Shown: piece after piece, positions 1 through 64,000 of the stretch
How the letters are laid out: every line of letters begins with the position of its first letter
Position numbering within the stretch: the first letter of the stretch is position 1
IMG/VR virus record: IMGVR_UViG_3300027805_000008
Location: 1 to 64,000 of that record
From: a virus
Length of the DNA: 64,000 nucleotides
Strand: one strand, 5' to 3'
Notes under the pieces: generated by a model
What the model saw: only the letters and a program-made list of their open reading frames with translations
The model's database searches: none
What the model was told of the DNA's origin: nothing
Translations under genes and position numbers: made by a program

Positions 1-271
1 CTACAGTTGCGAGAACATCAGTTTCCTGATTGAATGGATTTGTGCGTAACACAAGATGAGCGTCTGAAACATCATTCCAAGATTCTGAAATGTGGTCAGT
101 CAGCGGAGATAAACGAACATTCCAGTTCGCCAACTTTGCTTCTTCAAGCATTGTTTGTGTAGTTACATCCTCATCTTGATTGAAGATTCGGTTTGCGAGA
201 TTGTGCCAAGCGGGTTTGCCACGCAAAGCAAAGGCAACATCGTTGCCATTTGTTTCTAGGTTATGAGCCAT
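1..271 (-). CDS. DUF932-family (phage/plasmid-like, TIGR03299-type) protein, 5' part only; runs off window edge
   Basis: Manual translation MAHNLETNGNDVAFALRGKPAWHNLANRIF..MLEEAKLANWNV; the MAH..PAWH.L N-terminus is typical of DUF932; RBS GAAAGGA upstream. Confidence 0.75.
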   Translation of the reverse strand, partial: MAHNLETNGNDVAFALRGKPAWHNLANRIFNQDEDVTTQTMLEEAKLANWNVRLSPLTDHISESWNDVSDAHLVLRTNPFNQETDVLATV

Positions 272-301
272 AGATTTGTCCTTTCGATTAGTTGAGTTCT
301 G

Positions 302-323
302 ATTATAGCAGGGGGGACTGACA
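302..323 (-). promoter_or_regulatory. PafBC-type (RecA-NDp) promoter TGTCAG-N10-TATAAT
   Basis: Exact motif on minus strand directly upstream of DUF932 gene; one of 13 copies. Confidence 0.85.
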
Positions 324-343
324 TTGTCTAGATTAGTTAGTCA

Positions 344-440
344 TTTGTCCGAATTGTCCAATGTGATCATTCTCACAAATTTTGGGGGATTGTGGATAAC
401 TGTCGTAAGGCTGTGGATAACCCCGCAGCTATTGCGGGCC
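344..440. promoter_or_regulatory. Regulatory module 1: GGACA direct repeat, CRP box (362-377), two DnaA boxes (391-399, 412-420), CCCGCA..TGCGGG hairpin (422-438)
   Basis: TGTGA-tcattc-TCACA; TGTGGATAA x2. Confidence 0.75.
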
Positions 441-480
441 AGCTGGGGAAATGGGGCGGAATAAGATCCGCCCCAAGACT

Positions 481-723
481 TTAGCCAAGCAATTTAGTTA
501 GTTCAGTTTTTGGTGGAAGCGACTCACGATTTATAATTAGAGCAGTTGTCTTTTTCTTTTTTAGATTATCATAAACATACGCTCTGATATTTCCGTCAAA
601 CTTACGCATATTAGAAAATACTAATTCAGTTAGGTATTCTTTATCTACACCTTGCTCTGAATAGATTGTCAAATCATTTGCCTTGTTCTCGTCATAGATT
701 TCAACACGATAACGATTTTTCAT
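481..723 (-). CDS. hypothetical early protein
   Basis: 80 aa ORF with RBS and TATAAT at 751-756. Confidence 0.7.
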   Translation of the reverse strand: MKNRYRVEIYDENKANDLTIYSEQGVDKEYLTELVFSNMRKFDGNIRAYVYDNLKKKKTTALIINRESLPPKTELTKLLG

Positions 724-792
724 TTTGTTCCTTTGTTAGTAGGGATATGAATTATAACATTGGGGGCTAGATTTTGTCTAGCCCCACCTGTA

Positions 793-975
793 TTACTTAC
801 CGATTTTTACCATAGCATAACGCATACCTGCGCCTGTATCTAATCTTAGTTTAGTTAGATTAGGGCGAACGGCGATAATCTCTGCGATTGTGCCTGTGAT
901 ACCGCTTTTGCCTGTGGTGAATACATCGCCTTTGCGATAGAAACGACCCTTAGCAACATCTAGTATTGGAGACAT
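793..975 (-). CDS. small beta-rich (SH3/KOW-like) protein; paralog of 1625-1774
   Basis: Start corrected to MSPILD after RBS GAAAGGA; motif GDVFTTGKSGITGTI. Confidence 0.65.
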   Translation of the reverse strand: MSPILDVAKGRFYRKGDVFTTGKSGITGTIAEIIAVRPNLTKLRLDTGAGMRYAMVKIGK

Positions 976-994
976 TTTATTCCTTTCGTTAGTA

Positions 995-1062
995 GGTGGG
1001 TTTGAGCAGTTTTGCGACTTACTCAGGTCGTTTGGGTTCAGGACTTTAGTTCTGCCCCCCAA
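995..1062 (-). ncRNA. candidate structured leader RNA (hairpin plus H-type pseudoknot)
   Basis: CGAC-cuGAGUAa-GUCG stem whose loop GAGUA can pair with downstream UGCUC. Confidence 0.4.
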
Positions 1063-1067
1063 ATTGC

Positions 1068-1490
1068 TTATAGATAACGAGCAATAGCGTTGTATGTGGA
1101 AGTATTTACAACTTCCTCATCTGTCATTTTGAGGATACGAATTGCGTTCGTGATTTCCTCTTTCATCTCATTGTAAGAGTGAGTATGAATTACCTCAAAA
1201 TCCTTTTCAGGTTCAGCAGGGAAAGTTCCCTCTTTTGTGATAATGTCAAAATCAACATTGAGAGTGTTGTTCCAAGAACGATAGTTTGTGCGAAGGTTCT
1301 CAGCCTTTGAGAAGTTGTCAATAGCCCACTTGCCTACTTCCTTGCGCCACTTTTCCTGAGCCTTCTGAAACTTGGCTTCGTTCTCGCCTTGTGTGGCGTA
1401 GTTCTTTTCTAACTCGGCAAGGCGTGTTTCTAGTGCCTTGATTACTTTAGGTGTAGCGATTTTCACGCTAATAGATTTTCCTCTACTCAT
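1068..1490 (-). CDS. hypothetical coiled-coil early protein
   Basis: 140 aa ORF, RBS, own PafBC-type promoter. Confidence 0.8.
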   Translation of the reverse strand: MSRGKSISVKIATPKVIKALETRLAELEKNYATQGENEAKFQKAQEKWRKEVGKWAIDNFSKAENLRTNYRSWNNTLNVDFDIITKEGTFPAEPEKDFEVIHTHSYNEMKEEITNAIRILKMTDEEVVNTSTYNAIARYL

Positions 1491-1522
1491 TTGTTTTCCC
1501 TTTCGTTTGGTTGGTTGGTTTT

Positions 1523-1544
1523 ATTGTATCAGTTGCTACTGACA
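1523..1544 (-). promoter_or_regulatory. PafBC-type promoter TGTCAG-N10-TACAAT
   Basis: exact motif. Confidence 0.85.
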
Positions 1545-1547
1545 TTT

Positions 1548-1612
1548 CACCCGAAGGTGGAGAGTTCTTACTTACGACATTGGACTAGAACACTCTCTAA
1601 ACTGTCCCTGTT
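1548..1612 (-). ncRNA. candidate structured RNA (stem-loop with possible pseudoknot, followed by cUUCGg hairpin)
   Basis: GAGAGugUUCU/AGAACUCUC stem, GGAC/GUCC loop pairing, CACC-UUCG-GGUG. Confidence 0.4.
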
Positions 1613-1624
1613 TCGTTTAGTTTG

Positions 1625-1774
1625 TTAGACTTCTACTGAAGTCCAACGCTCTGACCCATCTACATCAAGTAGCACTCTCGCCACTCCGCTAGGGTGGTTA
1701 TCTACTGCCTTGATTACTCCGACTACGCCTGACTTAGCAGTTGTAATCGTCTGACCGATTTCTAGTGTTGCCAT
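1625..1774 (-). CDS. 49 aa beta-rich protein (not in ORF track); paralog of 793-975
   Basis: MATLEIGQTITTAKSGVVGVIKAVDNHPSGVARVLLDVDGSERWTSVEV with RBS GAAAGGA. Confidence 0.7.
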   Translation of the reverse strand: MATLEIGQTITTAKSGVVGVIKAVDNHPSGVARVLLDVDGSERWTSVEV

Positions 1775-1799
1775 TTTGTTTCCTTTCGTTTAGGTGATT

Positions 1800-1875
1800 A
1801 TTATAGCGGATACTACTGACATTTAGTATCGCTAATCTCATTATTTGAGAAAGTTAGAGTGTGATACTAATCACA
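1800..1875 (-). promoter_or_regulatory. PafBC-type promoter (1800-1821) plus perfect CRP box (1860-1875)
   Basis: TGTCAG-N10-TATAAT; TGTGA-tactaa-TCACA. Confidence 0.8.
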
Positions 1876-2145
1876 CTCAGGAAGCCACGCATCTAAGTGG
1901 TGAGCCTCGATGATAGCCGATGCTGGTGCGCTTTCCTGCCCACGCCAAGTAATTGGGGCGGGTAGTGTGATAAGTCTTTGATAGTCCTCGTCATAGTATG
2001 CGTCAATAGCATCTATACAAGGTTCGACCATTGATCGTGGAACGGGTGGATAGTGATTACTTGATAAGTGGATACCGATTTGTGTTTCCAAGTCCAAGTC
2101 TAATAAGTCATTATTAGCCAAGTCATAAGCGAGATTACTCCCCAT
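1867..2145 (-). CDS. hypothetical early protein
   Basis: 92 aa ORF, translationally coupled to neighbours. Confidence 0.75.
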   Translation of the reverse strand: MGSNLAYDLANNDLLDLDLETQIGIHLSSNHYPPVPRSMVEPCIDAIDAYYDEDYQRLITLPAPITWRGQESAPASAIIEAHHLDAWLPECD

Positions 2146-2419
2146 TATTATCCTCCTCTAGGATAGTTTCTGATAGGTTGTCCATTTCATCTATTGTAGC
2201 AATAAGGTCTGACATTTCTTGCTCGGTCAATAAGATTTTAGTTACAAGGTCTGCGACTTTGCTTGATAGGGCGGCTGAATACATAAATAAGTATTTAGCA
2301 TAGACTTCATCAGGAAGTTCATTTCTGCGAGTGTGTAGTTCTCCCGCCATTCCCATTATGTCCTCATCAAAGATAGAGTTCTTGGTTGCCTCTAAGATTT
2401 CAACGGCAGTTGATAGCAT
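2135..2419 (-). CDS. hypothetical acidic helical protein
   Basis: 94 aa ORF, TAATG coupling. Confidence 0.75.
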   Translation of the reverse strand: MLSTAVEILEATKNSIFDEDIMGMAGELHTRRNELPDEVYAKYLFMYSAALSSKVADLVTKILLTEQEMSDLIATIDEMDNLSETILEEDNNGE

Positions 2420-2625
2420 TAGTTAGCCACCTTTAGAATTGCGTATGAACCGCCTGCGTTGATTTCGTCAATAGCAGGTTGGATAGCAGGAACGATAAGG
2501 TGTTTTAGCATTCCTTCTAGCATAGCAATTTGGTCATACTTAGTTAGTTGTAGGAAGCGTTGCGCTACTGGATGGGTTTCGTCAAACTCGGTAACGAAGT
2601 TTAGAGAGTGTTCTACTTTTATCAT
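2419..2625 (-). CDS. hypothetical early protein
   Basis: 68 aa ORF with RBS GAAAGG. Confidence 0.7.
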   Translation of the reverse strand: MIKVEHSLNFVTEFDETHPVAQRFLQLTKYDQIAMLEGMLKHLIVPAIQPAIDEINAGGSYAILKVAN

Positions 2626-2654
2626 TTGTTGCCTTTCGTTGTTGGTATGTGAGT

Positions 2655-2786
2655 ATTATAGCCGAAGCCACCGACAATTAGTAGCACCGCCTCGGCGTGT
2701 CGTAGCATTTGTGAGGTTTCTCACATTTTCAGGGTTATCCACAACTAAGCCGTAAGCCTGTGGAAAACCCCGCAGTTCTGCGGGCC
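2655..2786 (-). promoter_or_regulatory. Regulatory module: PafBC-type promoter (2655-2676), GTGTC/WhiA-type motif (2693-2702), CRP box (2710-2725), DnaA boxes (2735-2743, 2759-2767), CCCGCAG..CTGCGGG hairpin
   Basis: TGTCGG-N10-TATAAT; TGTGA-ggtttc-TCACA; TTATCCACA. Confidence 0.8.
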
Positions 2787-2797
2787 TAAGCCTGGAG

Positions 2798-2914
2798 CTA
2801 TTCGCTCCAGATCTCAGGGTCCACTTCTGCTAAATATTCTTTAGCAGCTTTCTTTTCTTCGTCGTTACCAACCACGGAATTTATTAATGCATTAAAGTAC
2901 TTTAGCTCCGCCAT
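2798..2914 (-). CDS. 38 aa hypothetical protein (not in ORF track)
   Basis: MAELKYFNALINSVVGNDEEKKAAKEYLAEVDPEIWSE with RBS AAGGAG. Confidence 0.6.
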   Translation of the reverse strand: MAELKYFNALINSVVGNDEEKKAAKEYLAEVDPEIWSE

Positions 2915-2927
2915 TTTTATTTCTCCT

Positions 2928-3647
2928 TTATTTTTTAGTTGCGCTAAATCTAATATCCGCTTTACCATAAACACACAATCCGCATGACACGCATGCAGAA
3001 CCGTTAGTTGAAATTAGCGGAATGCTTTTATTATTTTCAGGACACTTAGCGCCAGGCTTACCAGTTAATTCTTTCATGATACTTTCAGTCACGGCGAATG
3101 TCTTACCAAGGTAGGCCAAGCGGATACCTTGATTAAGTTTTAAATCGTGAGCAGTGTCTTTATTCTCATCATCCGTTGAATAGTAAAGAGATAGATTAGA
3201 GATATCCTTAAGAATAAGCGCTGCAGACTTTACACGTGTGTAAACCCAAAACTGCACGTCGGTGTTATTATCGATAACGGTCTTCCACGCATATGCGTAG
3301 GTATCGTTAAAGAAATCGCCGTCCCAGTGTATACGGAAGAGCATTTTAGCATTGCGCTTAACACAATCAGCCTTAAACTCTGCAATCATATCTTCAATTA
3401 GGTTAACCATTACGTGCTCATCCGCATTGCGTAGTAATTCCCAATTGTGTAAGAGAACGGCTCTTACTCCCTTGTATACCTTTTCGAGTTTTCCTGCATA
3501 GCATACGCTTTCACAAATACTAGTGGCACCAGGGCACGAGAAAGCCTTACCAGCGGGCAATCCAAAAGTGTTGGCAATTGTTGGGGTTTTTCCATTAGGG
3601 GAGACGGCATTAGCAACCTTTCGATCATTTGAACGTTTTAATTTCAT
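2928..3647 (-). CDS. GP88-family (radical-SAM-like, Cys-cluster) phage protein
   Basis: SCPGAT.IC..VCYA, RIHWDGDFF, FWVYTR, C..CGLC motifs; start moved to MKLKRS (leaderless after promoter 3655-3676). Confidence 0.75.
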   Translation of the reverse strand: MKLKRSNDRKVANAVSPNGKTPTIANTFGLPAGKAFSCPGATSICESVCYAGKLEKVYKGVRAVLLHNWELLRNADEHVMVNLIEDMIAEFKADCVKRNAKMLFRIHWDGDFFNDTYAYAWKTVIDNNTDVQFWVYTRVKSAALILKDISNLSLYYSTDDENKDTAHDLKLNQGIRLAYLGKTFAVTESIMKELTGKPGAKCPENNKSIPLISTNGSACVSCGLCVYGKADIRFSATKK

Positions 3648-3654
3648 GGGGGTA

Positions 3655-3676
3655 ATTGTAGCAGTATGGTCCGACA
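3655..3676 (-). promoter_or_regulatory. PafBC-type promoter TGTCGG-N10-TACAAT (leaderless transcript)
   Basis: exact motif, ATG 7 nt after the -10 hexamer. Confidence 0.85.
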
Positions 3677-3678
3677 TT

Positions 3679-3888
3679 TTAGTAATCCTCATCCATACCA
3701 AAGCCAGCAGAAGCAAGGGCATCAGAATCAGCCCAACCAGTTAGTTCATAGAATTCCATTTCTTCGGAATCGTAGCATTCACCACACATATAGTCATCGC
3801 CATAAATCTCATATTCTTCTTCAGAATAGAAAGTCTCAGTAGCACCACAAATTTCATGGTTCAAGCAAGCAACAATAAAAGTATTCAT
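3679..3888 (-). CDS. very acidic Cys-containing small protein
   Basis: MNTFIVAC..CGEC..DALASAGFGMDEDY; TAATG-coupled start. Confidence 0.7.
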   Translation of the reverse strand: MNTFIVACLNHEICGATETFYSEEEYEIYGDDYMCGECYDSEEMEFYELTGWADSDALASAGFGMDEDY

Positions 3889-3980
3889 TAGTAGCACTCC
3901 CCGCACATTGGATAGTAGTATTCGCCGTCATCGGTTATAAATTGGGTGGTATCTTGACCACATGAAGAACATTTGTTCAT
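3888..3980 (-). CDS. 30 aa CxxC..CxxC micro zinc-ribbon (not in ORF track)
   Basis: MNKCSSCGQDTTQFITDDGEYYYPMCGECY with RBS GAAAGG. Confidence 0.6.
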   Translation of the reverse strand: MNKCSSCGQDTTQFITDDGEYYYPMCGECY

Positions 3981-4009
3981 GAGTTGACCTTTCGTTTGTA
4001 GATATTGGA

Positions 4010-4140
4010 ATTATAGCAGGTTAGACTGACATTTTCCACGCCACGCCCAAAAATCTAGGGTGTTTTAGATCACACCCGTAACGACACGCCCGACTCCGCA
4101 GCTCTGCGGGCATCCCGCCTGTTTGTCAAGCGGGACACCT
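4010..4140 (-). promoter_or_regulatory. Regulatory module: PafBC-type promoter (4010-4031), CRP-like box (4059-4074), CGACACGCCC (4082-4091), CCGCAG..CTGCGG hairpin
   Basis: TGTCAG-N10-TATAAT; GGTGT-tttaga-TCACA. Confidence 0.75.
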
Positions 4141-4145
4141 TTTGT

Positions 4146-4382
4146 TTATTTAGAAATTGCTTTTTGTCTGCGAATTTCTTTTTGCAAATTCTTTAATTGC
4201 TTTTCTAAAACTAAAGTTCTAGCAGATGAGTATTTATAAATTCCCGCTTTCTTTGCTTCTGCTACATAGTAGCGGTCATACTCCAACTCGTGCTTTGCAA
4301 TTAGTTTGCGAATTGCATTGTTGCGAACAGTGCTCATAACTGTTTGATAGTTTTTAGTTCCTGATTTAATTGGCTTAGCCAT
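4146..4382 (-). CDS. basic hypothetical protein
   Basis: 78 aa Lys/Arg-rich ORF with RBS. Confidence 0.7.
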   Translation of the reverse strand: MAKPIKSGTKNYQTVMSTVRNNAIRKLIAKHELEYDRYYVAEAKKAGIYKYSSARTLVLEKQLKNLQKEIRRQKAISK

Positions 4383-4385
4383 TTC

Positions 4386-4520
4386 TTATTCCCTTTCGTT
4401 TTTATTTTTGTGTTTTAGTTTGCGTGTGTATTTCTTTTTATTGCGAACAGGTTGCGCCGCATTACTACGACGCAATTCCTGAATGCGTTTTACCTTATCT
4501 CGAAGTGAAGTTTGGAACAT
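4386..4520 (-). CDS. 44 aa highly basic protein with ArfA-like KKxYxRKxKH motif (not in ORF track)
   Basis: MFQTSLRDKVKRIQELRRSNAAQPVRNKKKYTRKLKHKNKNERE. Confidence 0.6.
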   Translation of the reverse strand: MFQTSLRDKVKRIQELRRSNAAQPVRNKKKYTRKLKHKNKNERE

Positions 4521-4686
4521 TGTATCCACTCGCTTCGTGAAATCGCTTTACATCAAATCTAGGATTATCTTTCGCAAACATTTCTGCAAAATCATTTACC
4601 ATTTTAGAAAATAAAGCGGGGTGAGTTTTATTGCTCGCATACTTTAGAATTTCTGCGGTTGCTATGTAATCTTTGCGTGTCATCAT
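4495..4686 (-). CDS. MTRKDY-type small phage protein; paralog of 7470-7640
   Basis: MMTRKDY..A.IL...DFA.MFA.DN..F. Confidence 0.75.
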   Translation of the reverse strand: MMTRKDYIATAEILKYASNKTHPALFSKMVNDFAEMFAKDNPRFDVKRFHEASGYNVPNFTSR

Positions 4687-4889
4687 TTTACAACGACCTT
4701 TCTGCCTTCACGATAAAATACTTTCGTGTAGCATTTTCCGCTAGGTGTATAAAGATTTACAGTTGAGTATTCGTTAGCAAATCCCCAATCGGTGAATAGA
4801 AAAAAGTTTTCCCAAGCCCCGTATTCGTTTTCGTATTCAGCAGACCAATGCGGAGCATTAGAGTCATAAGCGCAAGTTAGTTTATACAT
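4683..4889 (-). CDS. hypothetical early protein
   Basis: 68 aa ORF, RBS. Confidence 0.7.
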   Translation of the reverse strand: MYKLTCAYDSNAPHWSAEYENEYGAWENFFLFTDWGFANEYSTVNLYTPSGKCYTKVFYREGRKVVVK

Positions 4890-4936
4890 TTAGGTTTTCC
4901 CTTTCGTTAGTTGAGCATAAGCATTTATTTATAGTT

Positions 4937-4958
4937 ATTGTATCACCTACCACCGACA
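4937..4958 (-). promoter_or_regulatory. PafBC-type promoter TGTCGG-N10-TACAAT
   Basis: exact motif. Confidence 0.8.
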
Positions 4959-5001
4959 AGGTGGCAAGTGTTGAGCAATTGTCGCAGATAAAGATTTCCA
5001 T

Positions 5002-5148
5002 TTATTTATTCTCCTGAAAAAATCCAAGAGGATTACATTGACAAGCCTCTACATCAAACATTTCTTCGTTGCCGTAGTATAGCCAGCCTTTGCCGTAGCA
5101 GGTATCACACTCTAAAATCTGAGTGTATAATTCTTTCATTCTTCCCAT
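5002..5148 (-). CDS. 48 aa CxxC..CxC zinc-binding protein (not in ORF track)
   Basis: MGRMKELYTQILECDTCYGKGWLYYGNEEMFDVEACQCNPLGFFQENK with RBS. Confidence 0.65.
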   Translation of the reverse strand: MGRMKELYTQILECDTCYGKGWLYYGNEEMFDVEACQCNPLGFFQENK

Positions 5149-5180
5149 TTTAGTTTTCCTTTCGTGTTTTGATAAATCAG

Positions 5181-5202
5181 ATTATAGCACCGACTACCGA
5201 CA
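5181..5202 (-). promoter_or_regulatory. PafBC-type promoter TGTCGG-N10-TATAAT
   Basis: exact motif. Confidence 0.85.
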
Positions 5203-5203
5203 T

Positions 5204-5347
5204 TTATTCGGCTTCGGGGGTGTGGAATAAGGCTCCCTCATTTAGCAAGCCTAATTCAATGTTGAACATTTCATCGGGGGTGGCTTCGGATAAATCTACC
5301 CAGCCAGCGCCGTTTTCATTCATTCTAAAAATTTCAATGTATCCCAT
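5204..5347 (-). CDS. 47 aa acidic protein (not in ORF track)
   Basis: MGYIEIFRMNENGAGWVDLSEATPDEMFNIELGLLNEGALFHTPEAE. Confidence 0.6.
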   Translation of the reverse strand: MGYIEIFRMNENGAGWVDLSEATPDEMFNIELGLLNEGALFHTPEAE

Positions 5348-5349
5348 TA

Positions 5350-5556
5350 TTATTCACCTACCTTTACTGCGATTGTTGCGAATTTATTTCGCAGACCGCC
5401 AGTTCTAATTTCGATTAGATAGGCTTCAGTATTTTCGCCATACCAAATTTCTGGGCGAGGTTCTGCTGAAACAATTTCGCCCTGAAAGTGGCGATTAGTT
5501 GAGCGATAGTTTTTCCCTACAAGTAGGCTTTCGATTGTGTATAGTTTGGTAGCCAT
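5350..5556 (-). CDS. small beta-barrel-like protein; paralog of 6561-6776
   Basis: YTIESLLVGKNY..AE.R...EAY.I..R...ATIAV. Confidence 0.7.
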   Translation of the reverse strand: MATKLYTIESLLVGKNYRSTNRHFQGEIVSAEPRPEIWYGENTEAYLIEIRTGGLRNKFATIAVKVGE

Positions 5557-5591
5557 TGGCAGACCTTCTTTCGTTTGTTGTTATGTATGGA

Positions 5592-5806
5592 ATTATACAC
5601 GAACGGACTGACATTTTCACATTACTAGCCAGTAAATCCAAATAGTGAGACGCTCAAGCCGTGTGATACTAATCACATAAAAATGTCCGATTTGTCTGTC
5701 AAGCCGACACGCCGCAGAATTCAGGGATTTTTATAACGAGTTCATAACGACACGCCCGACCCCGTGCCTTTGCGGGCCAGCTTGATTTTGTCAAGCCGAC
5801 ACGCCG
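5592..5806 (-). promoter_or_regulatory. Regulatory module: PafBC-type promoter (5592-5613), CRP box (5662-5677), GACA repeat, three GACACGCC motifs, ATAACGA direct repeat, CCCG..CGGG hairpin
   Basis: TGTCAG-N10-TATAAT; TGTGA-tactaa-TCACA; GACAC at 5706, 5749, 5798. Confidence 0.8.
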
Positions 5807-5813
5807 TTAGTTA

Positions 5814-6005
5814 TTAAATATTTTCATTTTCTTTTATTGCATCTTCAAAATCTAACAGTGATTGGTGATACGCAACTGGATCACATTCTCGCAAAATTTG
5901 AGACGGATAAAATTTTAAGTAACCAATTTCAACAACTGGATAAGCCTCGTCTAACATTTCGTCAAACATTGTTTTAATTTCAAAAGCAGTTTCAAAATCT
6001 AACAT
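5814..6005 (-). CDS. acidic small phage protein
   Basis: FDEMLDEAYP....ILRECDPVAY. Confidence 0.7.
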   Translation of the reverse strand: MLDFETAFEIKTMFDEMLDEAYPVVEIGYLKFYPSQILRECDPVAYHQSLLDFEDAIKENENI

Positions 6006-6109
6006 TATTTATTTTCCTTTGAGTTAGTAGCGGATAGAATTGCGAGAGCCTCTTTTTTAGAAGCCTCTCGTTGCGCTATAACAAGCGCCTTATATTCATC
6101 AAGTTTCAT
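5999..6109 (-). CDS. 36 aa helical peptide; paralog of 6776-6880 (not in ORF track)
   Basis: MKLDEYKALVIAQREASKKEALAILSAT.. Confidence 0.65.
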
Positions 6110-6310
6110 TTATTTAACCTCCAAACAATTTACGCAAAAGCATTTTGGGCTTTCGCTAATTAAGATTTTTAACAACGCTTTGCGTTGCCAAATGCTAAGA
6201 CCATAGGTGCTTTTAGCACCGCCATTATTCCAATCGTGCAAGATACGATTTTCTAACGCACCAGATATTCCTAGTGCTAATCCGATATTTGTTTTTTCTA
6301 GTGTAGTCAT
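6110..6310 (-). CDS. small Cys-containing protein; paralog of 6880-7035
   Basis: NRILHDWNNGG..RKALLK..CxCxxC; start corrected to MTTLEK. Confidence 0.7.
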   Translation of the reverse strand: MTTLEKTNIGLALGISGALENRILHDWNNGGAKSTYGLSIWQRKALLKILISESPKCFCVNCLEVK

Positions 6311-6344
6311 TTGAGACCACCTTTCTTTATTTTCTAATACTAGT

Positions 6345-6557
6345 ATTCTAGCAGGGGGGTCTGACATTTACTGACCAGTAATCGGTCAAATCGGACATTT
6401 TGAAATGTGTTTAGTATCACATCATTTTTTTACGCTCAAATTCCTGGGGTGTTTAATATCACATCATAAGCGACACGCCCGAGCCCGCAAAAGACTGCGG
6501 GCCGATCTGAGCAAAGTCAAGCCGACACGCCGTTGTGTCGGTATGATTTACATCACA
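6345..6557 (-). promoter_or_regulatory. Regulatory module: PafBC-type promoter (6345-6366), GGACA motif, three CRP-like boxes (6406-6421, 6448-6463, 6542-6557), GACAC motifs, CCCGCA..TGCGGG hairpin (6484-6501)
   Basis: TGTCAG-N10-TAGAAT; N5-N6-TCACA boxes. Confidence 0.75.
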
Positions 6558-6560
6558 ATT

Positions 6561-6776
6561 TCAGTAATCTGAAATTCTAACGGCAACCGTAGCCCACTCA
6601 TCTCTGAGTGATCCCGTTGGGCGATAACGAATAGCAAAAGCCTCATAGCCCTCTGGTGGATAAACATCTTCACGCTTTTCTGCGTGGTTGATAATTCCAC
6701 CATTGAAACGGCGGCGTAGCGAAGTAGGCTTGTAGTATTGGTCTACAAGTAAATCAACGATTGAATAACCTCTCAT
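6561..6776 (-). CDS. small beta-barrel-like protein; paralog of 5350-5556
   Basis: YSIVDLLVDQYY..AEKRE..EAFAIRYR..ATVAV. Confidence 0.7.
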   Translation of the reverse strand: MRGYSIVDLLVDQYYKPTSLRRRFNGGIINHAEKREDVYPPEGYEAFAIRYRPTGSLRDEWATVAVRISDY

Positions 6777-6880
6777 TATTCACTCTCCTTTTTGATAGTA
6801 GCGGATAGGATTTCAAGCGCCTCTTTTTTAGACGCTTCACGTTGTTCAATAACGTGTTTTTTGAATTCTTCTAAATTCAT
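6776..6880 (-). CDS. 34 aa helical peptide; paralog of 5999-6109 (not in ORF track)
   Basis: MNLEEFKKHVIEQREASKKEALEILSATIKKESE, TAATG-coupled at both ends. Confidence 0.7.
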   Translation of the reverse strand: MNLEEFKKHVIEQREASKKEALEILSATIKKESE

Positions 6881-7035
6881 TATTTAGCACACTCGCAATC
6901 TTTATGAGTAGGGATAGAAAATAAATACTTTAGCAAAGCCTTACGCTCTGATAAAGAAATTTCGGGGTGAAAGTTTTTCACTCCACCGTGTTGATAATCA
7001 AACACAATTTTATTGAAAGTTTTTTCGGATAACAT
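6880..7035 (-). CDS. small protein; paralog of 6110-6310
   Basis: NKIVFDYQHGG..RKALLK..DCEC. Confidence 0.65.
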   Translation of the reverse strand: MLSEKTFNKIVFDYQHGGVKNFHPEISLSERKALLKYLFSIPTHKDCECAK

Positions 7036-7037
7036 TA

Positions 7038-7220
7038 TTACATCACCCAACTTTCTTGAGTGTATGATAACCACTCACCAAGAGTCATCAAACCCTTGTA
7101 TTCATTACATTTTCCGCAAAAGATTTCATTTGCGTAGTCTGAGCAAAAAGCGCAGACGATTAGATTTGCCTCATCGGCACTTACATTTGAGAGAGTAATC
7201 TCTCTGATTAGTGTAGTCAT
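7038..7220 (-). CDS. CxxC..CxxC zinc-ribbon small protein
   Basis: CAFC..CGKC; RBS GAAAGGTGG. Confidence 0.7.
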   Translation of the reverse strand: MTTLIREITLSNVSADEANLIVCAFCSDYANEIFCGKCNEYKGLMTLGEWLSYTQESWVM

Positions 7221-7269
7221 TATTGACCACCTTTCTTGAAATAACCTTTATTTCATCTTGATACCTAGT

Positions 7270-7460
7270 ATCCTACCACCTACCACTGACATTTTGACCC
7301 CTTTTTCGGGCGTGTCGGAAAACTATTTTTGTGATTTAGGTCATGTGGATAACTTACGCTCAAATTCCAGGGGTTTTCCACACCTGTGAATAAAGCTGTG
7401 GATAACGCCCGCAAAAGACTGCGGGCCGAATAATTATGCATTTTCGTGAATAATTATTCG
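7270..7460 (-). promoter_or_regulatory. Regulatory module: PafBC-type promoter (7270-7291), GTGTC, CRP-like box (7330-7345), four DnaA boxes (7344, 7374, 7385, 7397), hairpin (7408-7425), tandem ARG-box-like operator (7427-7460)
   Basis: TGTCAG-N10-TAGGAT; TGTGGATAA x2, TTTTCCACA, TGTGAATAA; CGAATAATTATGCA / TGAATAATTATTCG at 20-bp period. Confidence 0.8.
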
Positions 7461-7469
7461 CCTTTTATT

Positions 7470-7640
7470 TTATTTATTACACGCCTCTAAAAATTTATCT
7501 GCGTTAAATTGCGAATTATCTTCCGCAAACATTGACGCAAAATCATCAACTAGATCGTGATAAGTAAACTCATCACCGATTAAATCTTTATAACTAGAAA
7601 GAATATCGGCGGTCTTTACATAGTCTTTTCGTGTCATCAT
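7470..7640 (-). CDS. MTRKDY-type small protein; paralog of 4495-4686 (not in ORF track)
   Basis: MMTRKDYVKTADILSSY..LVDDFASMFAEDNSQFNADKFLEAC. Confidence 0.75.
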   Translation of the reverse strand: MMTRKDYVKTADILSSYKDLIGDEFTYHDLVDDFASMFAEDNSQFNADKFLEACNK

Positions 7641-7641
7641 T

Positions 7642-7752
7642 TTAATTTAACCCATTTTCTTTTATGTCTTTTATTACGGCGATTAGTAGCGGGATAGTTA
7701 CCCCCGCTAATAGTAATTGAACGGCGGTAGTTAGTAAGCGATTAGTAGTCAT
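7642..7752 (-). CDS. 36 aa single-TM membrane peptide (not in ORF track)
   Basis: MTTNRLLTTAVQLLLAGVTIPLLIAVIKDIKENGLN, TAATG-coupled. Confidence 0.6.
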   Translation of the reverse strand: MTTNRLLTTAVQLLLAGVTIPLLIAVIKDIKENGLN

Positions 7753-7889
7753 TAGTTATTCTTCTTCCATTTATAAATCTTGTAAGCAATTAGCGCAATA
7801 GTAGCGGGTATAATTACTTGCCAAGATAAAGCGATATAGCAGACATAGGTATCAAACTCTAAGCCGTAGTCATTTAGTTCTAGTGTCAT
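7752..7889 (-). CDS. 45 aa single-TM membrane peptide (not in ORF track)
   Basis: ..YIALSWQVIIPATIALIAYKIYKWKKNN. Confidence 0.6.
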   Translation of the reverse strand: MTLELNDYGLEFDTYVCYIALSWQVIIPATIALIAYKIYKWKKNN

Positions 7890-8072
7890 TTATTTTATTC
7901 CTAACATAGTAGCGACATTATCTAATTCTTCATCTGTAAGATGGTCTAACTCAATAGCCTTAGAGAAACCGAAGAAATCTTCTTCATCTTCTTGTTCTAC
8001 TTCATCTACATCATCTAAGTGGCGATAAGCATCTGCTACATCTGCCTGAATAGTATCCCATTTAGTCATCAT
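7890..8072 (-). CDS. very acidic small protein
   Basis: 60 aa, D/E-rich (DDVDEVEQEDEED). Confidence 0.7.
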   Translation of the reverse strand: MMTKWDTIQADVADAYRHLDDVDEVEQEDEEDFFGFSKAIELDHLTDEELDNVATMLGIK

Positions 8073-8224
8073 TACTTTACCTCTACTCCTCTTACATTGT
8101 AGGTAAATCCCTTACCTAGTTTATTTAGTTCTTCCATTACTTTTAGTAGTTCATCTGCGCTAGTAGCCTTGTTATCTACTGATAGTAGGTTAGCGCCTTG
8201 CCATAGTGAGTATGTTATTGTCAT
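8072..8224 (-). CDS. 50 aa hypothetical protein (not in ORF track)
   Basis: MTITYSLWQGANLLSVDNKATSADELLKVMEELNKLGKGFTYNVRGVEVK. Confidence 0.65.
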   Translation of the reverse strand: MTITYSLWQGANLLSVDNKATSADELLKVMEELNKLGKGFTYNVRGVEVK

Positions 8225-8263
8225 TTTATTTTCTATTCTTTCTGTTAGTAGTTATTAGTTAGT

Positions 8264-8314
8264 GGGTCTTATTCGCTAGGCTCACCTTTCGGATTATTTG
8301 CTAGGCTCATACCC
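8264..8314 (-). repeat. Twofold-symmetric leader element: TGAGCCTAGCRAATAA x2 around a CC-GAAA-GG hairpin, closed by GGGT/ACCC
   Basis: directly visible. Confidence 0.7.
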
Positions 8315-8332
8315 TTATTTAGTTATGGTGTA

Positions 8333-8398
8333 ACCTTATCATAGGTTACTGACATTTAGGGGGATTTAGCCCCTAGTGTCGGTGTGAGTTACCTCACA
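8333..8398 (-). promoter_or_regulatory. PafBC-type promoter (8333-8354), GTGTC, perfect CRP box (8383-8398)
   Basis: TGTCAG-N10-TAAGGT; TGTGA-gttacc-TCACA. Confidence 0.8.
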
Positions 8399-8541
8399 TT
8401 TACTAGGGCGTGTGTAGCGTAGTTACCGCCACACATTACGCATAGTGTCCAAGCGGTTACTCTACCGCAACCATTAGAACACGCCACATAGTGGCTAGGT
8501 GTATGGTAGTCGTTACGACTTTCCCAAATACGATTAGTCAT
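8389..8541 (-). CDS. small zinc-binding protein
   Basis: MTNRIWESR..CSNGC..CVMC; start corrected. Confidence 0.6.
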   Translation of the reverse strand: MTNRIWESRNDYHTPSHYVACSNGCGRVTAWTLCVMCGGNYATHALVNVR

Positions 8542-8542
8542 A

Positions 8543-8752
8543 TTAGTTAGCCTTTCTATTAGATAGAACCCAAGCGGACTCATTAGGTGATAGATACTTA
8601 TGTGAGATTAGGTTCTCACTAGCAACCATATAGACATATGCCATACGGCTTATGTAGTTGCCATTAGATAGGCGAAAGATATTTTTATCCTTAGTGTTAC
8701 TAGAGGACATAGGGTGAGTAGGTTCTACTACTACTGATACTGAGTGAGTCAT
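8543..8752 (-). CDS. hypothetical protein; first gene of leftward early region
   Basis: 69 aa, RBS GAAAGGAG. Confidence 0.7.
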   Translation of the reverse strand: MTHSVSVVVEPTHPMSSSNTKDKNIFRLSNGNYISRMAYVYMVASENLISHKYLSPNESAWVLSNRKAN

Positions 8753-8801
8753 TTTGACTCCTTTCTTGTTACTAACCTTTAGTAACTTTCTTTATATATA
8801 A

Positions 8802-8930
8802 AGCGTAACACGGGGCACTGACATTTTCAAGCACCAACACTAGACAAATCGGACATTTTGAAAAAAAAGTTGGTGATTAGCGTCACAATTAGCCTAATAT
8901 GGGCGCACTATATAGACAAAACGGACATTT
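8802..8930 (-). promoter_or_regulatory. PafBC-type promoter (8802-8823), GACAAAWCGGACA x2 (8843-8855, 8915-8927), CRP-like box (8872-8887)
   Basis: TGTCAG-N10-TACGCT; GGTGA-ttagcg-TCACA. Confidence 0.75.
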
Positions 8931-9080
8931 ATAAACTCTGGATCATACAAATAAAATCTCTATTAACATTTTAGTAAATCTGATATTGTGGTTGACTGAA
9001 ATATATAGTAGAATGATCACATGATAAAAAGCGGGAACCGAATATAAAGCTTTACCTAACAAGCCTTAAGTAAAGGCTAA

Positions 9081-9155
9081 GGGGATATAGCTTAATCTGG
9101 TTAAAGCATTTGTCTTATATACAAACGACTCTGGGTTCAAATCCCAGTATCCCTA
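9081..9155 (+). tRNA. tRNA-Ile (anticodon UAU)
   Basis: Cloverleaf GGGGATA/TATCCCT, anticodon arm TTTGT-CTTATAT-ACAAA, T arm CTGGG-TTCAAAT-CCCAG. Confidence 0.85.
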
Positions 9156-9409
9156 CTACATAAAAATATTTTTAAAACTCTTGACCTAGCAAATTTTATA
9201 ATGTTATACTTAAGACTGGTTTGTGGGGGCTTACACTGAAACTCATAATGACGGAAATGTGTAGCTTCTCTATCCTACAAAATTGATTTTAAATTTTGGG
9301 GGGTAGGGGGGCTTTCCTAAAATCTAAAAATCTGGAAATGTAATTAAAAGAAATATATATCATATATATCTTAGTTGACTAGAATATAGATAGAGTATAC
9401 AATAAAACA

Positions 9410-9517
9410 ATGGCTGCTAATAGAACTGTTACTTGTGATAAATGTGGGCGGGAGATCGAAGTAAGATCTGGATTTGCCCATGCAACACTATATAACCACT
9501 ATAGAGCATGTAAATGA
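9410..9517 (+). CDS. 35 aa C2HC zinc-finger microprotein, leaderless (not in ORF track)
   Basis: MAANRTVTCDKCGREIEVRSGFAHATLYNHYRACK directly after a TTGACT..TACAAT promoter. Confidence 0.6.
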   Translation: MAANRTVTCDKCGREIEVRSGFAHATLYNHYRACK

Positions 9518-9578
9518 AAAAAAATATTTTTTTAACATTTTGTTAAATCTAATATTGTAGTCGACTAGGATTAATATA

Positions 9579-9695
9579 ATGATTAAATGTGATTTCTGTG
9601 ATAATCAAAAGTATGTTGAAAGATTAAACAGTAAAGGTGTGCTAGAGAATTACTGTGTAAATTGTATTGATAAATTAAAAAGGCGGGAAAGCTAG
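9579..9695 (+). CDS. 38 aa CxxC..CxxC microprotein (not in ORF track)
   Basis: MIKCDFCDNQKYVERLNSKGVLENYCVNCIDKLKRRES. Confidence 0.55.
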   Translation: MIKCDFCDNQKYVERLNSKGVLENYCVNCIDKLKRRES

Positions 9696-9751
9696 AAAAC
9701 TCTCTTGCTATAATTAAGCTATATGAGACACTCTTGTAGGTATTACCTAGG

Positions 9752-10036
9752 ATGAAGTCCGAAAAGCTCTCTATAGCCAAGCAGAAGGCTCATTTGGCTA
9801 CATATATCAGAGACCTTAAAGAAAAATCTCCTTGTAGAGACTGTGGGAAGTTTTATCCATACTATGTCATGGATTTTGACCACGTCCGTGGCAAGAAGCA
9901 TGCAAATGTTATGGAACTTATTCCCACATTGTCTAAAAAGAAGATAGATGAAGAAATTGCTAAATGTGAGATCGTATGTTCTAATTGTCATCGTATTAGG
10001 ACACATATGAGACGTATAGCTAAAAAGAGTAAATAG
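9752..10036 (+). CDS. HNH endonuclease
   Basis: CRDC..MDFDHV....EIAKCEIVCSNCHRIRT. Confidence 0.85.
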   Translation: MKSEKLSIAKQKAHLATYIRDLKEKSPCRDCGKFYPYYVMDFDHVRGKKHANVMELIPTLSKKKIDEEIAKCEIVCSNCHRIRTHMRRIAKKSK

Positions 10037-10113
10037 TCTCTTCTATCGCCGCCGTCGCACTTTTTCGGACTCACTTTTCAATTCGCACTTTATTTAGTAT
10101 ACTTATAATATAA

Positions 10114-10186
10114 TGGACCATAGCTCAGTTGGCAGAGCGTAGAGCTGTTAACTCTAATGTCCCAGGTTCGAGCCCTGGTGGTCCAG
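10114..10186 (+). tRNA. tRNA-Asn (GUU)
   Basis: TGGACCA/TGGTCCA acceptor, TAGAG-CTGTTAA-CTCTA anticodon arm, GTTCGAG T loop. Confidence 0.9.
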
Positions 10187-10190
10187 CAAA

Positions 10191-10263
10191 CTCTTCGTAG
10201 CTCAGAGGACAGAGCATTCGGTTTCTACCCGACTGGTCGCAGGTTCGACTCCTGCCGAAGAGA
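10191..10263 (+). tRNA. tRNA-Arg (UCU)
   Basis: CTCTTCG/CGAAGAG acceptor, TCGG-TTTCTAC-CCGA, GCAGG-TTCGACT-CCTGC. Confidence 0.85.
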
Positions 10264-10268
10264 CTATA

Positions 10269-11501
10269 TTATCTACTTACTTCTTCCCAATCAAGCGATG
10301 CAAAAATATTAGCATTTGCTGCACTTGCTGCTGCAACTACAGATATCTCAAACCCTTGAGGTGTAAATGTATTTCTTTCTAATTGAAATTTAAATAAAGC
10401 TTCTTTTAATATATCTATAGTTCCAGAGCTTTGATTAGATCCACTTATAAAACCAGATGCCAATATTCTACCGCCAGTAATTGATGTTGCTGTTAAATTG
10501 TATTCTAATGAGCTATCTTCTCCAGCAGAAACCCAAGTTCCTCCACTAGTAGTTCCAGAAGCAACAATTTGCCATTGATAGTTTGTATTATTTGATGCTG
10601 CCATAATAGAAAGAGCTGTTAATATTGCAATTGCATCTAGATAATTTGATTTCAATCTAATTGAAACAATTGGATAATATGTTCCAGTAACAGCAAGTAC
10701 CGTTGGAGTAGTTACTGGTGTTGCTACAGCTTGCTGCATACCGTTAAGTTCATATCCACCTTCACTAATTACAGTTGAGCAGATTTGTTTTAACGTGCTA
10801 CTTGAGGCGGTGCCTGTTAGATTTTTAATTTCATATCTTAATGGTAAAGATGCTGTGGTTATATAGGTAGAAGATATCTTATTTGCGTGGTGAAAAGAAT
10901 GACAGTGAATAAATAATCCATCAATAATGAATCCCATTCTAACGCTTCCTACTCCAAGCCATTCGAAGTCCATCCATAGAATCTGAGCCTTGGTTAAATC
11001 TAATGTTATTCCAGAAGGACCAGTTCCATCAAGTTTGTCTATATTCCACTCAGATTGAGTTTTTACAGTTTCTACAATTTCTCCAGTATTGTAACTTCTT
11101 CTGACAAAAGAAGCAGTTGATGATTCTAGCTGGAAGTAAAATCCGTTTTGAGATCCAAAATAGCCGATTCTTTGTCTAAGTCCAGATTTTGCTGGAGATA
11201 GAACAAATGTATTTAAATTTAAAAGAGACTTTCCTGGTTGATAAGAAAATACTTTAGTTGTTTCTCTTATAATTTCAGAGCCAGAGCTTGAGTCTATAGC
11301 TAGGGTTATTAGTCCTTCATTAGCGCTAAAAGACTTTGTTCCTCCGCCAGTAATTTTAGTATTCCATAAACCATTATCTTTATATCTATGAGAAGAGTCA
11401 AACATGGTTAGCGGCAAAGATGTTCTTCCTCTTCCAAAGGCATCGCCATTTGTTAATTGATTAAAATTTATTTTTCCGTTGCTTGCAGATATAAGGGTCA
11501 T
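10269..11501 (-). CDS. conserved phage beta-rich protein (DAFGR.R.S motif), possibly virion-associated
   Basis: 410 aa; DAFGRGRTS, YQPGKS, DFEWLGVG motifs. Confidence 0.6.
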   Translation of the reverse strand: MTLISASNGKINFNQLTNGDAFGRGRTSLPLTMFDSSHRYKDNGLWNTKITGGGTKSFSANEGLITLAIDSSSGSEIIRETTKVFSYQPGKSLLNLNTFVLSPAKSGLRQRIGYFGSQNGFYFQLESSTASFVRRSYNTGEIVETVKTQSEWNIDKLDGTGPSGITLDLTKAQILWMDFEWLGVGSVRMGFIIDGLFIHCHSFHHANKISSTYITTASLPLRYEIKNLTGTASSSTLKQICSTVISEGGYELNGMQQAVATPVTTPTVLAVTGTYYPIVSIRLKSNYLDAIAILTALSIMAASNNTNYQWQIVASGTTSGGTWVSAGEDSSLEYNLTATSITGGRILASGFISGSNQSSGTIDILKEALFKFQLERNTFTPQGFEISVVAAASAANANIFASLDWEEVSR

Positions 11502-11767
11502 TAGTCTTCAACCACCAATATTGCTATTCTTGAAGGAACAAAAGATACTGCGTATATTTCTTCATAAGCTGCTAGCTCGATACTTAAAGTTTGTTCTGGT
11601 AAAAGTCTAAATCCATAATCATCTGTAGAGACACTAGAATTTCCTATAAAAATATTCACATCGCATACATTTTGAAAGATTACAGAAGAGCGTGATCGTA
11701 ACACATTCCAGTTAGTTAAATGTGTTGGAGATGACGATACATCTATTGTTTTATGTTTTAAGGTCAT
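11501..11767 (-). CDS. small beta-sandwich-like hypothetical protein, leaderless
   Basis: 88 aa; TATAAT 6 nt before ATG. Confidence 0.65.
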   Translation of the reverse strand: MTLKHKTIDVSSSPTHLTNWNVLRSRSSVIFQNVCDVNIFIGNSSVSTDDYGFRLLPEQTLSIELAAYEEIYAVSFVPSRIAILVVED

Positions 11768-11784
11768 TACTACATTATACCGCT

Positions 11785-11886
11785 AAAAAGGACAAAACCC
11801 AATCAGAGGCGGATCCGATTGGGTTCTGCTGATCTTGCGATCATGTACTGGGAGCAAATTTTGGTGGGATGCTACAACCAGCACAT
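11785..11886 (-). ncRNA. stand-alone small RNA candidate (~100 nt)
   Basis: Own TTGACT-17-TATACT promoter (11919-11891), stems AUGUGCUGG/CCAGUACAU and GAUC-GCAA-GAUC, intrinsic terminator. Confidence 0.65.
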
Positions 11887-11924
11887 ATAGAGTATAAAAT
11901 ACTCTATATTTAAAGTCAAGCTTT

Positions 11925-12212
11925 TTAATCCCATAAGTGTTCTTGTTTTGGATCAAATCTCCATACAGATTCTTTGTATTTAACATTTTCAGTTAAGTCA
12001 TACAGAATATCCATAAGCATTTTACACTCATCATGTTTCCAAGATAAGTTACACTGTCCATCTTCTACGTTAAGACACTTGTTTAAATATGACTCAATTT
12101 TTTCTACCATCCACTTTAAAGCTTCAGTGGCTTTAGATACATCTTCGTAAACGTTTTTTTCGGCCCTATTCATTTTATAGGCTATTTGGTCAGCATATAT
12201 TTTTTTCACCAT
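11925..12212 (-). CDS. hypothetical protein
   Basis: ORF with RBS AGGAG before MVKKIY. Confidence 0.65.
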   Translation of the reverse strand: MVKKIYADQIAYKMNRAEKNVYEDVSKATEALKWMVEKIESYLNKCLNVEDGQCNLSWKHDECKMLMDILYDLTENVKYKESVWRFDPKQEHLWD

Positions 12213-12370
12213 TCTCCTATCGGACATGAAGAATTTTTTTCTTTTAACATATCAAAAATTTTTTTCTCTTCGACCAGGCATTCCTGATCTGTTTCCATGT
12301 ATAGACTGCAATTTTCGCATACAGAAATAACTTGTTTATAAAAATTTATATTATTATTTTGATCCATCAT
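12206..12370 (-). CDS. small Cys-rich protein (CxxC..C..CPxGxW)
   Basis: CENC..QEC..SCPIGEW; start corrected. Confidence 0.55.
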   Translation of the reverse strand: MMDQNNNINFYKQVISVCENCSLYMETDQECLVEEKKIFDMLKEKNSSCPIGEW

Positions 12371-12575
12371 TGTCTTCATAGCCTGGAGTAAATGACGGGG
12401 CTGGACCCAGCAGGTAGCCTTGATTATGATATTCAACCATTTTTGATACATCTTCTGGACCCACAAGTTTATTTGCTATAAGTGTAAGTAGATCATAAAT
12501 TCTATGTAGCATAATATAATTGACCATAGGTAAATTATCTTCTAAATTTTGTGGCTGTTCATTATTTTCAGTCAT
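12354..12575 (-). CDS. hypothetical protein
   Basis: 73 aa ORF. Confidence 0.65.
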   Translation of the reverse strand: MTENNEQPQNLEDNLPMVNYIMLHRIYDLLTLIANKLVGPEDVSKMVEYHNQGYLLGPAPSFTPGYEDNDGSK

Positions 12576-12643
12576 TTGGTCTTCCTAAGTCTTCCCAAAA
12601 CTTTTCACGCCCCATAGCGTCAGTTTCTTTTATTGTTCCGCCA

Positions 12644-12856
12644 TCAGTTTCTATATGATTCAACCGATCTTTTGAGTTCTCCATAAGATTCCAATCCCAT
12701 ATTATTTTTATACTGACAAGATAAACAGTATAGATAAATTATACCTTCGTTTGTTTCGTTACACATTAAAGGGCCTTGATCCATAGGACATTCAAGTCTA
12801 GGAACAAGGCCCTTCTCTGCGAGCAAAAGGTACTCAGACACGTACTGTATCTTCAT
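12644..12856 (-). CDS. zinc-ribbon-like protein
   Basis: CPMD..CLSC; RBS AAGGAAGG. Confidence 0.65.
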   Translation of the reverse strand: MKIQYVSEYLLLAEKGLVPRLECPMDQGPLMCNETNEGIIYLYCLSCQYKNNMGLESYGELKRSVESYRN

Positions 12857-12868
12857 GTACCTTCCTTT

Positions 12869-13429
12869 CTAATTTTTGAATTCTGCTAGGAATTCTCTAT
12901 ATCTTGCCCCATTAAGGGAAGACCATGATGACCAATCGATTCCGCCTTTAGTCATATAATACGTTATCTCTGCGTTAATTACTGGATCAAACAATAAAAT
13001 GTTTGACTTTAGATCAAATTTTTCTTTACGATCAATGCCGAGTTCACCCAACATATTAATCTGAAAAATTCCGTAGGAACTGTCTCCAGTTTTCCTGTTA
13101 CCATTGTAAGCCATAGGCCTTGAATTGGATTCTGACTTAGCAATAGCCCAAGCCTGTTTAAGGGCTTTTCCTTCAAAGCCAACAGCTGATAGAAGTTCTT
13201 TTAGTTCTTCGTCTGTTAGCATCTCAGAAGGCTTGTACACAGTAGTGCTGTACTTCTCTAAGGTTTCTTTCTTTAGTTGTACTGTTGATTTCACAGGTGT
13301 TTCTACCTGCAATGCTTGAGTTGCTGTTGGTCCAGGCTGGACAGTAAATAAAAATAATGTTATCATTCCTATATACGACCAGTTATGAGCAACATCGCTC
13401 AAACGTTGTTTTACTTTCTCCATTGGCAT
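12869..13429 (-). CDS. lytic transglycosylase (SLT/lysozyme-like) with N-terminal hydrophobic segment
   Basis: AIAKSES..SYGIFQIN..W..W catalytic motifs. Confidence 0.8.
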   Translation of the reverse strand: MPMEKVKQRLSDVAHNWSYIGMITLFLFTVQPGPTATQALQVETPVKSTVQLKKETLEKYSTTVYKPSEMLTDEELKELLSAVGFEGKALKQAWAIAKSESNSRPMAYNGNRKTGDSSYGIFQINMLGELGIDRKEKFDLKSNILLFDPVINAEITYYMTKGGIDWSSWSSLNGARYREFLAEFKN

Positions 13430-13507
13430 TTCCTCCTTTAGAGATAACGAACTATAATAATAACATTACTTGGCAGTAGGTGTCAAGCCAGTCAACCAGA
13501 AACTAAT

Positions 13508-14500
13508 ATGAATATATCACTATATATACCAAGATCAGGCCTAAACCCAGCAGTAGGCTTTGGTTATGCAGCACAACATATGGTTAAATCTTTACAAAGC
13601 TTAGGACATTCTGTTAGCTGGTCAAATCCAAATGCACAACTACAATTAAATTTTACACAACCACATTTGTATAAGAGACACAAAAATCAATATCAGATTG
13701 GTTATACTCCTTGGGAATCAACTGGAATGCGAAGAGACTGGGTCGATACATTAAATGATTGCGACGAAGTCTGGGCAACGTCTACTTGGAATGCTGATGT
13801 GTATAAAGAGAATGGCGTAGATAAAGATATAACTATTTACCCGCATGGTATAGAAGAAGTTTGGACTCCTTATAAAAGGCTTGTTGGAAATACGTTTAAG
13901 TTTTTGCATGTTGGGGAGCCATCTCCAAGAAAAAGCGGGCAGTTAGTTGTTGATACCTTTATCAAACTATTCGGTAATAACCCAAAGTATCATCTAACAG
14001 TTAAAGCTCATCATAGTTCTACTATAAGAATATATGATAAGTATATGCGTTTAGTTTCTCCGACAGATGTATATAGTAATATAACTATAGTTACAGATGA
14101 ATATGAGATTGAGCAGTTGGTTAATTTATACCACCGTCATCATTGTTTGATTTATCCAACCTGGGGAGAAGGATTTGGTTTTATTCCAGCACAAGCCCTA
14201 GCATCTGGAATGCCTACAATAACGACATTCCCCTGGGCGGAGTATAAAGAATTTATTGGTCCGCTAAAGCTAAAGTCTACACTTACAACTGAGACTTTGC
14301 CTAAAGCAGTTGGTGATGCCCATGTTGGTCAGATGTTTAAACCAGATGAAAATCATTTAGCAGAACAAATGTTAGATGTTGTTGATAATTTTAAAGCATA
14401 TGCAGGATACTATTTTTCTCAGTCGCCTGAAATACATGAAAAGTTCAATTGGATTAAGTTGACTAAGAATGCGTTTAGTCATTTAGAGGAAAAATTTTAA
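13508..14500 (+). CDS. glycosyltransferase, GT4/GT-B fold
   Basis: PRKSG, YPTWGEGFGFIPAQALASGMP. Confidence 0.85.
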   Translation: MNISLYIPRSGLNPAVGFGYAAQHMVKSLQSLGHSVSWSNPNAQLQLNFTQPHLYKRHKNQYQIGYTPWESTGMRRDWVDTLNDCDEVWATSTWNADVYKENGVDKDITIYPHGIEEVWTPYKRLVGNTFKFLHVGEPSPRKSGQLVVDTFIKLFGNNPKYHLTVKAHHSSTIRIYDKYMRLVSPTDVYSNITIVTDEYEIEQLVNLYHRHHCLIYPTWGEGFGFIPAQALASGMPTITTFPWAEYKEFIGPLKLKSTLTTETLPKAVGDAHVGQMFKPDENHLAEQMLDVVDNFKAYAGYYFSQSPEIHEKFNWIKLTKNAFSHLEEKF

Positions 14501-14592
14501 TACCCCTTCCCCTTTATATTAAAGTTTGGTAGAATTAGACTTCAACTAAAAATTATATAACCGCAAGGCGGAGAAAAGGTGTTATTTTAAAA

Positions 14593-16527
14593 ATGTCAAA
14601 AACTATTGCAAACCCATACGAAAACTTTATTGCTCTGTCTCGCTATGCTAGATGGATTCCAGAAGAAGGCCGACGTGAGACATGGGGAGAGACAGTAGAT
14701 AGATATTTTTCTTTCATGATTGATCACCTAAAAGAAAACTATAATTATATTCCAACTGAAAAGCTTGTTGCGGAATTAAAAGAGGCTGTATTCAATAGGA
14801 ATGTTATGCCATCAATGCGAGCAGTAATGACTTCTGGAGCAGCATTAGATAGAGATCACGTAGCTGGATATAACTGTTCATTTGTTCCAGTAGATAACCC
14901 TCGTTCATTTGATGAGACAATGTATATTCTTATGTGTGGAACAGGTGTTGGCTTCTCTGTTGAATATAAATATGTTAACAAGCTTCCTGCCGTCCCAGAG
15001 TCACTAGAAAAGTCAGATACAGTAATTGTTGTAGAAGATTCAAAGCAGGGATGGGCAAAGGCTTATCGTGAACTCTTGGCTTTGCTATGGACAGGACATA
15101 TTCCAGCAATCGATGTATCTAAAGTTCGTCCAGCAGGAGCAAGACTTAAAACAATGGGTGGACGTTCATCTGGACCGCAACCACTTGTTAATCTTTTTGA
15201 TTTTACAATTGCAAAGTTTAAGAATGCAGTAGGTCGTCAACTAAAGCCTATTGAGGCACACGACATTATGTGTAAGATTGGTGAAGTGGTAGTTGTCGGC
15301 GGAGTAAGACGTTCTGCCATGATTTCTCTTTCTAATATTAACGATATTGAAATGGCAGCAGCCAAGTCTGGTAACTGGTGGGAAAATAATACCCAACGTG
15401 CACTTTCAAATAATTCAGTGGCATATTCTCGTAAGCCACAAATGGAGCAGTTTATTGCAGAATGGAAGAATCTGTATGATTCAAAATCGGGAGAACGAGG
15501 TATATACAACGTGGCCGCAGCTCAAGCCCAAGCAGCCAAGTATGGAAGAAGAGATCCAGATATACACTATGGAACTAACCCTTGTTCAGAGATTATTCTA
15601 CGTCCTTACCAGTTTTGTAACCTTTCAGAAGTCGTACTACGTGAAAATGATACAAAGAAAGATATTGAACGTAAAGTAGAACTTGCTACAATTCTTGGAA
15701 CATGGCAGTCCACTCTAACAGATTTTAAATATCTTCGTAAAATTTGGAAAGACAACACAGAAGAAGAGCGTCTGCTTGGGGTGTCTTTGACTGGACAATT
15801 TGGACACAAGTTTATGTCAGGTAAAGAAGATCTTGTTTCACTAGAAGCTTTTTTAATGACTCTTAGAGAATCAGCAAGAGCAAAGAATAAAGATGAGGCT
15901 GGGAAAATTGGGATTCCAGAGTCTGCCGCTATTACATGCGTAAAGCCATCTGGAACAGTATCTCAATTGGTCGGGGTGTCTTCAGGAATGCATGCTTGGC
16001 ATTCTCCATATTATATTCGTACAGTACGTGGCTCAAAAGGAGATCCAATTTCTACATTTTTGAAAGAAGTTGGAATTCCCGTAGAAGATGATGTAATGAA
16101 GCCAAACGATACATATGTATTCTCATTTCCAGTTAAAGCACCAGAAGGTGCAATTGTTAGAAATGATTTAACCGCTATTGAGCATCTAAATATTTGGTTG
16201 GTTTATCAACGTGCATGGTGTGAGCATAAACCATCTATTACAGTTTCTGTAAAAGAAGATGAGTGGATGGAAGTTGGGGCCTGGGTATATAAGCATTTTG
16301 ATGAGGTGTCTGGAATTTCATTCCTTCCTCATTCAGATCACTCATATAAGCAGGCGCCGTATCAAGAAGTCACAAAAGAAGAATACGAGGCGCTCCTTGC
16401 AAAAATGCCAAATGATATTCGCTGGGAAGACTTATCTTTTTATGAAACAGAAGATGGAACTTCAACAAATGCCACTCTAGCCTGTACTTCAGACGGAAAT
16501 TGCGAGATTGTAGACATTTCCGCTTAA
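14593..16527 (+). CDS. nrdJ: class II (adenosylcobalamin-dependent) ribonucleotide reductase
   Basis: YNCS, TNPCSEI, CNLSEV, TCVKPSGT, C-terminal CxxxxC; no adjacent R2 subunit gene. Confidence 0.9.
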   Translation: MSKTIANPYENFIALSRYARWIPEEGRRETWGETVDRYFSFMIDHLKENYNYIPTEKLVAELKEAVFNRNVMPSMRAVMTSGAALDRDHVAGYNCSFVPVDNPRSFDETMYILMCGTGVGFSVEYKYVNKLPAVPESLEKSDTVIVVEDSKQGWAKAYRELLALLWTGHIPAIDVSKVRPAGARLKTMGGRSSGPQPLVNLFDFTIAKFKNAVGRQLKPIEAHDIMCKIGEVVVVGGVRRSAMISLSNINDIEMAAAKSGNWWENNTQRALSNNSVAYSRKPQMEQFIAEWKNLYDSKSGERGIYNVAAAQAQAAKYGRRDPDIHYGTNPCSEIILRPYQFCNLSEVVLRENDTKKDIERKVELATILGTWQSTLTDFKYLRKIWKDNTEEERLLGVSLTGQFGHKFMSGKEDLVSLEAFLMTLRESARAKNKDEAGKIGIPESAAITCVKPSGTVSQLVGVSSGMHAWHSPYYIRTVRGSKGDPISTFLKEVGIPVEDDVMKPNDTYVFSFPVKAPEGAIVRNDLTAIEHLNIWLVYQRAWCEHKPSITVSVKEDEWMEVGAWVYKHFDEVSGISFLPHSDHSYKQAPYQEVTKEEYEALLAKMPNDIRWEDLSFYETEDGTSTNATLACTSDGNCEIVDISA

Positions 16528-16598
16528 AGGGTATATAATAAATATTGGGGTAACTCCCAAAATTCCTGGGCATAAGGCCCAGAAATAAGGAGGATCTT

Positions 16599-16823
16599 AT
16601 GAAACAAGATCTTAACAATGATGGAAAGGTAACTATGCAAGAGAAAATTCTAGCAGCGTTAGCAAGCTATGGTCGTCACTTTTTGGGTGCAGCCATTGCT
16701 CTTTACATGACTGGAAATACTGACCCAGGAGACTTAATCAAGGGTGGTATTGCAGCCATTTTGCCAGTAATTCTTAAAGCGCTTAATACTAATGAGCCAG
16801 CTTTTGGATTTACTAAGAAGTAA
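16599..16823 (+). CDS. holin-like membrane protein
   Basis: 74 aa, two hydrophobic helices, LN..EPAFG C-terminus. Confidence 0.6.
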   Translation: MKQDLNNDGKVTMQEKILAALASYGRHFLGAAIALYMTGNTDPGDLIKGGIAAILPVILKALNTNEPAFGFTKK

Positions 16824-16846
16824 ATTTAACAAGTAATTAGGATGGC

Positions 16847-16874
16847 TCCTATGCTAAAATGAGCATAGGAGTTT
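16847..16874 (+). terminator. intrinsic terminator overlapping a TGnTAAAAT -10 element
   Basis: CTCCTATGCT-aaaatg-AGCATAGGAG-TTTT. Confidence 0.65.
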
Positions 16875-16896
16875 TCCTATTTAGGAGATTTAGCAA

Positions 16897-17244
16897 ATGG
16901 CAGGACAAAGAAATTTTGAAGTAGATCAAAATACTACTTTTACTTTTACAGTTGAATATAAGGACAATGACGGTGACCCTATTGTGCTTACTAACTGTTC
17001 TGCAAAAATGCAGGTTCGTGATACAAAGGGTGGCAGCAAATTAGCCTTTTCTCTTACTTCTCCATCTGGCGGAATAATTATTGATGAGCCTAATGGAAAA
17101 TTGACTATTAAGATGACTCCAACTCAAACAAATAAATTATTTTATCCAAAGTCTTCGTATGACATTATGTTGACTGATAGCAATCTAAATAAAACAAAAT
17201 TGCTTGAAGGATTTATTAGTCTAAGTAGATCGGTAACATTATAA
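16897..17244 (+). CDS. Ig-like virion structural protein (BppU N-terminal-like)
   Basis: DQNTTF..AKMQVR..YDIML..LLEG.I motif. Confidence 0.6.
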   Translation: MAGQRNFEVDQNTTFTFTVEYKDNDGDPIVLTNCSAKMQVRDTKGGSKLAFSLTSPSGGIIIDEPNGKLTIKMTPTQTNKLFYPKSSYDIMLTDSNLNKTKLLEGFISLSRSVTL

Positions 17245-17708
17245 TGCCTATTACAAATAATAATAATAATCCTACGGTTGTAGTAACAGAACAGGTAAAC
17301 AAGGTTCTTGTTGCCTCCCCTGGTCCACAGGGTCCCCGTGGAAAAACTATTTTAAATGGCAATGGTGCCCCAGCAGACAATTTGGGATTTGATGGAGACT
17401 TTTATTATGACAAAGAAACAACAAGATTTTATGGACCAAAGCCACTAGATGGCTCTTGGGCTGGAGCAAACAACTTCCTTTTAAACAGGGAATATTTCCT
17501 TGATTTCTCTTGGGAAATGGCTCAGTTGGTAGGCCCAGTAAATGGGGTTTATTCTATTGAAATTGATCATGGGCTAGGATTTCATCCAAACGTCACGGTA
17601 AAAACAAGTGGCGGAGATATATTAGAAACAGGAATAGACTATAATAGTATTAATAAAATAACACTGATAATGGCTCAACCATTCTCAGGGACAGCATATC
17701 TGTCTTAG
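17244..17708 (+). CDS. fibre-like virion protein with short collagen motif
   Basis: GPQGPRG, GAP...G.DGDFY, H.LGFHP. Confidence 0.6.
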   Translation: MPITNNNNNPTVVVTEQVNKVLVASPGPQGPRGKTILNGNGAPADNLGFDGDFYYDKETTRFYGPKPLDGSWAGANNFLLNREYFLDFSWEMAQLVGPVNGVYSIEIDHGLGFHPNVTVKTSGGDILETGIDYNSINKITLIMAQPFSGTAYLS

Positions 17709-17721
17709 AGGAGCAAAGTAA

Positions 17722-18903
17722 ATGGCAAGAAAATTTGTAGTTAGTATTGATCTTAACAGAAATGAACTTATCAATGCTAAAATTCACAACTTACCTGCGG
17801 CCCCAACACTATATACACTTGGTCAGATTTACTACAATACAACTGATAACAAGATGTATTACTACAATGGGCTGGAAGCACCTAATGGTCCATGGATGCC
17901 AATGTCTGGCTCCGAAGAGGTTATTCAAGATGTAATCTATAGCACTCTTCAAGAGGGCGAGGGCATAGATCTTTCCTATAATGATCCAGCAGGAACTTTA
18001 ACTATATCAGTAGAAGATGCTAGCACATCAAATAAAGGTGCCGCATCATTTAATTCAGATGACTTTAATGTAAACACTGGACATGTAGAACTTGAAGACA
18101 CAGTTGTAAAATCTGTAACAACAGATTCTGGCGCACTAACTCCTTCATCACACGGAATATCAATTCTAGGCGGAGAAGGAATTGATGTAACCCATACTGG
18201 AACATCAATTACTGTAGCTGGAGAAGATGCATCTACAACAAATAAAGGTGTGGCTTCTTTTGCAACAGCAGACTTTAATGTAACATCTGGCGCAGTATCG
18301 ATCAAAAACGTAGACCTTGGCTCACAAACCACTGGTAATTACGTTGCCACTATTGCTGGAACAGAAAATGAAATTACAGTAAGTGGTTCTGGATCAGAAA
18401 CCGCAGCAGTAACAATAGGATTACCAGATAACGTAACTATCACAAATAACTTAAATGTTGGTGGAGACCTAAACGTATCTGGATCAATTAACTCTGTTAA
18501 TACCACTCAAGTTAATATATCTGATAACTATATTAACCTTAACAGCGATATGCCAGAAGAGAATACTCCTTCTGTAGATGCTGGAATTAAAGTCCATCGT
18601 GGAATAGAAGCAGATGTTGACATAAAATGGAATGAAACGTCAAATGAGTGGCAACTAACAAATGATGGATCAAACTACTATGGAATAACAAGAAAGTTTT
18701 CTAGTGTACTTTCAACTTCAGCAACAACATATATGGTTGCTCATAACTTAAATACTAGAGATGTTGTTGTTCAGATATACGAAACTGGATCTCCATATGC
18801 TCAAATAGAAGCAGATGTTGAGCACACTAACTTAAATGAAATTACAATAAAGTTTGCAGTTGCTCCTTCAGCAGGAGAATATAGGGTGGTTGTAACAGGA
18901 TAA
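17722..18903 (+). CDS. fibre/adhesin-like virion protein
   Basis: internal repeat EDAST.NKG.ASF...DFNV; C-terminal HNLNTRDVVVQ. Confidence 0.65.
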   Translation: MARKFVVSIDLNRNELINAKIHNLPAAPTLYTLGQIYYNTTDNKMYYYNGLEAPNGPWMPMSGSEEVIQDVIYSTLQEGEGIDLSYNDPAGTLTISVEDASTSNKGAASFNSDDFNVNTGHVELEDTVVKSVTTDSGALTPSSHGISILGGEGIDVTHTGTSITVAGEDASTTNKGVASFATADFNVTSGAVSIKNVDLGSQTTGNYVATIAGTENEITVSGSGSETAAVTIGLPDNVTITNNLNVGGDLNVSGSINSVNTTQVNISDNYINLNSDMPEENTPSVDAGIKVHRGIEADVDIKWNETSNEWQLTNDGSNYYGITRKFSSVLSTSATTYMVAHNLNTRDVVVQIYETGSPYAQIEADVEHTNLNEITIKFAVAPSAGEYRVVVTG

Positions 18904-19265
18904 TGGCAATTAAATATAAGGTCCCTTTAAATTTAGCTGGAATAGCAACAGATCCATCTAATCAACCAATTGGAAGTATTTACTATAATACTGTAAGCAA
19001 TAAGATAAGAGTATTGACAGATATTGGATGGCAAAATGCATCTGTAGATTTAACTGCAGCTGGAAATACTTCTTACTACTCACCCCTTGCCCCTTCTGAT
19101 GTTCAGGGCACAGACGGAGATGTTTACTTTGACACACAAACTTTAACAGTTTATAGAAAGCTAAATGGAACATGGGGATCTGGAACAGAAGTAAACGTTT
19201 ACGTAAAGGCAGAAGTTGATCAATTAATTTCAGATGTGGAGGCTTTAGCTCTTGCTGGGCTATAA
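18903..19265 (+). CDS. fibre-associated virion protein
   Basis: GSIYYNT and G.DGDVYFDT motifs. Confidence 0.55.
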   Translation: MAIKYKVPLNLAGIATDPSNQPIGSIYYNTVSNKIRVLTDIGWQNASVDLTAAGNTSYYSPLAPSDVQGTDGDVYFDTQTLTVYRKLNGTWGSGTEVNVYVKAEVDQLISDVEALALAGL

Positions 19266-19271
19266 AATAAT

Positions 19272-20435
19272 ATGACACTAAATTTTTCTAATATTGAATC
19301 TGTAATATCAAACCGAATAGGTGCTTTAACAGTTACAGTTACCGCCGCATCTTCAAACGGAACAACCGTAACATATATTGCAAATAACAATTTTTCTGCT
19401 GGCCAATCAGTTAGTATAACTGGTCTTTCAACCGCAGCTTTTAATTTACAAAATGTAAGTATAGCTTCTGCAAACACAACACAGTTTACGGTAACAAGCT
19501 CTGCAACTGGAACAGCTGTTACTGGAGCAAGTGGCTCAGCCGTTATCAATATTGATACGAAGGAACTGCTTTTGCAGATGAAAGCAATTGAGTCTGCAAC
19601 AACAAACCTATCACTTGGCAAAGTTGTTTCAGAAGGTATTTTTCAGCAAGCTTCTCTTACATCAATTGCAAATCAGATAAATGCAGATATTGCAGATTTT
19701 CAAGATGACATTCAAAGTCTTTATGACGCAATAAATAATGCTGGAAATGTTACTGTTGGATCAACACAAACAATTACTGGTCAAAAAACAATAACTTCTC
19801 CAATTCTTACTGGAACACCAACGGCTCCAACTGCAGCTGCTGGAACAAATACAACACAAATAGCAACCACAGCCTTCGTAATATCTGAAGTCTCTACTGG
19901 TATATCTAATTTAATAGCTTCTTCACCTGCTCTATTAAATACATTACAAGAATTAGCGGCAGCTATAAATAATGATCCAACATTTTTTACTACAGTTGCT
20001 AATGGACTATCTACAAAAGCACCAATTAATAGTCCAACGTTTACAGGAACAGTAACACTACCTTCTGGAACATCTGGTGCAAATTTAATTAATATTCCAA
20101 ATTCTGCTTTAACTAACTCGTCTATGACGATAAATGGAACATCAATTTCTTTAGGAGGCAGCGGAAGCACATATCCAAACCAGACCTCAAATTCTGGCAA
20201 ATTTTTAACCACGGATGGCTCATCTGCAGCTTGGGGAACACCATTTTATCAGGTTATAGAGCAAGACAATACTCCAACTGTAAGCCAAAGACTTAAGTTG
20301 AATTTTGTCGGGGCTACCGTTACAGATGACTTGACTAATAACCGCACAACAGTTACAATTAATTCATCTGGGGGCATGAGCGGGTATGCTCTCGTCAAAC
20401 AAGTTGAAGCAATAACAGGAATACAAATTCTATAG
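19272..20435 (+). CDS. tail-fibre-like protein
   Basis: SPILTGTPTAPTAAAGTNTTQIATTAFV and SPALLNTLQELAAAINNDP.F fibre motifs. Confidence 0.75.
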   Translation: MTLNFSNIESVISNRIGALTVTVTAASSNGTTVTYIANNNFSAGQSVSITGLSTAAFNLQNVSIASANTTQFTVTSSATGTAVTGASGSAVINIDTKELLLQMKAIESATTNLSLGKVVSEGIFQQASLTSIANQINADIADFQDDIQSLYDAINNAGNVTVGSTQTITGQKTITSPILTGTPTAPTAAAGTNTTQIATTAFVISEVSTGISNLIASSPALLNTLQELAAAINNDPTFFTTVANGLSTKAPINSPTFTGTVTLPSGTSGANLINIPNSALTNSSMTINGTSISLGGSGSTYPNQTSNSGKFLTTDGSSAAWGTPFYQVIEQDNTPTVSQRLKLNFVGATVTDDLTNNRTTVTINSSGGMSGYALVKQVEAITGIQIL

Positions 20436-20450
20436 GAATAGGGGTACAAT

Positions 20451-21824
20451 ATGCCAAATTATACTAGTTTATCATCACAGATAGACGCAGTTAAATCAGA
20501 AATTACTGCTAGTTTAGCAGCAAGCGTTTATAGCGCTCAGGATTTAGTTTTCGTTGCTTCAGCACTTAAAACATTAGGCGGAATGCTAGGAGTCGATGAC
20601 ATTGTTCAGGCTTCTGCAGATGCACAAGATTCACTCTCTGGACTAGTTTCAGATATTTTAGACGGTTCAGCTCCAGCAGTTGCTGGTCAACTTTATGTAG
20701 GAGATGCTCCACAAGCATGGAATACATCAGCAGATCTTACAAACCCAGTAGCAGTTTTCAGATATGATTCTGGTACAAATGATTCATCTTTTGCTCAGGT
20801 AGCATTTAATAATGATGACCCAACTTCTTCAACAGATATAATTGTTTACTCTTCTAACGGTAACGATACATCTGGTTGGACAGGTATGGGTATGACAGGA
20901 AATGCATTTGACGATGCAACATTTGGAATTACTGGTCCACATGATGGATATATTTTTACATCAGCAAAGGCTCCTTTAACAGCAACAATTACTAATAAGG
21001 GCCTAGCATCAAACGTTGCTACAATTACAACTTCGGCAGCACATGGATTTACAACTGGAAAAACTGTAAAAATCGAAGGTGTTGATTCAACATTTAACGG
21101 AACTTATGAGATTACAGGAACTCCAACAACAGTAACATTTACATACGCAAAAACTGCTTCTCCAGTTTCAACTACATCAGCAAGCGGATCAGCAACGATG
21201 TACTTTGGAAAAGGAAATTTGGTATTAGCAACAGACAGCACTGGTTCAGAAAATGCAATTATTATTGCAGCTGGAGGATATGCCTCTGGAGATACACAGG
21301 TTGCAATTGTTCCAAATGTCAGCGTTCACGTTGAAATTCCAACCCCATCAGTAAGCCCATCAACTGGAGCAGTTACTGTTGTGGGTGGAGTAGGAATTAA
21401 TGGTGATCTTAATATTGCTGGAGATGTTAATATTAACGGTACAATCTCATTTGCAGGAGGCGGAACCACAGTTGTTTCTGAGAATCTTGCAGTCACAGAT
21501 CCAGCAATTTTCGTAGCAAATGGAAACACTGGAAACCTAGTAGACCTATCATTTGTAGGAACATATACAGTGGGTGGAAATACTAAGTATACAGCACTAT
21601 CTAAGGATGCAACAGACGGAGTTTGGAAGCTTGCTTCTAATATAACAACTCAGCCAACCACTACAATTAACTATGCAGAAGCTGGCGTAACTCTAGATAG
21701 ATTGCAACTAGATCAAGTAATAATTAATTCAGCACCAACAATAAATTCTCATGCAACAACAAAACAATATGTAGATGCTCAAGAGTGGAACAATACAGTT
21801 CTAAGCTTAGCATTAGCAATATAA
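20451..21824 (+). CDS. fibre-like virion protein
   Basis: TGAVTVVGGVGI, HATTKQYVD fibre motifs. Confidence 0.7.
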   Translation: MPNYTSLSSQIDAVKSEITASLAASVYSAQDLVFVASALKTLGGMLGVDDIVQASADAQDSLSGLVSDILDGSAPAVAGQLYVGDAPQAWNTSADLTNPVAVFRYDSGTNDSSFAQVAFNNDDPTSSTDIIVYSSNGNDTSGWTGMGMTGNAFDDATFGITGPHDGYIFTSAKAPLTATITNKGLASNVATITTSAAHGFTTGKTVKIEGVDSTFNGTYEITGTPTTVTFTYAKTASPVSTTSASGSATMYFGKGNLVLATDSTGSENAIIIAAGGYASGDTQVAIVPNVSVHVEIPTPSVSPSTGAVTVVGGVGINGDLNIAGDVNINGTISFAGGGTTVVSENLAVTDPAIFVANGNTGNLVDLSFVGTYTVGGNTKYTALSKDATDGVWKLASNITTQPTTTINYAEAGVTLDRLQLDQVIINSAPTINSHATTKQYVDAQEWNNTVLSLALAI

Positions 21825-21846
21825 ATAAGGCTAACGGAGGTAAAAA

Positions 21847-22155
21847 ATGCCAACTAATAACATGAAAAGACTCTCGAGAGGGTCTTTGACAACATCAGAA
21901 ACAACACTGTATACAACACCATCAGGTGGACAGGCAGTTGTTACTAATATTGTTTTAACAAATACAACTAGCTCTGCTATTACAGCAACAATAAAGCTTG
22001 GTACACACGAAGTTCTAAATGCATCTTCCGTTGCTGCTAATGGAGTCCTAGCATTCGATCTTCGCCAAACACTGGAGAGTGCAGAAGCTATTTCTGGATT
22101 TGCTTCAGCTGTGGGCTTAAAAGCACACATTTCTGGCGTGGAGGTAACAGCATAA
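21847..22155 (+). CDS. small fibre-associated structural protein
   Basis: TTLYTTP..V.NIVLTN..ISGVE. Confidence 0.6.
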   Translation: MPTNNMKRLSRGSLTTSETTLYTTPSGGQAVVTNIVLTNTTSSAITATIKLGTHEVLNASSVAANGVLAFDLRQTLESAEAISGFASAVGLKAHISGVEVTA

Positions 22156-22156
22156 A

Positions 22157-24889
22157 ATGGGTATCTTAACATTAAATAATCAGTCGGGAGAATCTGCAGC
22201 TGGTAGTATTCTATATAGCTTTACACCAGAAGCAGGCGCAGAGTACACCACACCACTTTGCACCGAAGACGCTATCTATAAATTTGCTGTAAACTTTACA
22301 GACACAGAATCAAATAACGGCGTGGTAATTGAAATTTATGCTGTTGGAAACAATACTGTTCCAGTTAGCACAATTTCACTATTTTCAGATGAACCATACG
22401 CATTCCCATCCCCTATTGGAAAAATTCGTGTGCTTTCTGCTGGAAACTCAAGTGCAGGAAACTATCGTGACGATAGAACGACTTTAACAATATCACGTAG
22501 CGTAAAGGTAGCACCAAATAGAACATCAACAAATAACGATGGATTTGGAGATATCTTTGTTCACGTAGAAGCTCACAATGACTGGACAGAAAGCGGATCA
22601 ACTAGATCTGGTTATGGCTGGGGAGATACTCGACGTTGGCAGGGATGGTCTTATAACTGGAACTACACTGGCGTATATAGAATTGCTCGCTCTGGTGAGC
22701 AGGCATCTATTAGATGGCAATATAAGCCACACACTTCACAGACATGGCAGAACCTTGCTAATTTCCCATCAGACCCAGAACTTGGATCATCTACTAGATT
22801 TACTCAGGGGGAAATCTACGATACAGAAAACTTTACTTACGTAATTTTCCGTTGCGATACTACAACTACTTCACAAACAGTATCTAATACTGTAGATAAT
22901 ACGACAGTATATAGTGGAAATTTTAACGTATATTTAGCACGTTATAACAAGAGCGGTAACACATGGAACATGCTTGGAGCATATGCTATAACAACTTATG
23001 GTAACCCATCATTTACAGTGGGACCACGTAAGTTCTTTATCGCACAGGATAACTCAGGAATCTCTTACTTGTTCCCATACGGAACATCAAATGAGAGAAC
23101 TTCTAATACATTCTTTAGATATAATCTAACAACTGGAGCTAGAAGCCAGGCATCAGATGCCGCTAATCCATGGAATGACGGCGCCTTTATTGGTACTGGA
23201 CTTACAGGAAGCACATCAGCATTCTTTGCTAGCCCAACAAATACTGGAGTTACTGGAGCAGATACCTCTACAAGAGATTATGTTTCATATAATCCTCTAA
23301 CAAATACATGGACAGTTGTTGCTGCTCCATCAAGAGTTGGAGAAGCTTCTGCTTATAACAGAGGTGGAACTCCGTTTAGATATAGTTCAAATGAGGTCGG
23401 CCTTATTGGACGTAGAACATATACTACAAACAACGTGGCTCCTTCATCAACAGATAGATATTATGGACGTAGACTATGGACTTATAATGTATCAACAGCA
23501 ACATGGACAGATAGATCAGCAGATCTAGGAGATTTTTATCCTCATATCATGAGACCATCTGATTCAGTAGTTAATGATATGAGAGCATTCCAGCCACAAT
23601 CTTCTGATTGGGATGGAAGATTCTTAACATTCCTTCCTGGAGATTCTCAAACCTCAAGAGGAAATTATCAGTATGTAAATACTAAGAGACCAAGAAGAGT
23701 TGAAATTATTGGTCAAACTGGTCGTCCACGAGGTGAAATGTCAGTAGGATCAATTTCTTTAATGGCATTTGGACACATTGGTGACTATAACTCAACACCT
23801 AGAACTCATGTAAATACAAATTCATCAACTACTTATGCTGGTATAACATTTGAATCGCCAGTAACTGGTGGTTGGGAAATTGTATATCTAGATGGAACAG
23901 TAAAATATGGTCCTTCTAAGTTCCACCCAACAAATGTAATTTATGATACAAATCGTAATAAGTATTTTGTTGCTGGATGGCAACAGGCTCTTTCAAAGTG
24001 GGTTTCTACAACAAACGCAGATAGAGTAGAGCGCACTTCATACGTAGTCGATGAAAAAACTGGTGAGTTTATTGAACAAAGCACCGATTTTTATGGAAAT
24101 ACTACAAGCCCAGGAAACATTCAAGTTGTTTCAGCTGGTCTAGCACTAACATCAGGATCACACTTTATTCGTAGACAGGATGCAAACAACTGGTTCCTAA
24201 CGAACCTTGTTGGTGGCTATGCCGCTCAGGGCAGTGGATATCCTTATCAGGGAAATGCTGACTATAGATGGGATTCTGTAACACCATACTCAGATAACCA
24301 ACCATCAGCTAGAACACTTACTCACCCAGACAACAATGGTGTAAACCATCAAATCGTTGCATGGGGAAATGGACCAAGAAACGTTCTTGGAATTCCAGAA
24401 GGAACACTATGGTGGAATGGAAGAATTCTTAGACAATACTCTTTCAGAACTCCACAAGCTCCTTTCACAGCACTTCAGACTGGATGGAGAATTATTTATA
24501 CAGCTCCAGAACCAGGAATGCAGACTGGTGGAGCATATTATGGAACACCACACATCTGGAGAGACAAGAACTTCGCAATTTGCCCAGGATCAAACCAAGA
24601 CAAGTACTATGTCTTTGACCTAAACAATTTGTATACTCGTGAGCCAAAGATTATTTCAGCTCACCTTCCAATTGAGACAGCTGCAACACCAGCATATACC
24701 CCAGCAAGCTCAGCAACAATATCATCTAACTCAATTAACTATATGAGCAACCGAGCATGTATTGCTGGAGTAGAAATTATTTATGGTGGAATAGATGTTG
24801 ACGGAGTTAGAACTGCTTGGTATAATGATAACATCTATTTAGTAAAGGATCCATCACCAGCTGCTTCAGTTGCGAATGATGCGAACTAA
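22157..24889 (+). CDS. large beta-propeller (Kelch-like) receptor-binding/structural protein
   Basis: repeated YN...NTW / YNV.TATW blades, 910 aa. Confidence 0.6.
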   Translation: MGILTLNNQSGESAAGSILYSFTPEAGAEYTTPLCTEDAIYKFAVNFTDTESNNGVVIEIYAVGNNTVPVSTISLFSDEPYAFPSPIGKIRVLSAGNSSAGNYRDDRTTLTISRSVKVAPNRTSTNNDGFGDIFVHVEAHNDWTESGSTRSGYGWGDTRRWQGWSYNWNYTGVYRIARSGEQASIRWQYKPHTSQTWQNLANFPSDPELGSSTRFTQGEIYDTENFTYVIFRCDTTTTSQTVSNTVDNTTVYSGNFNVYLARYNKSGNTWNMLGAYAITTYGNPSFTVGPRKFFIAQDNSGISYLFPYGTSNERTSNTFFRYNLTTGARSQASDAANPWNDGAFIGTGLTGSTSAFFASPTNTGVTGADTSTRDYVSYNPLTNTWTVVAAPSRVGEASAYNRGGTPFRYSSNEVGLIGRRTYTTNNVAPSSTDRYYGRRLWTYNVSTATWTDRSADLGDFYPHIMRPSDSVVNDMRAFQPQSSDWDGRFLTFLPGDSQTSRGNYQYVNTKRPRRVEIIGQTGRPRGEMSVGSISLMAFGHIGDYNSTPRTHVNTNSSTTYAGITFESPVTGGWEIVYLDGTVKYGPSKFHPTNVIYDTNRNKYFVAGWQQALSKWVSTTNADRVERTSYVVDEKTGEFIEQSTDFYGNTTSPGNIQVVSAGLALTSGSHFIRRQDANNWFLTNLVGGYAAQGSGYPYQGNADYRWDSVTPYSDNQPSARTLTHPDNNGVNHQIVAWGNGPRNVLGIPEGTLWWNGRILRQYSFRTPQAPFTALQTGWRIIYTAPEPGMQTGGAYYGTPHIWRDKNFAICPGSNQDKYYVFDLNNLYTREPKIISAHLPIETAATPAYTPASSATISSNSINYMSNRACIAGVEIIYGGIDVDGVRTAWYNDNIYLVKDPSPAASVANDAN

Positions 24890-24903
24890 CAGGGAGATAA
24901 AAA

Positions 24904-25203
24904 ATGACACTAACATATGAGATAAACGATGATAACTCTGTAACTATTCTAAATGATGGTTCTGTATTTTTGGTTCAGTCAGATGATCCAAGAGTAGAAG
25001 GATGGGACGCATTCGAATCAGAAGCGTCTGCTCGTGAATGGGCAGAAGAGGCTATTGAGCGTTATGAGTCAGAAATCGCTGCTAACGCAGCAGCCCTTGA
25101 AGAGGGAAGAGACGAAAAAGAAGCAATGCTAGCTGAAGTCCAAGAAACAAACGGACAGCTTCTGGTAGAAATTCTTTCCGAAGAAACACCCTCTGAAGAA
25201 TAA
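24904..25203 (+). CDS. acidic fibre-assembly-chaperone-like protein
   Basis: Q..DP...W..F.SEA.AREWAE. Confidence 0.5.
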   Translation: MTLTYEINDDNSVTILNDGSVFLVQSDDPRVEGWDAFESEASAREWAEEAIERYESEIAANAAALEEGRDEKEAMLAEVQETNGQLLVEILSEETPSEE

Positions 25204-25220
25204 AAAGTTAGATTAAAAAT

Positions 25221-25252
25221 ATATGGGCAGGCTCATGGCCTGCCCATATTTA
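25221..25252 (+). terminator. intrinsic terminator
   Basis: ATATGGGCAGG-ctcatgg-CCTGCCCATAT-TTAT. Confidence 0.7.
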
Positions 25253-25273
25253 TCGAGAAAAGGCATTTTATAA

Positions 25274-25951
25274 ATGAAAAAAGTAGTGGTAGCCGTAACA
25301 GAAAAAACAAATAAATTCAATAAAAATTTTACAATGTCTTTACTATCAACGGTAAAAGAATGTTTTGATAACGATATAGAGCTATTTTTCGATTTTTCTG
25401 GCGAAGAGATAACAGAATACATGAGTAAAAATCTTGTATGTAATCGTGTTTTAAATTCTGAAAAAATAGATGGTGTAGTTTTTCTAGACCCTAATCTTCA
25501 ATGGGAGCCAAAAACTCTTATAGATATAATTAATCATGAAGAAGATATTGTCTCTGGTGTATATCCGCTTCCTGATCCTAATCAGGAAAAATATGTAGTA
25601 TCACTCAAAGAGGGATATGATGTTAATGCAAAGTATATAGATTCTAATAGACTGCAACCAGGGGCATGCTACGTGTCAAAAGAGGCCCTTGTAAAAATAT
25701 CTGAAATTTGTAAATTTTATGGAGATAAAGAATTCTTTTTCTTTTTCATGCCCGATTTTGTAGATGGGGTATATATTACATCAGATGACGCATTCTTCGG
25801 ACTAGCATCTAAATTAGACATTAAATTAAATTTAAATCCACATTCTTCATTTATTAATACTGGAGAAGTACATTATTCTGGAGATTTCTTAAAAACTATT
25901 TCTAATAATTGGGTAGAAGACAGTTTTACCGAAGAGAATATAATTAAATAA
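25274..25951 (+). CDS. glycosyltransferase-like protein (GT-A/GT2-like, degenerate motifs)
   Basis: VVFLDPNLQW..DIVSGVYP..SDDAFF pattern of phage GT2-like proteins. Confidence 0.6.
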   Translation: MKKVVVAVTEKTNKFNKNFTMSLLSTVKECFDNDIELFFDFSGEEITEYMSKNLVCNRVLNSEKIDGVVFLDPNLQWEPKTLIDIINHEEDIVSGVYPLPDPNQEKYVVSLKEGYDVNAKYIDSNRLQPGACYVSKEALVKISEICKFYGDKEFFFFFMPDFVDGVYITSDDAFFGLASKLDIKLNLNPHSSFINTGEVHYSGDFLKTISNNWVEDSFTEENIIK

Positions 25952-25981
25952 AGTAAGTCTAAGGGGTGGTATAATAAAATT

Positions 25982-27727
25982 ATGTCTTACTATCTTAAGG
26001 TTATAAAAGATCATCCTATAGGGTTTTGGCCACTAGATGAATCTTCTGGTACAGTTGCGGTAGATATTTCTGGCTGTAGCAATAACGCTACCTATATCGG
26101 ATCCCCTGCTGCAAATATGCTTCCAATAATTCCAGGCGGAGATTCTGGAACTAAGATAACTAATATTTCATATATAACACTTCCAACATCAAAAGATTTT
26201 TATGGCTCATCTGTTTCAAATGGCTTAGCAAATAAGTATTCTTCAGACAATGACTTTACATTAGAGTTATGGGTTAGCCAATCTATTCAGTCATCTGGAG
26301 TTACTACACTACTTGCAGATATTACAGATGGAATAGGTATATACTGGGAAAACGGCGACATTATATTTAAAATCTCCAATTCCGAACAGGTTAGATGGGC
26401 AGTAACATACAGCAAAAAGGCAATGCATGTTGTTGGAGTATACTCTGTAAATTCTATTAGACTATATATTGACGGAACTCAGGTTGCATTTAAGACAATA
26501 GATTCTAGCTTTAAGTTTACAAACACAGCATTTGATTTACAAATTGGTCCAACTTCTAGCGTAAACGATTCATTTATAGTAGATGCCCCAGCAGTATATA
26601 GATATGGGCTAAATGCAACAGCAATTACTAGACATTATAATGATGCAAATTATTATATACAGCCAATCCATGTTGTTAATCCAGAAGACGGAATACTATT
26701 TTCTTGCTCAGATAGAGCTAAAAATATAGACTTTGGATATACATATGGAGTAAATGCTCTATGGGAAGACTTTGTAGATTCAAATACTTACTATGACGAT
26801 AAGGGTAAATATATAGGTTTTATTCCAACCACAGCCTCCGAGTCAAAGTCATTTGTGATAAACGATTTTCTATTTATCCCTATGGAATCAAATCTAACAG
26901 ATTCTAAAATTGAGTGGCGAAATGAATTAGGAATATCAGTAGAAACTAGTGTTGACGGAACAAACTACTTATCTTGCGTAAATGGAGAAGCAATTCCTCA
27001 GTATAAAAAAGGAAGCTTTGGAATAACTGGCCTTCTATATATTAGAATTACTATGAGCACTACAAATGCTAGCAAGTTCCTGCCAAGACTTTCATATTTC
27101 TCAATTAGATTTTACAGTCAATCTAGAATATACGCAGATAATCATAATAGCTATATTGAGTCTAACAATCAGTTTGCAGTAGGGTCTTTAAACTATTCCC
27201 CGCTTCTAAGACATTATAATAATGGAATTAGACCTAATTCAGGATATGGGTTTAATATCAATACTGGATTAAATATAAATACTGTAGAAATGTTTTTTAC
27301 TCCTAAAACAACTGGAGCAAATACTTTATTCTATGATCCAGTTACTAGCACTAAGTATGCCTGGAATGGGTCTGGAACGGTCTCTAAGGCCTCTATAAGC
27401 AAAGTTTACGTCAATGGGGTAGACAAGACCTCACAGACAAATATAAGCAATTTCCTGGTGGCTGGAGAGCCTCATCATATAGTACTAGTTTTATCTTCTT
27501 CTGTTTCTGGCAACATTCAGTTTAATTATGAAACTTCAGGAGGACCAGATAATTTATACAACAATATAGGAATATATAATAGGACTCTCACTCAAGCCGA
27601 CGTAGATACCCACTTTGACCTATATTGTGGAAGACCTGCTTCTACAACCACTGATCCAGTAATTGACCTGACAGAATTGTCTCCAATATATTATGATAAT
27701 GACTGGATTGTGTTACAAAGTACGTAA
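25982..27727 (+). CDS. LamG/concanavalin A-like lectin domain structural protein
   Basis: D.PIGFWPLDE, FTLELWV, HVVGVY..LYIDG; leaderless start. Confidence 0.75.
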   Translation: MSYYLKVIKDHPIGFWPLDESSGTVAVDISGCSNNATYIGSPAANMLPIIPGGDSGTKITNISYITLPTSKDFYGSSVSNGLANKYSSDNDFTLELWVSQSIQSSGVTTLLADITDGIGIYWENGDIIFKISNSEQVRWAVTYSKKAMHVVGVYSVNSIRLYIDGTQVAFKTIDSSFKFTNTAFDLQIGPTSSVNDSFIVDAPAVYRYGLNATAITRHYNDANYYIQPIHVVNPEDGILFSCSDRAKNIDFGYTYGVNALWEDFVDSNTYYDDKGKYIGFIPTTASESKSFVINDFLFIPMESNLTDSKIEWRNELGISVETSVDGTNYLSCVNGEAIPQYKKGSFGITGLLYIRITMSTTNASKFLPRLSYFSIRFYSQSRIYADNHNSYIESNNQFAVGSLNYSPLLRHYNNGIRPNSGYGFNINTGLNINTVEMFFTPKTTGANTLFYDPVTSTKYAWNGSGTVSKASISKVYVNGVDKTSQTNISNFLVAGEPHHIVLVLSSSVSGNIQFNYETSGGPDNLYNNIGIYNRTLTQADVDTHFDLYCGRPASTTTDPVIDLTELSPIYYDNDWIVLQST

Positions 27728-27790
27728 TTCTGTCAATTTGGGTGACAAAAAGCTGGACTTAAACCATAAAGAATGGTAAAATTAAACTCT

Positions 27791-28135
27791 ATGGACATTA
27801 ACAAAATAAATACAAAGGTGTTAGATGAAGAATCTACCCTAGGCATATATGTCTGGGAAATGCCCGATGGTAGGTGGATTGGAGACGATGATGGAAACTT
27901 TCTTTCAGTCACGTCGAAAAAAGGAAATAGATCCAGAGTCGATGCTTTGGCTAGAGAGGTTCGCTCATACGGTATTTATGAGGGGCAGCCTAAATTCCTT
28001 TCTGCCAGACGCAAAATCACAGATGAAGAGTTTGCAGAACAAGAACAAAGACTTAAGTGGGGACTAGTTCCAGATCCTTTGGATATTGGAAACTATAAAG
28101 ACGAAATTAAAAATTTGAGGGCTCAGGGACAATAA
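27791..28135 (+). CDS. conserved hypothetical protein preceding portal
   Basis: start likely MDINK after TAAAAT; TAATG-coupled to portal. Confidence 0.65.
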   Translation: MDINKINTKVLDEESTLGIYVWEMPDGRWIGDDDGNFLSVTSKKGNRSRVDALAREVRSYGIYEGQPKFLSARRKITDEEFAEQEQRLKWGLVPDPLDIGNYKDEIKNLRAQGQ

Positions 28136-29718
28136 TGATTAGATACGAAGAAGATAATGATTCTCAAGATATAGCAATATCTAATGTTGCAGACTGGATG
28201 AAGTTTAATACTCCAATGCAATCTACAAGCAATGATCCATTTAAAATTGAAGGCGAAGAGATAGCAAAGGTATCTGGCCTCGGCGCATCATTTAGAAGAA
28301 AAATGAATCGTGATCTTCAAAAGAGATTCCAGGGAATCGAAGGAACAGAGACTCAGCAGAACTTACTTGCACAAGCAATTACTGGATATGCAATGTTTGA
28401 TCTTATCGAGCCTCCATATAATTTAGATTATCTTTCAACTATTTATGAAATTTCACCATACAACTATGCAGCAATTAATGCAAAGGTTTCAAATATTGTT
28501 GGCCTAGGCCACGATTTTGTTGAGACAAGAAAAACACAAGAAGCATTTGATAATATAACAGATGATAAATCACTAGATCGTGCACGTAGAAAATTAAATA
28601 GACTTCGTCAAGATTTATATGATTGGCTAGAAGAGTGCAATGAAGAGGAAACGTTTACAGAAACATTGATTAAAGCCTATACAGATGTAGAGGCAACAGG
28701 AAATGGCTATATTGAAATAGGCAGAACATCAGCTGGAAAGATTGGCTATATCGGACATATACCAGCAAAGACAATGCGTGTTCGCCGCCTTCGTGATGGA
28801 TTTATTCAATTGCTATACGGTAAGGCTGTATTTTTCCGTAACTTTGGAGATCAAGAAACAGAGAATCCAATTGCAGGCGGACTAGATAGACCAAATGAAA
28901 TTATTCACCTTAAGAAGTACACCCCAACGAATAACTATTACGGAATCCCAGATATCGTTGCTTCATCAAACGCTATGGCTGGTAACGAGTTTGCTGGCAA
29001 GTATAACCTTGACTATTTTGAAAATAAGGCTGTCCCTAGATATATTATTACAGTAAAGGGAGCAAAGCTTTCTACAGAGTCAGAGCGCAAATTGCTTGAA
29101 TTTTTTCAGGTTGGCCTAAGAGGTAAGAATCACAGATCTTTATATATTCCACTTCCACCAGATTCACCAGACTCAAAGGTTGAGTTTAAGATGGAGCCAA
29201 TTGAGGCAGGAACTCAAGAGTCTTCATTTAACGTATATCGTAAATCTAATAGAGACGAAATTCTTTTATCTCATCGTGTCCCAATTAATAAAATCGGAAC
29301 TCCTGAAGGAGTTAATTTGGCAGTGGCAAGAGATGCAGATAAAACATTTAGAGAGCAAGTTTGTCGTCCAGCTCAAATGAATTTAGAGAAAAAATTGAAT
29401 AAAATTATTGAAGAAATGACAGATGCCCTTCTTCTTAAATTTAATGAGCTTACTTTGACCGACGAGGATACTCGCTCAAAAATTGATGAAAGATATTTAA
29501 GAATGCAGGTACTTACCCCTAATGAGGTTAGAATTAGAATGGGAATGGTTCCTCTAGATGGTGGAGATAAAGTTGTTGAATTGAAGCCACAGCAGCAAGC
29601 AGAGGTTAGGGCACAGGCAGGAAAAACCAGAAATAGAGACTCCGAAAGGTCTGCAAATTCACCAGATATTTCAGGGGAGGGTAGAAATACCCAAGGCGAC
29701 GGAAGGCAAGTCGACTAG
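28135..29718 (+). CDS. portal protein
   Basis: TGNGYIE, EIIHLK..YYGIP, YFENKAVP, LTPNEVR. Confidence 0.9.
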   Translation: MIRYEEDNDSQDIAISNVADWMKFNTPMQSTSNDPFKIEGEEIAKVSGLGASFRRKMNRDLQKRFQGIEGTETQQNLLAQAITGYAMFDLIEPPYNLDYLSTIYEISPYNYAAINAKVSNIVGLGHDFVETRKTQEAFDNITDDKSLDRARRKLNRLRQDLYDWLEECNEEETFTETLIKAYTDVEATGNGYIEIGRTSAGKIGYIGHIPAKTMRVRRLRDGFIQLLYGKAVFFRNFGDQETENPIAGGLDRPNEIIHLKKYTPTNNYYGIPDIVASSNAMAGNEFAGKYNLDYFENKAVPRYIITVKGAKLSTESERKLLEFFQVGLRGKNHRSLYIPLPPDSPDSKVEFKMEPIEAGTQESSFNVYRKSNRDEILLSHRVPINKIGTPEGVNLAVARDADKTFREQVCRPAQMNLEKKLNKIIEEMTDALLLKFNELTLTDEDTRSKIDERYLRMQVLTPNEVRIRMGMVPLDGGDKVVELKPQQQAEVRAQAGKTRNRDSERSANSPDISGEGRNTQGDGRQVD

Positions 29719-29771
29719 CCCTACTCAACCATTATTTGCCTTATATACAATAACGTTATAAAATTAAGCAT

Positions 29772-31100
29772 ATGAATATTGAGAAATCTCTTTGGTCTTC
29801 GCATGGCGACAACATTACGTTGTCCGTGCCTTTTACCAAAGTTAACCGTGAAAAAAGAACAGTCTCAGGATTTGCAACTCTAGATAATCTTGACCAGACT
29901 GGTGACGTTGTTACTGCAGATGCAAGCATTAAAGCGTTTGAAAATTTTCGTGGAAATATTCGTGAGATGCATGGATCAAATGCAGTTGGCAAAATGGTTT
30001 CATTTAAGCCAGAAACATTTTATGATCCTACTACAAAAGAATTTTATAATGGAGTGTATGTTGATGCATACATCTCAAAGGGCGCACAGGATACTTGGGA
30101 AAAGATTCTTGATGGAACTTTAGCAGGATTTTCAATTGGCGGAAAGATTATAGATTCAGAAAACGAAGTTAACAAGTCAACTGGTAAGCCAGTTAGATTT
30201 ATTAAAGAATACTCATTGATGGAGCTATCAGTAGTTGATTCTCCAGCAAACGAGCTATGCAACATTTTGTCTGTTCAAAAAATGAACGGTCAGCTAGTAT
30301 TTAAAGGAATGGCAACAGAAGTTGTAGCAGAAAATATTTTTTATTGTGCAGATAGCGATTCGGTATTTGTATCAACAGAATCATCATATGATTCTCCAGT
30401 TACAGGTAAGCCTGCGACACTAATTGGGTGGGTTGAATCAAACGATGTTAACAAAGCAAAAGAGATAGATAAGATTCTTGATTTACATAAAAAGTCAAGA
30501 TTGTCGATGCCTGAAACACAAATTGCAAAACAGGCAGACATAGAAGGAGGTAAAGAAGTGTCAGATAATACAGAAAACGTAGTTGCAGAAGATGCAGTAG
30601 CACCAGAAGCAGCCGTAGAAGACACAGCAGTAGATGCTCCCGTTGAGGAAGCACCAGCTGTTGAAGAAGCTCCTGCAGATGCAGTAGCAGACGCTTCTGC
30701 CGAAACTCTAGAAAAAGCAGCCGACGTATCAGAAGTTATGGTTGATGAACCTGATTTTGCAAAGATGCTTGGCGATCTTAAAGGCTTTTTCTCAGAAACA
30801 CTAAATAAGGCTTCAGAAGCAAATGCTGCTCAAGTTTCAGCTATTAAAGAAACAGTTGAAACATTTAGCAAGAGCGTTGATGGCCGTATTTCAGAATTGG
30901 CAGAACAGCATACAGCACTTTCAAAGGCTGTAGAAGATATCAAGAACACGATTGATGGCGTAGAAAAGCGTGTCGATGCAGTAGAATCAGAGACTGCAAT
31001 TAAGAAGTCCTCGGACCTTGGCGGGTCTCAGGAAGTAACAATCAAAAAATCAAAGTGGAACGGTTCTTTCCTCGGTTCCGTAAATGAAATTTTTAACTAA
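29772..31100 (+). CDS. HK97-type prohead protease fused to acidic/coiled-coil scaffold
   Basis: IREMH, GFSIGG, ELSVVDSPAN; coiled-coil C-terminus. Confidence 0.85.
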   Translation: MNIEKSLWSSHGDNITLSVPFTKVNREKRTVSGFATLDNLDQTGDVVTADASIKAFENFRGNIREMHGSNAVGKMVSFKPETFYDPTTKEFYNGVYVDAYISKGAQDTWEKILDGTLAGFSIGGKIIDSENEVNKSTGKPVRFIKEYSLMELSVVDSPANELCNILSVQKMNGQLVFKGMATEVVAENIFYCADSDSVFVSTESSYDSPVTGKPATLIGWVESNDVNKAKEIDKILDLHKKSRLSMPETQIAKQADIEGGKEVSDNTENVVAEDAVAPEAAVEDTAVDAPVEEAPAVEEAPADAVADASAETLEKAADVSEVMVDEPDFAKMLGDLKGFFSETLNKASEANAAQVSAIKETVETFSKSVDGRISELAEQHTALSKAVEDIKNTIDGVEKRVDAVESETAIKKSSDLGGSQEVTIKKSKWNGSFLGSVNEIFN

Positions 31101-31122
31101 AAAAGGTAGGTGAAAATATAAA

Positions 31123-32175
31123 ATGAGTAATGAACTATTAGAAAAGACTATTGCTGCAGGTACAACTGCAACAGGTACTTTTGCTTCCACTACAGGTGGA
31201 ACAGGCGTACACCGTGCATCCGAAAACGGAAACGGTGGTCTACTAAACGCAGAACAGTCAGCTCGCTTCCTAGACTACATGTTCGATGCTACCGTAATTG
31301 GTAAAGTCGCACGTACCGTCCGAATGAGAGCAGATACTACTGAGATTGATCGTATGTCAGTTGGCGAGAAGCTTATGAAGCTTGCTACTGAAGGAGACGA
31401 CACAGCAGGTAACAGCGCTGTCACTTTCTCGAAGATCTCTCTTACAACAAAGAAGCTTCGTCTAGATTGGGAGCTTTCAACAGAATCTCTAGAAGATAAT
31501 ATTGAAGGTGCTGATCTCGAAGATCATATTGCCAGAATGATGGCAACACAAGCAGGTAACGATATTGAAGATGTAATCCTTAATGGAAATACATCACTAT
31601 CATCAGATAACCTATATAAGGCATTTGATGGTGTTGTAAAGAAGGCTAAGGCTAACGGTCACGTTGTCGATGCTGCTGGTGCAGGAGTTTCTCGTGCTGT
31701 ATTCAATTCAGCTCTTAAGGCTCTTCCACGTAAGTACAAGCAACGTCGTGCAGACCTTCGCTTCTTGGCAGGTTCAAACCTAATCCAAGACTTCCTATAT
31801 GCTAACAGCATTGGAACAAACAACACAATTCCACAGGATATCGCTTCAAGCGTAATCCGTGGACAAGGCGTACAGCCTCTAGGTGGTCCAGCAGGTTATG
31901 TGGCTCCATTCGCATTTGGTATTCCAATTGTCGAAGTTCCACTACTTCCTGAAGCACAAGATGGCGATTACACAGGTGAGACTGGTAATCACGGAGATAT
32001 CCACTTGACATTCCCAAATAACGTAGTTATTGGTATCAAGCGTGATGTAACTGTTTACCGTTTCTTCTGGCCACGTAAGGACTCAATTGAGTACACAATG
32101 TATACTCGTGTTGGCGTCCAGATCGAGCAAGCAGACGCTTGGGTCGTTGTAAAGAACGTTAAGGTCGCTTCCTAA
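31123..32175 (+). CDS. major capsid protein
   Basis: GGLLNAEQ..F, ELSTESLEDNIEG; position after protease; strong codon bias. Confidence 0.9.
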   Translation: MSNELLEKTIAAGTTATGTFASTTGGTGVHRASENGNGGLLNAEQSARFLDYMFDATVIGKVARTVRMRADTTEIDRMSVGEKLMKLATEGDDTAGNSAVTFSKISLTTKKLRLDWELSTESLEDNIEGADLEDHIARMMATQAGNDIEDVILNGNTSLSSDNLYKAFDGVVKKAKANGHVVDAAGAGVSRAVFNSALKALPRKYKQRRADLRFLAGSNLIQDFLYANSIGTNNTIPQDIASSVIRGQGVQPLGGPAGYVAPFAFGIPIVEVPLLPEAQDGDYTGETGNHGDIHLTFPNNVVIGIKRDVTVYRFFWPRKDSIEYTMYTRVGVQIEQADAWVVVKNVKVAS

Positions 32176-32199
32176 TTACTAGGATTTAGATCCCAGAAT

Positions 32200-32230
32200 A
32201 GCCCCCTAAATTAATTTTTGGGGGGCTTTT
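32200..32230 (+). terminator. intrinsic terminator after capsid gene
   Basis: AGCCCCCTAAA..TTTGGGGGGCT-TTT. Confidence 0.75.
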
Positions 32231-32282
32231 CATTTTAATTTACTAATGCTATAATTGTTTAGAGTAGAAATAGGAGATTTAT

Positions 32283-32684
32283 ATGTCATTTGAGACATTA
32301 AAGGTATCTGAGTTAAAAAAGATTGCAGAAGATTTTGCAGTTGATACAGATGGGCTAAAAAATAAAGCCGATGTTATTGCGGCCCTCGCAGAAGAAGGCG
32401 TAACTTGGTCTGTATATAACAAGACCATTGAAAAGATGGAAGAAGACGCAGAAGATATGTCAGTAGAAGTCTTGCCAAAGTTTGATCCAAAGGCGGAGCA
32501 GCCAGAGAATACAGTGCTAGTTAGAATGACTAGAGCTAATTTTAGATACGATATACTAGGATTTACATTTACAAAAGATCATCCTTTCGTAGCAATGCAT
32601 AAAGATGATGCTCAAAAAATTTTTGATAAGGAGGAGGGCTTTAGATTAGCAACTCCAAAGGAAGTCCAGGAGTACTACAACTAA
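32283..32684 (+). CDS. Rho-N/SAP-like N-terminal domain protein
   Basis: LKVSELKKIA......KADVIAAL. Confidence 0.6.
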   Translation: MSFETLKVSELKKIAEDFAVDTDGLKNKADVIAALAEEGVTWSVYNKTIEKMEEDAEDMSVEVLPKFDPKAEQPENTVLVRMTRANFRYDILGFTFTKDHPFVAMHKDDAQKIFDKEEGFRLATPKEVQEYYN

Positions 32685-32698
32685 TCTACGCCTTTTAA

Positions 32699-33679
32699 AT
32701 GGCAGAGATATTAATAAATTCACAGTCCCCAATAACACATAATGTTTTTTGGAATGGGGATATAGTAGAACCAAGCTCGCTTCCAGTAGTAAAATTATTT
32801 GATGTTACTACTGATCCAGCAATTAGTCCTGCCATCAACCCTACACAAATTCTTGCAGTTCTTAATTCTATTGCAGACGAAAATAATCCTGGCTCATATA
32901 TAGTATATATACCGTATTCTTATACTAGCAGAAATAGAACTTTAAGACTTCAGTGGGAATATCAGGTTAATGGTACAAACGTTGCAAGGGCAGACGAGGT
33001 TTTTGTAGTAACCCCTTATGTAGACTTTAATCATGTTCAAGATTTGGGATTTAGCACTGACTCATCTGATCCAAATTATAAATCATATAAAGAATTGATT
33101 AAAGCAGAAAAGTATGCAAGAAAACAAATAGAGCAGCATACTGGCCAAAAGTTTTACCTGTACGATGATGTTGCTGTAGCTTATGGACATGGCTCAGACA
33201 TACTGCCACTTTCCTCAAAAATTTATCAAATTCATGAGCTTTATGCCCAAGACATTTTGTTATTAGACAATATTAATGAAATTAATAACTGGAACTATCC
33301 AGTTGAAATTTCAGAAAGCGGATATGGAATAAAGATTAATAGGGCTGGGCTATTAGACAATACTGTATACACTGCAAATGGGATGGTTCCTCCAAGCATT
33401 AATGATTCTTCTGGAGTATTCCAGTCTGGAGTCACATATAAAATTCAGGGAAGATTTGGCTGGGAAAAAGTTCCAGACAACGTTGAGCTTGCCGCAATAG
33501 AGCTTATGAAAGACTATTTCTCTAAGGACACAATGTGGAGAAATAAGTATGTCAAAACAATATCTACATTCGATTGGGATTTTGAATATACTGGAGATGC
33601 ATATACTGGTACAGGAAATGCATATGCCGACAGCCTATTGGCAGATTATGTCTTAACAACAAAAGTAGAGATTATATAA
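32699..33679 (+). CDS. head-tail adaptor
   Basis: IEQHTGQKF..GRFGWEKVPDNVELAAIEL. Confidence 0.75.
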   Translation: MAEILINSQSPITHNVFWNGDIVEPSSLPVVKLFDVTTDPAISPAINPTQILAVLNSIADENNPGSYIVYIPYSYTSRNRTLRLQWEYQVNGTNVARADEVFVVTPYVDFNHVQDLGFSTDSSDPNYKSYKELIKAEKYARKQIEQHTGQKFYLYDDVAVAYGHGSDILPLSSKIYQIHELYAQDILLLDNINEINNWNYPVEISESGYGIKINRAGLLDNTVYTANGMVPPSINDSSGVFQSGVTYKIQGRFGWEKVPDNVELAAIELMKDYFSKDTMWRNKYVKTISTFDWDFEYTGDAYTGTGNAYADSLLADYVLTTKVEII

Positions 33680-34107
33680 TGAATAGCATCGTAGACTCTG
33701 TCTTGTCTATGAATTTAGATGTTTATAGGCAATATGAAATTCAAGATCCAGATACTGGTGCAATCGTAAGAGAATGGAATTACTATAAAACTATTCCATG
33801 TCATGCCAAAGGAGTTATTAGCAATTCAGCTACAACTCGTTCTAGCGACAAGCAAATATTTTCAAATAAATATTTAAATGATCAAATTATTCAAGTAAGA
33901 ACTGCAGAAAAATTAACAGCAAGAGAAAAAGTAACAAATATAAGAGATGTTGAAGGAAACACTATTTGGAATGAAATTAATTATCCAAATGAAACTCCTA
34001 CAGTATTTGAGGTAATGGGAACTACACCAATTACAGACCCATTTGGCCGTGTTATAGCCTATAACTCATCAATGAAGAGATCGGAGAACCAGCAAATTGG
34101 ACAATAG
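33679..34107 (+). CDS. head-tail stopper/closure protein
   Basis: position and size. Confidence 0.6.
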   Translation: MNSIVDSVLSMNLDVYRQYEIQDPDTGAIVREWNYYKTIPCHAKGVISNSATTRSSDKQIFSNKYLNDQIIQVRTAEKLTAREKVTNIRDVEGNTIWNEINYPNETPTVFEVMGTTPITDPFGRVIAYNSSMKRSENQQIGQ

Positions 34108-34879
34108 CGGATTACTGGTTCAAGCATCAAGCGGACTCGAAAGAATGATGTATGCAAATCAAAATGGGCCACTGAAGGATAGCACTGTATCTCAAATATC
34201 CGCATTTGTGTATTATGAAGCAGCTGTAATATCTAAGCTTACAACAAATGCTCAGTTTAAAGCAGCATTTACAAAAATTATGTTTGATCAAATAGAGTCA
34301 GATTTTGGCAACTACATAGATGCTCTGGCAAGATCAAAACCAAAATCTTTACATCATGTTTATGAATGGAAAAAGGCTGGTAATAAATCAGCAAGGCTTT
34401 TTAAATTAAATAAAGTTTCTGAAGATGGACTCTCGTTTAAAATCAACTACACCTTGCTACCATCAAAATCTTTAGTACCATCAAATAATAGTAAGCGTCG
34501 TCATGTTTTTGCAAATAAAGCTGCTGTTATGGAAGAAGGCAAGCCTTTGGTTATTAGACCTAAAAATTCAGAGCGCCTAGTTTTTGAATATGAGGGAGAG
34601 ACTGTATTTATGCCTAAAGGAAAATCGGTTACAGTTAAAAGACCAGGTGGATCTGGATCAACAAATCAATTTAATTTAGCTCATTCAAGATTCTTCAGCG
34701 GTAGATTAGTTAATGAATCTATTAAGAAGTCTGGATTTCAAAGAATATTTAATTCTAGTATGACCAAAGCATTAAGAGTTCCTTCTGATATAAAGACAGT
34801 TAAGTATTCTTTTTCAGCTAATACTATTAGGTCTCAAGCAGATGCAGCTCTAGCAGCATCATTTGGAGGTGTAATGTGA
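34097..34879 (+). CDS. neck/tail completion protein
   Basis: position; IRPKN..LVF..V..PG motif. Confidence 0.55.
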   Translation: MDNSGLLVQASSGLERMMYANQNGPLKDSTVSQISAFVYYEAAVISKLTTNAQFKAAFTKIMFDQIESDFGNYIDALARSKPKSLHHVYEWKKAGNKSARLFKLNKVSEDGLSFKINYTLLPSKSLVPSNNSKRRHVFANKAAVMEEGKPLVIRPKNSERLVFEYEGETVFMPKGKSVTVKRPGGSGSTNQFNLAHSRFFSGRLVNESIKKSGFQRIFNSSMTKALRVPSDIKTVKYSFSANTIRSQADAALAASFGGVM

Positions 34880-35388
34880 CAGCAAACTATAAACTAGACG
34901 CAATGCTTGAGCTCAGAAAGTACCTTTGGAAAGAGCTTTATACAAGAAATATTTTTGACGAGGACGATTATTGGAGCGATAATCTAAATGAAAATATAAT
35001 CCCAATAATTCCAGTTCAGCAGGCTGCAGAAATGAATCAGTTCTTGAGCGGCAAGAAGCATATGGTATATGACAAGATAGGAATGTCTTATGAAGACAAC
35101 TGGCTAATTTGTTGCGAGCAGGTCATGTTTACAGTATATTCAACATCTGTGGCTGATATAAATGAGATTAGAAACTATATGACAGACGAGTTTAGAAGAA
35201 TGGACGAGTCTGCTAGGGATATAAATAAATGGGTTGATCTTTCAGATAAGTTTAAATTTCATACATTATGGGTTGCAGACATATCCCCTACTGCCCCATC
35301 TGAAGAATTACAGGGATTCTTCTCCTCGGAAATCATACTCGAGATAAAGTATTCTAGAATTACAGACTCCCAGGGCAGGTTCCTGTAG
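34876..35388 (+). CDS. tail terminator protein
   Basis: position before major tail gene. Confidence 0.55.
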   Translation: MTANYKLDAMLELRKYLWKELYTRNIFDEDDYWSDNLNENIIPIIPVQQAAEMNQFLSGKKHMVYDKIGMSYEDNWLICCEQVMFTVYSTSVADINEIRNYMTDEFRRMDESARDINKWVDLSDKFKFHTLWVADISPTAPSEELQGFFSSEIILEIKYSRITDSQGRFL

Positions 35389-35509
35389 GGTTTGCCTTTT
35401 TACCCTCAATGGAATACAATTAGACCAAGAGGAAAGAGGCCTAGCCAGCCAGATTTAATTTTGATTTACAATTTAATAACTCAAGAATTCCAGGAGGTGG
35501 AAACACAAT

Positions 35510-36232
35510 ATGGCACAAAACGCAGGTAATGCTAAAAACATTCTCGTAGGTGCATCTCCGTTGTTTATTTCGAATATCGATTCAACAACATCAGGATACG
35601 CAACATATGAGAACTCAGAGCCAGGTACAACTAATGCAGGAGCATTTGCTACAGGAACATCCTATACAAATACACTTAACGCAATTGAAACTGGTACATT
35701 TTACTACAGAAACGTAGGATTTACAAACAACGGTTTGCAAATTACATATAACCCAACATATGATTCAGTAACAGTGGATCAGCTTCTTGATACAGCTAAG
35801 CTGTTCAAGTCTGCTATGGAGGTTATGATCGCAACTGAAATGTCAGAAGGTACACTAGAAAACGTTCTAGTTATTTTCGGTCAGCCAGACGATCCAACTA
35901 ACAATACCGCAATCTCACAGAATAATACAATTATTTCAACAGGTACAGGTACTTCAAAGAAAGACACACTAGGTATCGCAGCAGGTGCTCTTGGTATTGC
36001 ACCAACAGAGCGTCAGCTCATTGCAGTTGGTCAAGCACCAACTACAGCGGGTGCTCAGACAGAGCGTGTATATTATGCACGTCGTGTTTTGTCAGTGCAG
36101 CAATCAGCTTTCACATTGGCAAGATCAGCCCCAACCACATTCCCAGTAACATTCCGTCTTCTTCCAACCGCTATGAGCGGCTACGAAGGACAAGAGTACG
36201 GTAAGATTATTGACCGTGTATTGGTAGTTTAA
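35510..36232 (+). CDS. major tail (tube) protein
   Basis: NILVGA, VGFT.NG...Y.P....TVDQ; own promoter and terminator. Confidence 0.8.
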   Translation: MAQNAGNAKNILVGASPLFISNIDSTTSGYATYENSEPGTTNAGAFATGTSYTNTLNAIETGTFYYRNVGFTNNGLQITYNPTYDSVTVDQLLDTAKLFKSAMEVMIATEMSEGTLENVLVIFGQPDDPTNNTAISQNNTIISTGTGTSKKDTLGIAAGALGIAPTERQLIAVGQAPTTAGAQTERVYYARRVLSVQQSAFTLARSAPTTFPVTFRLLPTAMSGYEGQEYGKIIDRVLVV

Positions 36233-36254
36233 TAATTTAATAATTATTCTACAG

Positions 36255-36279
36255 GGCCCCCAAGAAATTGGGGGCTTTT
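36255..36279 (+). terminator. intrinsic terminator
   Basis: GCCCCCAA-gaaa-TTGGGGGC-TTTT. Confidence 0.75.
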
Positions 36280-36341
36280 GTGGTTGTGTTAGTATATAAT
36301 TTTTAGTATAATGATTTAGACTAGATCCTAGGAGGATTAAA

Positions 36342-36674
36342 TTGGCAACAACAGTATATAGCGTAGAAGAGGTTCAGTTACAAAACGGTCAGACCGTAAA
36401 GCTAAAGCCTCTATCAATTAAAGAACTTCGTAAGTTCATGATAGCAATAAAGAAAACAGCAGAATCTCAAACAGAGGATGAGACATTAAACATCCTAATA
36501 GATGCATGTGCAATTGCACTAGAAAAGCAGCTACCAGAATTAGTAGCGGATAGAGAAGCGTTTGAAGATGCTATCGATGTACCAACTATGAATCGCATTC
36601 TTGAAGTTTGCGGAGGGATTAAGCTTGACGACCCAAACCTACTAGCGGCAGCGGTTCTGGCTGGTCAGAACTAG
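36342..36674 (+). CDS. tail assembly chaperone (gpG-like)
   Basis: between major tail and tape measure genes; slippery site near 3' end. Confidence 0.8.
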   Translation: MATTVYSVEEVQLQNGQTVKLKPLSIKELRKFMIAIKKTAESQTEDETLNILIDACAIALEKQLPELVADREAFEDAIDVPTMNRILEVCGGIKLDDPNLLAAAVLAGQN

Positions 36675-37006
36675 ACTTAGCCGCTTTAGAGGGTGAAATT
36701 TTTTTACTAGGACATTGGAAAAATTACGATGATCTAGAAGAAAATTTATCAATGCCAGAGCTTATAAATACTTTACAGGCTTTAAAGAAAAAAGATCACG
36801 AAGATAAAAAGTTCTTTGCTTCTTTAAAGGGAGTAGAGATAGGTGAATACGAAGATGATAAAAAAGGAGGCCCTAGTTTCGAAGACATTCAGTTGAGAGC
36901 AGCAGGAATAGGTGCAACTAGCAACGATGTTGTTTCGCTACAAGGAAATTTCGCAGCGCAAGCTGGATTTGGAATTGGAGCGGGACTAGGATACTCTAGG
37001 GAGTAG
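36632..37006 (+). CDS. -1 frameshift extension of tail assembly chaperone (gpGT-like)
   Basis: C CCA AAC heptamer 36632-36638; the -1 frame is open from there through ORF 36752-37006. Confidence 0.75.
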   Translation, partial: PKPTSGSGSGWSELDLAALEGEIFLLGHWKNYDDLEENLSMPELINTLQALKKKDHEDKKFFASLKGVEIGEYEDDKKGGPSFEDIQLRAAGIGATSNDVVSLQGNFAAQAGFGIGAGLGYSRE

Positions 37007-37016
37007 TTTGATATAA

Positions 37017-40000
37017 ATGGCTGACGAAACAATCAGTACCAAGATAGTCGCTAATGCCGACTTCTCATCCCTTATTGCCGATGTGCATAAGGTTACCGCC
37101 AGCCTATCAAAATTACAAGAACAATTAGCTAACTCTAATAAGATGATGGCAAATCAAATTGCTGTCATGAACAGATCATTTGCAGACACACTAAGAAGTA
37201 CAGGACAATTCTCCACACACTTTGTAAGCCTACAATCAGATGTAGAAAAATTTGGTAAAAATCTAGATGGCGGAAAACTAAAGTTAAATCAATATTTTAA
37301 TACTTTTAGGGATCATGCTAGAACATCTGGCGGACTTATAAGAGAATTAGCAAAGCAACAAGTAGCCCTTCAGAACTCAGTATTACAACCGCTAGGCAGA
37401 AACGCACAAGGACTTATGCAGTTCAATGTGCATGTTCCAAGAGGGCTAGATGAAGTAAAAAATAAAACAGCAATAGTAAGACAAGAATTGCAAATTATGA
37501 ATAAGGTTATTCAGGATGGTGCTGGACAACTTATTAATTGGGGTAAAAATACTCAGTGGGCAGGCCGTCAGTTAACAGTCGGTTTAACCGTACCACTTGT
37601 AGCCTTTGGAGCACAAGCTGCAAAAGCATTTAGAGAAGCAGATCAAGAGTTAGTTCGTTTAACTAAGGTTTACGGAGATGTTGCAGGAACATCAGCAGCA
37701 GAATTAGGTAGAGTTAGACAAGAAGTTACTTCTACTGCAAAAGAAATTTCTGCAGCGATGGGTGTTTCATTTAAAGAAACTATTGGTCTTGCAGCAGATA
37801 TTGCGGCTACTGGTAAAACTGGAGATGAGTTACTAGGGTCAATTAAAGAGACCACAAGACTTGCAGTACTTGGAGAAGTAGACAGACAAGAAGCTATGAA
37901 GGCCACACTTGCAATTCAGTCAGCATTTAAGCAAAATACAGATCAACTTTCAGAGTCTATTAACTTCCTTAACGCAGTTGAAAACCAAACTTCAACTACT
38001 CTAAATGACCTTGTAGAAGCAATTCCAAAAGCTGGTCCAGTAATTCAAGGTTTGGGAGGAAGCGTACAAGACTTAGCGCTTTACCTTACAGCTATGCGTG
38101 AAGGCGGAATTAACGCATCAGAAGGAGCTAACGCATTAAAGTCAGCTCTCGCATCTTTAATTAACCCAACAGATGTTGCTGTAGGAAAGTTTCAATCATT
38201 AGGAATAGATCTTTTAGGAATAGTAAATAACAATGCTGGTAATTTAACTGGAACATTAATGGAATTACAAGGGGCTCTAGATAACCTAGATCCACTTCAA
38301 AAACAACAAGCAATCGAGCAGCTATTTGGAAAATTTCAGTTTTCAAGACTAAATGCTTTATTTGAAAATTTAGGTAGACAGGGAAGTCAAACGCTTCAGG
38401 TTTTAGATTTAATGAAGGCTTCTACTGGGGAATTAGCAACTGTAGCAGATCGAGAATTAGCAGCAGTAACCGAGTCGGCTTCTGGTAAGTATCGCAGGGC
38501 AATAGAAAGCTTAAGAGCATCTTTAGCTACAGTAGGAGAACAATTCCTTCAAATTAATACGGTTCTTATTCAGGTTATTGATAAGATTGTACAGTTTGCT
38601 AATAATTTGCCAGGCCCAGTAAAACAAATACTTGCATTAGCTGGAGGATTTACAGCAATCATAGGTCCAGTAATTATGTTAACTGGTGTACTTGCTAACT
38701 TCTTTGGGTATTTGTTAAAGGGCGCATTCCATATGAAGGCATTCTTTAAGGGTGGCGAAGGATGGAAATATTTAACTCCAGAAATGTTAGCAGCAGAAAA
38801 AGCTGGCAGGCTAGTTGAGCAATCATTTTACGATGACGCAAAAGCTGCAGCTGTACTACAGCAAGCGCTTAGAAATTTATTAGATGAATTTGCTATTCTA
38901 GAACAAAAAGCTAAAATAGGGTCAATGTCAATAAATCCAGCAGTATCAACAATGGCTGGAAGCATGATAGTGGGCGGACAGAGAGTGGTTAATCCCTCAC
39001 ACCCACTTGCGGGAGAACAGGGAACAAGAGCAAGTTCTCACATGGTTCCAAGAGCTGGTATGACGGAAGCTCAAAGACTGCAACAAACAATGTTTGGAAT
39101 GGTTCCAGGATCAATCCCAGTAAATCAGAAAATTGGTCAGAACCCACAAATTTATATGAACGAACCTCTTCCAAATGTTCCTGGACTTACAACGGTTAAT
39201 GGGGTATCTACAGGCATTGTTTCTGGAGAAGCTGCAAGATGGCATGCAATGATGGCTACACTTGGAATGCAGTCAAAGGCGGAAATTGAAACTTTAAAGA
39301 AAACAATTGTGGCTACTGGAACTGTAAGCAAAGAATTTATGATGCAGTTTGATGATATTCTTCCTGTTGTTTCAAGACTTACAGATAATGCAGCAAGAGA
39401 ATCTGCAATGATTGTCGCAGAACTTCGTGCAGGAAAAATGACTGTAGAAGCTGCTAGGGCAAAAATTGTAGCTCTTAATTTGCAAACAGAACAAATGATT
39501 GCTTCTTCTGTTCAATCACAAGCACTGGCTATGGGCAGAACAATTAATCCAACAATGGTTCCAACATTAAATCAACCAGTAGTTGATGCTACTGGAAAAT
39601 CAAATATGAGAGAGTTGTTTAAAAAGGGTAAAACAAGAGATTTCATTAATCGTATTGCTGGAGTATTGGGTGTAAGAACATCAGGTGCTGGGTACAATGT
39701 TGAAACCACAATTCCTAAAAAATTTAATAGAGGAAATATAGTTCCAGGATCTGGAAATACAGATACAGTTCCAGCAATGCTTACACCTGGAGAGTTTGTT
39801 GTTAATAAGCAAGCAACTCAGCAAAATAGGCCATTACTAGAAGCAATCAACAATAGTACATTGGGTGGGCAAGCAACTCCTGGAAGATCAAATTACGGTC
39901 CAATTAATCCAGGACTAATGGCAAATGTCTCAAGGCTATACACAAGGACTGGAAATTTTGCACGTAGGTGGTTCTGGGATACAAGCACTGGATCAAGTCT

Positions 40001-43000
40001 TTCTGGGCAGAGAGACTCACTTGTCAGATCAATAAGAAAAAGACCAATACTAAATAAGAGCGGTGTTCCTTATTCTGAAGCAGAATTAAGAAAAGCTCCT
40101 AAAGAAGAAATTCAAGCATTATGGGCTAACTATGATAGAGGACATGTAGCTCCACACAGGTCTATAGGCGGAACAGATAACTACTTTGCCCCAGGAATAT
40201 TAATGCCTATGTTTAGAGGATCCAATAGGTCAATGATCTCTGCAGGAGATCCAATAGCAATTGCAAAAAGTTTAGAAAATCAATCAATTCATCCAACAGT
40301 ATTTTTAGATGAAGCAGCCGAAGCATTTGGTTATGTTGCTGGTTCAAAAACAGATGCAGCTTATGAAGCATTGATAAAAGGATTATATAAGAGAGGTGCT
40401 AAGAAATTTGATCCTAGATCAGGTGATTCATTTGAAAAGTTTGCGTTTGAAACAATATCTCCGTTTTTACAAAATATTAAAAATAGCTCTGGGGCAAATC
40501 TATTAGATGATCTTTCAAGAATTGGAACAGTAAGAGGAACTCAGGCAAATAGATCTTCTGGTGGACGTTCTGGAACTGGTTCAATAGCACCGTTTGCCGT
40601 AGCAGATGACTATTTCACACTAAACATGAATACTGGCGGAATGGTTCCATCACCAAATGGACAAAAGTATAATATGGGCGGAATGGTTCAGGGTTACAAT
40701 AGAGGCGGAATGGTAGCTGGACTACTTGGAGCTTCAGCAGTCGGTCTTGGCGGACAGATGCTAGGAAATGCAGTAGGCGGAGGACTTGGGTCAGCTATTA
40801 CAATGGGCTCCTATCTTGCAAGTAGTATGATAGGATTTGGTGGAATGGGTGGTAGAGGAGATCAAAAGGGTCCAGGTTTTGTTGGAAGACAAATGCAAAA
40901 AATTGATCCACAAGGTAATTTAACTAAGCCAATTGGACCATTAAATAACTTATCTGATGCAACTAAAAAGCTCTCAGGAAATCTGGGTGGGGTAAGCAGA
41001 ATGTTTGGCCCATTATTAAGAGGCTTCACAACTTTACTAAGACTAACAAGCCCGCTTGGAATAGCAATTACTGGAGTAACTGCTGCAATTGGATTTTTTG
41101 TAAAGGCTCAAAAAGAAAAAGCAAAAGCTTTAGAAACAGGTAGACAAGCATTCGGTATGGATGCTGCTGCTGCAGAAAAAGCAGGATTCAAATATACAGA
41201 TTATAACGCTAAAATAAAGGTAGCAATTGAAGATGCTAAGGCATTAAAAGAAAGAAATATGATGATTTACGAAAGCATGACAAAGGCTAACGTTCCAATC
41301 AACATGACAATTGAACAATACAAAAAGCTTAAAGAACAAGTAAAGTCAACAATGGGAAGTTACATAGACCTATTTGATCAAACAGATAGAAAAGATGTTG
41401 GCAATGTTGCTGTTCAGTTAAAGGCACAATTTATGGCAGCTGGAGATTCTGCAGAGGTTGCTACTGCTAAAATATTTACAATGATTAAGCAGTCTGAAAA
41501 TGCTAATATGGCTGCGTCAGCAATTAGCTCTAATGCCTTCCAAAGCATTCAAAATATGGAACAGGCTTCTGCTCAAACAGTAAAAACATTTGAAGCAGCA
41601 ATGAAAACTGGAGATGCTGAATCGCAAGCCAGGGCTTTGCACAGCACATTTATGGCAATGGATGCTACTCTAGAAGAAACCATTAGAAAGCAAAAAGAGC
41701 TAGGGGATTCAGGAAAAGCTAATGCAGAGCAGGTCGGCAGTGCAATAGAACAGAAGCTTGCAAGTATTAATAAGTCTTTTGGCACTCAGGCAAACCTATC
41801 AAAAGATGTTATTAGTGAACTAGGTAAAACAGATCCTCTATTAGCGGAGATGTTAAATAGCACAGATACTCTTTCTAGTGCATGGGCTAAATACAGATTA
41901 ATTCTTCAGGGTGCTGCTACCGATCTTGAGAATATGACTGGAGAAGCAGCAATCGCTGCGCTTTCTTTAAATGAAATAGTGAAGGCTCAAGTTCAACTAA
42001 ACCCAGCTGTTGCTGCTGCAAATAAATCATATGCTGGTATGACTGCTAGAATTAAAGAACTTGAAAAGGCACAAAGAGGCCAGTCTGTTAAAGCTCAATA
42101 TAATGCTAAAGAAGAATCAGCTAGACTGCAAAAACAAATTGCAGAAATTAAAAAGGCTGCTCAAGAAAAAATTGATGGAATTCGCAAAGCAACTGAAGCA
42201 GAAAATACTCAGCTAGAAATTCAAAAAGCTCAACTAAGAGCTCAGCAAATGTTGATCCAGGGCAATATGTCTGGATACGCTGAAGAGCAAATGACAATTG
42301 AGCAGTTAATGAATGAGGCTAATCGTAAAGATGCAGAAGAAGCAATTATCGCTAAGGCAGAAATTGATATTAAGCCTCTTCAGGATGCACTTGATGCTAT
42401 AGCAGACAAGAATGACAAAGCTGCAAAGAAGGCGGCACTTGCAGGAGAGAGCTTATCAGATCTTAGAACCAAGGCAAGCGATTACAATACTAAGCTTCAG
42501 GAGTATACACAAAATCTAAACACTACAATGTTTAAGTATTTGACAGACATTAACTTTAAAAATACTCCAGAGTATGAAGCAGCAATAAAAGCCTTAGACA
42601 ATCTTGGCCAAAAGCTAGGAATTAAAACTCCAGCGAAGGATGTTGTTTCAGAAATTACTAACGCATTAAAAAATGGAATTAACGCAGAAAACGTAACTCT
42701 TTATGCCGAAAAGGTTCAAGAAGGACAAAGAAGAGACTACACTAATAATTTAAAAAATATGACAGAAACCATTAAAAGGGGAGGCGGAGACGTAACAAAA
42801 ATTTATGATCCAAATACTCAAGAATTAACTCCACAAGCTAGAAGCGCTCTTATTAAGGGAGATGAGTTAATGCCTGGTGATACATTTACAGATAGTCAGG
42901 GAAGACCGTATAAGGTAACTAGAAAATTTGGTCCTGGACATGGAGCAGAATCAACAGGAGACCGAACTGTAAAAACAACACCGTCAATGTCGGCAAAAAG

Positions 43001-43307
43001 ATTTTTGGGTGGAAGAGTTGTGCCAGGAATTCCTTATACAATTAATGATGGTAAGAAAACAGAGGGGGTAGTGTTTGATTATCCAGGAATGATTAAACCA
43101 AATATTGAAACAGCCTTTAATATTCCTAATGGAACTAAATATAACGGAATGGGCGGATCTACTACTTCAAATAGCAGTAACGTATATAATATAGAGATTG
43201 CTCTAAACGGAACAAACGTCACAGCAGATGATGTTATAAACAGAATGAAACGAGAGATGGCTTTGATTAATGCTAAAGAAGGAATAAGTAGAAGGGTTGG
43301 TGCATAA
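37017..43307 (+). CDS. tape measure protein (TP901-type core) with inserted domain
   Basis: 2096 aa; GRQLTVGLTVPL; DTVPAMLTPGEFVV; helical Ala/Gly-rich. Confidence 0.9.
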   Translation: MADETISTKIVANADFSSLIADVHKVTASLSKLQEQLANSNKMMANQIAVMNRSFADTLRSTGQFSTHFVSLQSDVEKFGKNLDGGKLKLNQYFNTFRDHARTSGGLIRELAKQQVALQNSVLQPLGRNAQGLMQFNVHVPRGLDEVKNKTAIVRQELQIMNKVIQDGAGQLINWGKNTQWAGRQLTVGLTVPLVAFGAQAAKAFREADQELVRLTKVYGDVAGTSAAELGRVRQEVTSTAKEISAAMGVSFKETIGLAADIAATGKTGDELLGSIKETTRLAVLGEVDRQEAMKATLAIQSAFKQNTDQLSESINFLNAVENQTSTTLNDLVEAIPKAGPVIQGLGGSVQDLALYLTAMREGGINASEGANALKSALASLINPTDVAVGKFQSLGIDLLGIVNNNAGNLTGTLMELQGALDNLDPLQKQQAIEQLFGKFQFSRLNALFENLGRQGSQTLQVLDLMKASTGELATVADRELAAVTESASGKYRRAIESLRASLATVGEQFLQINTVLIQVIDKIVQFANNLPGPVKQILALAGGFTAIIGPVIMLTGVLANFFGYLLKGAFHMKAFFKGGEGWKYLTPEMLAAEKAGRLVEQSFYDDAKAAAVLQQALRNLLDEFAILEQKAKIGSMSINPAVSTMAGSMIVGGQRVVNPSHPLAGEQGTRASSHMVPRAGMTEAQRLQQTMFGMVPGSIPVNQKIGQNPQIYMNEPLPNVPGLTTVNGVSTGIVSGEAARWHAMMATLGMQSKAEIETLKKTIVATGTVSKEFMMQFDDILPVVSRLTDNAARESAMIVAELRAGKMTVEAARAKIVALNLQTEQMIASSVQSQALAMGRTINPTMVPTLNQPVVDATGKSNMRELFKKGKTRDFINRIAGVLGVRTSGAGYNVETTIPKKFNRGNIVPGSGNTDTVPAMLTPGEFVVNKQATQQNRPLLEAINNSTLGGQATPGRSNYGPINPGLMANVSRLYTRTGNFARRWFWDTSTGSSLSGQRDSLVRSIRKRPILNKSGVPYSEAELRKAPKEEIQALWANYDRGHVAPHRSIGGTDNYFAPGILMPMFRGSNRSMISAGDPIAIAKSLENQSIHPTVFLDEAAEAFGYVAGSKTDAAYEALIKGLYKRGAKKFDPRSGDSFEKFAFETISPFLQNIKNSSGANLLDDLSRIGTVRGTQANRSSGGRSGTGSIAPFAVADDYFTLNMNTGGMVPSPNGQKYNMGGMVQGYNRGGMVAGLLGASAVGLGGQMLGNAVGGGLGSAITMGSYLASSMIGFGGMGGRGDQKGPGFVGRQMQKIDPQGNLTKPIGPLNNLSDATKKLSGNLGGVSRMFGPLLRGFTTLLRLTSPLGIAITGVTAAIGFFVKAQKEKAKALETGRQAFGMDAAAAEKAGFKYTDYNAKIKVAIEDAKALKERNMMIYESMTKANVPINMTIEQYKKLKEQVKSTMGSYIDLFDQTDRKDVGNVAVQLKAQFMAAGDSAEVATAKIFTMIKQSENANMAASAISSNAFQSIQNMEQASAQTVKTFEAAMKTGDAESQARALHSTFMAMDATLEETIRKQKELGDSGKANAEQVGSAIEQKLASINKSFGTQANLSKDVISELGKTDPLLAEMLNSTDTLSSAWAKYRLILQGAATDLENMTGEAAIAALSLNEIVKAQVQLNPAVAAANKSYAGMTARIKELEKAQRGQSVKAQYNAKEESARLQKQIAEIKKAAQEKIDGIRKATEAENTQLEIQKAQLRAQQMLIQGNMSGYAEEQMTIEQLMNEANRKDAEEAIIAKAEIDIKPLQDALDAIADKNDKAAKKAALAGESLSDLRTKASDYNTKLQEYTQNLNTTMFKYLTDINFKNTPEYEAAIKALDNLGQKLGIKTPAKDVVSEITNALKNGINAENVTLYAEKVQEGQRRDYTNNLKNMTETIKRGGGDVTKIYDPNTQELTPQARSALIKGDELMPGDTFTDSQGRPYKVTRKFGPGHGAESTGDRTVKTTPSMSAKRFLGGRVVPGIPYTINDGKKTEGVVFDYPGMIKPNIETAFNIPNGTKYNGMGGSTTSNSSNVYNIEIALNGTNVTADDVINRMKREMALINAKEGISRRVGA

Positions 43308-43309
43308 TA

Positions 43310-43813
43310 ATGTCTATGTATTTACCCAGAGGTTCGGTTTTAAATGTAGAAGCAAAAGATCTTCTTGCCACACCGCAAGGTGCTGTAAAGGTTTGGAATA
43401 AAATTACCGAGCATAATAGATCAGATATTAGTATTTCTATAGAAAGAATTGAAAGATCAGTTAGAACATCTAATGGAACACTAAGAAAAAATCACATTGC
43501 TGATAAAAGAAGATTCTCAATGTCATGGACAATGCTTCCTTCTTATAGAAATTTAACAGTGGATGGTGGATGGGGAGCAGAAGATTTAAGATCTTTTTAC
43601 TTAAGCGACGACGGTAAAAAAGAATTTAATATTAGAATTAACTTGGCAAAGAGCGGAACAGATACATCCTCATCTGGTGCTTTATATACGCCAACTATGG
43701 CAAATACATCATCAGAATTATATACCGTAGTATTTGGAGGCTGTAATTTTTCAGTTGTAAAACGTGGTCTACAGCCACACTGGAATGTTTCTATTGAACT
43801 GGAAGAAGTATAA
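43310..43813 (+). CDS. distal tail (Dit-like) protein
   Basis: directly after TMP; RT.NGTLR..K..F..SW.MLP..IELEEV. Confidence 0.65.
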   Translation: MSMYLPRGSVLNVEAKDLLATPQGAVKVWNKITEHNRSDISISIERIERSVRTSNGTLRKNHIADKRRFSMSWTMLPSYRNLTVDGGWGAEDLRSFYLSDDGKKEFNIRINLAKSGTDTSSSGALYTPTMANTSSELYTVVFGGCNFSVVKRGLQPHWNVSIELEEV

Positions 43814-46800
43814 TGATTTCATCTCCAACGGTTAAAACTTTACTAGAAGAAAATACCACAATCCAAACTAATGTGGGCTGTACTATCGAATACAATATGA
43901 ATTCAATGGTGGATAATATTTCTGTCACTGGAACAGATTATGTTAGATCAGATGGGGCTAAGCCTTATCAAAAACTTTTTCCAGCATCTTCTGTGGTTAA
44001 GCCATTTAGACCTTTAGGGGCTGGAGTCAAGTATGGAATATTTGGAGACGTATCTTTAAATACTTGGAAAGATCCTAAAAAGATAGAATACCCATTAAAT
44101 TTTAGAACTTATTATCCTGGAACAGAAACCTATTATAAGTATTGGGTATCTCAAAAAGGTGTTGGAGCAAATATAGCAATATCATACCCGCAAGCGGTTT
44201 TAACAAATAAAATTGTTGTTAGATTTGAAATATCTCACTCTATTCCTGCAACATGGACTGTGTATAAACAAGGAGATATAGTTCTTGCAACAGGCACAAG
44301 TGCTGCTATAAAACCCTTTACAACTAATGGAATAAAAAACTATGACGCTGGAACACTAACTCTTTATTATAATGGCACGGCATGGGTAACTACAGAGCCT
44401 ACAGCAATTGCAACACCAGTATCTATAACAGGATTAAAGCTAGTAACATCAGGTGTTAATACGCCTATTAGGACGGCCCCTGAAATTAGCGGTTCTCATG
44501 TTGCAGTAATTGAGATTTCCCCTAGATGGGTAGCTGATTTAACAGATCATATAGTTGGATTTTCTATAAATCAAGAATCTTCTACCAGCGCAGACGACAT
44601 TTTGCCAGTGGGAAAAGTTTCTGCTAACTCTTTATCTATGGATTTAGTTTCATATGAATCTTCTAGAAAAATTATTACATATGAAAAGGGCACGGCATTT
44701 GACTCTTCTAAATTATATATGTATAAGTCAGCAGAACTAAAGCCATATATAAAAGTTTATTATTCGGGAGCCCCATATACAGATTCAAATGGACAGCACG
44801 AGAGAGTCAAGCAGGGAGCTTTTTATATTGATAACTGGAGCACATCAGAGTTTGGAGATATTTCTTTAGACGCACTAGACGGGGCAAAGTACTTGCAAGA
44901 CATATCTTGCCCTGGAATGGTTTCAAAAGATTCTACTACAGTAGGAATTATTAGAAGGCTTTTAGACAATGTTGGATTTACAAATTATAATATAAACTAT
45001 AAAACTAATATTCTTACTGGAGCAATTACAGATACCTCTATTATAAGTCCCTTTTACTGGTGGACAGATGATGGAGAAAGTGTATGGAATGCAATCCAAG
45101 AGCTATGTAGAGACTCTCAAATGGTTGCAACATTCGATGAAAATAATATTTTACAGTTTTACACAAGAGACTACCTATTCTCTCAATCAACAGCTCATTG
45201 GAATTTTAAGTATTCAAAAGATGGAAATATTCTTCCTAATATAATTTCTTTTCAAAAAAGAGACCTTCCAGCAGTTAACCAAGTAAAAGTTTTATGGAGT
45301 CCAGTAACATCTAGCCAGCTCATTGGAGATGGACAGCCATTGTGGAAATCTGGATCAGCGTATTTAGGCGCATACTCTTTGGTAACAGATATCCCGTCTA
45401 GTACCAACGGCGGTGGTGCTGGAACAACAATTAGCTTAGTGCCAATAACAGTTAATCAAGACGTTAAACAAATTATATATAACTATGCTGGTTATTTGGT
45501 AATAGATTCTGAAATAATAGAGTATGATGCAATTGAGTATCAATATGTAAATCAACAATTAACTAGAACAAATATTTGGATCACCCAGTTCTCAGATTTG
45601 CAAAAAATTGCTAATGATATAACTACCTCGTTGCCAGCTAATCTAGCAATTGGGCAAACTGGAAGAATTCGAATAAAATCTAGAGGAGCATTTGGAACAA
45701 GCGCAGCTGCTCATGCAAGGACTGGTTCCGTAACTGGCTGGAATGGATTTGAGAATACCTTTAGGGCTAGCTCTGAAAATTTACAAGGTACAAGTACTCC
45801 ATCAAGTGTTTCTCATGAACCTGCCGCAGTTCCAGATATACTGTCTGTTCCTCCAACAGCTGAAGAAGAAAAGGTTGGAACGAAGCTTGTTCAAAAATCT
45901 TTATTTCAAATAACATCTAGCGGAGATCCTAGCCAAAAAAATAAGTACTCTGTTTGTGTAAAAAATATGGGAATAGCTAATTCTGGAAACTACTATAATT
46001 TTGGCACTGGATTATTTTTTAAAGGAACTAAAGATAATACTAGGGCATCTGGCGGAATTGGATTTTTTACAAGTCCAAATGGATTAGATGGCTACTATAT
46101 TAAACTAGAAACAACTAGCAATCTGGCAGATAGCGGATCAGATAGGCCATTATCAATTTTTAAAGTTAAAAATGGAGTTATTACTCCTTTACAAGATAGT
46201 CAGGAAAAAGGTAGCAATAAATCATTAGCATATTTAGCGCAAGGAATTTCTTATAAGGTAGATATGCGTATAAAAATTGAAAGTTCTGTTGTTGCGATAG
46301 ACGTTTTTATTAATAACTTTAGAATAACAGCAGTTGATGCAACAGATACAATTTCTCCAACAAATAATATTGCATTATTTTCAAATGCTAACTCAACATT
46401 TTTTGATTATGTATATTCTATTCCTCTAAACGAAGATCAATATAAAGATGGAATCATTGGAAGTCAGTATTCTGGAAGATTTGGATCAACAACTTTAGAC
46501 TTTTTATATGGAGATAAACTATCCAGTGGATTTGAAAACAGTGGAATCCCTGGAGGAGCCATTGACGAATTTGGAACGGTTGCTAGAGAGCTGCTAAAAG
46601 TAAATATTAAATATGACTCTAGGCCAGCTTTTCCAATAATTACCAGCCTAGGATTAAATCAATTCGTAGAGATGATTGGATATAGGCTCAATTCCTTCGG
46701 AGCAGAAGTATATGTTTTAAATAATGCTGGAACATTTATTCCCTTAGACGATTCTAGATTTGCCTCATTTAGTGTAATTGGTAATACACTAGTTCAGTCT

Positions 46801-47121
46801 GGTCAAAATGAATACTTAGATAAAACAATAAATGAGTTTACAGTCCCAGAGCAGGTAACATTTGAGTCTGTCTGGATTCAAAAAGAATCTGATGCTAAAA
46901 GCCTCTCTGATTGGATTAAGGCACAGTGGTCAAAAAAACAATCTGTATGTGAGCTAGAAATTTTCTCAAACCCCTTGATTTCTGTAGGAGATATTGTTAC
47001 AATTAACTACCCATCTAATAGTCTAGATGGAACACAAAAGTTTATAGTATCTAGCATTAATAATTCATTTGACGGGGGGCTAAGTACCAAAATAACAACT
47101 AGATCTATTTATAGTTCATAA
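43813..47121 (+). CDS. baseplate hub / minor tail protein
   Basis: WNAIQELC...FDENN.LQF, NPLISVGDIV; lectin-like insert. Confidence 0.7.
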   Translation: MISSPTVKTLLEENTTIQTNVGCTIEYNMNSMVDNISVTGTDYVRSDGAKPYQKLFPASSVVKPFRPLGAGVKYGIFGDVSLNTWKDPKKIEYPLNFRTYYPGTETYYKYWVSQKGVGANIAISYPQAVLTNKIVVRFEISHSIPATWTVYKQGDIVLATGTSAAIKPFTTNGIKNYDAGTLTLYYNGTAWVTTEPTAIATPVSITGLKLVTSGVNTPIRTAPEISGSHVAVIEISPRWVADLTDHIVGFSINQESSTSADDILPVGKVSANSLSMDLVSYESSRKIITYEKGTAFDSSKLYMYKSAELKPYIKVYYSGAPYTDSNGQHERVKQGAFYIDNWSTSEFGDISLDALDGAKYLQDISCPGMVSKDSTTVGIIRRLLDNVGFTNYNINYKTNILTGAITDTSIISPFYWWTDDGESVWNAIQELCRDSQMVATFDENNILQFYTRDYLFSQSTAHWNFKYSKDGNILPNIISFQKRDLPAVNQVKVLWSPVTSSQLIGDGQPLWKSGSAYLGAYSLVTDIPSSTNGGGAGTTISLVPITVNQDVKQIIYNYAGYLVIDSEIIEYDAIEYQYVNQQLTRTNIWITQFSDLQKIANDITTSLPANLAIGQTGRIRIKSRGAFGTSAAAHARTGSVTGWNGFENTFRASSENLQGTSTPSSVSHEPAAVPDILSVPPTAEEEKVGTKLVQKSLFQITSSGDPSQKNKYSVCVKNMGIANSGNYYNFGTGLFFKGTKDNTRASGGIGFFTSPNGLDGYYIKLETTSNLADSGSDRPLSIFKVKNGVITPLQDSQEKGSNKSLAYLAQGISYKVDMRIKIESSVVAIDVFINNFRITAVDATDTISPTNNIALFSNANSTFFDYVYSIPLNEDQYKDGIIGSQYSGRFGSTTLDFLYGDKLSSGFENSGIPGGAIDEFGTVARELLKVNIKYDSRPAFPIITSLGLNQFVEMIGYRLNSFGAEVYVLNNAGTFIPLDDSRFASFSVIGNTLVQSGQNEYLDKTINEFTVPEQVTFESVWIQKESDAKSLSDWIKAQWSKKQSVCELEIFSNPLISVGDIVTINYPSNSLDGTQKFIVSSINNSFDGGLSTKITTRSIYSS

Positions 47122-47137
47122 ATGGTATAATGAAAAA

Positions 47138-47545
47138 ATGGCATCATCAGATAAGAAAAAGCCTTCCGCAAGCAGTCAGCCAAATAGTGCTGCCCTGGTT
47201 ACAGTAGCTGGGTCAGAGCTAGATTTTTATACAAATTCAAATTATTTAGCCTATGAGCTACCTCAATATGCAGCAGCACAAAGGCTAGGCAAGCTAGGTA
47301 GCGATGATTTAGATGATGATTTAAGAGGAGATCCAGAAGAAGAAACGGGATCAGATGATGATGATACTGGTGATGAGGGAACTAAACAAAAAAATACTAG
47401 ACCAAGCCTTTCTGATATTGAGATAGTCTCAAACGAAGTAGTTTTTGATTCAGCAAATAATCCTACTGCAAAAGTAGTCTTTAAGGTTAAGAATAGTAGT
47501 GGTAAAGAATTAATGGCAGTGAATGTCAGAGTGGAGAAAAAATGA
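47138..47545 (+). CDS. acidic hypothetical tail-region protein
   Basis: leaderless ORF after TATAAT. Confidence 0.6.
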   Translation: MASSDKKKPSASSQPNSAALVTVAGSELDFYTNSNYLAYELPQYAAAQRLGKLGSDDLDDDLRGDPEEETGSDDDDTGDEGTKQKNTRPSLSDIEIVSNEVVFDSANNPTAKVVFKVKNSSGKELMAVNVRVEKK

Positions 47546-48468
47546 TAACTAAGTTTGGTAAAAGATTTTTAACAAGCTATTTAGCTGGCAGCGAGTCGTT
47601 TTTAAATAAGGAGCTAGCATTTGGTATTGGTTCTACTGCTCCCAATTTAAAGGGAAATGATACAAGGCTAGAATTTGAATTTTATAGAATACCAGTAGAG
47701 TTATCAAGTTTTAATATTTTGCAAAGCGGGGTAGATATAGACGGAGACCCAGTATTTAATTACTTTGTGACATACAAATCAACAATTCCACAAGACATAT
47801 CTGGTGTTATTTCTGAAATAGGTCTGTACCCTGGTGGTAGACAGTCTTTCAATAACTTTGACAGTAAGTTTATAACATCATTTACAAATGAGTTTAACTG
47901 GTTTGATGGATCAGTTAATCCTACTTCTCAGGCAAATACTCAAGATTCTAATGGAGCGTATACCTTTTTGTCAAAGGTAAGTGATAGCATGATACGGGTA
48001 GATGTTGCATCTGGGCAAACAAAAGAATATATTAATACACTTATATCGGATGATATATCTGGATATAGCATAAATGACACAATATCTATTGCGTATAAAA
48101 AAGCGGATAATAATGTTTCTAAGATTAGAGTAAAGTTTTATAGTTCTGATTTAGCGTATTACTATGTAGACTTTACACCACAATCTGGAACAGGAGATAA
48201 GATTCAAACCCTGTCTCTAAGCAATCTTTTTTCAAACTATACAGCTTCTCCAAATTTACCAGACCCGTCATCAATAATAAAAATTGGAGTTGCAACAACA
48301 GCAACTGGCGGCGCCACAACAGTCTATTTTGATGCCATTAGAATAAACGATGAAGACACATTTGATCCAGGCTATGGGCTAATTAGTAGATCTATTTTAT
48401 CAACCCCATTAATTAAAAAACCTGGTAGACCAGTAGATATAGAATATAAATTACAGTTGGATTTTTAA
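47542..48468 (+). CDS. minor tail/baseplate protein
   Basis: MITKFGK..AFGIG..DTRLEFE..ISEIGL. Confidence 0.65.
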   Translation: MITKFGKRFLTSYLAGSESFLNKELAFGIGSTAPNLKGNDTRLEFEFYRIPVELSSFNILQSGVDIDGDPVFNYFVTYKSTIPQDISGVISEIGLYPGGRQSFNNFDSKFITSFTNEFNWFDGSVNPTSQANTQDSNGAYTFLSKVSDSMIRVDVASGQTKEYINTLISDDISGYSINDTISIAYKKADNNVSKIRVKFYSSDLAYYYVDFTPQSGTGDKIQTLSLSNLFSNYTASPNLPDPSSIIKIGVATTATGGATTVYFDAIRINDEDTFDPGYGLISRSILSTPLIKKPGRPVDIEYKLQLDF

Positions 48469-51441
48469 ATGGGAGCATTAGACGCAGCTAATTGGGAAAA
48501 GTGGTACGGTAGTGGTGCCAACTATCCTGATGATCTAAATAAAGATAATAAGGTAAAAACTGGTCAAGACTATTTTACAATACCAGTTGTTAATTTAAAA
48601 ATTGACTCTCCTTATTCTTTTAATTTTCAATGGAAATATCCAGATGGAACTGTTGGCCCATGGTCAGATGGACTATCTTTAACAACAGCTGATATTCCAG
48701 CATTAACTGTTCCTAAATTTTTAAATACAGATTTAAGTTATTTTAATGGACAATTAATTATTACATGGAATGGCCAAGATGCAAATGGTCAAGCATACAC
48801 TAAGGCATTCGACAGAGTAAATGTATATATAAAAGATGAGACCATAATTGGTTCACCCTACAGACTTGTTGGATTTTTAAAGTCTGCTGGAACCATAAGA
48901 GTTGCTGTGCCACCAAGAGCGCATAGCGTGAAGTTAACAGTAGTTTCGATAGACGGATCTGAATCCGATTTTAGTACAGCACAATTTGAAACTCCTAAAT
49001 TAATTCCAAATACACTGCCAACTACAGTCACTGGTTCATGGGTTGGTACAAACTTCAGTGTTGCTTTTAATCACAACCCCGCAGAAGAATTTTTTAGCTA
49101 TTATAAAGTTACACTTACTGCTGGTGGAACCTCAAAAGTATTTGACTTAGCCGCAGTTCCAGGAACTTCATCTCAATCATTTACGCTTAGCCTATCTCAA
49201 AATAGAGCAGCATTTGGAGTTCCTCAAACATCATTTAGTGGATCAGTAAAAACTGTTAATATATATGGCAATGAAGGATCTGAAGTTACGTTTTCTGCAG
49301 TATCTTATGTTAACGCACTGCCAGCAGCTACAATTGTAGCAACTCCAATTAGTAATGGGTATAGCGTTTCATATACAAGTCCAGCGGATGCAACATTTAA
49401 TACAATTGAAATTGAAGAAGTTGAATCTTCTAGTTCTACAGCACCTACAACTGGATTTACAAAAATATTTTCTGGATCAAGCAATCCAGCAGTTGTTATT
49501 GTTCCAAATACAAATAAACGATGGGTTAGAGCAAGATTTTCTGACAATATTGGAAGCTATGGAGTATATGGAGCAGCCGTAGCCGTTACCCCAACAAGTC
49601 CTGTAGTTGTTGATAATGATGGGCCACCAGATGTTGACTCCGTAACAACTTCAGGTGGATTAGATACCAGTGGAACAGTAGGCTTTAATGGATACGCAGA
49701 TATATCTTGGCCTGCCGTAACAACTGGCGGAATTCGTGGATACAGAATTAGATATAAGGCAACAACCTCTTCAGTATACTCTTATGCAGACTCACCTGGT
49801 TCTGGAACATCATATAAATTAACAGGCTTAGGTGCTGGACTAGTATATGAAGTAGCCGTTGCCACATATGACGAGTATAACAATACCTCTTCTAATTATG
49901 TTGCTGGTTCTAATGTTACTGTAGGCGGAACACCGTATATTGCAAGTACAGTAGATGTTACTGGATACTTTAAGGCAAAAGCAAATCCTACAGATTTAGA
50001 TAGCACAGCATTTAAATTTGGATACGGAGTAGATACAGGCAAAAGAGGACTTGTATTTAATCCAAATAACTATTGGTATATAGATTCTAATCAATCTGCA
50101 TCATTAAAAGTCGGCGGAGCAACAACAAATTACATTGAGTGGAATGGTGCATCCTTTGTCATAGATGGAGATCTAAGGGCTAAAAAGGGATCATTTAGTG
50201 GAAACGTTAATATAGCAAGTGGTGCTTCTTTATATAGTGGAACACTAACTGGCAATACTGTTACAGCTACTGGAGACACTGGTGGATCTTTATCTGGTGC
50301 TGGATATATATTAAATTCTTCTGGGCTTACCTTTAGCTCATCATCTGTTTCTGGAATTACAACAATAGATGCAACTACTGGCCGATTAACAACTGCTAGC
50401 GCAAATATTGGTGGATGGGATGTAACGTCAAGCACAATTAACAAAACTTCTGGCAGTGGAACAGTAACTATTGATTCTTCAAATGCTCAAATAAGAGTTT
50501 CAAGTCCAACGTATACAGCTGGTATAGCTACTCCAAATACTAATGCTGCAACCGACATTGTATTTTGGGCTGGTGGAGCAAGAGATACAAATGCTAATTT
50601 CTATGTAAGGGCAGACGGAACAGTTGTCATGAAATCAGCTGTTATTACTGGATATGCATCTGATGCAACACTAGATACGTTAGCTAAAAAAGATATGAGC
50701 AACGTAACTACTATCGATGGTGGTAAAATAACTACTGGGCAAATTAAATCATCGAATCATGTAGTTGGAACAGTTGCACAGCTTCCATTTTCAGGAGCAG
50801 GAACTTTAATTGATCTATCAAATGGCTCTATAATTTCTCCTCAATTTTACCTAAATGGATCAACTGGAACGGCAAGCTTTAAGGGAACATTATCTGCTGG
50901 AATTTCAATTGACACCCCAACAATTACTGCGGGAACAATTACTGGAGCTACGGTCACAGTAACTGCTGCAATTACATCTTCTGGTTTACCTAGCACAAGC
51001 GATAGCTCACTATCTGAATCAAATGATACAAACCAAGATGGATCTACTAGTTACGTTGGAAATACTACATTCAATCCGATACTAACATTACAAAACGGCA
51101 AAATATCATCAAACAGTATAATGAGAATAGAGGGGTCTAGCTATACTGAAATTTTATCTGGAGGAACTCAGTCTGCAATGTTTGATTCAACTAGATCTGC
51201 GTTAAATTTTACAACTGGACTCTATCTTGGAAATCCCGCAACATCTTCTTCTGCAAACGTACAGAATCATAGCACTCCATATATAACTGTAGATGCTAGA
51301 ATGCGTTTGAGAAAAGGTGCTCCACTTTTATATCCAGGCGGAACTGCTGGAGCATATATTAGAAACATTTACATTAAACAAACAACAAGTACACCTGCCG
51401 CAACAACGGGGCATGTAGGCGACGTTTTTATTACATACTAG
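48469..51441 (+). CDS. tail fibre with fibronectin type III domains
   Basis: ISWP..GYRIRY..LTGL.AG.VYEVAVA; TTIDGGKITTG. Confidence 0.75.
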   Translation: MGALDAANWEKWYGSGANYPDDLNKDNKVKTGQDYFTIPVVNLKIDSPYSFNFQWKYPDGTVGPWSDGLSLTTADIPALTVPKFLNTDLSYFNGQLIITWNGQDANGQAYTKAFDRVNVYIKDETIIGSPYRLVGFLKSAGTIRVAVPPRAHSVKLTVVSIDGSESDFSTAQFETPKLIPNTLPTTVTGSWVGTNFSVAFNHNPAEEFFSYYKVTLTAGGTSKVFDLAAVPGTSSQSFTLSLSQNRAAFGVPQTSFSGSVKTVNIYGNEGSEVTFSAVSYVNALPAATIVATPISNGYSVSYTSPADATFNTIEIEEVESSSSTAPTTGFTKIFSGSSNPAVVIVPNTNKRWVRARFSDNIGSYGVYGAAVAVTPTSPVVVDNDGPPDVDSVTTSGGLDTSGTVGFNGYADISWPAVTTGGIRGYRIRYKATTSSVYSYADSPGSGTSYKLTGLGAGLVYEVAVATYDEYNNTSSNYVAGSNVTVGGTPYIASTVDVTGYFKAKANPTDLDSTAFKFGYGVDTGKRGLVFNPNNYWYIDSNQSASLKVGGATTNYIEWNGASFVIDGDLRAKKGSFSGNVNIASGASLYSGTLTGNTVTATGDTGGSLSGAGYILNSSGLTFSSSSVSGITTIDATTGRLTTASANIGGWDVTSSTINKTSGSGTVTIDSSNAQIRVSSPTYTAGIATPNTNAATDIVFWAGGARDTNANFYVRADGTVVMKSAVITGYASDATLDTLAKKDMSNVTTIDGGKITTGQIKSSNHVVGTVAQLPFSGAGTLIDLSNGSIISPQFYLNGSTGTASFKGTLSAGISIDTPTITAGTITGATVTVTAAITSSGLPSTSDSSLSESNDTNQDGSTSYVGNTTFNPILTLQNGKISSNSIMRIEGSSYTEILSGGTQSAMFDSTRSALNFTTGLYLGNPATSSSANVQNHSTPYITVDARMRLRKGAPLLYPGGTAGAYIRNIYIKQTTSTPAATTGHVGDVFITY

Positions 51442-51449
51442 GAATATAG

Positions 51450-54400
51450 ATGCCAATATACGCTAAGATAGGAAGCAGCACTTGGTCAACAAATGCCAAA
51501 AAGGTATGGGTTAAAGCAAGTGACGGTTGGAAGTCTGCCACAAGATTATTTGCAAAGACAGTTGCTGGTTGGGTTCAAATGTGGCCTGGAGATGCTCCAG
51601 CATCAAGCTTAACAGATCCAATTGATATAAGGCTTACTGGATACAATGGTCCAAGGGCAAGCAGTCCAGAATATATAAATACAGTGTTATATGGTAATGA
51701 TGGAACTATTACTGGCGCAACACCGATTACTGTAAATTCAAGAAGAATGAAAATATCTGAAGACAATACTGGAAATACGACTAGATATCAGCTAGAGACA
51801 ACAGATGTTTATAACTTAACCAGCAACTCTGAGACAAATATTGGTTTTAAAAGATTTATGGCTGATGGATGGTGGTTGTTTTACGAGCTTGTTGCCTCTA
51901 ACGTATGGTCTCCATTTCCTCCAGGAACTACTTTATATTCTCCAGCAATTAAAATCATAAAGCAGGCTCCAACATTTAGCGCAAACTCGCCGTCTTTATC
52001 GCAAGATTACTCAACATCAAATCCATTTTTTTCTTTAAGCTTTTCATTCAGCGACACTTGGTGGAAGTCAGCAGATCTTTCTAGGTCTTATATTAGGTGG
52101 TGGAGAAATACATCTAAGACTCCTGGCGGAACAGAAATAAAAACTACATATATACAAGATATATCTGGACTTTCAACTACTAGAAGTGGCGGGCAGTATG
52201 AAGAATATGACGGTCAAGGGACAACAGTAAGTGGGAATGATTATCACTCAGAGATCGGCGGTATTCCAGCAGGCCAATATATAATAGCTCAAGTTGTTTT
52301 AATTAATTCATACACTGATCACTATGGAGGATTCGTTTCTGCTTTTGTTTCTACAGGAGACAAACCATCAATAACAAGCCTTACAGTTACAGATGATAAC
52401 GGTAATGGCGTTGTTGATAATCAATCTCCTCCTAGAATTATGTCAGATGGTTGGTTAAACTTTACTGCAACTGTATCAGATGCATTGTCATCTACCTATT
52501 ATTTATTAGAGCCTAGAATGTATAACTGGGTAAATGGAAATACATATGAGTTTAATACGGCTAACATAATAGGAAGCACTTCATGGCCGACTGACCTTGG
52601 CCCATCATCTGTTTCATTAAATGGAACTACAGCAACTGTAACATGGAGAATATATATTGAGCCAACTACTATTTATAATATTGGAACTCCAACATATTCT
52701 GGTGGACAAGCCAGATGGCAATTTGAATTTAGAGTAAGTGCACGAGCATCTTCAACTTCAACAAATGCATCAGCTTCTTATTTTACTGGAATCGCATCTT
52801 TGGGTGCAGATACTGTATATATGCAGGGGCTAGATGTTCCAGCCATGGTTAATGTTCATCCGTCTTCAGCAATGACATTGAATGTAAGCACAACAACACC
52901 AACTTTTGGATCTTCTGTAACATTTTCTGGAACAACAGTAGGATATCCAACATCTACATATTCTTCTTTTCCAAGAAGATACCTTATAGATTATGGTGAT
53001 GGAACAAATAGCGGTTGGCAATTTTTTTCAACTGGAACAAGCAATCCAAGTTTTTCAGGAATAACTAAAACATATTCTAATTCAGGAACCTATATAGCTA
53101 CATTAAAATGGGAGCCTCAAGGAGATCCATCAAGAAGTACTAGATCTAGAGTTATTACTATGGGGGCAAATCTTGCTCCTCCTACAAGTACATCAATAGT
53201 ATCTGTAAACAGATTAACAGATACTGAAACTAGAGTTATAGTTTCTTCTTCTGGTGGAAGCGGACCATACTATCAAATGTATTGGCAGTCTGGATCTACA
53301 GCCCCATCAACTACAAATTATGACGCAGCATCTACAACAAGCACAGTAACAGAAGACTTTAGTTTTGCAAATGGAATTACCTATTATTTTTATATTAGAT
53401 CTTCTTCAGAAAATTTAGGAAACACAATTACAGGAGGAACAGCTACTGGTGGAACATATAGTAATTATGGGCCAACAACAGGGGCAGCATCCTATACGTT
53501 TGCCCAACCAACTGGAAGCGTTAGCGTTTCTCCATCATCTGGAACTGCAGGAACTACACAATTTACAGCAAATCCTTCAGTAAGCTCAGCTCCTACTGCA
53601 AATATATCATATCAATGGCAATTTTTTGAAAGTGCTACAATTGGATGGGTTGCAATATCTGGAGCTACATCTTCAACTTATACACCACCATCAAATTATG
53701 TTTCTTTATATGGGGCTTCTTTAAGGTGTCAAATAACTGCAAATAACGGCGTTGGAACCACTCTTACAACAGCATCTTCAACCGTAACTGTTGCTGCAGC
53801 AGCAACAAAACTTACTACCCCAACAAATGTTTCTGCATCAGATACTAGAACTGACGGAATTCAAGTCTCTTGGACAAATGTTTCAAATGCTGCAACATAT
53901 GGAGTCTGGTGGGGAGGAGCCCCCAGTTATGATAGTAGCCCAGATTTTGGTGGACCAAATAATAATGGCGGGGTATCTATTACGTCTTCACCATTTTTAG
54001 ATACTGCAGCTCCAGTAGGATCAAGAACATATTACGTTCAGGCTTTTCCTTCAACAGGTTCTACTACATTTTTAAAATCAGACTGGTCTGCTGGAGATTC
54101 TGGAACAAGGCTTGAAGCGCTAGCAAAACTTGCAACACCTACTGGAGTTAATGCATCAGATACTAGAACTGACGGGGTAAACGTTACATGGAATGCAGTT
54201 AGCGGTGCTGCATATTATGGAGTCTGGTATGGAGGAGCTCCAGGTTACGACTCTAGTCCAGATTTTGGTGGACCAAATAATCCTACTTTAATTACTGGAA
54301 CATCCTATCTTGATACGGCCATTGGTGCTGGAGTAACAAGAGACTATTATGTCCAGGCGTTTCGTTCTGGAAATCCAACAGGAACAAAGTCTGATTGGGG

Positions 54401-55046
54401 TGGTCCTAATTCTGGAACAAGGCTGGCCTTAGTAAGTATTCCATCTGGTGGATCGGTAACGCTAAATGGAGGAAATACTGTTGGAAGTATAATAACTGCA
54501 TCTACAAGCGGTTGGAGCGGTTCCCCTACATCATATGACGTGTATATAACAACAGCATTGTCTCCAAATACTCCTACTTCTGGAAGCTCTCGTGTTGCTT
54601 CAAGCGGTGGTGGAACATCGGCCTCGTATTCCATTACATCTGGAGATGCAGTTTCTCCAGTTAACGTATTTAGAGCATTTGCAACAGCAAGCAATAGCGC
54701 TGGAACATCTGGAACTGTTCAGTCTTCAAACACAATCACTACTCAGGCGGCTGTAACGGGAACAGCTCCTTCAACTCCAACTGGATTGAGTAATTCATAT
54801 TCATCTGGACCATCATGGACTGGATCTTGGTCTGCGTCAAGTGGTACGGCGACGATTACATATTTCTGGACACTATACCAGTCTTCTTCTAATGGAGGAG
54901 CAATTACTGCAACGGCAAGCGGAAATACAACTGGAACATCTTTTACAAGATCAATGTCAAGCGCAAACGGACTTTGGGCATACTTTACAGTATTTGCAAG
55001 CAACTCGTTTGGCACATCTGGAACGGCTACATCCCCATGGGCATAA
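51450..55046 (+). CDS. Ser/Thr-rich tail fibre/adhesin with PKD, Ig-like and FN3 repeats
   Basis: IDYGDG, YQWQ..ISGATSSTY, two tandem FN3 repeats. Confidence 0.75.
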   Translation: MPIYAKIGSSTWSTNAKKVWVKASDGWKSATRLFAKTVAGWVQMWPGDAPASSLTDPIDIRLTGYNGPRASSPEYINTVLYGNDGTITGATPITVNSRRMKISEDNTGNTTRYQLETTDVYNLTSNSETNIGFKRFMADGWWLFYELVASNVWSPFPPGTTLYSPAIKIIKQAPTFSANSPSLSQDYSTSNPFFSLSFSFSDTWWKSADLSRSYIRWWRNTSKTPGGTEIKTTYIQDISGLSTTRSGGQYEEYDGQGTTVSGNDYHSEIGGIPAGQYIIAQVVLINSYTDHYGGFVSAFVSTGDKPSITSLTVTDDNGNGVVDNQSPPRIMSDGWLNFTATVSDALSSTYYLLEPRMYNWVNGNTYEFNTANIIGSTSWPTDLGPSSVSLNGTTATVTWRIYIEPTTIYNIGTPTYSGGQARWQFEFRVSARASSTSTNASASYFTGIASLGADTVYMQGLDVPAMVNVHPSSAMTLNVSTTTPTFGSSVTFSGTTVGYPTSTYSSFPRRYLIDYGDGTNSGWQFFSTGTSNPSFSGITKTYSNSGTYIATLKWEPQGDPSRSTRSRVITMGANLAPPTSTSIVSVNRLTDTETRVIVSSSGGSGPYYQMYWQSGSTAPSTTNYDAASTTSTVTEDFSFANGITYYFYIRSSSENLGNTITGGTATGGTYSNYGPTTGAASYTFAQPTGSVSVSPSSGTAGTTQFTANPSVSSAPTANISYQWQFFESATIGWVAISGATSSTYTPPSNYVSLYGASLRCQITANNGVGTTLTTASSTVTVAAAATKLTTPTNVSASDTRTDGIQVSWTNVSNAATYGVWWGGAPSYDSSPDFGGPNNNGGVSITSSPFLDTAAPVGSRTYYVQAFPSTGSTTFLKSDWSAGDSGTRLEALAKLATPTGVNASDTRTDGVNVTWNAVSGAAYYGVWYGGAPGYDSSPDFGGPNNPTLITGTSYLDTAIGAGVTRDYYVQAFRSGNPTGTKSDWGGPNSGTRLALVSIPSGGSVTLNGGNTVGSIITASTSGWSGSPTSYDVYITTALSPNTPTSGSSRVASSGGGTSASYSITSGDAVSPVNVFRAFATASNSAGTSGTVQSSNTITTQAAVTGTAPSTPTGLSNSYSSGPSWTGSWSASSGTATITYFWTLYQSSSNGGAITATASGNTTGTSFTRSMSSANGLWAYFTVFASNSFGTSGTATSPWA
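53808..54430 (+). repeat. tandem 318-bp (106 aa) FN3-module duplication
   Basis: KL.TPT.V.ASDTRTDG..V.W..YGVW.GGAP.YDSSPDFGGPNN twice. Confidence 0.85.
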
Positions 55047-55246
55047 CTTTAGAAGAAAAAATTGATATTATTAATAATAGAATTGATAATATGAATATCC
55101 ATATAGAAATTCTTGAGCGTGATATTGCTAGTAATCCAAACGATGACGTTGAGGGTAAAAGGCCCAGGATAGAAGTTTTGAATGACTTTTACCTTAAAAG
55201 ATCACTTATGCTGCAAGAAAGGGAAGCCTTGACTAATCAAGGTTAA
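55037..55246 (+). CDS. small coiled-coil protein (fibre chaperone-like)
   Basis: MGITLEEKIDIINNRI; start corrected. Confidence 0.6.
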   Translation: MGITLEEKIDIINNRIDNMNIHIEILERDIASNPNDDVEGKRPRIEVLNDFYLKRSLMLQEREALTNQG

Positions 55247-55274
55247 ATGATATAATTATGAAAGGAGGTAGATT

Positions 55275-55505
55275 ATGACTATTGAATTAACAAATGAAGA
55301 AAAGTTGAGTATTGTTAATCAGCATATCAAGTCTATAGATTATAGCATTTATGGACTACAGCTAGATTTGATGGAAGCTCAAGCACTTGATACCCCAGAT
55401 CCAATACAGATCTCGTCTGTTAGTGGAAGAATTACTTCTGCTAACGCTAGAAGATCCGTACTTGTCACTGAAAGAGATTCTTTGACACCTGAAACAGAAG
55501 AGTAA
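55275..55505 (+). CDS. small coiled-coil protein, similar to preceding gene
   Basis: LTNEEKLSIVNQHI; strong RBS. Confidence 0.7.
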   Translation: MTIELTNEEKLSIVNQHIKSIDYSIYGLQLDLMEAQALDTPDPIQISSVSGRITSANARRSVLVTERDSLTPETEE

Positions 55506-55509
55506 ATAA

Positions 55510-55713
55510 ATGGCAGATAAGGCTCAGTTAGTAATAACAGCATTACAGCAAAGAATCGGCGAAATTGTTTCTAATTACGAAACTCAAATTGCAATTTTAC
55601 GTGCAGACTATACAAATGCTATGGAGCAGTTGAATAATAAAGAAAGAGAAGCGGATGCTAAAGTTGAAGCGGCAGAAGCCTATTCAGAAAAACTTAATAA
55701 CCTTACCGACTAA
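55510..55713 (+). CDS. small coiled-coil protein
   Basis: 67 aa ORF. Confidence 0.65.
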   Translation: MADKAQLVITALQQRIGEIVSNYETQIAILRADYTNAMEQLNNKEREADAKVEAAEAYSEKLNNLTD

Positions 55714-56059
55714 TTTCCCTTCAGGTATTGCTGTTAAAACAGATAAAGATACCTATTGGATTAAAGACGGTAAAAGGTACAGGCTAATTTCAGATAGGGC
55801 CGCCCAGTCTTGGTGTTTTACTACGGTATTAGCAACTGAGGCGGCATTATCGGGAATTAAATTGGCTGGTAAGCTAGGCTTCAGAGACGGTACCTTGATC
55901 AAGAATGTTGCTGATGGTAAAATGTATTTATTGTCACAAAATAAACTAAGACACATTGTTGACCCAGATTCTTTTAATAAGTATGGTTTAGATAGGTCAA
56001 AAATGATTGAGGTTTCAGAAAAAGAAATTTCAGCACATGATTTAGGAGAAAGTATATAA
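55655..56059 (+). CDS. hypothetical protein with duplicated Y.I..GK.R.I motif
   Basis: TYWIKDGKRYRL / MYLLSQNKLRHI. Confidence 0.6.
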   Translation: MLKLKRQKPIQKNLITLPTNFPSGIAVKTDKDTYWIKDGKRYRLISDRAAQSWCFTTVLATEAALSGIKLAGKLGFRDGTLIKNVADGKMYLLSQNKLRHIVDPDSFNKYGLDRSKMIEVSEKEISAHDLGESI

Positions 56060-56493
56060 TGAGCGACACATTTAACGATGGAGATCCAATAGATGCAACA
56101 CTATTACAAAAATTAAAAACAGATGTTGCTAAGGCTACTGCATTGGCTGGAGCAAAAGTTAGTGCTGGTTCAAACATTAATGTTGGCGATCTTACAGATA
56201 GGAGTGCAGGAGATATCACAACCCCTACATTTTTTGGAGGAAAAACGTCTTCTCAAAAAGTAATTAAGGGTATTCGTTCTACATTCAATATTGATTATTC
56301 AGGTGCTAAATTTTCTGGCAAGCCTTCCGCAATAACACTAACAGCTATTTCTAAGGATGGACTTGCGGATATAAATGAACCATCTATAATTAGTGGATCT
56401 GTTACACAGACTGGTGCAGAGGCACAAATATGGGGTGCTGGAGATCCTAAAACCATAACATTGTTTTTTATAGCAGTACAAAATCAAAATTAA
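56059..56493 (+). CDS. hypothetical structural-like protein
   Basis: 144 aa ORF. Confidence 0.6.
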   Translation: MSDTFNDGDPIDATLLQKLKTDVAKATALAGAKVSAGSNINVGDLTDRSAGDITTPTFFGGKTSSQKVIKGIRSTFNIDYSGAKFSGKPSAITLTAISKDGLADINEPSIISGSVTQTGAEAQIWGAGDPKTITLFFIAVQNQN

Positions 56494-56497
56494 TCTA

Positions 56498-56564
56498 TTG
56501 ACAATCTAATTCTATATGCTACAATTTAGATAATATCAAGGTCACGACTCCGTGACCCTTTTTT
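56498..56564 (+). promoter_or_regulatory. consensus TTGACA..TACAAT promoter followed by a terminator-like hairpin
   Basis: TTGACA..TGCTACAAT; GGTCACG-actc-CGTGACC-cTTTTTT. Confidence 0.65.
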
Positions 56565-56579
56565 ACGCAGGGAAGTTAA

Positions 56580-57380
56580 ATGACAAACGATTTAAAATGG
56601 ATGTTGTCATCCGATCAGCAATTCCCTTATCAAGATGATAAGATGATTGCGCTATGGTTTAAAGTTATGAAGTGGTTTAAGCCAGATGTGGTAGATTATC
56701 TAGGTGATACTGACGACCAAGCTTGCTATAGCAAATATACGGAAGGAAGATCTGCAGAATTTCTTCAACTTCATAAAGATGACAGTCGTGATTTAATTGT
56801 TCCAATGATGCGTCATGAGGCAAAAGGTGCGAGAGATTTTTATGCAAAGACTCGTGAGATGCTTCCAGATGCACAATTATTTTCAGCATTAGGAAACCAC
56901 GATATACGAATCTTTGATTACATAGATAAAAAGCTTCCAGATTATGCAAAGGATGTTACTCCAGAGTCGCTATGGTCTTTAGATTCATTGGGTTACGAGT
57001 ATATTTATTATGACTCATTGCCTAAACGCCGATTTGGAGATGTTCACGTACATCACGGAATTTCTATTGCAGCAACGGGATCTGTTCGTAAGGATATGGA
57101 AGACCTACAGGTATCACTTATTAGAGGCCACTCACACAGAATTGCTTCCCATATGGTAACATATGAACTTAGAAACGGTGGCGAAGGAGAAACTCTTCGT
57201 GGTTATGAGATAGGACACATGTGTGATGAAAAGGGTCCAGGAATGAAGTATACTCAGCATCATGATTGGCAAAAGGGATTTGCTATTGCACATATTGTAA
57301 ATGACTATCCACATATTCAGATGATTCATATTGCTCCAGACTACTCTTGCGTTGTAGATGGGAAGACATTCTCGATATGA
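56580..57380 (+). CDS. calcineurin-like metallophosphoesterase
   Basis: SDQQ, LGD..D, GNHD, HHG, GHSH. Confidence 0.85.
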   Translation: MTNDLKWMLSSDQQFPYQDDKMIALWFKVMKWFKPDVVDYLGDTDDQACYSKYTEGRSAEFLQLHKDDSRDLIVPMMRHEAKGARDFYAKTREMLPDAQLFSALGNHDIRIFDYIDKKLPDYAKDVTPESLWSLDSLGYEYIYYDSLPKRRFGDVHVHHGISIAATGSVRKDMEDLQVSLIRGHSHRIASHMVTYELRNGGEGETLRGYEIGHMCDEKGPGMKYTQHHDWQKGFAIAHIVNDYPHIQMIHIAPDYSCVVDGKTFSI

Positions 57381-57565
57381 TGAAATGTGGAAGGTGTAAC
57401 GGAAGAGTCTTTATTGATAGAGTATTCTCTCAAAAACTACACACAGAATTGTTTTGCATCCTATGCGGAAAGCGTTGGATGATCAATAAAGAAACGAATG
57501 CATTCGGTAAATGGCTAGAGAAAACAGACAGCGACTACGCAAAAAATTCGTCTATTTCTTCTTAA
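57377..57565 (+). CDS. zinc-ribbon protein
   Basis: CGRC..CILCG; ATGA overlap. Confidence 0.7.
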   Translation: MMKCGRCNGRVFIDRVFSQKLHTELFCILCGKRWMINKETNAFGKWLEKTDSDYAKNSSISS

Positions 57566-57993
57566 ATGGTAAGGTACATAAAGTACTAAAGCTATCTAGA
57601 GCTAAAGACGAAGTTATAGCATGGTGCTATCCCGACAAAAAAAGATTAATGTATTCTTATTCTCAGGTAGACAAGGGCATGGAGCGAGCATATAGTGTTG
57701 TAGAGGCTAGTAAGATATTAGGCAGGCATAGGGTAACAATTGAAGAATATATTTTACAGGGTAAAATAAAACAGCCACAAAAAGTATATCCAATTAGTAA
57801 TCCAGACAGCACCTGGTCTAAATATATGTTGAGCGAATCGGACATTTTGGACATTCATCAATTTATTATTGATGCTGGACATATTAGAGATTTGCCATCA
57901 AGATCAGAATTGCAGGCTATTCTCAAACACAATTTAATATTGTATACTAAGACAGAAGATGGAAAATTTGTACCTGTATGGAAGGCGGAATAA
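57511..57993 (+). CDS. helix-turn-helix (MerR/excisionase-like) DNA-binding protein
   Basis: YSVVEASKILGRHRVTIEEYILQGKI. Confidence 0.7.
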   Translation: MARENRQRLRKKFVYFFLNGKVHKVLKLSRAKDEVIAWCYPDKKRLMYSYSQVDKGMERAYSVVEASKILGRHRVTIEEYILQGKIKQPQKVYPISNPDSTWSKYMLSESDILDIHQFIIDAGHIRDLPSRSELQAILKHNLILYTKTEDGKFVPVWKAE

Positions 57994-58199
57994 TGTCAGA
58001 AACAAGAGTAAAGGTGGACCTATCGTTCACACGCAATTTAGGAAACTACGAAAGTATTAAGATCGGTATTGGCGTGGAAGATGATGTTCGTAGTGGAGAG
58101 AATGTTGATGCTGCTACTGAAAGAGTATATGCTTTTGTTGAGAGTAAGCTAATTGAGAAAACTCGTGAGGTTGAAGAGGAATTAAAACGTGGCAAGTGA
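57993..58199 (+). CDS. conserved small phage protein
   Basis: TRNLGNYESIKI motif. Confidence 0.7.
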   Translation: MSETRVKVDLSFTRNLGNYESIKIGIGVEDDVRSGENVDAATERVYAFVESKLIEKTREVEEELKRGK

Positions 58200-58509
58200 G
58201 AAAGAGCCATATGTTTTAATTGGTCTATACGAAAATCTTTATAACGAAAAGTATGGAAGAAAACCACGCATAAATAAATTTCGTGAGAAATGGGCTATGC
58301 AGGATGTTATTGACAGCGTAGGTTTTGACAAAGCCAGGGATCTTTTGGTATATTATTTTAAGACAACGAAGTCTGGTCATCCACTTAACTTTTTTTTCTA
58401 TAACTTTGATAAAATGGATTACGCAAAAACAGAACGTGAAAAAGATGAGAAGCATCGTCGATTGCTACTTAAAGCAACGAAAGAATTAGTTGAAGGCGGG
58501 AACGAGTGA
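58189..58509 (+). CDS. hypothetical protein (possible helicase loader/initiator)
   Basis: immediately upstream of helicase. Confidence 0.6.
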   Translation: MASEKEPYVLIGLYENLYNEKYGRKPRINKFREKWAMQDVIDSVGFDKARDLLVYYFKTTKSGHPLNFFFYNFDKMDYAKTEREKDEKHRRLLLKATKELVEGGNE

Positions 58510-59750
58510 ATACAGAAGCAGAATTAATCTCAGCAGTATGCAAGAATAAGGATATTAGCACACTCCTTGCAGACAATGTTGATGAAATATTCACATCTCA
58601 CAAAGATATTTGGGATTCATTAAAGTCTTATTATTATAAGTTTAAGGCAGTTCCAGAAGTTGGAATCCTTATGGAAAGATTTAAAGATTTTGATCCAGTT
58701 GAAACAAAGGGTGAGACTGGTTATTATTTAGATAAACTTAAGAATGAATATCTAACTGGAAGACTAAAGAATATTATTCTGCAAAGTGGATCTGCTCTAA
58801 GAGAAGATGCAGCTTCTAGAGTATTGGGTGACTTGCAGGCAAAGCTTTCACAGCTTTCAAAGTTTACCAATAACGTACGTGACGTAGATATTACTGATAT
58901 CGAATTAGCGGAAAAGCATTTCTTGGCCGTTAAAGAGCGTTCTAATATTATGGGTGGCGCTCCAGGAATTCTAACAGGCTTCGACGCTATCGATAAGGCA
59001 TATCCTACAGGAATGGCACCTGGACACCTTATTGTGGCTATTGGTTGGCCAGGACGTGGTAAAACATGGTTCACATCGTATCTTGCTTGTAAGGCCTGGG
59101 AGCAAGGGTTTAAGCCCATGATTGTATCTCTTGAAATGTCACCAGAGAATATGCGTGACCGTATTTACACAATGATGGGCTCTGGTCTATTTCGTGCCTC
59201 GGACTTCGCAAGAGGCGATGTTAACGTTGATACCTTTAGGTCATGGGGTCAGAAAAGATTTGAAAACAAAAATGGATTCATTCTAGTATCTAACGAAGGT
59301 ATGGGTGAAGTTAACGCTAATACTGTTCAGGCAAAGATAGATCAGCATAAACCAGACCTAGTAATCCTTGATTATCATCAGCTATTTTCAGATAATAAGA
59401 GAAGCTCTGGCGCAACTGAGCGCAACATGAATGTGTCTCGTGAATTTAAAATGCTAGCCATGACAAATAACATTCCAGTGATTGATATTACTGCAGCAAC
59501 AATGGATGACATTACCGATCAGGATGCTCCGCCCATGCTGTCTCAGGTTGCTTGGTCAAAAGCAATTGAATATGATGCAGATATGGCAATTGCAATTCAT
59601 AAGTATACAGATACTAATATGATTGAAGTTGTTAGTAGAAAGAATCGTCATGGTCAGGATTTTAATGTGTTCTTAGATTGGGATATCAACAGGGGTATCA
59701 TCAAAGAGATTTATGAGAATCCGTTTGCTAATGACGCATCGAAAAATTAA
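58506..59750 (+). CDS. dnaB: DnaB-like replicative helicase
   Basis: GWPGRGKT, SLEM, ILDY, IEYDAD, KNRHG. Confidence 0.9.
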   Translation: MNTEAELISAVCKNKDISTLLADNVDEIFTSHKDIWDSLKSYYYKFKAVPEVGILMERFKDFDPVETKGETGYYLDKLKNEYLTGRLKNIILQSGSALREDAASRVLGDLQAKLSQLSKFTNNVRDVDITDIELAEKHFLAVKERSNIMGGAPGILTGFDAIDKAYPTGMAPGHLIVAIGWPGRGKTWFTSYLACKAWEQGFKPMIVSLEMSPENMRDRIYTMMGSGLFRASDFARGDVNVDTFRSWGQKRFENKNGFILVSNEGMGEVNANTVQAKIDQHKPDLVILDYHQLFSDNKRSSGATERNMNVSREFKMLAMTNNIPVIDITAATMDDITDQDAPPMLSQVAWSKAIEYDADMAIAIHKYTDTNMIEVVSRKNRHGQDFNVFLDWDINRGIIKEIYENPFANDASKN

Positions 59751-60033
59751 AAGATTTCAAATCGATGTAGAGTTTCAAGATAATGCTCAGTTAATTAGTT
59801 TGAGACCACAGTATGAGAATTTACTGGTTCAGGACATGAGAGGTAAAGGCTACGTCAGAGTACTTGACATAGACCCAGCTTTTTCGGTAGAATTTACGGG
59901 CGAGACATGGAAGTTCTTGATGAGCATTCATGGTGTTTATGTGGGAAAGAAGAAAGCATGGCAATTAGAGGGTATAACACAAGGGAAGTCGATACCACGC
60001 ACTACACGCCAACGCACATCAAGTCGATCCTAA
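59731..60033 (+). CDS. hypothetical protein between helicase and primase
   Basis: MTHRKIKRFQID..; overlaps neighbours. Confidence 0.6.
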   Translation: MTHRKIKRFQIDVEFQDNAQLISLRPQYENLLVQDMRGKGYVRVLDIDPAFSVEFTGETWKFLMSIHGVYVGKKKAWQLEGITQGKSIPRTTRQRTSSRS

Positions 60034-60956
60034 AATCTATAGGACTTGAAATTGTTGGTGAGACTGGTAATGACTTTCTATGCTACTGCCCATTTCATTC
60101 CAATAGGCATACATCTAGTTTTAGCGTAAGTCGTGAAAAGGGGGCATTTATATGCTTTAATCCTTCATGCGGTGAGGCTGGAACTTTACAGGAGCTTGTA
60201 AAGCGTGTTATGAACAAGAACGAGTTTGAAGCAATGAGGTTTATTGCAACAAAAGAGGCTGAGTCACTAGAGAACTTTGACTCATTGCTTTCAGATGCCA
60301 TGGAAGAAAAACCAGTATTTGAAGAATTTTCTTTAGACATATTAAATAAACTAAGTAAAGAATTGTTATCTACAGAAGAAGGAAAGTCTTATTTTAAATC
60401 TAGAGGTATCGAAGAAGAGTCTATGAGACACTTTGATTTAGGATACTCTAAGAATATGGGAATGGTTACAGTTCCAGTTCACAGCCCAGACGGAATGCCA
60501 ATAGGAATTGTTGGCAGATCAATTGAAGGTAAGTCTTTTAAAAATAGCACCAATTTGCCAAAGAGCAAAACATTATTTAATATTCATCGTGCTAAAAAAA
60601 TTGGTAACCATGTTATAGTTGTGGAGTCTAGCTTTGATGCAATCCGTGTGCATCAGGCTGGATTTCCAAATGTAGTTGCTACACTTGGTGGTTTTCTTTC
60701 CACAGAGCAGCAAAATCTTTTAAATAGACACTTTAATAAAATAACTGTTATGACTGATGCTGACCAAGCTGGTAGAGAATTAGGCAAAAGCATAGTAAAT
60801 AAATTAAGGTTCAAAGACCTCTTGTGGGCTTCGTACGAATATGGTAAGATATATCCTCATGATGCAAAAGATGTTGGCGACATGACCGATGAGGAAATAA
60901 AAACCTGCATTAAAAATTCTGTATCCGACATAGAATACAGATCTTGGAACTCGTGA
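59958..60956 (+). CDS. dnaG: DNA primase (CHC2 zinc finger plus TOPRIM)
   Basis: CPFH..CF..C; VVESSFDA; DADQAG. Confidence 0.9.
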   Translation: MAIRGYNTREVDTTHYTPTHIKSILKSIGLEIVGETGNDFLCYCPFHSNRHTSSFSVSREKGAFICFNPSCGEAGTLQELVKRVMNKNEFEAMRFIATKEAESLENFDSLLSDAMEEKPVFEEFSLDILNKLSKELLSTEEGKSYFKSRGIEEESMRHFDLGYSKNMGMVTVPVHSPDGMPIGIVGRSIEGKSFKNSTNLPKSKTLFNIHRAKKIGNHVIVVESSFDAIRVHQAGFPNVVATLGGFLSTEQQNLLNRHFNKITVMTDADQAGRELGKSIVNKLRFKDLLWASYEYGKIYPHDAKDVGDMTDEEIKTCIKNSVSDIEYRSWNS

Positions 60957-61008
60957 TATAATAAAAAATACAGATGGATTTATACCATCAACTATAAAGG
61001 AGATATAA

Positions 61009-61680
61009 ATGAGTATAGTAAAGGGTCTAAAAGACCTCAACAAGGCACTAGATAAGCCTACCTATAGCGGTGGCGATGAGAACAAGGGTCGTTGGCTAAA
61101 GATTGAAGACGGCGAAAGCGTAAAGATCAGATTCCTACAGGAACTTGATCCAGACTCACCAACATATAATGACAAGCTTGGATGCGGATTTATTGCATTA
61201 GAGCACACAAACCCAAAGGACTACCGTCGTAAGGCTCTAGATACAATGGAGACTGAGGGCCGTGATTGGGCAAACGAACAACACCGTAAGGATCCAAAGG
61301 CTGGCTGGAAAGCCAGAACACGCCTCTACATCAACGTCTTGGTGGACGATGGTAAAGAGGAGCCATACGTAGCAATTCTTTCACAAGGAACAAGCGGTAA
61401 AACAATTACTCCTACCCTAATTGAATACGCTGGTGAAATGGGAAGCATCACAAACCTAATGTGGAGAATCAAGCGTAACGGTTCAAAAACAGATACAAGT
61501 TATACAATTATTCCATTAGGAAAAGACGAAGCTCCATTTGATTTTTCAGGACTAGAATTGTATGATCTTGAAAAGACTGCAGTTCGTCATGTTCCATATG
61601 CAGAGCAAGAAGCTTTTTATATGGGAGAAAATGGTAATACAGAAGAGTCTTCTGCTTCATCTAGCAGCGTAGACTGGTAA
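61009..61680 (+). CDS. single-stranded DNA-binding protein (gp32-like)
   Basis: KIRFL, IKRNG..DTSY.I, acidic tail ending in W. Confidence 0.7.
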   Translation: MSIVKGLKDLNKALDKPTYSGGDENKGRWLKIEDGESVKIRFLQELDPDSPTYNDKLGCGFIALEHTNPKDYRRKALDTMETEGRDWANEQHRKDPKAGWKARTRLYINVLVDDGKEEPYVAILSQGTSGKTITPTLIEYAGEMGSITNLMWRIKRNGSKTDTSYTIIPLGKDEAPFDFSGLELYDLEKTAVRHVPYAEQEAFYMGENGNTEESSASSSSVDW

Positions 61681-61704
61681 TATAAAGTTAAAGGCGGAGA
61701 GTTA

Positions 61705-64000
61705 ATGTCATTCACACATTTACATGTGCATTCTTACTATTCATTAATGGATGGTCTTAACTCTCCTGCCGAACTTGTAAAAGCAGCGAAAGATGCTGGC
61801 CAAACAGCATTGGCAATAACAGATCACGGAACATTATCTTCGCACCGTGAAATGCAGATTGCGTGTAAGGAGCAGGGCATCAAACCCATCCTTGGAGTAG
61901 AAGCGTATATATCCCCGACAGATAGGTTTGATCGCTCCTCTAAAACAGATAAGTCTATTCAAGCTTACAATCATATTATTTTATTAGCAAAGAATAAAAA
62001 AGGCCTTGAGAATATAAATATTTTGCAAGAGCTTGCTTGGAATGAAGGCTTTTATCATAAGCCACGTATTGATAGAGAGGTATTAAAAGAATATGCAGAA
62101 GGCATTATTGTCCTTTCTGGTTGCCTTAACGGACTTATTTCTAAGGCTATTGAGAAGGGCGAATTTTCAGAAGCCAAGCTTATACTCAAAGATTTTAGTA
62201 ACACTTTTGGAAAAGACTTTTATATTGAGGTGCAGTCTCATAATCCGCATGAAATAAATTCTAAGCTTTTAGAGTTAGCGGATGAACTTAAAATTAAGGC
62301 GGTGGCAACAGGAGATGCTCACTTTGCTAAAGAAGAAGATCGTATATTAGAAGAGGCTATGCTTATTCTATCAACATCCCCTAAGTCTGATAAAGAAGCA
62401 GACTTTGATATGTCTAGGAATATTAAAGATATGTTAGATAGATTTAACTATCTTTATCCAGACAGAAAGATCTCATTTGCAGACTATAATTTATTCATTC
62501 AGACTAGAGATGAAATTGAGGCTGACTTTAATAAGGCTGGAATTACTCGCAAGGATATCTATGAGAATACAATGGAGATAGCCGATAAAATTGGAGAATA
62601 CGACTTTAACAGTGGATTAGACCTGCTCCCTGTCCCTAAGACCAATGCTGATAAAAAGCTTTCTGAAATGGCCTTAGAAGGCCTTAAAAGGCTAAACCTG
62701 TCAGGGGATAAGGTCTACCTAGACAGACTTGAAGAGGAGTTATCTGTAATTAAAGATAAGTCGTTTGCCTCATATTTTCTAGTTGTTGGAGACATGATTA
62801 ATTGGGCCAAGGAAAATAATATTATGGTTGGTCCAGGACGTGGATCTGCCGCTGGATCTTTAGTTTGCTATACATTGGGTATCACGGATGTGGATCCAAT
62901 TAAATATGACCTTCTATTCTTCCGTTTTATTAACCCAGAACGTAATGACTTTCCTGATATAGACACGGACTTTGAAGACCGCCGTCGTAAAGAAGTTAAA
63001 GATTATTTAAAGAAAAAGTTTAAGCACGTTGCATCTATTTCAACATACACATACTTCAAGGATAAAGGTGTAATTCGTGATGCTGCTCGTGTATTCATGG
63101 TGCCGTTGTCTGATGTTAATCGTGCAATGAAATCAATCGATACGTTTGAAGACTTTATGGATTCTCCAAATACAAAAGAATTTAGAATGAAATACCCAGA
63201 AGTCGTCTGGCTTGCAGAAAGATTGCGTGGCAAGATTCGAAGCGTAGGCGTACATGCTGCGGGAGTTGTTGTAGCTAAAGATGACATTCGTAAGTTTGCT
63301 CCAGTAGAATCTCGTGCAGATGCTAGTGATGATGTGTCAGGTAGAATTCCAGTCGTTGCATACGACATGGATACGGTTGCAGATATAGGTCTTATTAAAC
63401 TAGATGCACTAGGACTTAAGACCTTATCTGTGATATCAGATACATTAAAGTCTATTAAGGATCGAAGCGGGAAGCAAATTAATCTTTCCAGCCTTCCTTT
63501 AGACGACCCTAAAGTTTATAAGACACTAAGCGAAGGATATACAAAGGGAGTGTTCCAGGCAGAAGCAACTCCATATACTAACCTATTGATTAAAATGGGA
63601 GTAAGCGTATTTGAAGATCTTGCTGCATCAAATGCATTGGTAAGACCAGGAGCTATGAATACTGTGGGAGCATCTTACATTAAACGTAAGCATGGCCAAG
63701 AAGCTGTTCAGTACATCCACCCAATCATGAAGCCTTTTACAGAAAATACATACGGTGTTATTATATATCAAGAGCAGGTTATGCAGGCTTGTGTACACTT
63801 AGGCGGAATGTCTTGGTCAGAGGCTGATAAAGTCCGAAAGATTATTGGAAAGAAGAAAGATGCAAAAGAATTTGACGAGTTCAAAGATAGGTTTATTATT
63901 GGGGCTTCAAAACACATTTCTAAGAAGCAAGCCGAAACCTTATGGCATACTTTCGAGGCTCATGCTGGCTATTCTTTTAACCGCTCTCATGCTGTTGCTT
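61705..64000 (+). CDS. dnaE: DNA polymerase III alpha subunit (family C), truncated by window end
   Basis: FTHLHVHSYYSLMDG, AITDHG, GPGRGSAAGS, PDIDTD, YSFNRSHAVA. Confidence 0.95.
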   Translation, partial: MSFTHLHVHSYYSLMDGLNSPAELVKAAKDAGQTALAITDHGTLSSHREMQIACKEQGIKPILGVEAYISPTDRFDRSSKTDKSIQAYNHIILLAKNKKGLENINILQELAWNEGFYHKPRIDREVLKEYAEGIIVLSGCLNGLISKAIEKGEFSEAKLILKDFSNTFGKDFYIEVQSHNPHEINSKLLELADELKIKAVATGDAHFAKEEDRILEEAMLILSTSPKSDKEADFDMSRNIKDMLDRFNYLYPDRKISFADYNLFIQTRDEIEADFNKAGITRKDIYENTMEIADKIGEYDFNSGLDLLPVPKTNADKKLSEMALEGLKRLNLSGDKVYLDRLEEELSVIKDKSFASYFLVVGDMINWAKENNIMVGPGRGSAAGSLVCYTLGITDVDPIKYDLLFFRFINPERNDFPDIDTDFEDRRRKEVKDYLKKKFKHVASISTYTYFKDKGVIRDAARVFMVPLSDVNRAMKSIDTFEDFMDSPNTKEFRMKYPEVVWLAERLRGKIRSVGVHAAGVVVAKDDIRKFAPVESRADASDDVSGRIPVVAYDMDTVADIGLIKLDALGLKTLSVISDTLKSIKDRSGKQINLSSLPLDDPKVYKTLSEGYTKGVFQAEATPYTNLLIKMGVSVFEDLAASNALVRPGAMNTVGASYIKRKHGQEAVQYIHPIMKPFTENTYGVIIYQEQVMQACVHLGGMSWSEADKVRKIIGKKKDAKEFDEFKDRFIIGASKHISKKQAETLWHTFEAHAGYSFNRSHAVA

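Follow-up and report, generated by a model that had tools for sequence, protein, structure and literature searches.

Why would a phage place sequences that resemble the binding sites of several host regulators, repeatedly and in similar order, in front of a series of small genes? The question is raised by positions 300 to 8930 of the window (the whole 64,000-nucleotide stretch of DNA analysed here). The stretch comes from a 91-kb record, 84% complete (complete genome about 105-115 kb), of what appears to be an uncultured lake phage of actinobacteria, and the phage portal is 58-61% identical to the portals of Streptomyces BE phages. The host is probably a freshwater actinobacterium with a genome of 1.2-1.5 Mb; contigs of the phage family have been binned into MAGs of many phyla. 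Every gene in 1-8760 is carried on the - strand, and the region, a small-gene block of this actinophage with ~35 small ORFs lacking a Pfam family, is probably an early block.

A common promoter and its upstream modules

Between 302 and 8823 the pattern TGTCRG-N10-TAnnnT occurs 14 times, always on the - strand; dinucleotide shuffling of the 64-kb window (100 rounds) gives a chance expectation of 1.13 and a maximum of 4. At this exact spacing it is absent from the remaining 82 kb of the genome, where only two further matches occur, both loose, N11-spaced and on the + strand. Canonical -35/-10 promoters show no enrichment, with 28 present and 28.4 expected. The geometry is exactly that of the published in vivo PafBC motif, tGTCgg(N10)tA(N3)T, with its -26 element at -23 to -28 (PMC8635444). 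The RNA evidence consists of contigs, from which transcript starts are not readable and in which DNA carry-over is possible. An independent anchor for the promoter, the leader ACGAAAGG plus a start codon, gave 490 leaders, 436 of them with the full promoter pattern within 90 nt; the top 6-mers near these leaders are TGTCAG and TGTCGG, enriched ~10-fold. The GP88-family mRNA may be leaderless, since its ATG lies 7 nt past the -10.

Nine of the 14 promoters carry upstream elements and five are bare (Table 1). Nine modules built from the same parts in roughly fixed order had been noted, and all of the named parts are present at the coordinates given for them, on the - strand. Going upstream from the promoter, GACAC or GTGTC (-51/-41) or a TGTCCG repeat near -57 is followed by a CRP-type box (-54 to -96), CCCTGRAATTT, DnaA boxes or GGCGTGTCG, and then a hairpin (-100 to -190). 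These parts are concentrated in the region: it holds all five perfect TGTGA-N6-TCACA boxes of the genome (362-8398), all eight copies of GGCGTGTCG (2694-7317), five of the six perfect copies of the DnaA box TTATCCACA (391-7405) and all four CCCGCA-loop-TGCGGG hairpins, plus two imperfect copies. With one mismatch allowed, there are eight CRP-type boxes (2.3 expected), all in 362-8887.

Table 1. Promoters and neighbouring elements in the small-gene block (positions in the window; negative values are promoter coordinates, on the scale of the -10)
Feature	Coordinates	Strand	Promoter	Other elements	Gene or gene family
Module 1	302..445	-	302-323	CGGACA repeats about 333-356; perfect CRP-type box 362-377; CCCCCAAAATTT 377-388; perfect DnaA boxes 391-399, 412-420, 21 bp apart; hairpin 422-438	upstream of DUF932-like gene (2-271)
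Bare PafBC-type promoter	1523..1544	-	1523-1544	small UUCG-loop hairpin 1545-1562, directly upstream	serves gene 1068-1490; family (66 members) never has upstream elements
Module 2	1800..1875	-	1800-1821	perfect CRP-type box 1860-1875, centre -74.5	CRP box in 74% of family
Bare promoter	2193..2214	-	2193-2214		within 3' end of ORF 2135-2419; precedes gene 1867-2145; kept before same family in 16 relatives
Module 3	2655..2784	-	2655-2676	CGACACGCC 2694-2702, GACAC at about -51; perfect CRP-type box 2710-2725 (-69.5); inverted DnaA box 2735-2743; TTTTCCACA 2759-2767; hairpin 2769-2784	family frequencies: CRP 1.00, GCGTGTC 1.00, DnaA 0.69
Bare promoter match	3655..3676	-	3655-3676		start of GP88-family gene (Pfam E 3.8e-53)
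Module 4	4010..4140	-	4010-4031	GGCGTGGCG 4039-4047; CCCTAGATTTT 4050-4060; CRP-like box 4059-4074 (2 mismatches); GGCGTGTCG 4082-4090; hairpins 4096-4110, 4113-4135	
Bare PafBC-type promoter	4937..4958	-	4937-4958, TGTCGGTGG...TACAAT		family without upstream elements
Bare PafBC-type promoter	5181..5202	-	5181-5202		upstream elements almost absent from family
Module 5	5592..5810	-	5592-5613	perfect CRP-type box 5662-5677 (-84.5); inverted TGTCCG repeat 5682-5694; GGCGTGTCG 5705-5713, 5748-5756, 5797-5805; CCCTGAATTC about 5718-5727; double hairpin about 5760-5800	
Module 6	6345..6557	-	6345-6366	TGTCCG repeat 6387-6399; CRP-like boxes 6406-6421 (1 mismatch), 6448-6463 (2 mismatches), 6542-6557 (1 mismatch); CCCAGGAATTT 6438-6448; GGCGTGTCG 6471-6479, 6523-6531; hairpin 6484-6501	
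Module 7	7270..7425	-	7270-7291	CGACACGCC 7309-7317, GACAC at about -51; DnaA boxes 7344-7352, 7397-7405 (perfect), 7374-7382, 7385-7393 (one mismatch); CCCTGGAATTT 7362-7372; hairpin 7408-7425	
Module 8	8333..8398	-	8333-8354	GACAC 8376-8380; perfect CRP-type box 8383-8398 (-64.5)	CRP box in 95% of family
Module 9	8802..8929	-	8802-8823	TGTCCG repeats 8845-8857, 8917-8929; CRP-like box 8872-8887 (1 mismatch, -84.5)	first in transcription direction

Every part recurs in 80 related lake-phage loci (1.25 Mb). With reversed sequence as the control, the promoter was found 1141 times on the gene strand and 9 times on the opposite strand (control 11 and 7), the CRP-type box 396 times (control 0), GGCGTGTCG 503 times (control 4), the DnaA box 294 times (control 4) and the hairpin 85 times (control 0). 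The same families of motifs also emerged when enriched 8-mers were collected de novo. The consensus of 832 unique promoter copies is aaAATGTCAGTgg..tcTGnTAtAAT, without a -35. Motif blocks in the footprints are conserved at a median identity of 66%. For example, all blocks of Module 1 are preserved among 45 variants; the stem of its hairpin shows covariation, and its second DnaA box points either way, depending on the relative, with its consensus kept. Module 4 orthologues were aligned across relatives.

The modules differ in their combinations of parts, as had been noted, and in the relatives a given downstream gene family retains its own combination. For all six elements, variance within families is lower than in each of 500 label shuffles, and for four of them (CRP, DnaA, GCGTGTC and, nearly, TGTCCG) it is below half the shuffled mean; this family-specific wiring, like the conservation, is partly inherited by descent.

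Host proteins that could read the sites

Hybrid promoters of this kind are read by actinobacterial housekeeping RNA polymerase only together with PafBC, a DNA-damage activator of the host ("sigma adaptation"); this heterodimer, itself activated by ssDNA, slots in between sigma region 4 and the DNA. In the candidate hosts, matches to PafB (E 1e-32 to 4e-37) and PafC (E 4e-29) lie in tandem, and these genomes also encode CRP, DnaA, WhiA and ArgR, so that all five factors named in the original prediction are present. In the freshwater actinobacterial order with 1.2-1.5 Mb genomes, 25 of 31 recA loci have TGTCAGTGG..CCTGCTAnnnT, and the phage promoter shares TGTCAGTGG and CCTGCTA, which lie beyond the core, with these recA promoters. 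Judged by its sequence, the promoter fits PafBC. Promoter similarity fails to separate actinobacterial lineages (locus L107). We found no paper describing PafBC-type promoter arrays in related phage genomes. The Streptomyces relatives of the phage lack this promoter type, which thus appears to be a lineage-specific invention.

The CRP-type boxes have an invariant TGTGA/TCACA core with a free spacer and free flanks, and they fit the GlxR/CRP consensus (PMC4254451). Boxes with at most one mismatch accompany 434 of the 832 promoters and peak at -54.5, -64.5, -74.5 and -84.5. Using one modal position for each of 26 gene families, we found helical phasing (Rayleigh R 0.56 at 10.5 bp; p about 3e-4, 0.0006 by simulation), and alternative positions inside a family are 10-bp steps apart. 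The recognition helix of candidate-host CRP, RETVNK, would match the phage box. The predicted assignment to CRP/GlxR fits these data. The five candidate-host genomes contain no perfect box, and near-consensus boxes in them are not above control. Thus, either the hosts have a degenerate CRP regulon, or the reader of the phage boxes is a different protein.

Assignment of TTATCCACA to DnaA also fits. The same box flanks dnaA in five candidate-host genomes, and in the phage the boxes, spaced 21 bp apart, are confined to a fixed window relative to the promoters. GGCGTGTCG is not enriched in the candidate hosts.

The phage itself encodes a WhiB (E 1.4e-12). Both WhiB and PafC use sigma region 4, and a GACAC input through WhiA and WhiB may therefore be sterically impossible on a PafBC-type promoter. 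The predicted WhiA sites held up in part. GACAC peaks at -51/-52 and GTGTC at -41/-40, with control pentamers flat, and this behaviour in position and orientation fits published WhiA sites, which occur on either strand upstream of -35 (PMC10243135). What is conserved, however, is a longer 9-mer, and the host genomes show no enrichment of it; a role of WhiA is plausible. ArgR, which had been proposed as a further reader, is not supported: CCCTGRAATTT is non-palindromic and has no link to arg genes.

Proposed host inputs and the alternatives

We judge it slightly better than an even chance that promoter-terminator cassettes give each small operon its own set of host inputs, a switchboard in which each operon seems wired to host state. 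In this account we infer the binders, the sign and timing of regulation, and the host. The composite cassettes, each made of terminator, operator and promoter, would cut the block into short operons, with the GC-rich stem-loop terminating the preceding one. Each ends in a hybrid promoter with TGTCRG at -28 to -23, an extended -10 (TGnTAnnnT) and no -35. ssDNA on or near the phage DNA, arising from end resection, replication or recombination, would activate host PafBC, which in turn would fire all of the cassette promoters. A CRP/GlxR-type dimer on the same helical face at about -64, -74, -85 or -96 could add a cAMP or carbon signal by class-I-like activation, and DnaA box pairs or triplets at -85 to -140 could add a signal from the replication initiator. 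The asymmetric GACAC at -51 or -41 might be read by host WhiA with the phage-encoded WhiB, and AATGTCCGATTTG and CCCTGRAATTT are two further candidate inputs. PafBC is switched on by ssDNA, probably of local origin (PMC11804915). A dependence on ssDNA sits uneasily with genes that have to be transcribed first; the extended -10 may contribute basal transcription and might drive it alone.

It is unlikely that the sites are instead read by small proteins of the phage itself (a MotA/AsiA-like activator, or a dimer resembling Cro or a repressor), with the -26 element, the TGTGA palindrome, GGCGTGTCG and/or the TGTCCG repeat as their operators and the likeness to host sites a partial mimicry or coincidence. 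Any of the ~35 family-less ORFs could be a DNA-binding protein that reads the motifs, the record is incomplete, neither GGCGTGTCG nor near-consensus CRP boxes are enriched in the candidate hosts, and the promoter type seems specific to this lineage. However, some promoter must fire before any phage protein is made, and one type is common to all operons. A six-frame search of the record found no WYL protein, sigma-70 region 2 or HTH_Crp protein. The resemblance to host recA promoters extends beyond the core, and the CRP box has a classical profile with free flanks and a matching recognition helix in host CRP.

An improbable reading is that the DnaA-box modules (391-420, 2735-2767 and 7344-7405) are replication origins or origin-activating sites, at which host DnaA opens the DNA for the phage's DnaB-like helicase and primase. 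The phage encodes both of these and no recognisable initiator, the boxes form arrays with 21-bp spacing that adjoin active promoters, and an AT-rich stretch lies beside Module 7. However, there are three such modules in 7 kb, each bound to one promoter and one gene family, and they have no iterons or clear unwinding element in common. Some relatives swap the boxes for another element in the same place, which is unexpected for an essential origin.

Still less probable is the decoy that had been offered as the alternative to a switchboard, in which the array mainly titrates host PafBC, CRP, DnaA and others as the phage genome multiplies, host regulons collapse and host replication initiation is blocked. 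The region is extremely dense in sites by comparison with the candidate hosts. Its 8.6 kb contain 5 perfect CRP boxes, where each candidate-host genome has 0; perfect DnaA boxes number 5 in the region and 4-16 per host genome, and matches to the PafBC-type promoter 14 and 10-18, chance hits in the hosts counted. With tens of phage genomes in a cell, the sites of the phage would exceed those of the host. We do not favour titration as the chief function, since the sites keep set positions relative to the promoters (CRP boxes phased, GACAC at -51/-41, DnaA boxes in a fixed window); combinations are gene-family-specific and five promoters are bare, and a decoy would require no phasing and no sets particular to a gene. 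Because PafBC associates only with RNA polymerase that is already bound at a cognate promoter (PMC11804915), it is unlikely to be titrated in isolation. From the counts, titration is possible as a by-product.

Least probable is that the cassettes are ordinary promoter-terminator units, comparable to the PeSLs of T4, whose main evolutionary role is gene shuffling by homologous recombination and whose extra motifs have no regulatory meaning of their own, because homology alone would suffice for this and leaves unexplained the 10-bp CRP phasing, the DnaA box flip that keeps the consensus, the matches to four independent host consensus sequences and the upkeep of bare and complex promoters by gene family. 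Recombination is compatible with the switchboard, and the cassettes are probably also recombination joints, since the same cassette flanks unrelated first genes in relatives. Cassette variants are swapped at one locus, the region holds the ends of many related contigs, and public contigs contain variant joints that connect one promoter with another (6369 to 1548) and one hairpin module with another (5778 to 6516).

PafBC-type promoters at the head of the operons

The block contains about 35 small open reading frames, all on the - strand and arranged as short operons (see table). With the exception of gene 481-723, these operons are headed by a promoter of the form TGTC[AG]G-N10-TAnnnT, which is present in 14 copies, on the - strand only, against 1.13 expected from dinucleotide shuffles of the window. 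The remaining 82 kb of the 91-kb record have no match with the N10 spacing and two loose, N11-spaced matches, both on the + strand. A scan of the region for canonical sigma-70-type promoters gave 28, with 28.4 expected, and so no enrichment. The promoter of gene 481-723 lacks the TGTCRG element and sits within or just past a hairpin, GGGGCTAG..CTAGCCCC. Because this gene uses another promoter type, the PafBC-type promoter is not universal in the block.

Coordinates of the features discussed (window positions unless another record is named)
Feature	Position	Strand	Remark
Block of small open reading frames	1-8760	-	
Promoter TGTC[AG]G-N10-TAnnnT, all copies	302 to 8823	-	
Promoters with upstream elements	323, 1821, 2676, 4031, 5613, 6366, 7291, 8354, 8823	-	modules 1-9
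Bare promoters	1544, 2214, 3676, 4958, 5202	-	
Promoter of gene 481-723	751-792	-	TAGACA, 18 nt, TGtTATAAT
Start of GP88-family gene	3640-3680	-	ATG (MKLKRS...)
Leader (A/C)GAAAGG	269-8766		18 sites
Hairpin crossed by a metatranscriptome contig piece	2769-2784		
Paralogous-looking pair	5350-5556 / 6561-6776		
Paralogous-looking pair	4495-4686 / 7470-7640		
Junction in public contigs	5379 to 6662		
Two AT-rich palindromes	7428-7459		GAATAATTATTC-like, ~20 bp apart
tRNA Ile-TAT	9081-9156	+	
tRNA Asn-GTT	10114-10187	+	
tRNA Arg-TCT	10191-10264	+	
Canonical -35/-10-like promoters	9181-9210, 9375-9403		near tRNA genes
Class II-like ribonucleotide reductase	14593-16527		
PstS-like protein (PBP_like_2, E 1e-19)	genome 74551-75222		L083:10551-11222
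recA promoter of candidate host G023	G023:C1:913932-913971		

The motif bound by PafBC in vivo, tGTCgg(N10)tA(N3)T, has its upstream part at -23 to -28 and no -35 element, and PafBC places itself between the DNA and sigma region 4 (PMC8635444). The phage promoter has the tGTCgg element, the 10-nt spacer and the tA(N3)T of this motif and fits, at the level of sequence, the original assignment to PafBC. Among 832 unique copies the phage promoter has the consensus aaAATGTCAGTgg..tcTGnTAtAAT and lacks a signal at the place of the -35. To avoid circularity, we also started the search from the conserved leader, ACGAAAGG, followed by a start codon. A full promoter lies within 90 nt of the leader in 436 of 490 unique leaders, and the top unbiased 6-mers near leaders (TGTCAG, GTCAGT, TGTCGG and CGGTGG) are about 10-fold enriched. 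The motif TGTCAGTGG..CCTGCTAnnnT is found at a conserved place in 25 of 31 recA loci of the candidate-host order, and it has extra bases in common with the phage promoters. All five complete candidate-host genomes contain a tandem gene pair matching the solved PafB (E 1e-32 to 4e-37) and PafC (E 4e-29), and six-frame searches of the phage record, which is 84% complete, found no WYL, sigma-70 region 2 or HTH_Crp protein. The activating signal of PafBC is ssDNA, probably of local origin (PMC11804915); phage DNA ends, replication and recombination could supply it.

The likeness to the PafBC-dependent (RecA-NDp) promoters of Mycobacterium and other Actinobacteria (PMC8635444, PMC11804915) extends to the TGTCRG at -28 to -23, the 10-nt spacer, the TAnnnT, the lack of a -35 and the GTC core, which is strictly kept in the phage too, and the candidate hosts' recA has the same motif. 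The phage version differs in being repeated 14 times in 8.6 kb, mostly as TGTCAG, in its A-rich upstream bases and extended -10, and in being joined to CRP-type, DnaA and GACAC sites; its PafBC dependence is a prediction. The Streptomyces phages Muntaha and Starbow contain 1 and 0 promoter matches, and we therefore regard the promoter type as a property of the uncultured lineage; the same counts rule out cultured BE relatives as a model for the array.

The leader (A/C)GAAAGG, often in the form AACGAAAGG, occurs 3-14 nt ahead of the start codon at nearly all gene starts that follow a promoter. The last bases of 16S rRNA at its 3' end, CCUUUC, would be complementary to GAAAGG, which leaves the conserved extra AAC without explanation. 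At the GP88-family gene, the ATG lies 7 nt past the -10 of the promoter match, and the relatives' GP88-family proteins begin at the same methionine; its mRNA may be leaderless, as is common in actinobacteria. In a freshwater metatranscriptome, 47% of sampled words were present, along with eight near-identical contig pieces, which give neither starts nor strand and could reflect DNA carry-over. One such piece, with the same possibility of carry-over, reads across a hairpin of the block.

Upstream elements and their candidate readers

Nine of the promoters have upstream elements and five are bare. Moving outward from the promoter, the elements follow the order GACAC/GTGTC or TGTCCG repeat, CRP-type box, CCCTGRAATTT, DnaA boxes or GGCGTGTCG, and hairpin. 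Nine modules built from the same parts in a roughly conserved order had been noted, and this description is borne out, with the parts concentrated in 8.6 kb. Conservation in related phage contigs had been proposed as a check, and all parts recur far above the reversed-sequence control in 80 related lake-phage loci (1.25 Mb). The promoter was found 1141 times on the gene strand and 9 times on the other (control, 11 and 7), the CRP-type palindrome 396 times (control, 0), the DnaA box 294 times (4), the hairpin 85 times (0) and GGCGTGTCG 503 times (4). De novo 8-mer enrichment upstream of promoters gave back the same motif families. Two footprints of orthologous modules, with a median identity of 66%, showed conserved blocks at the hairpin, the DnaA boxes, the CRP core, CAATTCGGACA and the promoter; in some relatives whole elements have been exchanged for others. 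A possible placing of the region at a physical genome end was checked in near-complete related contigs, where its position varies.

All five perfect TGTGA-N6-TCACA palindromes of the genome fall in the 8.6-kb region. In a profile of 359 unique CRP-type sites the TGTGA/TCACA core is invariant, with a weak T..A preference within the spacer and free flanks. This 16-bp palindrome agrees with the GlxR consensus, TGTGANNTANNTCACA (PMC4254451), and is consistent with the predicted CRP/GlxR site. Of 832 promoters, 434 have a CRP-type box with at most one mismatch, and its position peaks at -54.5, -64.5, -74.5 and -84.5. Because relatives have common ancestry, each downstream gene family (26 in all) entered the phasing test with its modal position alone; at 10.5 bp the test gave a Rayleigh R of 0.56 (p ~3e-4, 0.0006 by simulation; control periods R 0.10-0.27). 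Within a gene family, alternative positions are 10-bp steps apart. Judging from these positions, the boxes lie on one helical face, which is activator geometry. The centres at about -64, -74 and -85 are ~3 bp off the class I CRP positions of E. coli. Each candidate host has one CRP, with the helix GASRETVNKALADF (RETVNK), which we take to be the same as that of Mtb CRP and GlxR. The five complete candidate-host genomes (G012, G023, G027, G035 and G042) contain no perfect TGTGA-N6-TCACA, with about one per genome expected by chance, and their near-consensus boxes are not above control. The array resembles class I CRP promoters (E. coli CAP) and actinobacterial GlxR/CRP sites in having the same palindrome (PMC4254451) upstream of the core promoter at helical-turn spacing, but its partner promoter is of the PafBC type rather than the -35 type, and the candidate hosts are without a perfect site.

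The perfect box TTATCCACA is similarly concentrated, with five of the genome's six copies in the 8.6-kb region; together with three near-perfect boxes, these five are clustered in three modules. Between neighbouring boxes in the relatives, the distance is 21 bp for pairs that share an orientation (46 cases) and 23-24 bp for inverted pairs (26 cases). In the footprints the orientation of the second box differs among relatives, forward or inverted, with its consensus kept. Clustering, spacing and a consensus that outlives an orientation flip all fit the predicted DnaA sites, as far as sequence can indicate. The dnaA gene occupies ~1-1410 in all five candidate hosts; a TTATCCACA box lies near 1470-1650, and TTATCCACA pairs are found at high coordinates that would fit the chromosome ends (chromosome sizes are approximate); we infer that these pairs are upstream of dnaA. 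The same 9-mer is used at the origin of all five presumed hosts.

The proposed WhiA input fared less evenly. Control pentamers have a flat position profile. Of 168 GACAC occurrences, 74 fall in a peak at -51/-52, and of 208 in the opposite orientation, GTGTC, 66 fall in a peak at -41/-40. An asymmetric GACAC, located on either strand and upstream of the -35, is the binding site of WhiA, which WhiB connects to sigma region 4 (PMC10243135); WhiA is encoded by the candidate hosts and WhiB by the phage. These asymmetric peaks upstream of the core promoter would suit WhiA, as in the WhiA/WhiB co-activated promoters of Streptomyces (PMC10243135, PMC3781837). On the other side, what is conserved is a longer unit, the 9-mer CGACACGCC, which is not enriched in the candidate-host genomes and also forms direct repeats around the terminator hairpins; sigma region 4 would be contested by PafC and WhiB; and the -35/sigma-4 geometry seen in the solved WhiA/WhiB complex is absent from the phage core promoter. 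All eight genome copies of GGCGTGTCG are within the 8.6-kb region. In the candidate host G023, the PafBC-type promoter of recA has CGACACGCC 10 nt upstream of its TGTC, ~8 bp nearer the promoter than in the phage modules.

The remaining elements have less clear readers. An ArgR operator is a palindromic AT-rich box of ~18 bp, usually in tandem pairs. CCCTGRAATTT, which abuts the CRP box in some modules, is non-palindromic, and nothing links ArgR to it although the hosts encode ArgR, so the predicted arginine input is unsupported. Counts of CCCTGGAATTT in the hosts are above the reversed control, yet the matches favour neither strand, are scattered and seem to lie in coding sequence; a match near argR, just upstream of the match to the ArgR C-terminal domain, is probably within the argR coding sequence. 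Two AT-rich palindromes in the window resemble a tandem ARG-box operator and were rejected as such, being not conserved in relatives (9 loose matches in 8 loci). AATGTCCGATTTG occurs at about -57 and -130, and we assign it no reader. All four perfect CCCGCA-loop-TGCGGG hairpins of the genome are in the 8.6-kb region. Their stems are GC-rich (-10 to -17 kcal/mol), covary among relatives and have no U-tract, which is why a generic terminator scan misses GCCCGCA hairpins; an Rfam search returned tRNA only. The hairpins probably terminate or stabilise the preceding transcript.

Regulation, titration and recombination

Element sets follow the downstream gene. In one gene family (n=66) the promoter is always bare, in a DUF932-like family the fractions are 0.87 for CRP, 0.89 for DnaA and 0.67 for the hairpin, and in another both CRP and GCGTGTC reach 1.00. 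Within-family variance was lower than in each of 500 label shuffles for all six elements, and less than half of the shuffled mean for CRP, DnaA and GCGTGTC. Descent contributes to these family-specific sets. We favour regulation over the alternative that the array acts as a decoy for host regulators because of the phasing, the fixed positions and the gene-specific sets. The numbers of sites would permit titration, which is at best a by-product.

The array also resembles the PeSL cassettes of T4-type phages (PMC2839356, PMC4122927), which are likewise small terminator/promoter composites between small accessory genes in a plastic region. Six modules of the window combine a hairpin and a promoter between small genes of such a region and are kept in relatives. 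In both systems unrelated genes are flanked by one cassette; PeSLs mark the joints of indels or replacements, and the phage cassettes may do so too. Among the phage's relatives, one cassette precedes different first genes, and contig joints fall at two promoters and two hairpin modules, weak evidence that comes from metagenomic contigs with short sides. However, PeSLs carry plain sigma-70 early promoters without sets of global-regulator sites, and the present cassettes are longer (up to ~215 bp), modular and specific in composition to the gene family. Small-gene pairs in different operons look paralogous (for example, two MMTRKDY... proteins), and public contigs with a junction between the copies of one pair suggest recombination between them. 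In other actinophages, the stoperators of mycobacteriophage L5 and the start-associated sequences of cluster K are likewise short, oriented motifs that recur many times along a single direction of transcription. Those arrays are single motifs, read by a phage repressor or placed at translation starts, in contrast to the multi-part modules found here, which match host regulators.

A more elaborate reading is that a virulent phage without its own transcription factor for the block computes on four host signals through per-operon logic gates, and that the array later sinks regulators as the genome multiplies. The inputs would be ssDNA via PafBC, cAMP via CRP, replication-initiator status via DnaA and the cell-division programme via WhiA with phage WhiB, and a streamlined host chromosome with very few strong sites could lose regulators to the multiplied array. 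We consider this full scheme improbable.

Host-factor-dependent phage promoters and PeSL-like cassettes are kinds already known. Our literature search found no paper tying PafBC/RecA-NDp promoters, or arrays of CRP and DnaA sites, to phages. If the promoters are PafBC-dependent, they would be the first phage use of sigma adaptation, as far as the literature found shows, a mechanism known to date only in the DNA-damage response of actinobacteria, and would provide a natural, highly repeated PafBC promoter set with graded contexts. The conserved, phased, gene-specific combinations are a compact test bed for CRP, DnaA and WhiA-type inputs on a -35-less promoter, and for synthetic biology a ready promoter toolbox for low-GC actinobacteria. 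For genome evolution, they extend the PeSL idea of regulatory cassettes as recombination joints past the T4-type phages.

The phage lineage and its candidate hosts

The IMG/VR record comprises 91,329 bases with a GC content of 38%. Its portal is 58-61% identical to those of Streptomyces cluster BE phages, and it encodes the actinophage marker WhiB (E 1.4e-12), RecA, a DnaB-like helicase and a primase; megablast of the region against isolated phages gave no match. A non-actinobacterial host guessed from the GC content was overturned by the WhiB gene, the Streptomyces-phage-like portal and the existence of low-GC freshwater actinobacteria. One Actinomycetota MAG led to an order of 1.2-1.5 Mb genomes, which are candidate hosts only and which we infer to fit Nanopelagicales. 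The GP88-family gene of the block has more than 598 relatives in IMG/VR (77-92% identity), a lineage abundant in lakes that probably infects streamlined planktonic actinobacteria. Because the lineage is abundant and such hosts are hard to culture, the phage DNA offers a rare view of a host regulatory code (DnaA box, CRP box and PafBC motif).

MAG bins were discarded as host evidence, since phage contigs occur in lake MAGs of many phyla through mis-binning. For example, the related loci L085-L105 were binned as cyanobacterium, Bacteroidia, Chitinophagales, Phycisphaerae, Polynucleobacter, Methylococcus and others, and this is an abundant lake phage contaminating public species-representative genomes. 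Three tRNA genes lie beyond the block, with canonical promoter-like sequences nearby. The phage also encodes a PstS-like phosphate-binding protein and a class II-like ribonucleotide reductase; aquatic phages typically carry auxiliary genes of this sort.

What the first reader, a model, noticed from the sequence alone, without database searches (positions are those of the whole stretch)
302..8823. Thirteen early promoters exactly match the host PafBC DNA-damage promoter (TGTCRG-N10-TANNNT)
Seen: 13 minus-strand copies of TGTC(A/G)G exactly 10 bp before a TANNNT hexamer, at 302, 1523, 1800, 2655, 3655, 4010, 4937, 5181, 5592, 6345, 7270, 8333 and 8802. Each sits directly upstream of an RBS/ORF or a leaderless ATG. 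I saw no such promoter upstream of the structural or replication genes, which use ordinary -35/-10 promoters. Known: TGTCGG-N10-TANNNT is the actinobacterial RecA-independent promoter (RecA-NDp). It is activated by the WYL-domain heterodimer PafBC, which senses ssDNA and redirects sigmaA RNAP to a -26 element. Inference: the phage places its whole putative first-wave programme under the host DNA-damage/ssDNA sensor, so entry of phage DNA (or UV stress) would switch on phage genes. Alternatively, a phage-encoded PafBC mimic lies outside this window.
Basis: partly seen in the sequence, partly recalled or inferred. Interest (0 to 1): 0.95.

Follow-up and report, generated by a model that had tools for sequence, protein, structure and literature searches.

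The report
Phage early promoters copying PafBC boxes
An uncultured freshwater phage of actinobacteria drives its block of small, probably early genes from 14 promoters built like the host promoters switched on by PafBC, the cell's single-stranded-DNA alarm protein. It therefore probably plugs its first genes into the host DNA-damage switch, but nothing has been tested at the bench.

Summary
All copies lie on the minus strand at 302-8823, against 1.1 expected, and there are none elsewhere in the 91-kb record. Spacing is strictly 10 bp and there is no -35 consensus. The window has 38% GC but is still an actinophage: it carries WhiB and GP88, and its gene order matches Streptomyces cluster-BE phages. 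Those Streptomyces relatives use ordinary -35/-10 early promoters. Freshwater relatives share the box: 646 sites in 80 IMG/VR loci, against 7-13 at wrong spacings. GP88 starts exactly 7 nt after the -10 here and in 17 relatives, which fits the predicted transcription start. The phage encodes no WYL domain, PafC-type HTH or sigma factor. Streamlined 1.3-Mb actinobacterial genomes carry pafB-pafC orthologues with the DNA-reading arginines intact. They have the same box before recA (followed by an SOS box) and before carD-like and dnaE-like genes. The most likely reader is host PafBC (about 0.6). The host is unknown, no start sites were mapped, and the near-consensus extended -10 may allow PafBC-independent firing. 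This scan has reported the same thing in at least 55 other genomes. I found no paper describing it.

The parts
8802..8823 (-). PafBC-type promoter (TGTCAG-N10-TACGCT) upstream of ORF 8543-8752
8333..8354 (-). PafBC-type promoter (TGTCAG-N10-TAAGGT); leader of about 105 nt to ORF 8072-8224
7270..7291 (-). PafBC-type promoter (TGTCAG-N10-TAGGAT) upstream of ORF 7038-7220
6345..6366 (-). PafBC-type promoter (TGTCAG-N10-TAGAAT) upstream of ORF 6110-6310
5592..5613 (-). PafBC-type promoter (TGTCAG-N10-TATAAT) upstream of ORF 5350-5556
5181..5202 (-). PafBC-type promoter (TGTCGG-N10-TATAAT) upstream of ORF 5002-5148
4937..4958 (-). PafBC-type promoter (TGTCGG-N10-TACAAT) inside ORF 4882-5001, upstream of ORF 4683-4889
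4010..4031 (-). PafBC-type promoter (TGTCAG-N10-TATAAT) upstream of a small zinc-ribbon ORF starting near 3980
3655..3676 (-). PafBC-type promoter (TGTCGG-N10-TACAAT), 7 nt before the ATG of GP88 (leaderless)
2928..3647 (-). GP88-family gene (PF17338, an actinophage family). It is the only early ORF with a known family. Its start marks the predicted transcription start.
   Evidence: E 2.7e-53, residues 1-226 match profile positions 1-228; 17 of 34 homologues in relatives start 7 nt after the -10 of such a site.
2655..2676 (-). PafBC-type promoter (TGTCGG-N10-TATAAT) upstream of ORF 2419-2625
2193..2214 (-).
1800..1821 (-). PafBC-type promoter (TGTCAG-N10-TATAAT) upstream of ORF 1625-1774
1523..1544 (-). 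PafBC-type promoter (TGTCAG-N10-TACAAT) upstream of ORF 1068-1490
302..323 (-). PafBC-type promoter (TGTCAG-N10-TATAAT) upstream of ORF 2-271, which runs off the contig
362..8887 (.). Eight CRP/GlxR-like palindromes TGTGA-N6-TCACA, interspersed with the promoters (362, 1860, 2710, 5662, 6406, 6542, 8383, 8872)
   Evidence: 8 found against 2.3 expected, all in this block; family-wide, 392 two-strand hits (about 196 palindromes) against 0 control in 80 loci.
391..7405 (.). Three clusters of DnaA-box-like TTWTCCACA (391-420, 2735-2767, 7344-7405)
   Evidence: 7 found against 1.7 expected, all in this block; 176 against 16 control in 80 loci.
343..8930 (.). Five copies of AAWTCGGACAWWT (343, 5681, 6388, 8846, 8918) upstream of promoters. 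The motif is shared with Streptomyces phage Mildred21.

Best explanation
The 14 sites are sigma-A-type promoters of the PafBC ('RecA-NDp') class. Each has a -10 hexamer TANNNT and a TGTCRG box at -28 to -23, and none has a -35 element. Each drives one to a few tiny genes, almost all without known family, in the minus-strand left arm. This arm corresponds to the terminal-repeat small-gene block of related Streptomyces phages and so probably holds early, host-takeover-type genes. The proposed mechanism is inferred. Host RNA polymerase with sigma A pauses at the -10. Host PafBC, activated by single-stranded DNA, inserts between sigma region 4 and the DNA. Its PafB helix-turn-helix reads the GTC of the box ('sigma adaptation') and transcription fires. 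The single-stranded DNA could come from processing of the injected phage DNA ends, from UV damage, or from phage replication. About 70% of the sites here (10 of 14, by my reading of the sequences; 62% across the family) also carry a TG extended -10 and a near-consensus TATAAT. The promoters are therefore probably active at a basal level without PafBC and boosted by it. What is shown: motif, spacing, strand, enrichment, conservation across a large phage family, no phage-encoded PafBC-like protein, and the same box plus pafBC in candidate host lineages. What is inferred: binding by PafBC, timing, and the source of the single-stranded DNA.
For: Enrichment and strict N10 spacing. No information in the -35 window across 531 non-redundant family sites; consensus aAA-TGTC-A/G-G-T-S-S...tGnTAtAAT. 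Canonical -35/-10 matches in 1-9400 are at chance, 26 against 25.6. The published PafBC motif is tGTCgg(N10)tA(N3)T, with the PafB HTH contacting -23 to -28 and GTC near-invariant across actinobacteria (PMC8635444). Actinophage identity: WhiB at 48.7 bits, GP88, capsid protein 58% identical and gene order syntenic with Stanwilliamsviridae. Family-wide conservation; in IMG/VR at least 119 stretches at N10 against 10 at N11; 646 N10 sites against 7-13 at N8, N9 and N11 in 80 loci, on one strand, up to 17 per locus. Transcription-start geometry: GP88 starts 7 nt after the -10 here and in 17 of 34 relatives. No WYL, HTH_PafC or sigma70_r2 in the record. Proteins shared only with box-bearing relatives include no recognisable DNA-binding factor. 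Host side: HTH_PafC in 284 of 301 and 25 of 31 sampled actinobacterial genomes. Streamlined 1.3-1.4-Mb genomes have adjacent PafB/PafC orthologues with the recognition helix RMFERDK identical, including R46 and R50. The same genomes have TTGTCAGTGG-N7-TAnnnT followed by an SOS box before recA and boxes before carD-like and dnaE-like genes. Other promoters in the same phage lack the box, so it is a class-specific signal.
Against: The host is unknown below phylum level. In the second actinobacterial class sampled, the five genomes of 1.0-1.1 Mb gave no HTH_PafC match. The phage boxes are preceded by AAA, whereas host boxes are preceded by T. The AAA form is barely enriched in 61 genomes of the candidate host order, 31 against 21 control. 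The extended -10 could make PafBC unnecessary. Streptomyces relatives, whose hosts also have PafBC, use ordinary -35/-10 promoters instead. PafBC needs single-stranded DNA, which seems awkward for the very first transcription event. There are no 5'-end data.
Confidence: 0.6

Rival explanations
1. The promoters fire on their extended -10 alone, and the box is read by a phage protein, not PafBC. That protein could be an activator delivered with the DNA (like T4 MotA/AsiA sigma appropriation) or a later repressor that shuts the early block off.
For: 62% of family sites have a TG extended -10 with near-consensus TATAAT. The A-tract before the box is phage-specific. Streptomyces relatives lack the box, so it travels with the phage lineage. 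The record is only 84% complete. It encodes a 288-aa protein whose N-terminal domain is fused to MuF head proteins in other phages, so it is a possible ejected protein.
Against: A phage factor would have no reason to copy the host PafBC box in sequence, position and exact spacing. No DNA-binding candidate was found among proteins specific to box-bearing relatives. The 288-aa protein's conserved domain shows no similarity to any DNA-binding fold.
Confidence: 0.2
2. The boxes mainly act as a sponge. Fourteen or more sites per genome, multiplied by replication, would draw activated PafBC-RNA polymerase away from the host's repair and defence promoters. Expression of the phage genes would be secondary. 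This is not exclusive of the main reading.
For: In candidate host genomes the small PafBC-type regulon includes a 30-45-kb island with a DNA methylase, a GHKL ATPase, an Abi-like protease and peptidases. The phage family carries up to 17 boxes per locus.
Against: Every box sits in correct promoter geometry before a gene, and one conserved gene is leaderless at the predicted start. A pure decoy would not need this. PafBC binds only together with RNA polymerase at a -10 (PMC11804915).
Confidence: 0.1
3. A different host regulator reads the box: another WYL-type or HTH paralogue with PafB-like specificity, rather than PafBC itself.
For: Actinobacteria carry several WYL proteins (PMC6789036). The small genomes have a third, 735-748-aa WYL-domain protein.
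Against: Sequence and spacing equal the PafBC box found at recA in the same genomes. The third WYL protein is long, with a different architecture.
Confidence: 0.07
4. Repeated DNA without promoter function, arising by chance or from duplicated modules.
For: None beyond the repetitive look of the region.
Against: Enrichment is twelve-fold with strict spacing and strand. The flanking sequences differ between sites. The motif is conserved across hundreds of sites in diverged phages. All sites lie before ORFs.
Confidence: 0.01

Closest known systems
PafBC-dependent (RecA-NDp, recA P1-type) promoters of Mycobacterium and other actinobacteria, read by 'sigma adaptation' (PMC8635444, PMC11804915, PMC6789036)
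   Same: TGTCRG(TG) box at -28 to -23, exactly 10 bp before TANNNT, and no -35 element. The same box precedes recA in candidate host genomes.
   Different: Here it is on a phage, in arrays of 14-17, before small genes of unknown function rather than repair genes. It is preceded by an A-tract and usually joined to a TG extended -10 with TATAAT. PafBC binding has not been tested.
T4 middle promoters (MotA box at -30 plus -10, read by MotA/AsiA sigma appropriation)
   Same: A hybrid promoter in which an activator box replaces the -35 element next to a normal -10, used to time a phage gene class.
   Different: T4 supplies its own activator and co-activator. No such proteins were found here, and the box equals a host activator's site.
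Early promoters of the terminal-repeat gene block of Streptomyces cluster-BE phages (Stanwilliamsviridae, e.g. Mildred21)
   Same: Homologous genome position and layout: a minus-strand left arm of tiny genes, each with its own promoter and hairpin. They also share the upstream AAATCGGACAT motif.
   Different: Mildred21 uses -35-like TAGACA/TTGACG, a 17-nt spacer and TGnTAGACT. It has only one chance-level TGTCRG site per repeat copy.
Host-takeover modules of SPO1 and T5 (terminal-repeat early genes with many strong host-sigma promoters)
   Same: Many closely spaced promoters drive tiny early genes at a genome end.
   Different: Those are canonical -35/-10 promoters read by the unmodified host holoenzyme (my own knowledge, not tested here).

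Membership tests
PafBC-dependent (RecA-NDp) promoter class | -26 element tGTCgg with invariant GTC at about -28 to -23 | tested here: met
   14 of 14 sites. The search pattern fixes TGTC, so invariance is by construction. Independent support comes from spacing specificity and from flanking T-S-S resembling the published 'gtg'.
PafBC-dependent (RecA-NDp) promoter class | -10 hexamer TANNNT exactly 10 bp downstream of the box | tested here: met
   N10 gives 14 sites against 0-2 at N5-N16. In relatives, 646 against 7-13 at N8, N9 and N11. In IMG/VR, at least 119 against 10.
PafBC-dependent (RecA-NDp) promoter class | No -35 consensus | tested here: met
   Information content is at most 0.11 bit at positions -12 to -4 relative to the box in 531 sites. 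The canonical promoter scan is at chance. A minority have a partial TTGAAA-like hexamer.
PafBC-dependent (RecA-NDp) promoter class | The host encodes PafB and PafC with the GTC-reading arginines | tested here: inconclusive
   The host is unknown. PafC-type HTH was found in 284 of 301 and 25 of 31 sampled actinobacterial genomes. Streamlined genomes have pafB-pafC with RMFERDK conserved. The five genomes of 1.0-1.1 Mb gave no match.
PafBC-dependent (RecA-NDp) promoter class | Transcription starts about 7 nt after the -10 | tested here: inconclusive
   Indirect only: the leaderless GP88 start lies 7 nt after the -10 here and in 17 of 34 relatives. Metatranscriptome contigs cannot show 5' ends.
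PafBC-dependent (RecA-NDp) promoter class | Transcription depends on PafBC and single-stranded DNA; PafBC occupies the site | not testable with these tools
   Needs reporter, in vitro transcription or ChIP experiments.
Sigma appropriation by phage factors (T4 MotA/AsiA type) | A phage-encoded activator (and anti-sigma) that reads the upstream box | tested here: inconclusive
   No WYL, PafC-HTH or sigma domain. No DNA-binding family among proteins specific to box-bearing relatives. However, the record is 84% complete and most small ORFs have no known family.
Canonical sigma-A -35/-10 early promoters (as in Streptomyces BE phages) | A TTGACA-like hexamer 16-18 bp upstream of the -10 | tested here: not met
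   Only 4 of the 14 sites pass a loose canonical scan, and the region as a whole is at chance. There is no information at -35.

The most novel reading that the evidence does not exclude
A globally abundant family of freshwater actinophages has swapped the -35 element of its terminal-repeat early promoters for the host PafBC box. The cell's own single-stranded-DNA alarm, triggered by incoming phage DNA ends or by sunlight damage, would then fire the phage's first genes. At the same time the arrays would compete with the host's PafBC-controlled repair genes and a defence-like island. In that case the phage would be exploiting the signal the host uses to detect it.
Probability: 0.35. Interest if true: 0.9.

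Novelty: new variant of a known kind. Interest (0 to 1): 0.8.

Why it matters
PafBC 'sigma adaptation' is known only as a host DNA-damage response. If phages use it to launch infection, this would be a new way of timing phage genes, using a host stress sensor instead of a phage-made factor. It would also give a concrete model for how single-stranded DNA sensing links phage attack, host defence and repair. The test is direct: the M. smegmatis in vitro transcription system with PafBC and single-stranded DNA already exists (PMC11804915). The phage family is abundant in lakes worldwide (at least 15 studies). Its probable hosts are among the commonest freshwater bacteria, so the mechanism could shape infection dynamics with light and UV.

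Tried and rejected
- Nucleotide search of the early block against cultured phages found no match.
- I laid metatranscriptome contigs from four RNA runs on 1-9400. The block is present in RNA libraries of three studies, but contigs show no starts, ends or strand. Some cross promoters, and some are chimeric at the repeated box. I draw no conclusion about transcription.
- I first took 38% GC to rule out an actinobacterial host. I dropped this after finding WhiB, GP88 and synteny with Streptomyces phages.
- Contigs related through WhiB sit in genome bins labelled Bacteroidia, Arenimonas, Bifidobacterium and others. I treated these as mis-binned phage contigs, not as host evidence.
- My first IMG/VR pattern had the wrong spacing (N11) by my own error. 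I kept it as a control.
- An ATG or GTG 5-8 nt after the -10 occurs in 52 of 531 family sites, about what chance predicts. This is not general evidence for leaderless starts; only the GP88 case is conserved.
- The 288-aa conserved protein was tested as a candidate phage-delivered factor. It has no PDB sequence match, no Pfam family and no fold match, so there is no sign that it binds DNA.
- The AAA-prefixed box was used to look for a host lineage. Enrichment in the candidate order is weak, 31 against 21, so it does not help assign a host.
Their size (1.2-1.8 Mb across 61 genomes of the order) suggests acI/Nanopelagicales, but that is my inference.


Full report
**Observation.** The pattern TGTCRG-N10-TANNNT matches 14 times in the window. 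All matches are on the minus strand between 302 and 8823, against 1.13 expected and a maximum of 4 in 100 shuffles. It missed 2193-2214. The full record is an IMG/VR virus contig of 91,329 bp, estimated 84% complete. It holds no further copy on either strand. Spacing is strict: 14 sites at N10 and 0-2 at every other spacing from N5 to N16. Reading the minus strand, every site precedes a same-strand ORF. Thirteen have a 25-105-nt leader ending in a conserved AACGAAAGG-type ribosome-binding site. One (3655-3676) lies 7 nt before an ATG.

**What the phage is.** The window has 34-42% GC, which at first seemed to rule out an actinobacterial host. The evidence points the other way.
- The major capsid protein is 58-59% identical to those of Streptomyces cluster-BE phages.
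- Gene order matches Streptomyces phage Mildred21 (Stanwilliamsviridae): a minus-strand left arm of tiny genes, then glycosyltransferase, ribonucleotide reductase, portal, protease and capsid.
- The record encodes a WhiB-family protein at 82,507-82,860 (48.7 bits, above the Pfam cut-off). [quoted passage not shown]
- The one early ORF with a known family is GP88, an actinophage family.
- The DNA occurs in freshwater metagenomes from at least 15 studies.

In Mildred21 the left-arm genes lie inside the roughly 10.8-kb direct terminal repeat (positions; PMC5764925). By synteny, our block is the equivalent gene set. That is the only basis for calling it 'early'.

**Promoter architecture.** The 14 sites share the consensus AAA-TGTC-A/G-G-T-x-x...TGnTAtAAT, with no conservation further upstream. 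A loose scan for canonical -35/-10 promoters in 1-9400 finds 26 matches against 25.6 expected. Only four of the 14 sites pass it. Promoters in the plus-strand part of the genome are TGnTAnnnT extended -10 sites without the box. The box is therefore a class-specific signal, not a general feature of this phage's promoters. With the -10 at -12 to -7, the box falls at -28 to -23.

**Comparison with the literature.** Genome-wide PafBC sites in M. smegmatis give tGTCgg(N10)tA(N3)T. The PafB helix-turn-helix contacts -23 to -28. R46 and R50 read the two guanines of GTC. GTC is almost invariant across actinobacteria, and these promoters lack a -35 (PMC8635444). PafBC joins RNA polymerase-sigma A at such promoters only when bound to single-stranded DNA (PMC11804915). 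Sequence, position, spacing and the missing -35 all match.

**Relatives.**
- Contigs that encode WhiB relatives carry the same arrays on the strand of their small genes. One 85-kb contig uses mainly TGTCGGTGG, which is closer to the mycobacterial form.
- The same pattern with one extra base of spacing returned 10 single hits. That was my own typing error, kept as a control.
- In the 80 fetched loci (778 kb, median GC 0.38) there are 646 N10 sites, against 7-13 at N8, N9 and N11.
- 71 of the 80 loci have three or more sites, on one strand, with up to 17 per locus.
- A logo of 531 non-redundant sites shows no information at the -35 window. A/G at the R position is 0.81/0.19. T-S-S follows the box. 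TG of an extended -10 is present in 62%.
- Mildred21 differs. It has one chance-level site per repeat copy, and its left-arm promoters are TAGACA/TTGACG, a 17-nt spacer and TGnTAGACT.

The freshwater lineage thus has the box where its Streptomyces relatives have a -35.

**Transcription start.** GP88 (PF17338, E 2.7e-53) aligns from its residue 1 to profile position 1. Its ATG is 7 nt after the TACAAT of site 3655-3676. Among 34 GP88 homologues in related loci, 17 start exactly 7 nt after the -10 of a box-bearing site. Most of the others have a leader with a ribosome-binding site. This conserved leaderless geometry is indirect evidence that transcription starts where the promoter model predicts. 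Metatranscriptome contigs cover the block but cannot show 5' ends.

Sixteen proteins are shared with a box-bearing relative but not with Mildred21. Of the ten non-early ones I scanned, the recognisable ones are MazG, a pyrimidine-dimer glycosylase, a PA14 protein and a zinc ribbon. None has a known DNA-binding domain. One is a 288-aa protein next to whiB. Its N-terminal 115 residues are about 97% identical across more than 100 protein clusters. The domain recurs in 4,008 representative proteins, some fused to Phage_Mu_F and ADP-ribosyltransferase domains, so the protein may be packaged and ejected. Its confident model (pLDDT 90) is all-alpha and matches no solved fold. Nothing suggests that it binds DNA. 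A phage factor cannot be excluded, because the record is incomplete and most small ORFs have no known family.

**Host side.**
- The PafC-type HTH is found in 284 of 301 sampled genomes of one actinobacterial class and in 25 of 31 of a second. The first tally includes seven genomes flagged unpublished (G047, G011, G019, G028, G040, G036, G034). No individual claim rests on them.
- In the second class, the five genomes of 1.0-1.1 Mb gave no match.
- I examined streamlined single-contig genomes of 1.3-1.4 Mb. They belong to an order whose 61 sampled genomes are almost all 1.2-1.8 Mb. This suggests acI/Nanopelagicales, but no names are given.
- The three of these genomes searched for WYL domains (G221, G269, G237) each have two adjacent WYL genes. 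For G221, these are clear orthologues of M. smegmatis PafB and PafC (E 7e-34 and 2e-26 to chains of 7p5x). The PafB recognition helix RMFERDK is identical, including R46 and R50.
- recA is preceded by TTGTCAGTGGCGCCTG(C/A)TACCTT, immediately followed by an SOS box.
- Genome-wide, TGTCRGT-N9-TANNNT gives 42 hits against 19 control in five genomes. These include sites before a carD-like gene, a dnaE-like polymerase gene, and a small membrane-protein gene with an SOS box.

The box is therefore a small DNA-damage regulon signal in such hosts, not a general promoter feature. The phage copies it specifically.

**Differences and caveats.**
- The phage boxes are preceded by AAA, the host boxes by T. 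The AAA form is barely enriched in the candidate order, 31 against 21.
- Most phage sites have a strong extended -10, so PafBC may boost rather than license transcription.
- The host, the timing and the source of single-stranded DNA are unknown.

**Context.** The block also carries other motifs at well above chance. All of these are family-wide:
- CRP/GlxR-like palindromes;
- DnaA-box clusters;
- GGCGTGTCG repeats;
- an AAATCGGACAT motif shared with Mildred21.

The early block therefore looks densely wired to DNA-binding proteins, several of them plausibly host regulators.

**Earlier work.** This scan has reported the same promoter class in at least 55 other genomes, with follow-up verdicts like mine. 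Searches of the paper library for PafBC or RecA-NDp together with phage or mycobacteriophage found no description of phage promoters of this class. A 2025 paper links pafBC to mycobacteriophage resistance (cited in PMC12848934).

**Verdict.** The most likely mechanism is host PafBC sigma adaptation at phage early promoters (about 0.6). The main rival is a phage-encoded reader of the box acting on constitutive extended -10 promoters (about 0.2).

Noticed in passing
Loci L037-L041, L174 (genomes G269, G237, G185; also G221, G299 by position): In streamlined 1.3-1.4-Mb actinobacterial genomes, many PafBC-type boxes cluster in one 30-45-kb stretch. There the -10 sits exactly 6-7 nt before an ATG, so the genes are leaderless. 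The products include an N6/N4 DNA methylase, a GHKL ATPase (HATPase_c_3), a trypsin-like peptidase, a CAAX/Abi-type protease, an RNase_H_2-superfamily protein and a TPR protein. This looks like a variable or defence island under the DNA-damage activator.
   Followed up: partly
window 343-355, 5681-5693, 6388-6400, 8846-8858, 8918-8930; L009 (Mildred21) left arm: The motif AAATCGGACAT(TT) lies upstream of early promoters. It also occurs in Streptomyces phage Mildred21's left arm as a core (A/T)(C/T)GGACAT(T): two copies read (A)TATCGGACATT and one reads TTTGGACAT. It gives 62 hits against 2 control in 80 related loci. A cis element conserved across hosts of very different GC suggests a conserved phage DNA-binding protein.
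   Followed up: partly
window 362-8887 and 391-7405: CRP/GlxR-like palindromes TGTGA-N6-TCACA (8 against 2.3 expected) and three clusters of DnaA-box-like TTWTCCACA (7 against 1.7) are confined to the early block. GGCGTGTCG repeats occur there too. All are family-wide.
   Followed up: partly
record 81402-82265 (L177:17402-18265), outside the window, next to whiB: A 288-aa protein has an N-terminal 115-residue domain about 97% identical across more than 100 protein clusters. The domain is present in 4,008 representative proteins, some fused to Phage_Mu_F and ADP-ribosyltransferase domains. It has an acidic middle region and a C-terminal KKSIWDGTF motif. The model is confident, all-alpha and matches no solved fold. 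It is possibly an ejected effector domain of unknown function.
   Followed up: partly
record 86274-86741 (L178:2274-2741): A pyrimidine-dimer DNA glycosylase (PF03013, E 3.6e-20) is shared with the box-bearing relative but not with Mildred21. A UV-repair gene in a phage whose early promoters look responsive to DNA damage.
   Followed up: no
window 9081-9156, 10114-10187, 10191-10264: Genes for tRNA-Ile(TAT), tRNA-Asn(GTT) and tRNA-Arg(TCT) lie on the plus strand between the early block and the rest of the minus-strand arm. These A/T-ending-codon tRNAs fit a phage with lower GC than its host.
   Followed up: no
L026, L028, L031 and other related loci: In many relatives the -10 (often TATACT) is followed 4-6 nt later by a second conserved (G)TATAA(AG) element. 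Its meaning is unknown.
   Followed up: no
L041:788 (G237:C1:424788): One site in a host-like genome, TGTCAGTCGCCTCTGCTATAAT with a long leader and AAAGGAGG, resembles the phage promoters more than the host's leaderless ones. It lies upstream of a vWA-type gene region.
   Followed up: no

What the first reader, a model, noticed from the sequence alone, without database searches (positions are those of the whole stretch)
362..8887. CRP boxes are helically phased relative to the PafBC-type promoters
Seen: perfect TGTGA-N6-TCACA at 362, 1860, 2710, 5662 and 8383, and near-perfect boxes at 4059, 6406, 6448, 6542, 7330 and 8872. Distances from the nearest box centre to the last base of the -10 hexamer in the nine modules are 67.5, 67.5, 62.5, 56.5, 77.5, 68.5, 67.5, 57.5 and 77.5 bp. 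Eight of nine fall on one ~10-bp helical phase (about -64, -74, -84). Known: class I CRP activation requires same-face placement (about -61, -71, -82 in E. coli). Inference: the phasing argues for real CRP co-activation of PafBC-type promoters rather than passive decoys. This would be a possibly new CRP plus PafBC AND-gate.
Basis: partly seen in the sequence, partly recalled or inferred. Interest (0 to 1): 0.85.

Follow-up and report, generated by a model that had tools for sequence, protein, structure and literature searches.

The report
Phased CRP-type boxes on phage promoters
An uncultured lake phage of actinobacteria places a 16-base palindrome, identical to the docking site of cAMP-receptor-type (CRP) regulators, whole DNA turns upstream of about half of its unusual PafBC-type promoters, which suggests, with no binding or expression test so far, that a dimeric and probably host regulator tunes these small genes.

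Summary
Observation confirmed. The window holds 5 perfect TGTGA-N6-TCACA boxes (0.03 expected), all within 362-8398. The nine quoted distances are arithmetically right. Two rest on 2-mismatch boxes (4059, 7330), which occur at chance frequency. The ladder holds far beyond this window. In 80 related viral contigs plus this genome, 333 of 418 distinct boxed promoters (80%; 30% expected) have the box centre 37.5, 47.5, 57.5, 67.5, 77.5 or 87.5 bp (±1) from the end of the -10. Spacers on different rungs are unrelated in sequence. DnaA-like boxes and terminators in the same gaps are not phased.

Interpretation partly supported. Phasing argues for a promoter-coupled protein rather than a passive decoy. 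Box anatomy fits actinobacterial CRP/GlxR. No phage CRP gene was found, and a candidate host family encodes a CRP whose aligned DNA-binding helix-turn-helix segment matches M. tuberculosis CRP at all but one residue.

An obligatory AND gate is not supported. Half of the same promoters lack a box yet have equal core quality, and a sister lineage keeps the promoters almost without boxes. The register is 3 bp off E. coli class I. The 62.5-bp "outlier" is a separate conserved architecture. Nothing has been tested at the bench. The scan found the same arrangement before in at least seven related phage genomes.

The parts
362..377 (.). Perfect CRP-type box. Centre is 67.5 bp from the -10 end of promoter 302-323.
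302..323 (-). TGTCAG-N10-TATAAT promoter (PafBC geometry), boxed
1523..1544 (-). Promoter of the same type, no box. Its ortholog group has no box in 65 of 65 relatives.
1800..1821 (-). Promoter, boxed
1860..1875 (.). Perfect box, 67.5 bp. It overlaps the stop of the upstream ORF 1867-2145. The orthologous promoter in relatives sits on rungs 47.5, 57.5, 67.5 and 77.5.
2193..2214 (-). Promoter, no box
2655..2676 (-). Promoter of the off-phase class
2710..2725 (.). Perfect box, 62.5 bp. Read on the gene (minus) strand, the order is box, then 7 nt, then CGACACGCC (window 2695-2703), then 17 nt, then TGTCGG.
3655..3676 (-). Promoter, no box
4010..4031 (-). Promoter. The only candidate box is weak.
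4059..4074 (.). 2-mismatch box, 56.5 bp, chance-level by sequence. The ortholog group in relatives is mixed (none, 71.5, 56.5, 70.5).
4937..4958 (-). Promoter, no box
5181..5202 (-). Promoter, no box
5592..5613 (-). Promoter, boxed
5662..5677 (.). Perfect box, same 16 bases as at 1860, but 77.5 bp from its promoter
6345..6366 (-). Promoter, boxed
6406..6421 (.). 1-mismatch box, 68.5 bp
6448..6463 (.). 2-mismatch box, 110.5 bp from promoter 6345-6366, chance-level by sequence
6542..6557 (.). 1-mismatch box, 204.5 bp from promoter 6345-6366. It overlaps the end of ORF 6548-6703/6561-6776.
7270..7291 (-). Promoter. The only candidate box is weak. GACACGCC lies about 43 bp upstream.
7330..7345 (.). 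2-mismatch box, 67.5 bp, chance-level by sequence. 21 of 31 orthologous promoters in relatives have no box.
8333..8354 (-). Promoter, boxed
8383..8398 (.). Perfect box, 57.5 bp. It overlaps the end of ORF 8389-8583.
8802..8823 (-). Promoter, boxed. It is the rightmost of the leftward block.
8872..8887 (.). 1-mismatch box, 77.5 bp

Best explanation
The boxes are binding sites for a dimeric CRP-family regulator, most likely the host's own Crp/GlxR-type protein. From one face of the helix, at about -54.5, -64.5, -74.5 or -84.5, this protein modulates a subset of the phage's leftward promoters. Activation in a class-I-like manner through the RNA polymerase alpha C-terminal domain or the factor at the -26 element is the most likely mode.

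Those promoters have the exact geometry of actinobacterial PafBC-dependent promoters: TGTCRG-N10-TAnnnT with no -35 element. The box is an optional extra input on the first promoter after a long gap. It is not an obligatory second key.

Shown: the motifs, their excess, the ladder, its independence of spacer sequence, and the absence of a phage CRP gene. Inferred: who binds, the sign of the effect, and any cAMP dependence.
For: Excess and placement:
- 5 perfect boxes against 0.03 expected.
- 401 against 1.3 expected in relatives, 359 of them just upstream of a promoter on the gene strand.

Ladder:
- 80% of 418 distinct modules are in phase. Rungs are 10.0-10.1 bp apart.
- 194 of 243 sequence clusters are in phase.
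- 22 of 28 downstream-gene groups have an in-phase modal distance. Binomial P is about 1e-7 (my arithmetic).
- The same gene's promoter sits on different rungs in different phages, with unrelated spacers.
- Controls in the same gaps are unphased.

Box anatomy:
- The logo is TGTGA(T/G)n(T)(A)n(A/C)TCACA. This matches the inner preferences of E. coli CRP and GlxR sites as I know them.
- The arms are invariant, with no compensatory variants. That fits a protein site, not an RNA stem.

Who could bind:
- No HTH_Crp_2 domain in this genome or in five 100%-complete relatives.
- All 21 genomes of a candidate host family have a hit to the CRP-type HTH (19 over the family cut-off, 17 of them in full-length 228-306-aa frames). 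The one examined aligns to M. tuberculosis CRP at E 5e-77, and the helix-turn-helix segment including RETVNK differs at one residue.
- In M. tuberculosis, ChIP enrichment rises as mismatches to this consensus fall (PMC4117774).

Promoter type:
- The consensus equals the PafBC ChIP-seq motif tGTCgg(N10)tA(N3)T (PMC8635444).
- The N10 spacing is strict.
- 52% of all TGnTAnAAT on the gene strand carry TGTCRG at that spacing.
- A MAG that carries a related phage contig has a pafB-pafC pair.
Against: - No binding, transcription start or expression data exist. RNA contigs from metatranscriptomes cover the genes but cannot show starts.
- The host is inferred, not known. Phage contigs of this family are binned into MAGs of many phyla.
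- The register is 3 bp off E. coli class I positions.
- About 20% of modules are off the ladder (62.5, 70.5-71.5, 74.5-75.5).
- Boxed and unboxed promoters have nearly equal core elements, so a need for activation is not evident.
- A phage protein of unrecognised fold could bind the same palindrome.
- The closest cultured relative, Streptomyces phage Karimac, has neither motif in its equivalent arm. No tested system carries the arrangement.
Confidence: 0.55

Rival explanations
1. The palindrome is the operator of a phage-encoded dimeric regulator, or of a host factor that is not CRP. That regulator happens to share, or has converged on, the CRP consensus. It contacts the promoter complex from one face.
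For: Most small genes of the block have no recognisable family, so an unrecognised DNA-binding protein is possible. The architecture is confined to this phage lineage: it is absent from Karimac and from distant GP88-carrying elements. The sister lineage L093/L094 has lost or never had the boxes while keeping the promoters. That is what loss of a phage regulator gene would produce.
Against: All 10 core positions and the inner preferences match CRP/GlxR. There is no CRP-type HTH in six genomes. The same gaps carry other words that equal host-factor sites, namely the DnaA box TTATCCACA and the PafBC -26 element. The consensus does not drift across relatives with 77-92% identity in the marker protein.
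Confidence: 0.2
2. Host CRP binds, but the purpose is repression, silencing or titration. Phased CRP would hold the promoter complex or loop DNA to delay these genes. Alternatively, many perfect sites on replicating phage DNA would drain CRP from host promoters.
For: GlxR and M. tuberculosis CRP act as repressors as well as activators (PMC10187061; PMC4117774). Boxed promoters are not weaker than unboxed ones. Perfect-consensus sites are the strongest binders in M. tuberculosis. Five candidate host-family genomes have no perfect site at all, so phage sites would compete well.
Against: Pure titration needs no helical phase. Repressors usually overlap the core promoter, whereas these sites lie 47-88 bp upstream of the -10, with the commonest rungs where class I activators sit. 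The zero count in host genomes does not differ from the control pattern, which gave 1.
Confidence: 0.15
3. A strict two-key AND gate, the first reader's reading: transcription needs both PafBC (DNA-damage or ssDNA signal) and cAMP-CRP.
For: Both motif types are present and phased in the same modules. Both regulators exist in candidate hosts.
Against: 395 distinct promoters of the same type work, presumably, without any box and with the same -10, extended -10 and -26 quality. Five of the 14 promoters in this window are box-less. Lineage L093/L094 is almost box-free. In C. glutamicum lacking cAMP, GlxR binding is reduced but not abolished (PMC10187061).
Confidence: 0.1

Closest known systems
Class I CRP(CAP)-dependent promoters of E. 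coli (lac type; sites centred at -61.5, -71.5, -82.5, -92.5; positions from my own knowledge)
   Same: Same 16-bp palindrome. Sites lie upstream of the core promoter on a ladder of one helical turn, with the nearer rungs the most used. Measured from the centre of the upstream promoter element, the distances are 29, 39, 49 and 59 bp. Class I sites are 29, 39, 50 and 60 bp from the -35 hexamer centre (my arithmetic).
   Different: Measured from the -10 or the start site, the register is shifted by 3 bp (-54.5, -64.5, -74.5, -84.5). The core promoter has no -35 but a -26 element. The host is an actinobacterium. Dependence on CRP has not been shown. Half of the promoters of the same type have no box.
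PafBC-dependent (RecA-NDp) promoters of Actinobacteria, read by sigma adaptation (PMC8635444)
   Same: The 22-nt motif is identical: tGTCgg-N10-tAnnnT. The spacing is strict and no conserved -35 is present.
   Different: These are on a phage, about 14 per genome, driving small genes of unknown function. No upstream CRP-type site came up in the passages of that paper that I searched; the word CRP does not occur in its text. In the PafBC complex the upstream DNA is straight and redirected by 44 degrees, which may explain the shifted register. PafBC binding here is untested, and the phage has no WYL gene.
Actinobacterial Crp/GlxR regulon sites (M. tuberculosis Rv3676, C. glutamicum GlxR)
   Same: The consensus is TGTGA-N6-TCACA. 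The recognition helix RETVNK is present in the candidate host family. Sites occur upstream of start sites at -62.5, -69.5 and -96.5 among the top ChIP peaks.
   Different: In the passages of that paper that I searched, no helical ladder came up; the word 'helical' does not occur in its text. Cellular sites are mostly imperfect, whereas here perfect sites are the rule.
T4 middle promoters (MotA box at about -30 plus AsiA: sigma appropriation)
   Same: Phage promoters that replace the -35 element by an activator site closer to the -10. PMC8635444 itself names this as the nearest analogue.
   Different: In T4 the factors are phage-encoded and remodel sigma region 4. Here no phage factor is identified, and a further upstream palindrome is added.
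Streptomyces phages of family Stanwilliamsviridae (e.g. Karimac), the closest cultured relatives
   Same: Portal is about 60% identical. Synteny is shared: a leftward arm of small genes, then transglycosylase, glycosyltransferase and ribonucleotide reductase.
   Different: Karimac has no TGTCRG-N10-TAnnnT promoter and no good CRP box in its first 24 kb.

Membership tests
CRP/GlxR-type binding site | 16-bp palindrome TGTGA-N6-TCACA in excess over chance | tested here: met
   5 against 0.03 expected in the window. 401 against 1.3 in 1.34 Mb of relatives.
CRP/GlxR-type binding site | Inner-position preferences of CRP sites: T/G at position 6, A/C at 11, T-A at the centre | tested here: met
   Logo of 378 distinct boxes. 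The comparison with the published consensus is from my own knowledge.
CRP/GlxR-type binding site | A CRP-family protein with the matching recognition helix is available in the infected cell | tested here: inconclusive
   The candidate host family has a CRP ortholog with RETVNK, but the host is not established. The phage encodes none.
CRP/GlxR-type binding site | Bound by CRP in vitro or in vivo | not testable with these tools
   Needs EMSA, footprinting or ChIP.
Class I CRP-dependent promoter | Site on one helical face upstream of the core promoter (periodic spacing) | tested here: met
   80% of 418 modules are on a 10-bp ladder.
Class I CRP-dependent promoter | Site centred at -61.5, -71.5, -82.5 or -92.5 relative to the start site | tested here: not met
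   Centres fall at -54.5, -64.5, -74.5 and -84.5 if the -10 occupies -12 to -7, as in PafBC promoters. The start sites are not mapped.
Class I CRP-dependent promoter | Transcription depends on CRP; core promoter deficient without it | tested here: inconclusive
   Boxed and unboxed promoters have nearly the same core quality. Function is not testable here.
PafBC-dependent promoter | tGTCgg-N10-tAnnnT with strict spacing and no -35 element | tested here: met
   The motif is from PMC8635444.
PafBC-dependent promoter | PafBC present in the host; binding and induction by DNA damage or ssDNA | tested here: inconclusive
   A pafB-pafC pair is present in one MAG that carries a related phage contig. 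Binding is not testable. The loose motif is not enriched over the control in five candidate host-family genomes.
Two-input AND gate | Both inputs are required for output | not testable with these tools
   The anatomy speaks against an obligatory requirement.

The most novel reading that the evidence does not exclude
Host CRP activates sigma-adaptation (PafBC-type) promoters in a new geometry. The ladder is set by the -26 element rather than by the start site: 29, 39, 49 and 59 bp from its centre. CRP would therefore dock against the PafBC/sigma-4/alpha-CTD assembly on the straight upstream DNA of that complex. An abundant family of lake phages would have built its small-gene block on this two-regulator design, so these genes would read both a DNA-damage/ssDNA signal and a nutrient signal.
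Probability: 0.25. Interest if true: 0.8.

Novelty: new variant of a known kind. Interest (0 to 1): 0.65.

Why it matters
If a CRP-type regulator really acts from a fixed face on PafBC-type promoters, this would be, so far as my literature searches show, the first case of an upstream activator combined with sigma adaptation. It would also be a clear example of a phage wiring a whole gene block to two host global regulators.

The phage family is abundant in lakes. More than 598 related contigs were found, and near-identical DNA occurs in runs from 15 studies. It probably infects streamlined freshwater actinobacteria that are hard to culture.

The several hundred natural spacing variants amount to a ready-made spacing-mutagenesis experiment. 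The design can be tested in M. smegmatis, which is known to have both regulators.

Tried and rejected
- Megablast of 1-9000 against cultured phages found no match.
- Phage-encoded CRP HTH or WYL domain: none in this genome, and no CRP HTH in five complete relatives.
- Cultured relative Karimac has neither motif, so there is no cultured model.
- More distant GP88-carrying elements (L097; Paraburkholderia, Blastococcus, Geodermatophilus) have neither motif.
- The loose PafBC motif in five candidate host-family genomes gave 8-19 hits against 5-15 for the control, so there is no enrichment at this stringency.
- Perfect CRP boxes in those genomes: 0, against 1 for the control pattern, so avoidance cannot be claimed.
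Hits are spread almost evenly over all gaps and taxa, as chance predicts. There is no cellular ladder.
- Metatranscriptome contigs of four runs cover the genes, but contigs cannot show 5' ends. An adapter-flanked contig end at 1779 does not fit the predicted start near 1793.
- Natural test of whether the ladder follows the -10 or the -26 element was impossible. Spacings other than N10 occur only at background level.
- RNA-hairpin reading of the palindrome was rejected. The arms are invariant without compensatory changes, and the boxes lie upstream of the promoters.
- Ladder as inherited spacing was rejected. Spacers on different rungs are unrelated in sequence.

Full report
WHAT THE WINDOW IS

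The window is the first 64 kb of a 91.3-kb linear IMG/VR virus record, 84% complete and about 38% G+C. Several lines mark it as a phage of actinobacteria.
- Its portal is about 60% identical to that of Streptomyces phages of the Karimac group.
- A GP88-family protein (2928-3722, minus strand) is about 55% identical to proteins of Mycobacterium cluster-A phages.
- It encodes a WhiB.
- Gene order matches Karimac: a leftward arm of small genes, then transglycosylase, glycosyltransferase and ribonucleotide reductase.

More than 598 related viral contigs exist. Near-identical DNA occurs in freshwater runs of 15 studies. In a complete relative with terminal repeats, the small-gene arm lies at the genome end and partly inside the repeat.

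THE OBSERVATION

Five perfect TGTGA-N6-TCACA boxes lie at 362, 1860, 2710, 5662 and 8383, against 0.03 expected. There are no others in the whole genome. Three one-mismatch boxes (6406, 6542, 8872) bring the count to 8 against 2.3 expected. The boxes at 4059, 6448 and 7330 have two mismatches, a level at which the window is at chance (32 against 34).

Fourteen TGTC[AG]G-N10-TAnnnT motifs lie on the minus strand between 302 and 8823. Each is followed by a Shine-Dalgarno-like run and a small ORF. Five promoters have no box: 1523, 2193, 3655, 4937 and 5181.

THE PROMOTER TYPE

In 80 related loci the motif occurs 1155 times on the gene strand and 9 times on the other.
- The consensus is AAAA-TGTC(A/G)G-T-(G/C)(G/C)-N4-TGn-TAtaaT. 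No information is present where a -35 would lie.
- The spacing is strictly N10. Other spacings occur only at background level.
- Starting only from extended -10 elements, 52% of those on the gene strand have TGTCAG or TGTCGG at exactly that spacing. On the other strand neither hexamer is among the eight commonest at that position, each of which occurs at most 8 times in 238.

This equals the in-vivo PafBC motif tGTCgg(N10)tA(N3)T. PafBC replaces the -35 contact by a -26 element spanning -23 to -28 (PMC8635444). That PafBC reads the phage promoters is an inference.

THE LADDER IN RELATIVES

Of 401 perfect boxes in 1.34 Mb (1.3 expected), 359 lie within 130-140 bp upstream of a promoter.
- Among 418 distinct boxed modules, 333 (80%) lie within one base of 37.5+10n. 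Rung means are 37.5, 47.6, 57.3, 67.5, 77.6 and 87.7. A uniform spread would give 30%.
- After clustering by sequence, 194 of 243 clusters are in phase. The best period is about 10.2 bp, with R=0.63.
- Grouping promoters by the protein they drive, 22 of 28 groups with boxes have an in-phase modal distance. Binomial P is about 1e-7 (my arithmetic).
- At least ten groups occupy two to four rungs in different phages. For example, the ortholog of the 1800 promoter sits at 47.5, 57.5, 67.5 and 77.5.
- The spacers on different rungs are unrelated in sequence. The ladder is therefore not inherited spacing or a 10-bp repeat.
- In the same gaps, the DnaA-like word TTATCCACA (R=0.12) and the terminator stem (R=0.21) are not phased.

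WHO BINDS

The logo of 378 distinct boxes shows T/G at position 6, A/C at position 11 and T-A at the centre. By my knowledge these are the inner preferences of CRP and GlxR sites. The arms never show compensatory variants, which fits a protein site and not an RNA stem.

No CRP-type HTH is encoded by this genome or by five 100%-complete relatives.

Two contigs of this phage family are binned into a 1.3-Mb Actinomycetota MAG. All 21 genomes sampled from that MAG's family (1.0-2.2 Mb) have a hit to the CRP-type HTH (19 over the family cut-off, 17 of them in full-length 228-306-aa frames). The one examined aligns to M. tuberculosis CRP at E 5e-77, and the helix-turn-helix segment including RETVNK differs at one residue. 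Another MAG that carries a related phage contig has a pafB-pafC pair.

Binning is weak host evidence, because other contigs sit in MAGs of unrelated phyla.

In M. tuberculosis, ChIP enrichment of CRP sites rises as mismatches fall (PMC4117774). Perfect phage boxes should therefore be strong sites.

HOW IT MOST LIKELY WORKS, AND THE LIMITS

A face-of-helix constraint over five rungs and unrelated spacers means the box-bound protein must meet something at the promoter. That is the logic of class I activation, and it argues against pure decoys.

1. Register. With the -10 at -12 to -7, the centres are -54.5, -64.5, -74.5 and -84.5, which is 3 bp off the E. coli class I positions. Measured from the centre of the -26 element, the distances are 19, 29, 39, 49, 59 and 69 bp. 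These equal class I distances from the -35 centre (my arithmetic). In the PafBC open complex the upstream DNA is straight and redirected by 44 degrees. A register set by the PafBC/sigma-4 assembly is therefore plausible, but it is inferred.

2. No sign of an obligatory second key. The 395 distinct unboxed promoters have almost the same core as the 418 boxed ones. Extended -10 is present in 64% against 58%, and the mean -10 match is 5.21 against 5.06. A sister lineage (L093, L094) has 7 and 11 promoters with one imperfect box.

3. The off-phase module at 2710 belongs to a conserved class. It has the box at 62.5 bp, then 7 nt, then CGACACG(CC), then TGTCRG. Of 32 distinct members, 22 carry the GACAC word at that place.

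The same three-part order occurs upstream of a leaderless parE-like topoisomerase gene in two MAGs, one labelled Nanopelagicales and one Actinomycetota (L145, L156). In L156 both spacings (7 nt after the box, 26 nt from CGACACG to TGTC) are as in the phage; in L145 the first is 6 nt.

WHAT WAS NOT FOUND

- A truncated scan of 185,579 genomes for box plus promoter gave hits spread over all gaps and taxa, as chance predicts. There is no cellular ladder. It did reveal a conserved composite upstream of dnaX in Nocardia, at 59.5 bp.
- Metatranscriptome contigs of four runs cover the small genes but cannot show starts.
- Full-text searches found nothing on CRP sites in actinophages, or on upstream activators at PafBC promoters.

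EARLIER NOTES OF THIS SCAN

The same arrangement was reported before in at least seven other genomes of this phage family, with the same partial verdict. My test on 80 relatives is independent of those texts but covers the same family.

VERDICT

A phased, CRP-type and probably host-bound modulator of PafBC-type phage promoters is the best reading (about 0.55). A strict AND gate is unlikely (about 0.1). This is a new variant of known kinds: class I-like placement on sigma-adaptation-type promoters, carried by a phage. It is untested at the bench.

Noticed in passing
window 2695-2703 (CGACACGCC on the minus strand), 7305-7312; L145:871-946; L156 (reverse strand): A GACACGC word sits at a fixed 43 bp (or, inverted, 35 bp) from the -10 end in a subset of modules. 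It marks the off-phase 62.5 class. The same order, box then CGACACG then TGTCAG-N10-TAGGTT, lies before a leaderless parE-like gene in two MAGs (one labelled Nanopelagicales, one Actinomycetota); the box-to-CGACACG gap is 7 nt in L156 and 6 nt in L145, and CGACACG-to-TGTC is 26 nt in both. Five lower-GC genomes of the candidate host family lack it.
   Followed up: partly
window 391-399, 411-419, 2735-2743, 7346-7354, 7400-7408: Perfect DnaA-box words (TTATCCACA / TGTGGATAA) recur in the long gaps between terminator and CRP-type box, mostly in one orientation in relatives. They are not helically phased to the promoter (R=0.12).
   Followed up: partly
window 5679-5692, 6388-6402, 8848-8862: A second word, AAAATGTCCGATTT, resembles the -26 element but has no -10 after it. 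It recurs in either orientation. In relatives it sits at a fixed 51.5 bp in the 77.5 class.
   Followed up: no
window 8980-9600 (+ strand): Rightward canonical TTGAC-N17-TAnnnT-like promoters with a tRNA-Ile. They are a different promoter class from the leftward block, so the two arms are probably under different control.
   Followed up: no
L118 (G006:C2:768000-784000): A candidate host-family genome has five phage-like motifs of the TGTC[AG]G-N10-TAnnnT type within 8 kb, three of them of the phage-like form TGTC(A/G)GTGG..CTGCTAnCTT. They lie among HipA, Abi_2 and HD-domain genes. This may be a defence or mobile island using the same promoter type.
   Followed up: partly
L130:6880-6954 (minus strand), L131, L146: In several Nocardia genomes a perfect CRP box lies 59.5 bp from the -10 of a TGTCRGT-N9-TAACCT motif; in L130 this is directly before a leaderless dnaX. 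This is a possible cellular CRP-plus-PafBC-type composite promoter.
   Followed up: partly
L093, L094: A sister phage lineage (GP88 71% identical, 41-42% GC) keeps 7 and 11 TGTCAG-type promoters but has almost no CRP-type boxes.
   Followed up: partly
spacers between box and promoter in relatives (e.g. L079, L024, L022): Many spacers hold a short inverted repeat of their own, such as CCCCTCAGAAATGAGGGG or TCTCAAATAATGAGA. These may be sites for a further dimeric protein.
   Followed up: no
window 1068-1669: Summed depth of RNA-library contigs is highest in the three bins spanning 1082-1963 in two of the four metatranscriptomes laid (X11, X18); these cover the 140-aa gene at 1068-1490 and the neighbouring 49-aa ORF at 1625-1774. 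Contig depth is a poor measure and DNA carry-over is not excluded.
   Followed up: no
G027:C1:448-3950 and 109190-111128: In a complete relative with direct terminal repeats, part of the boxed small-gene arm is inside the repeat. These genes are thus present twice and lie at the genome end.
   Followed up: no
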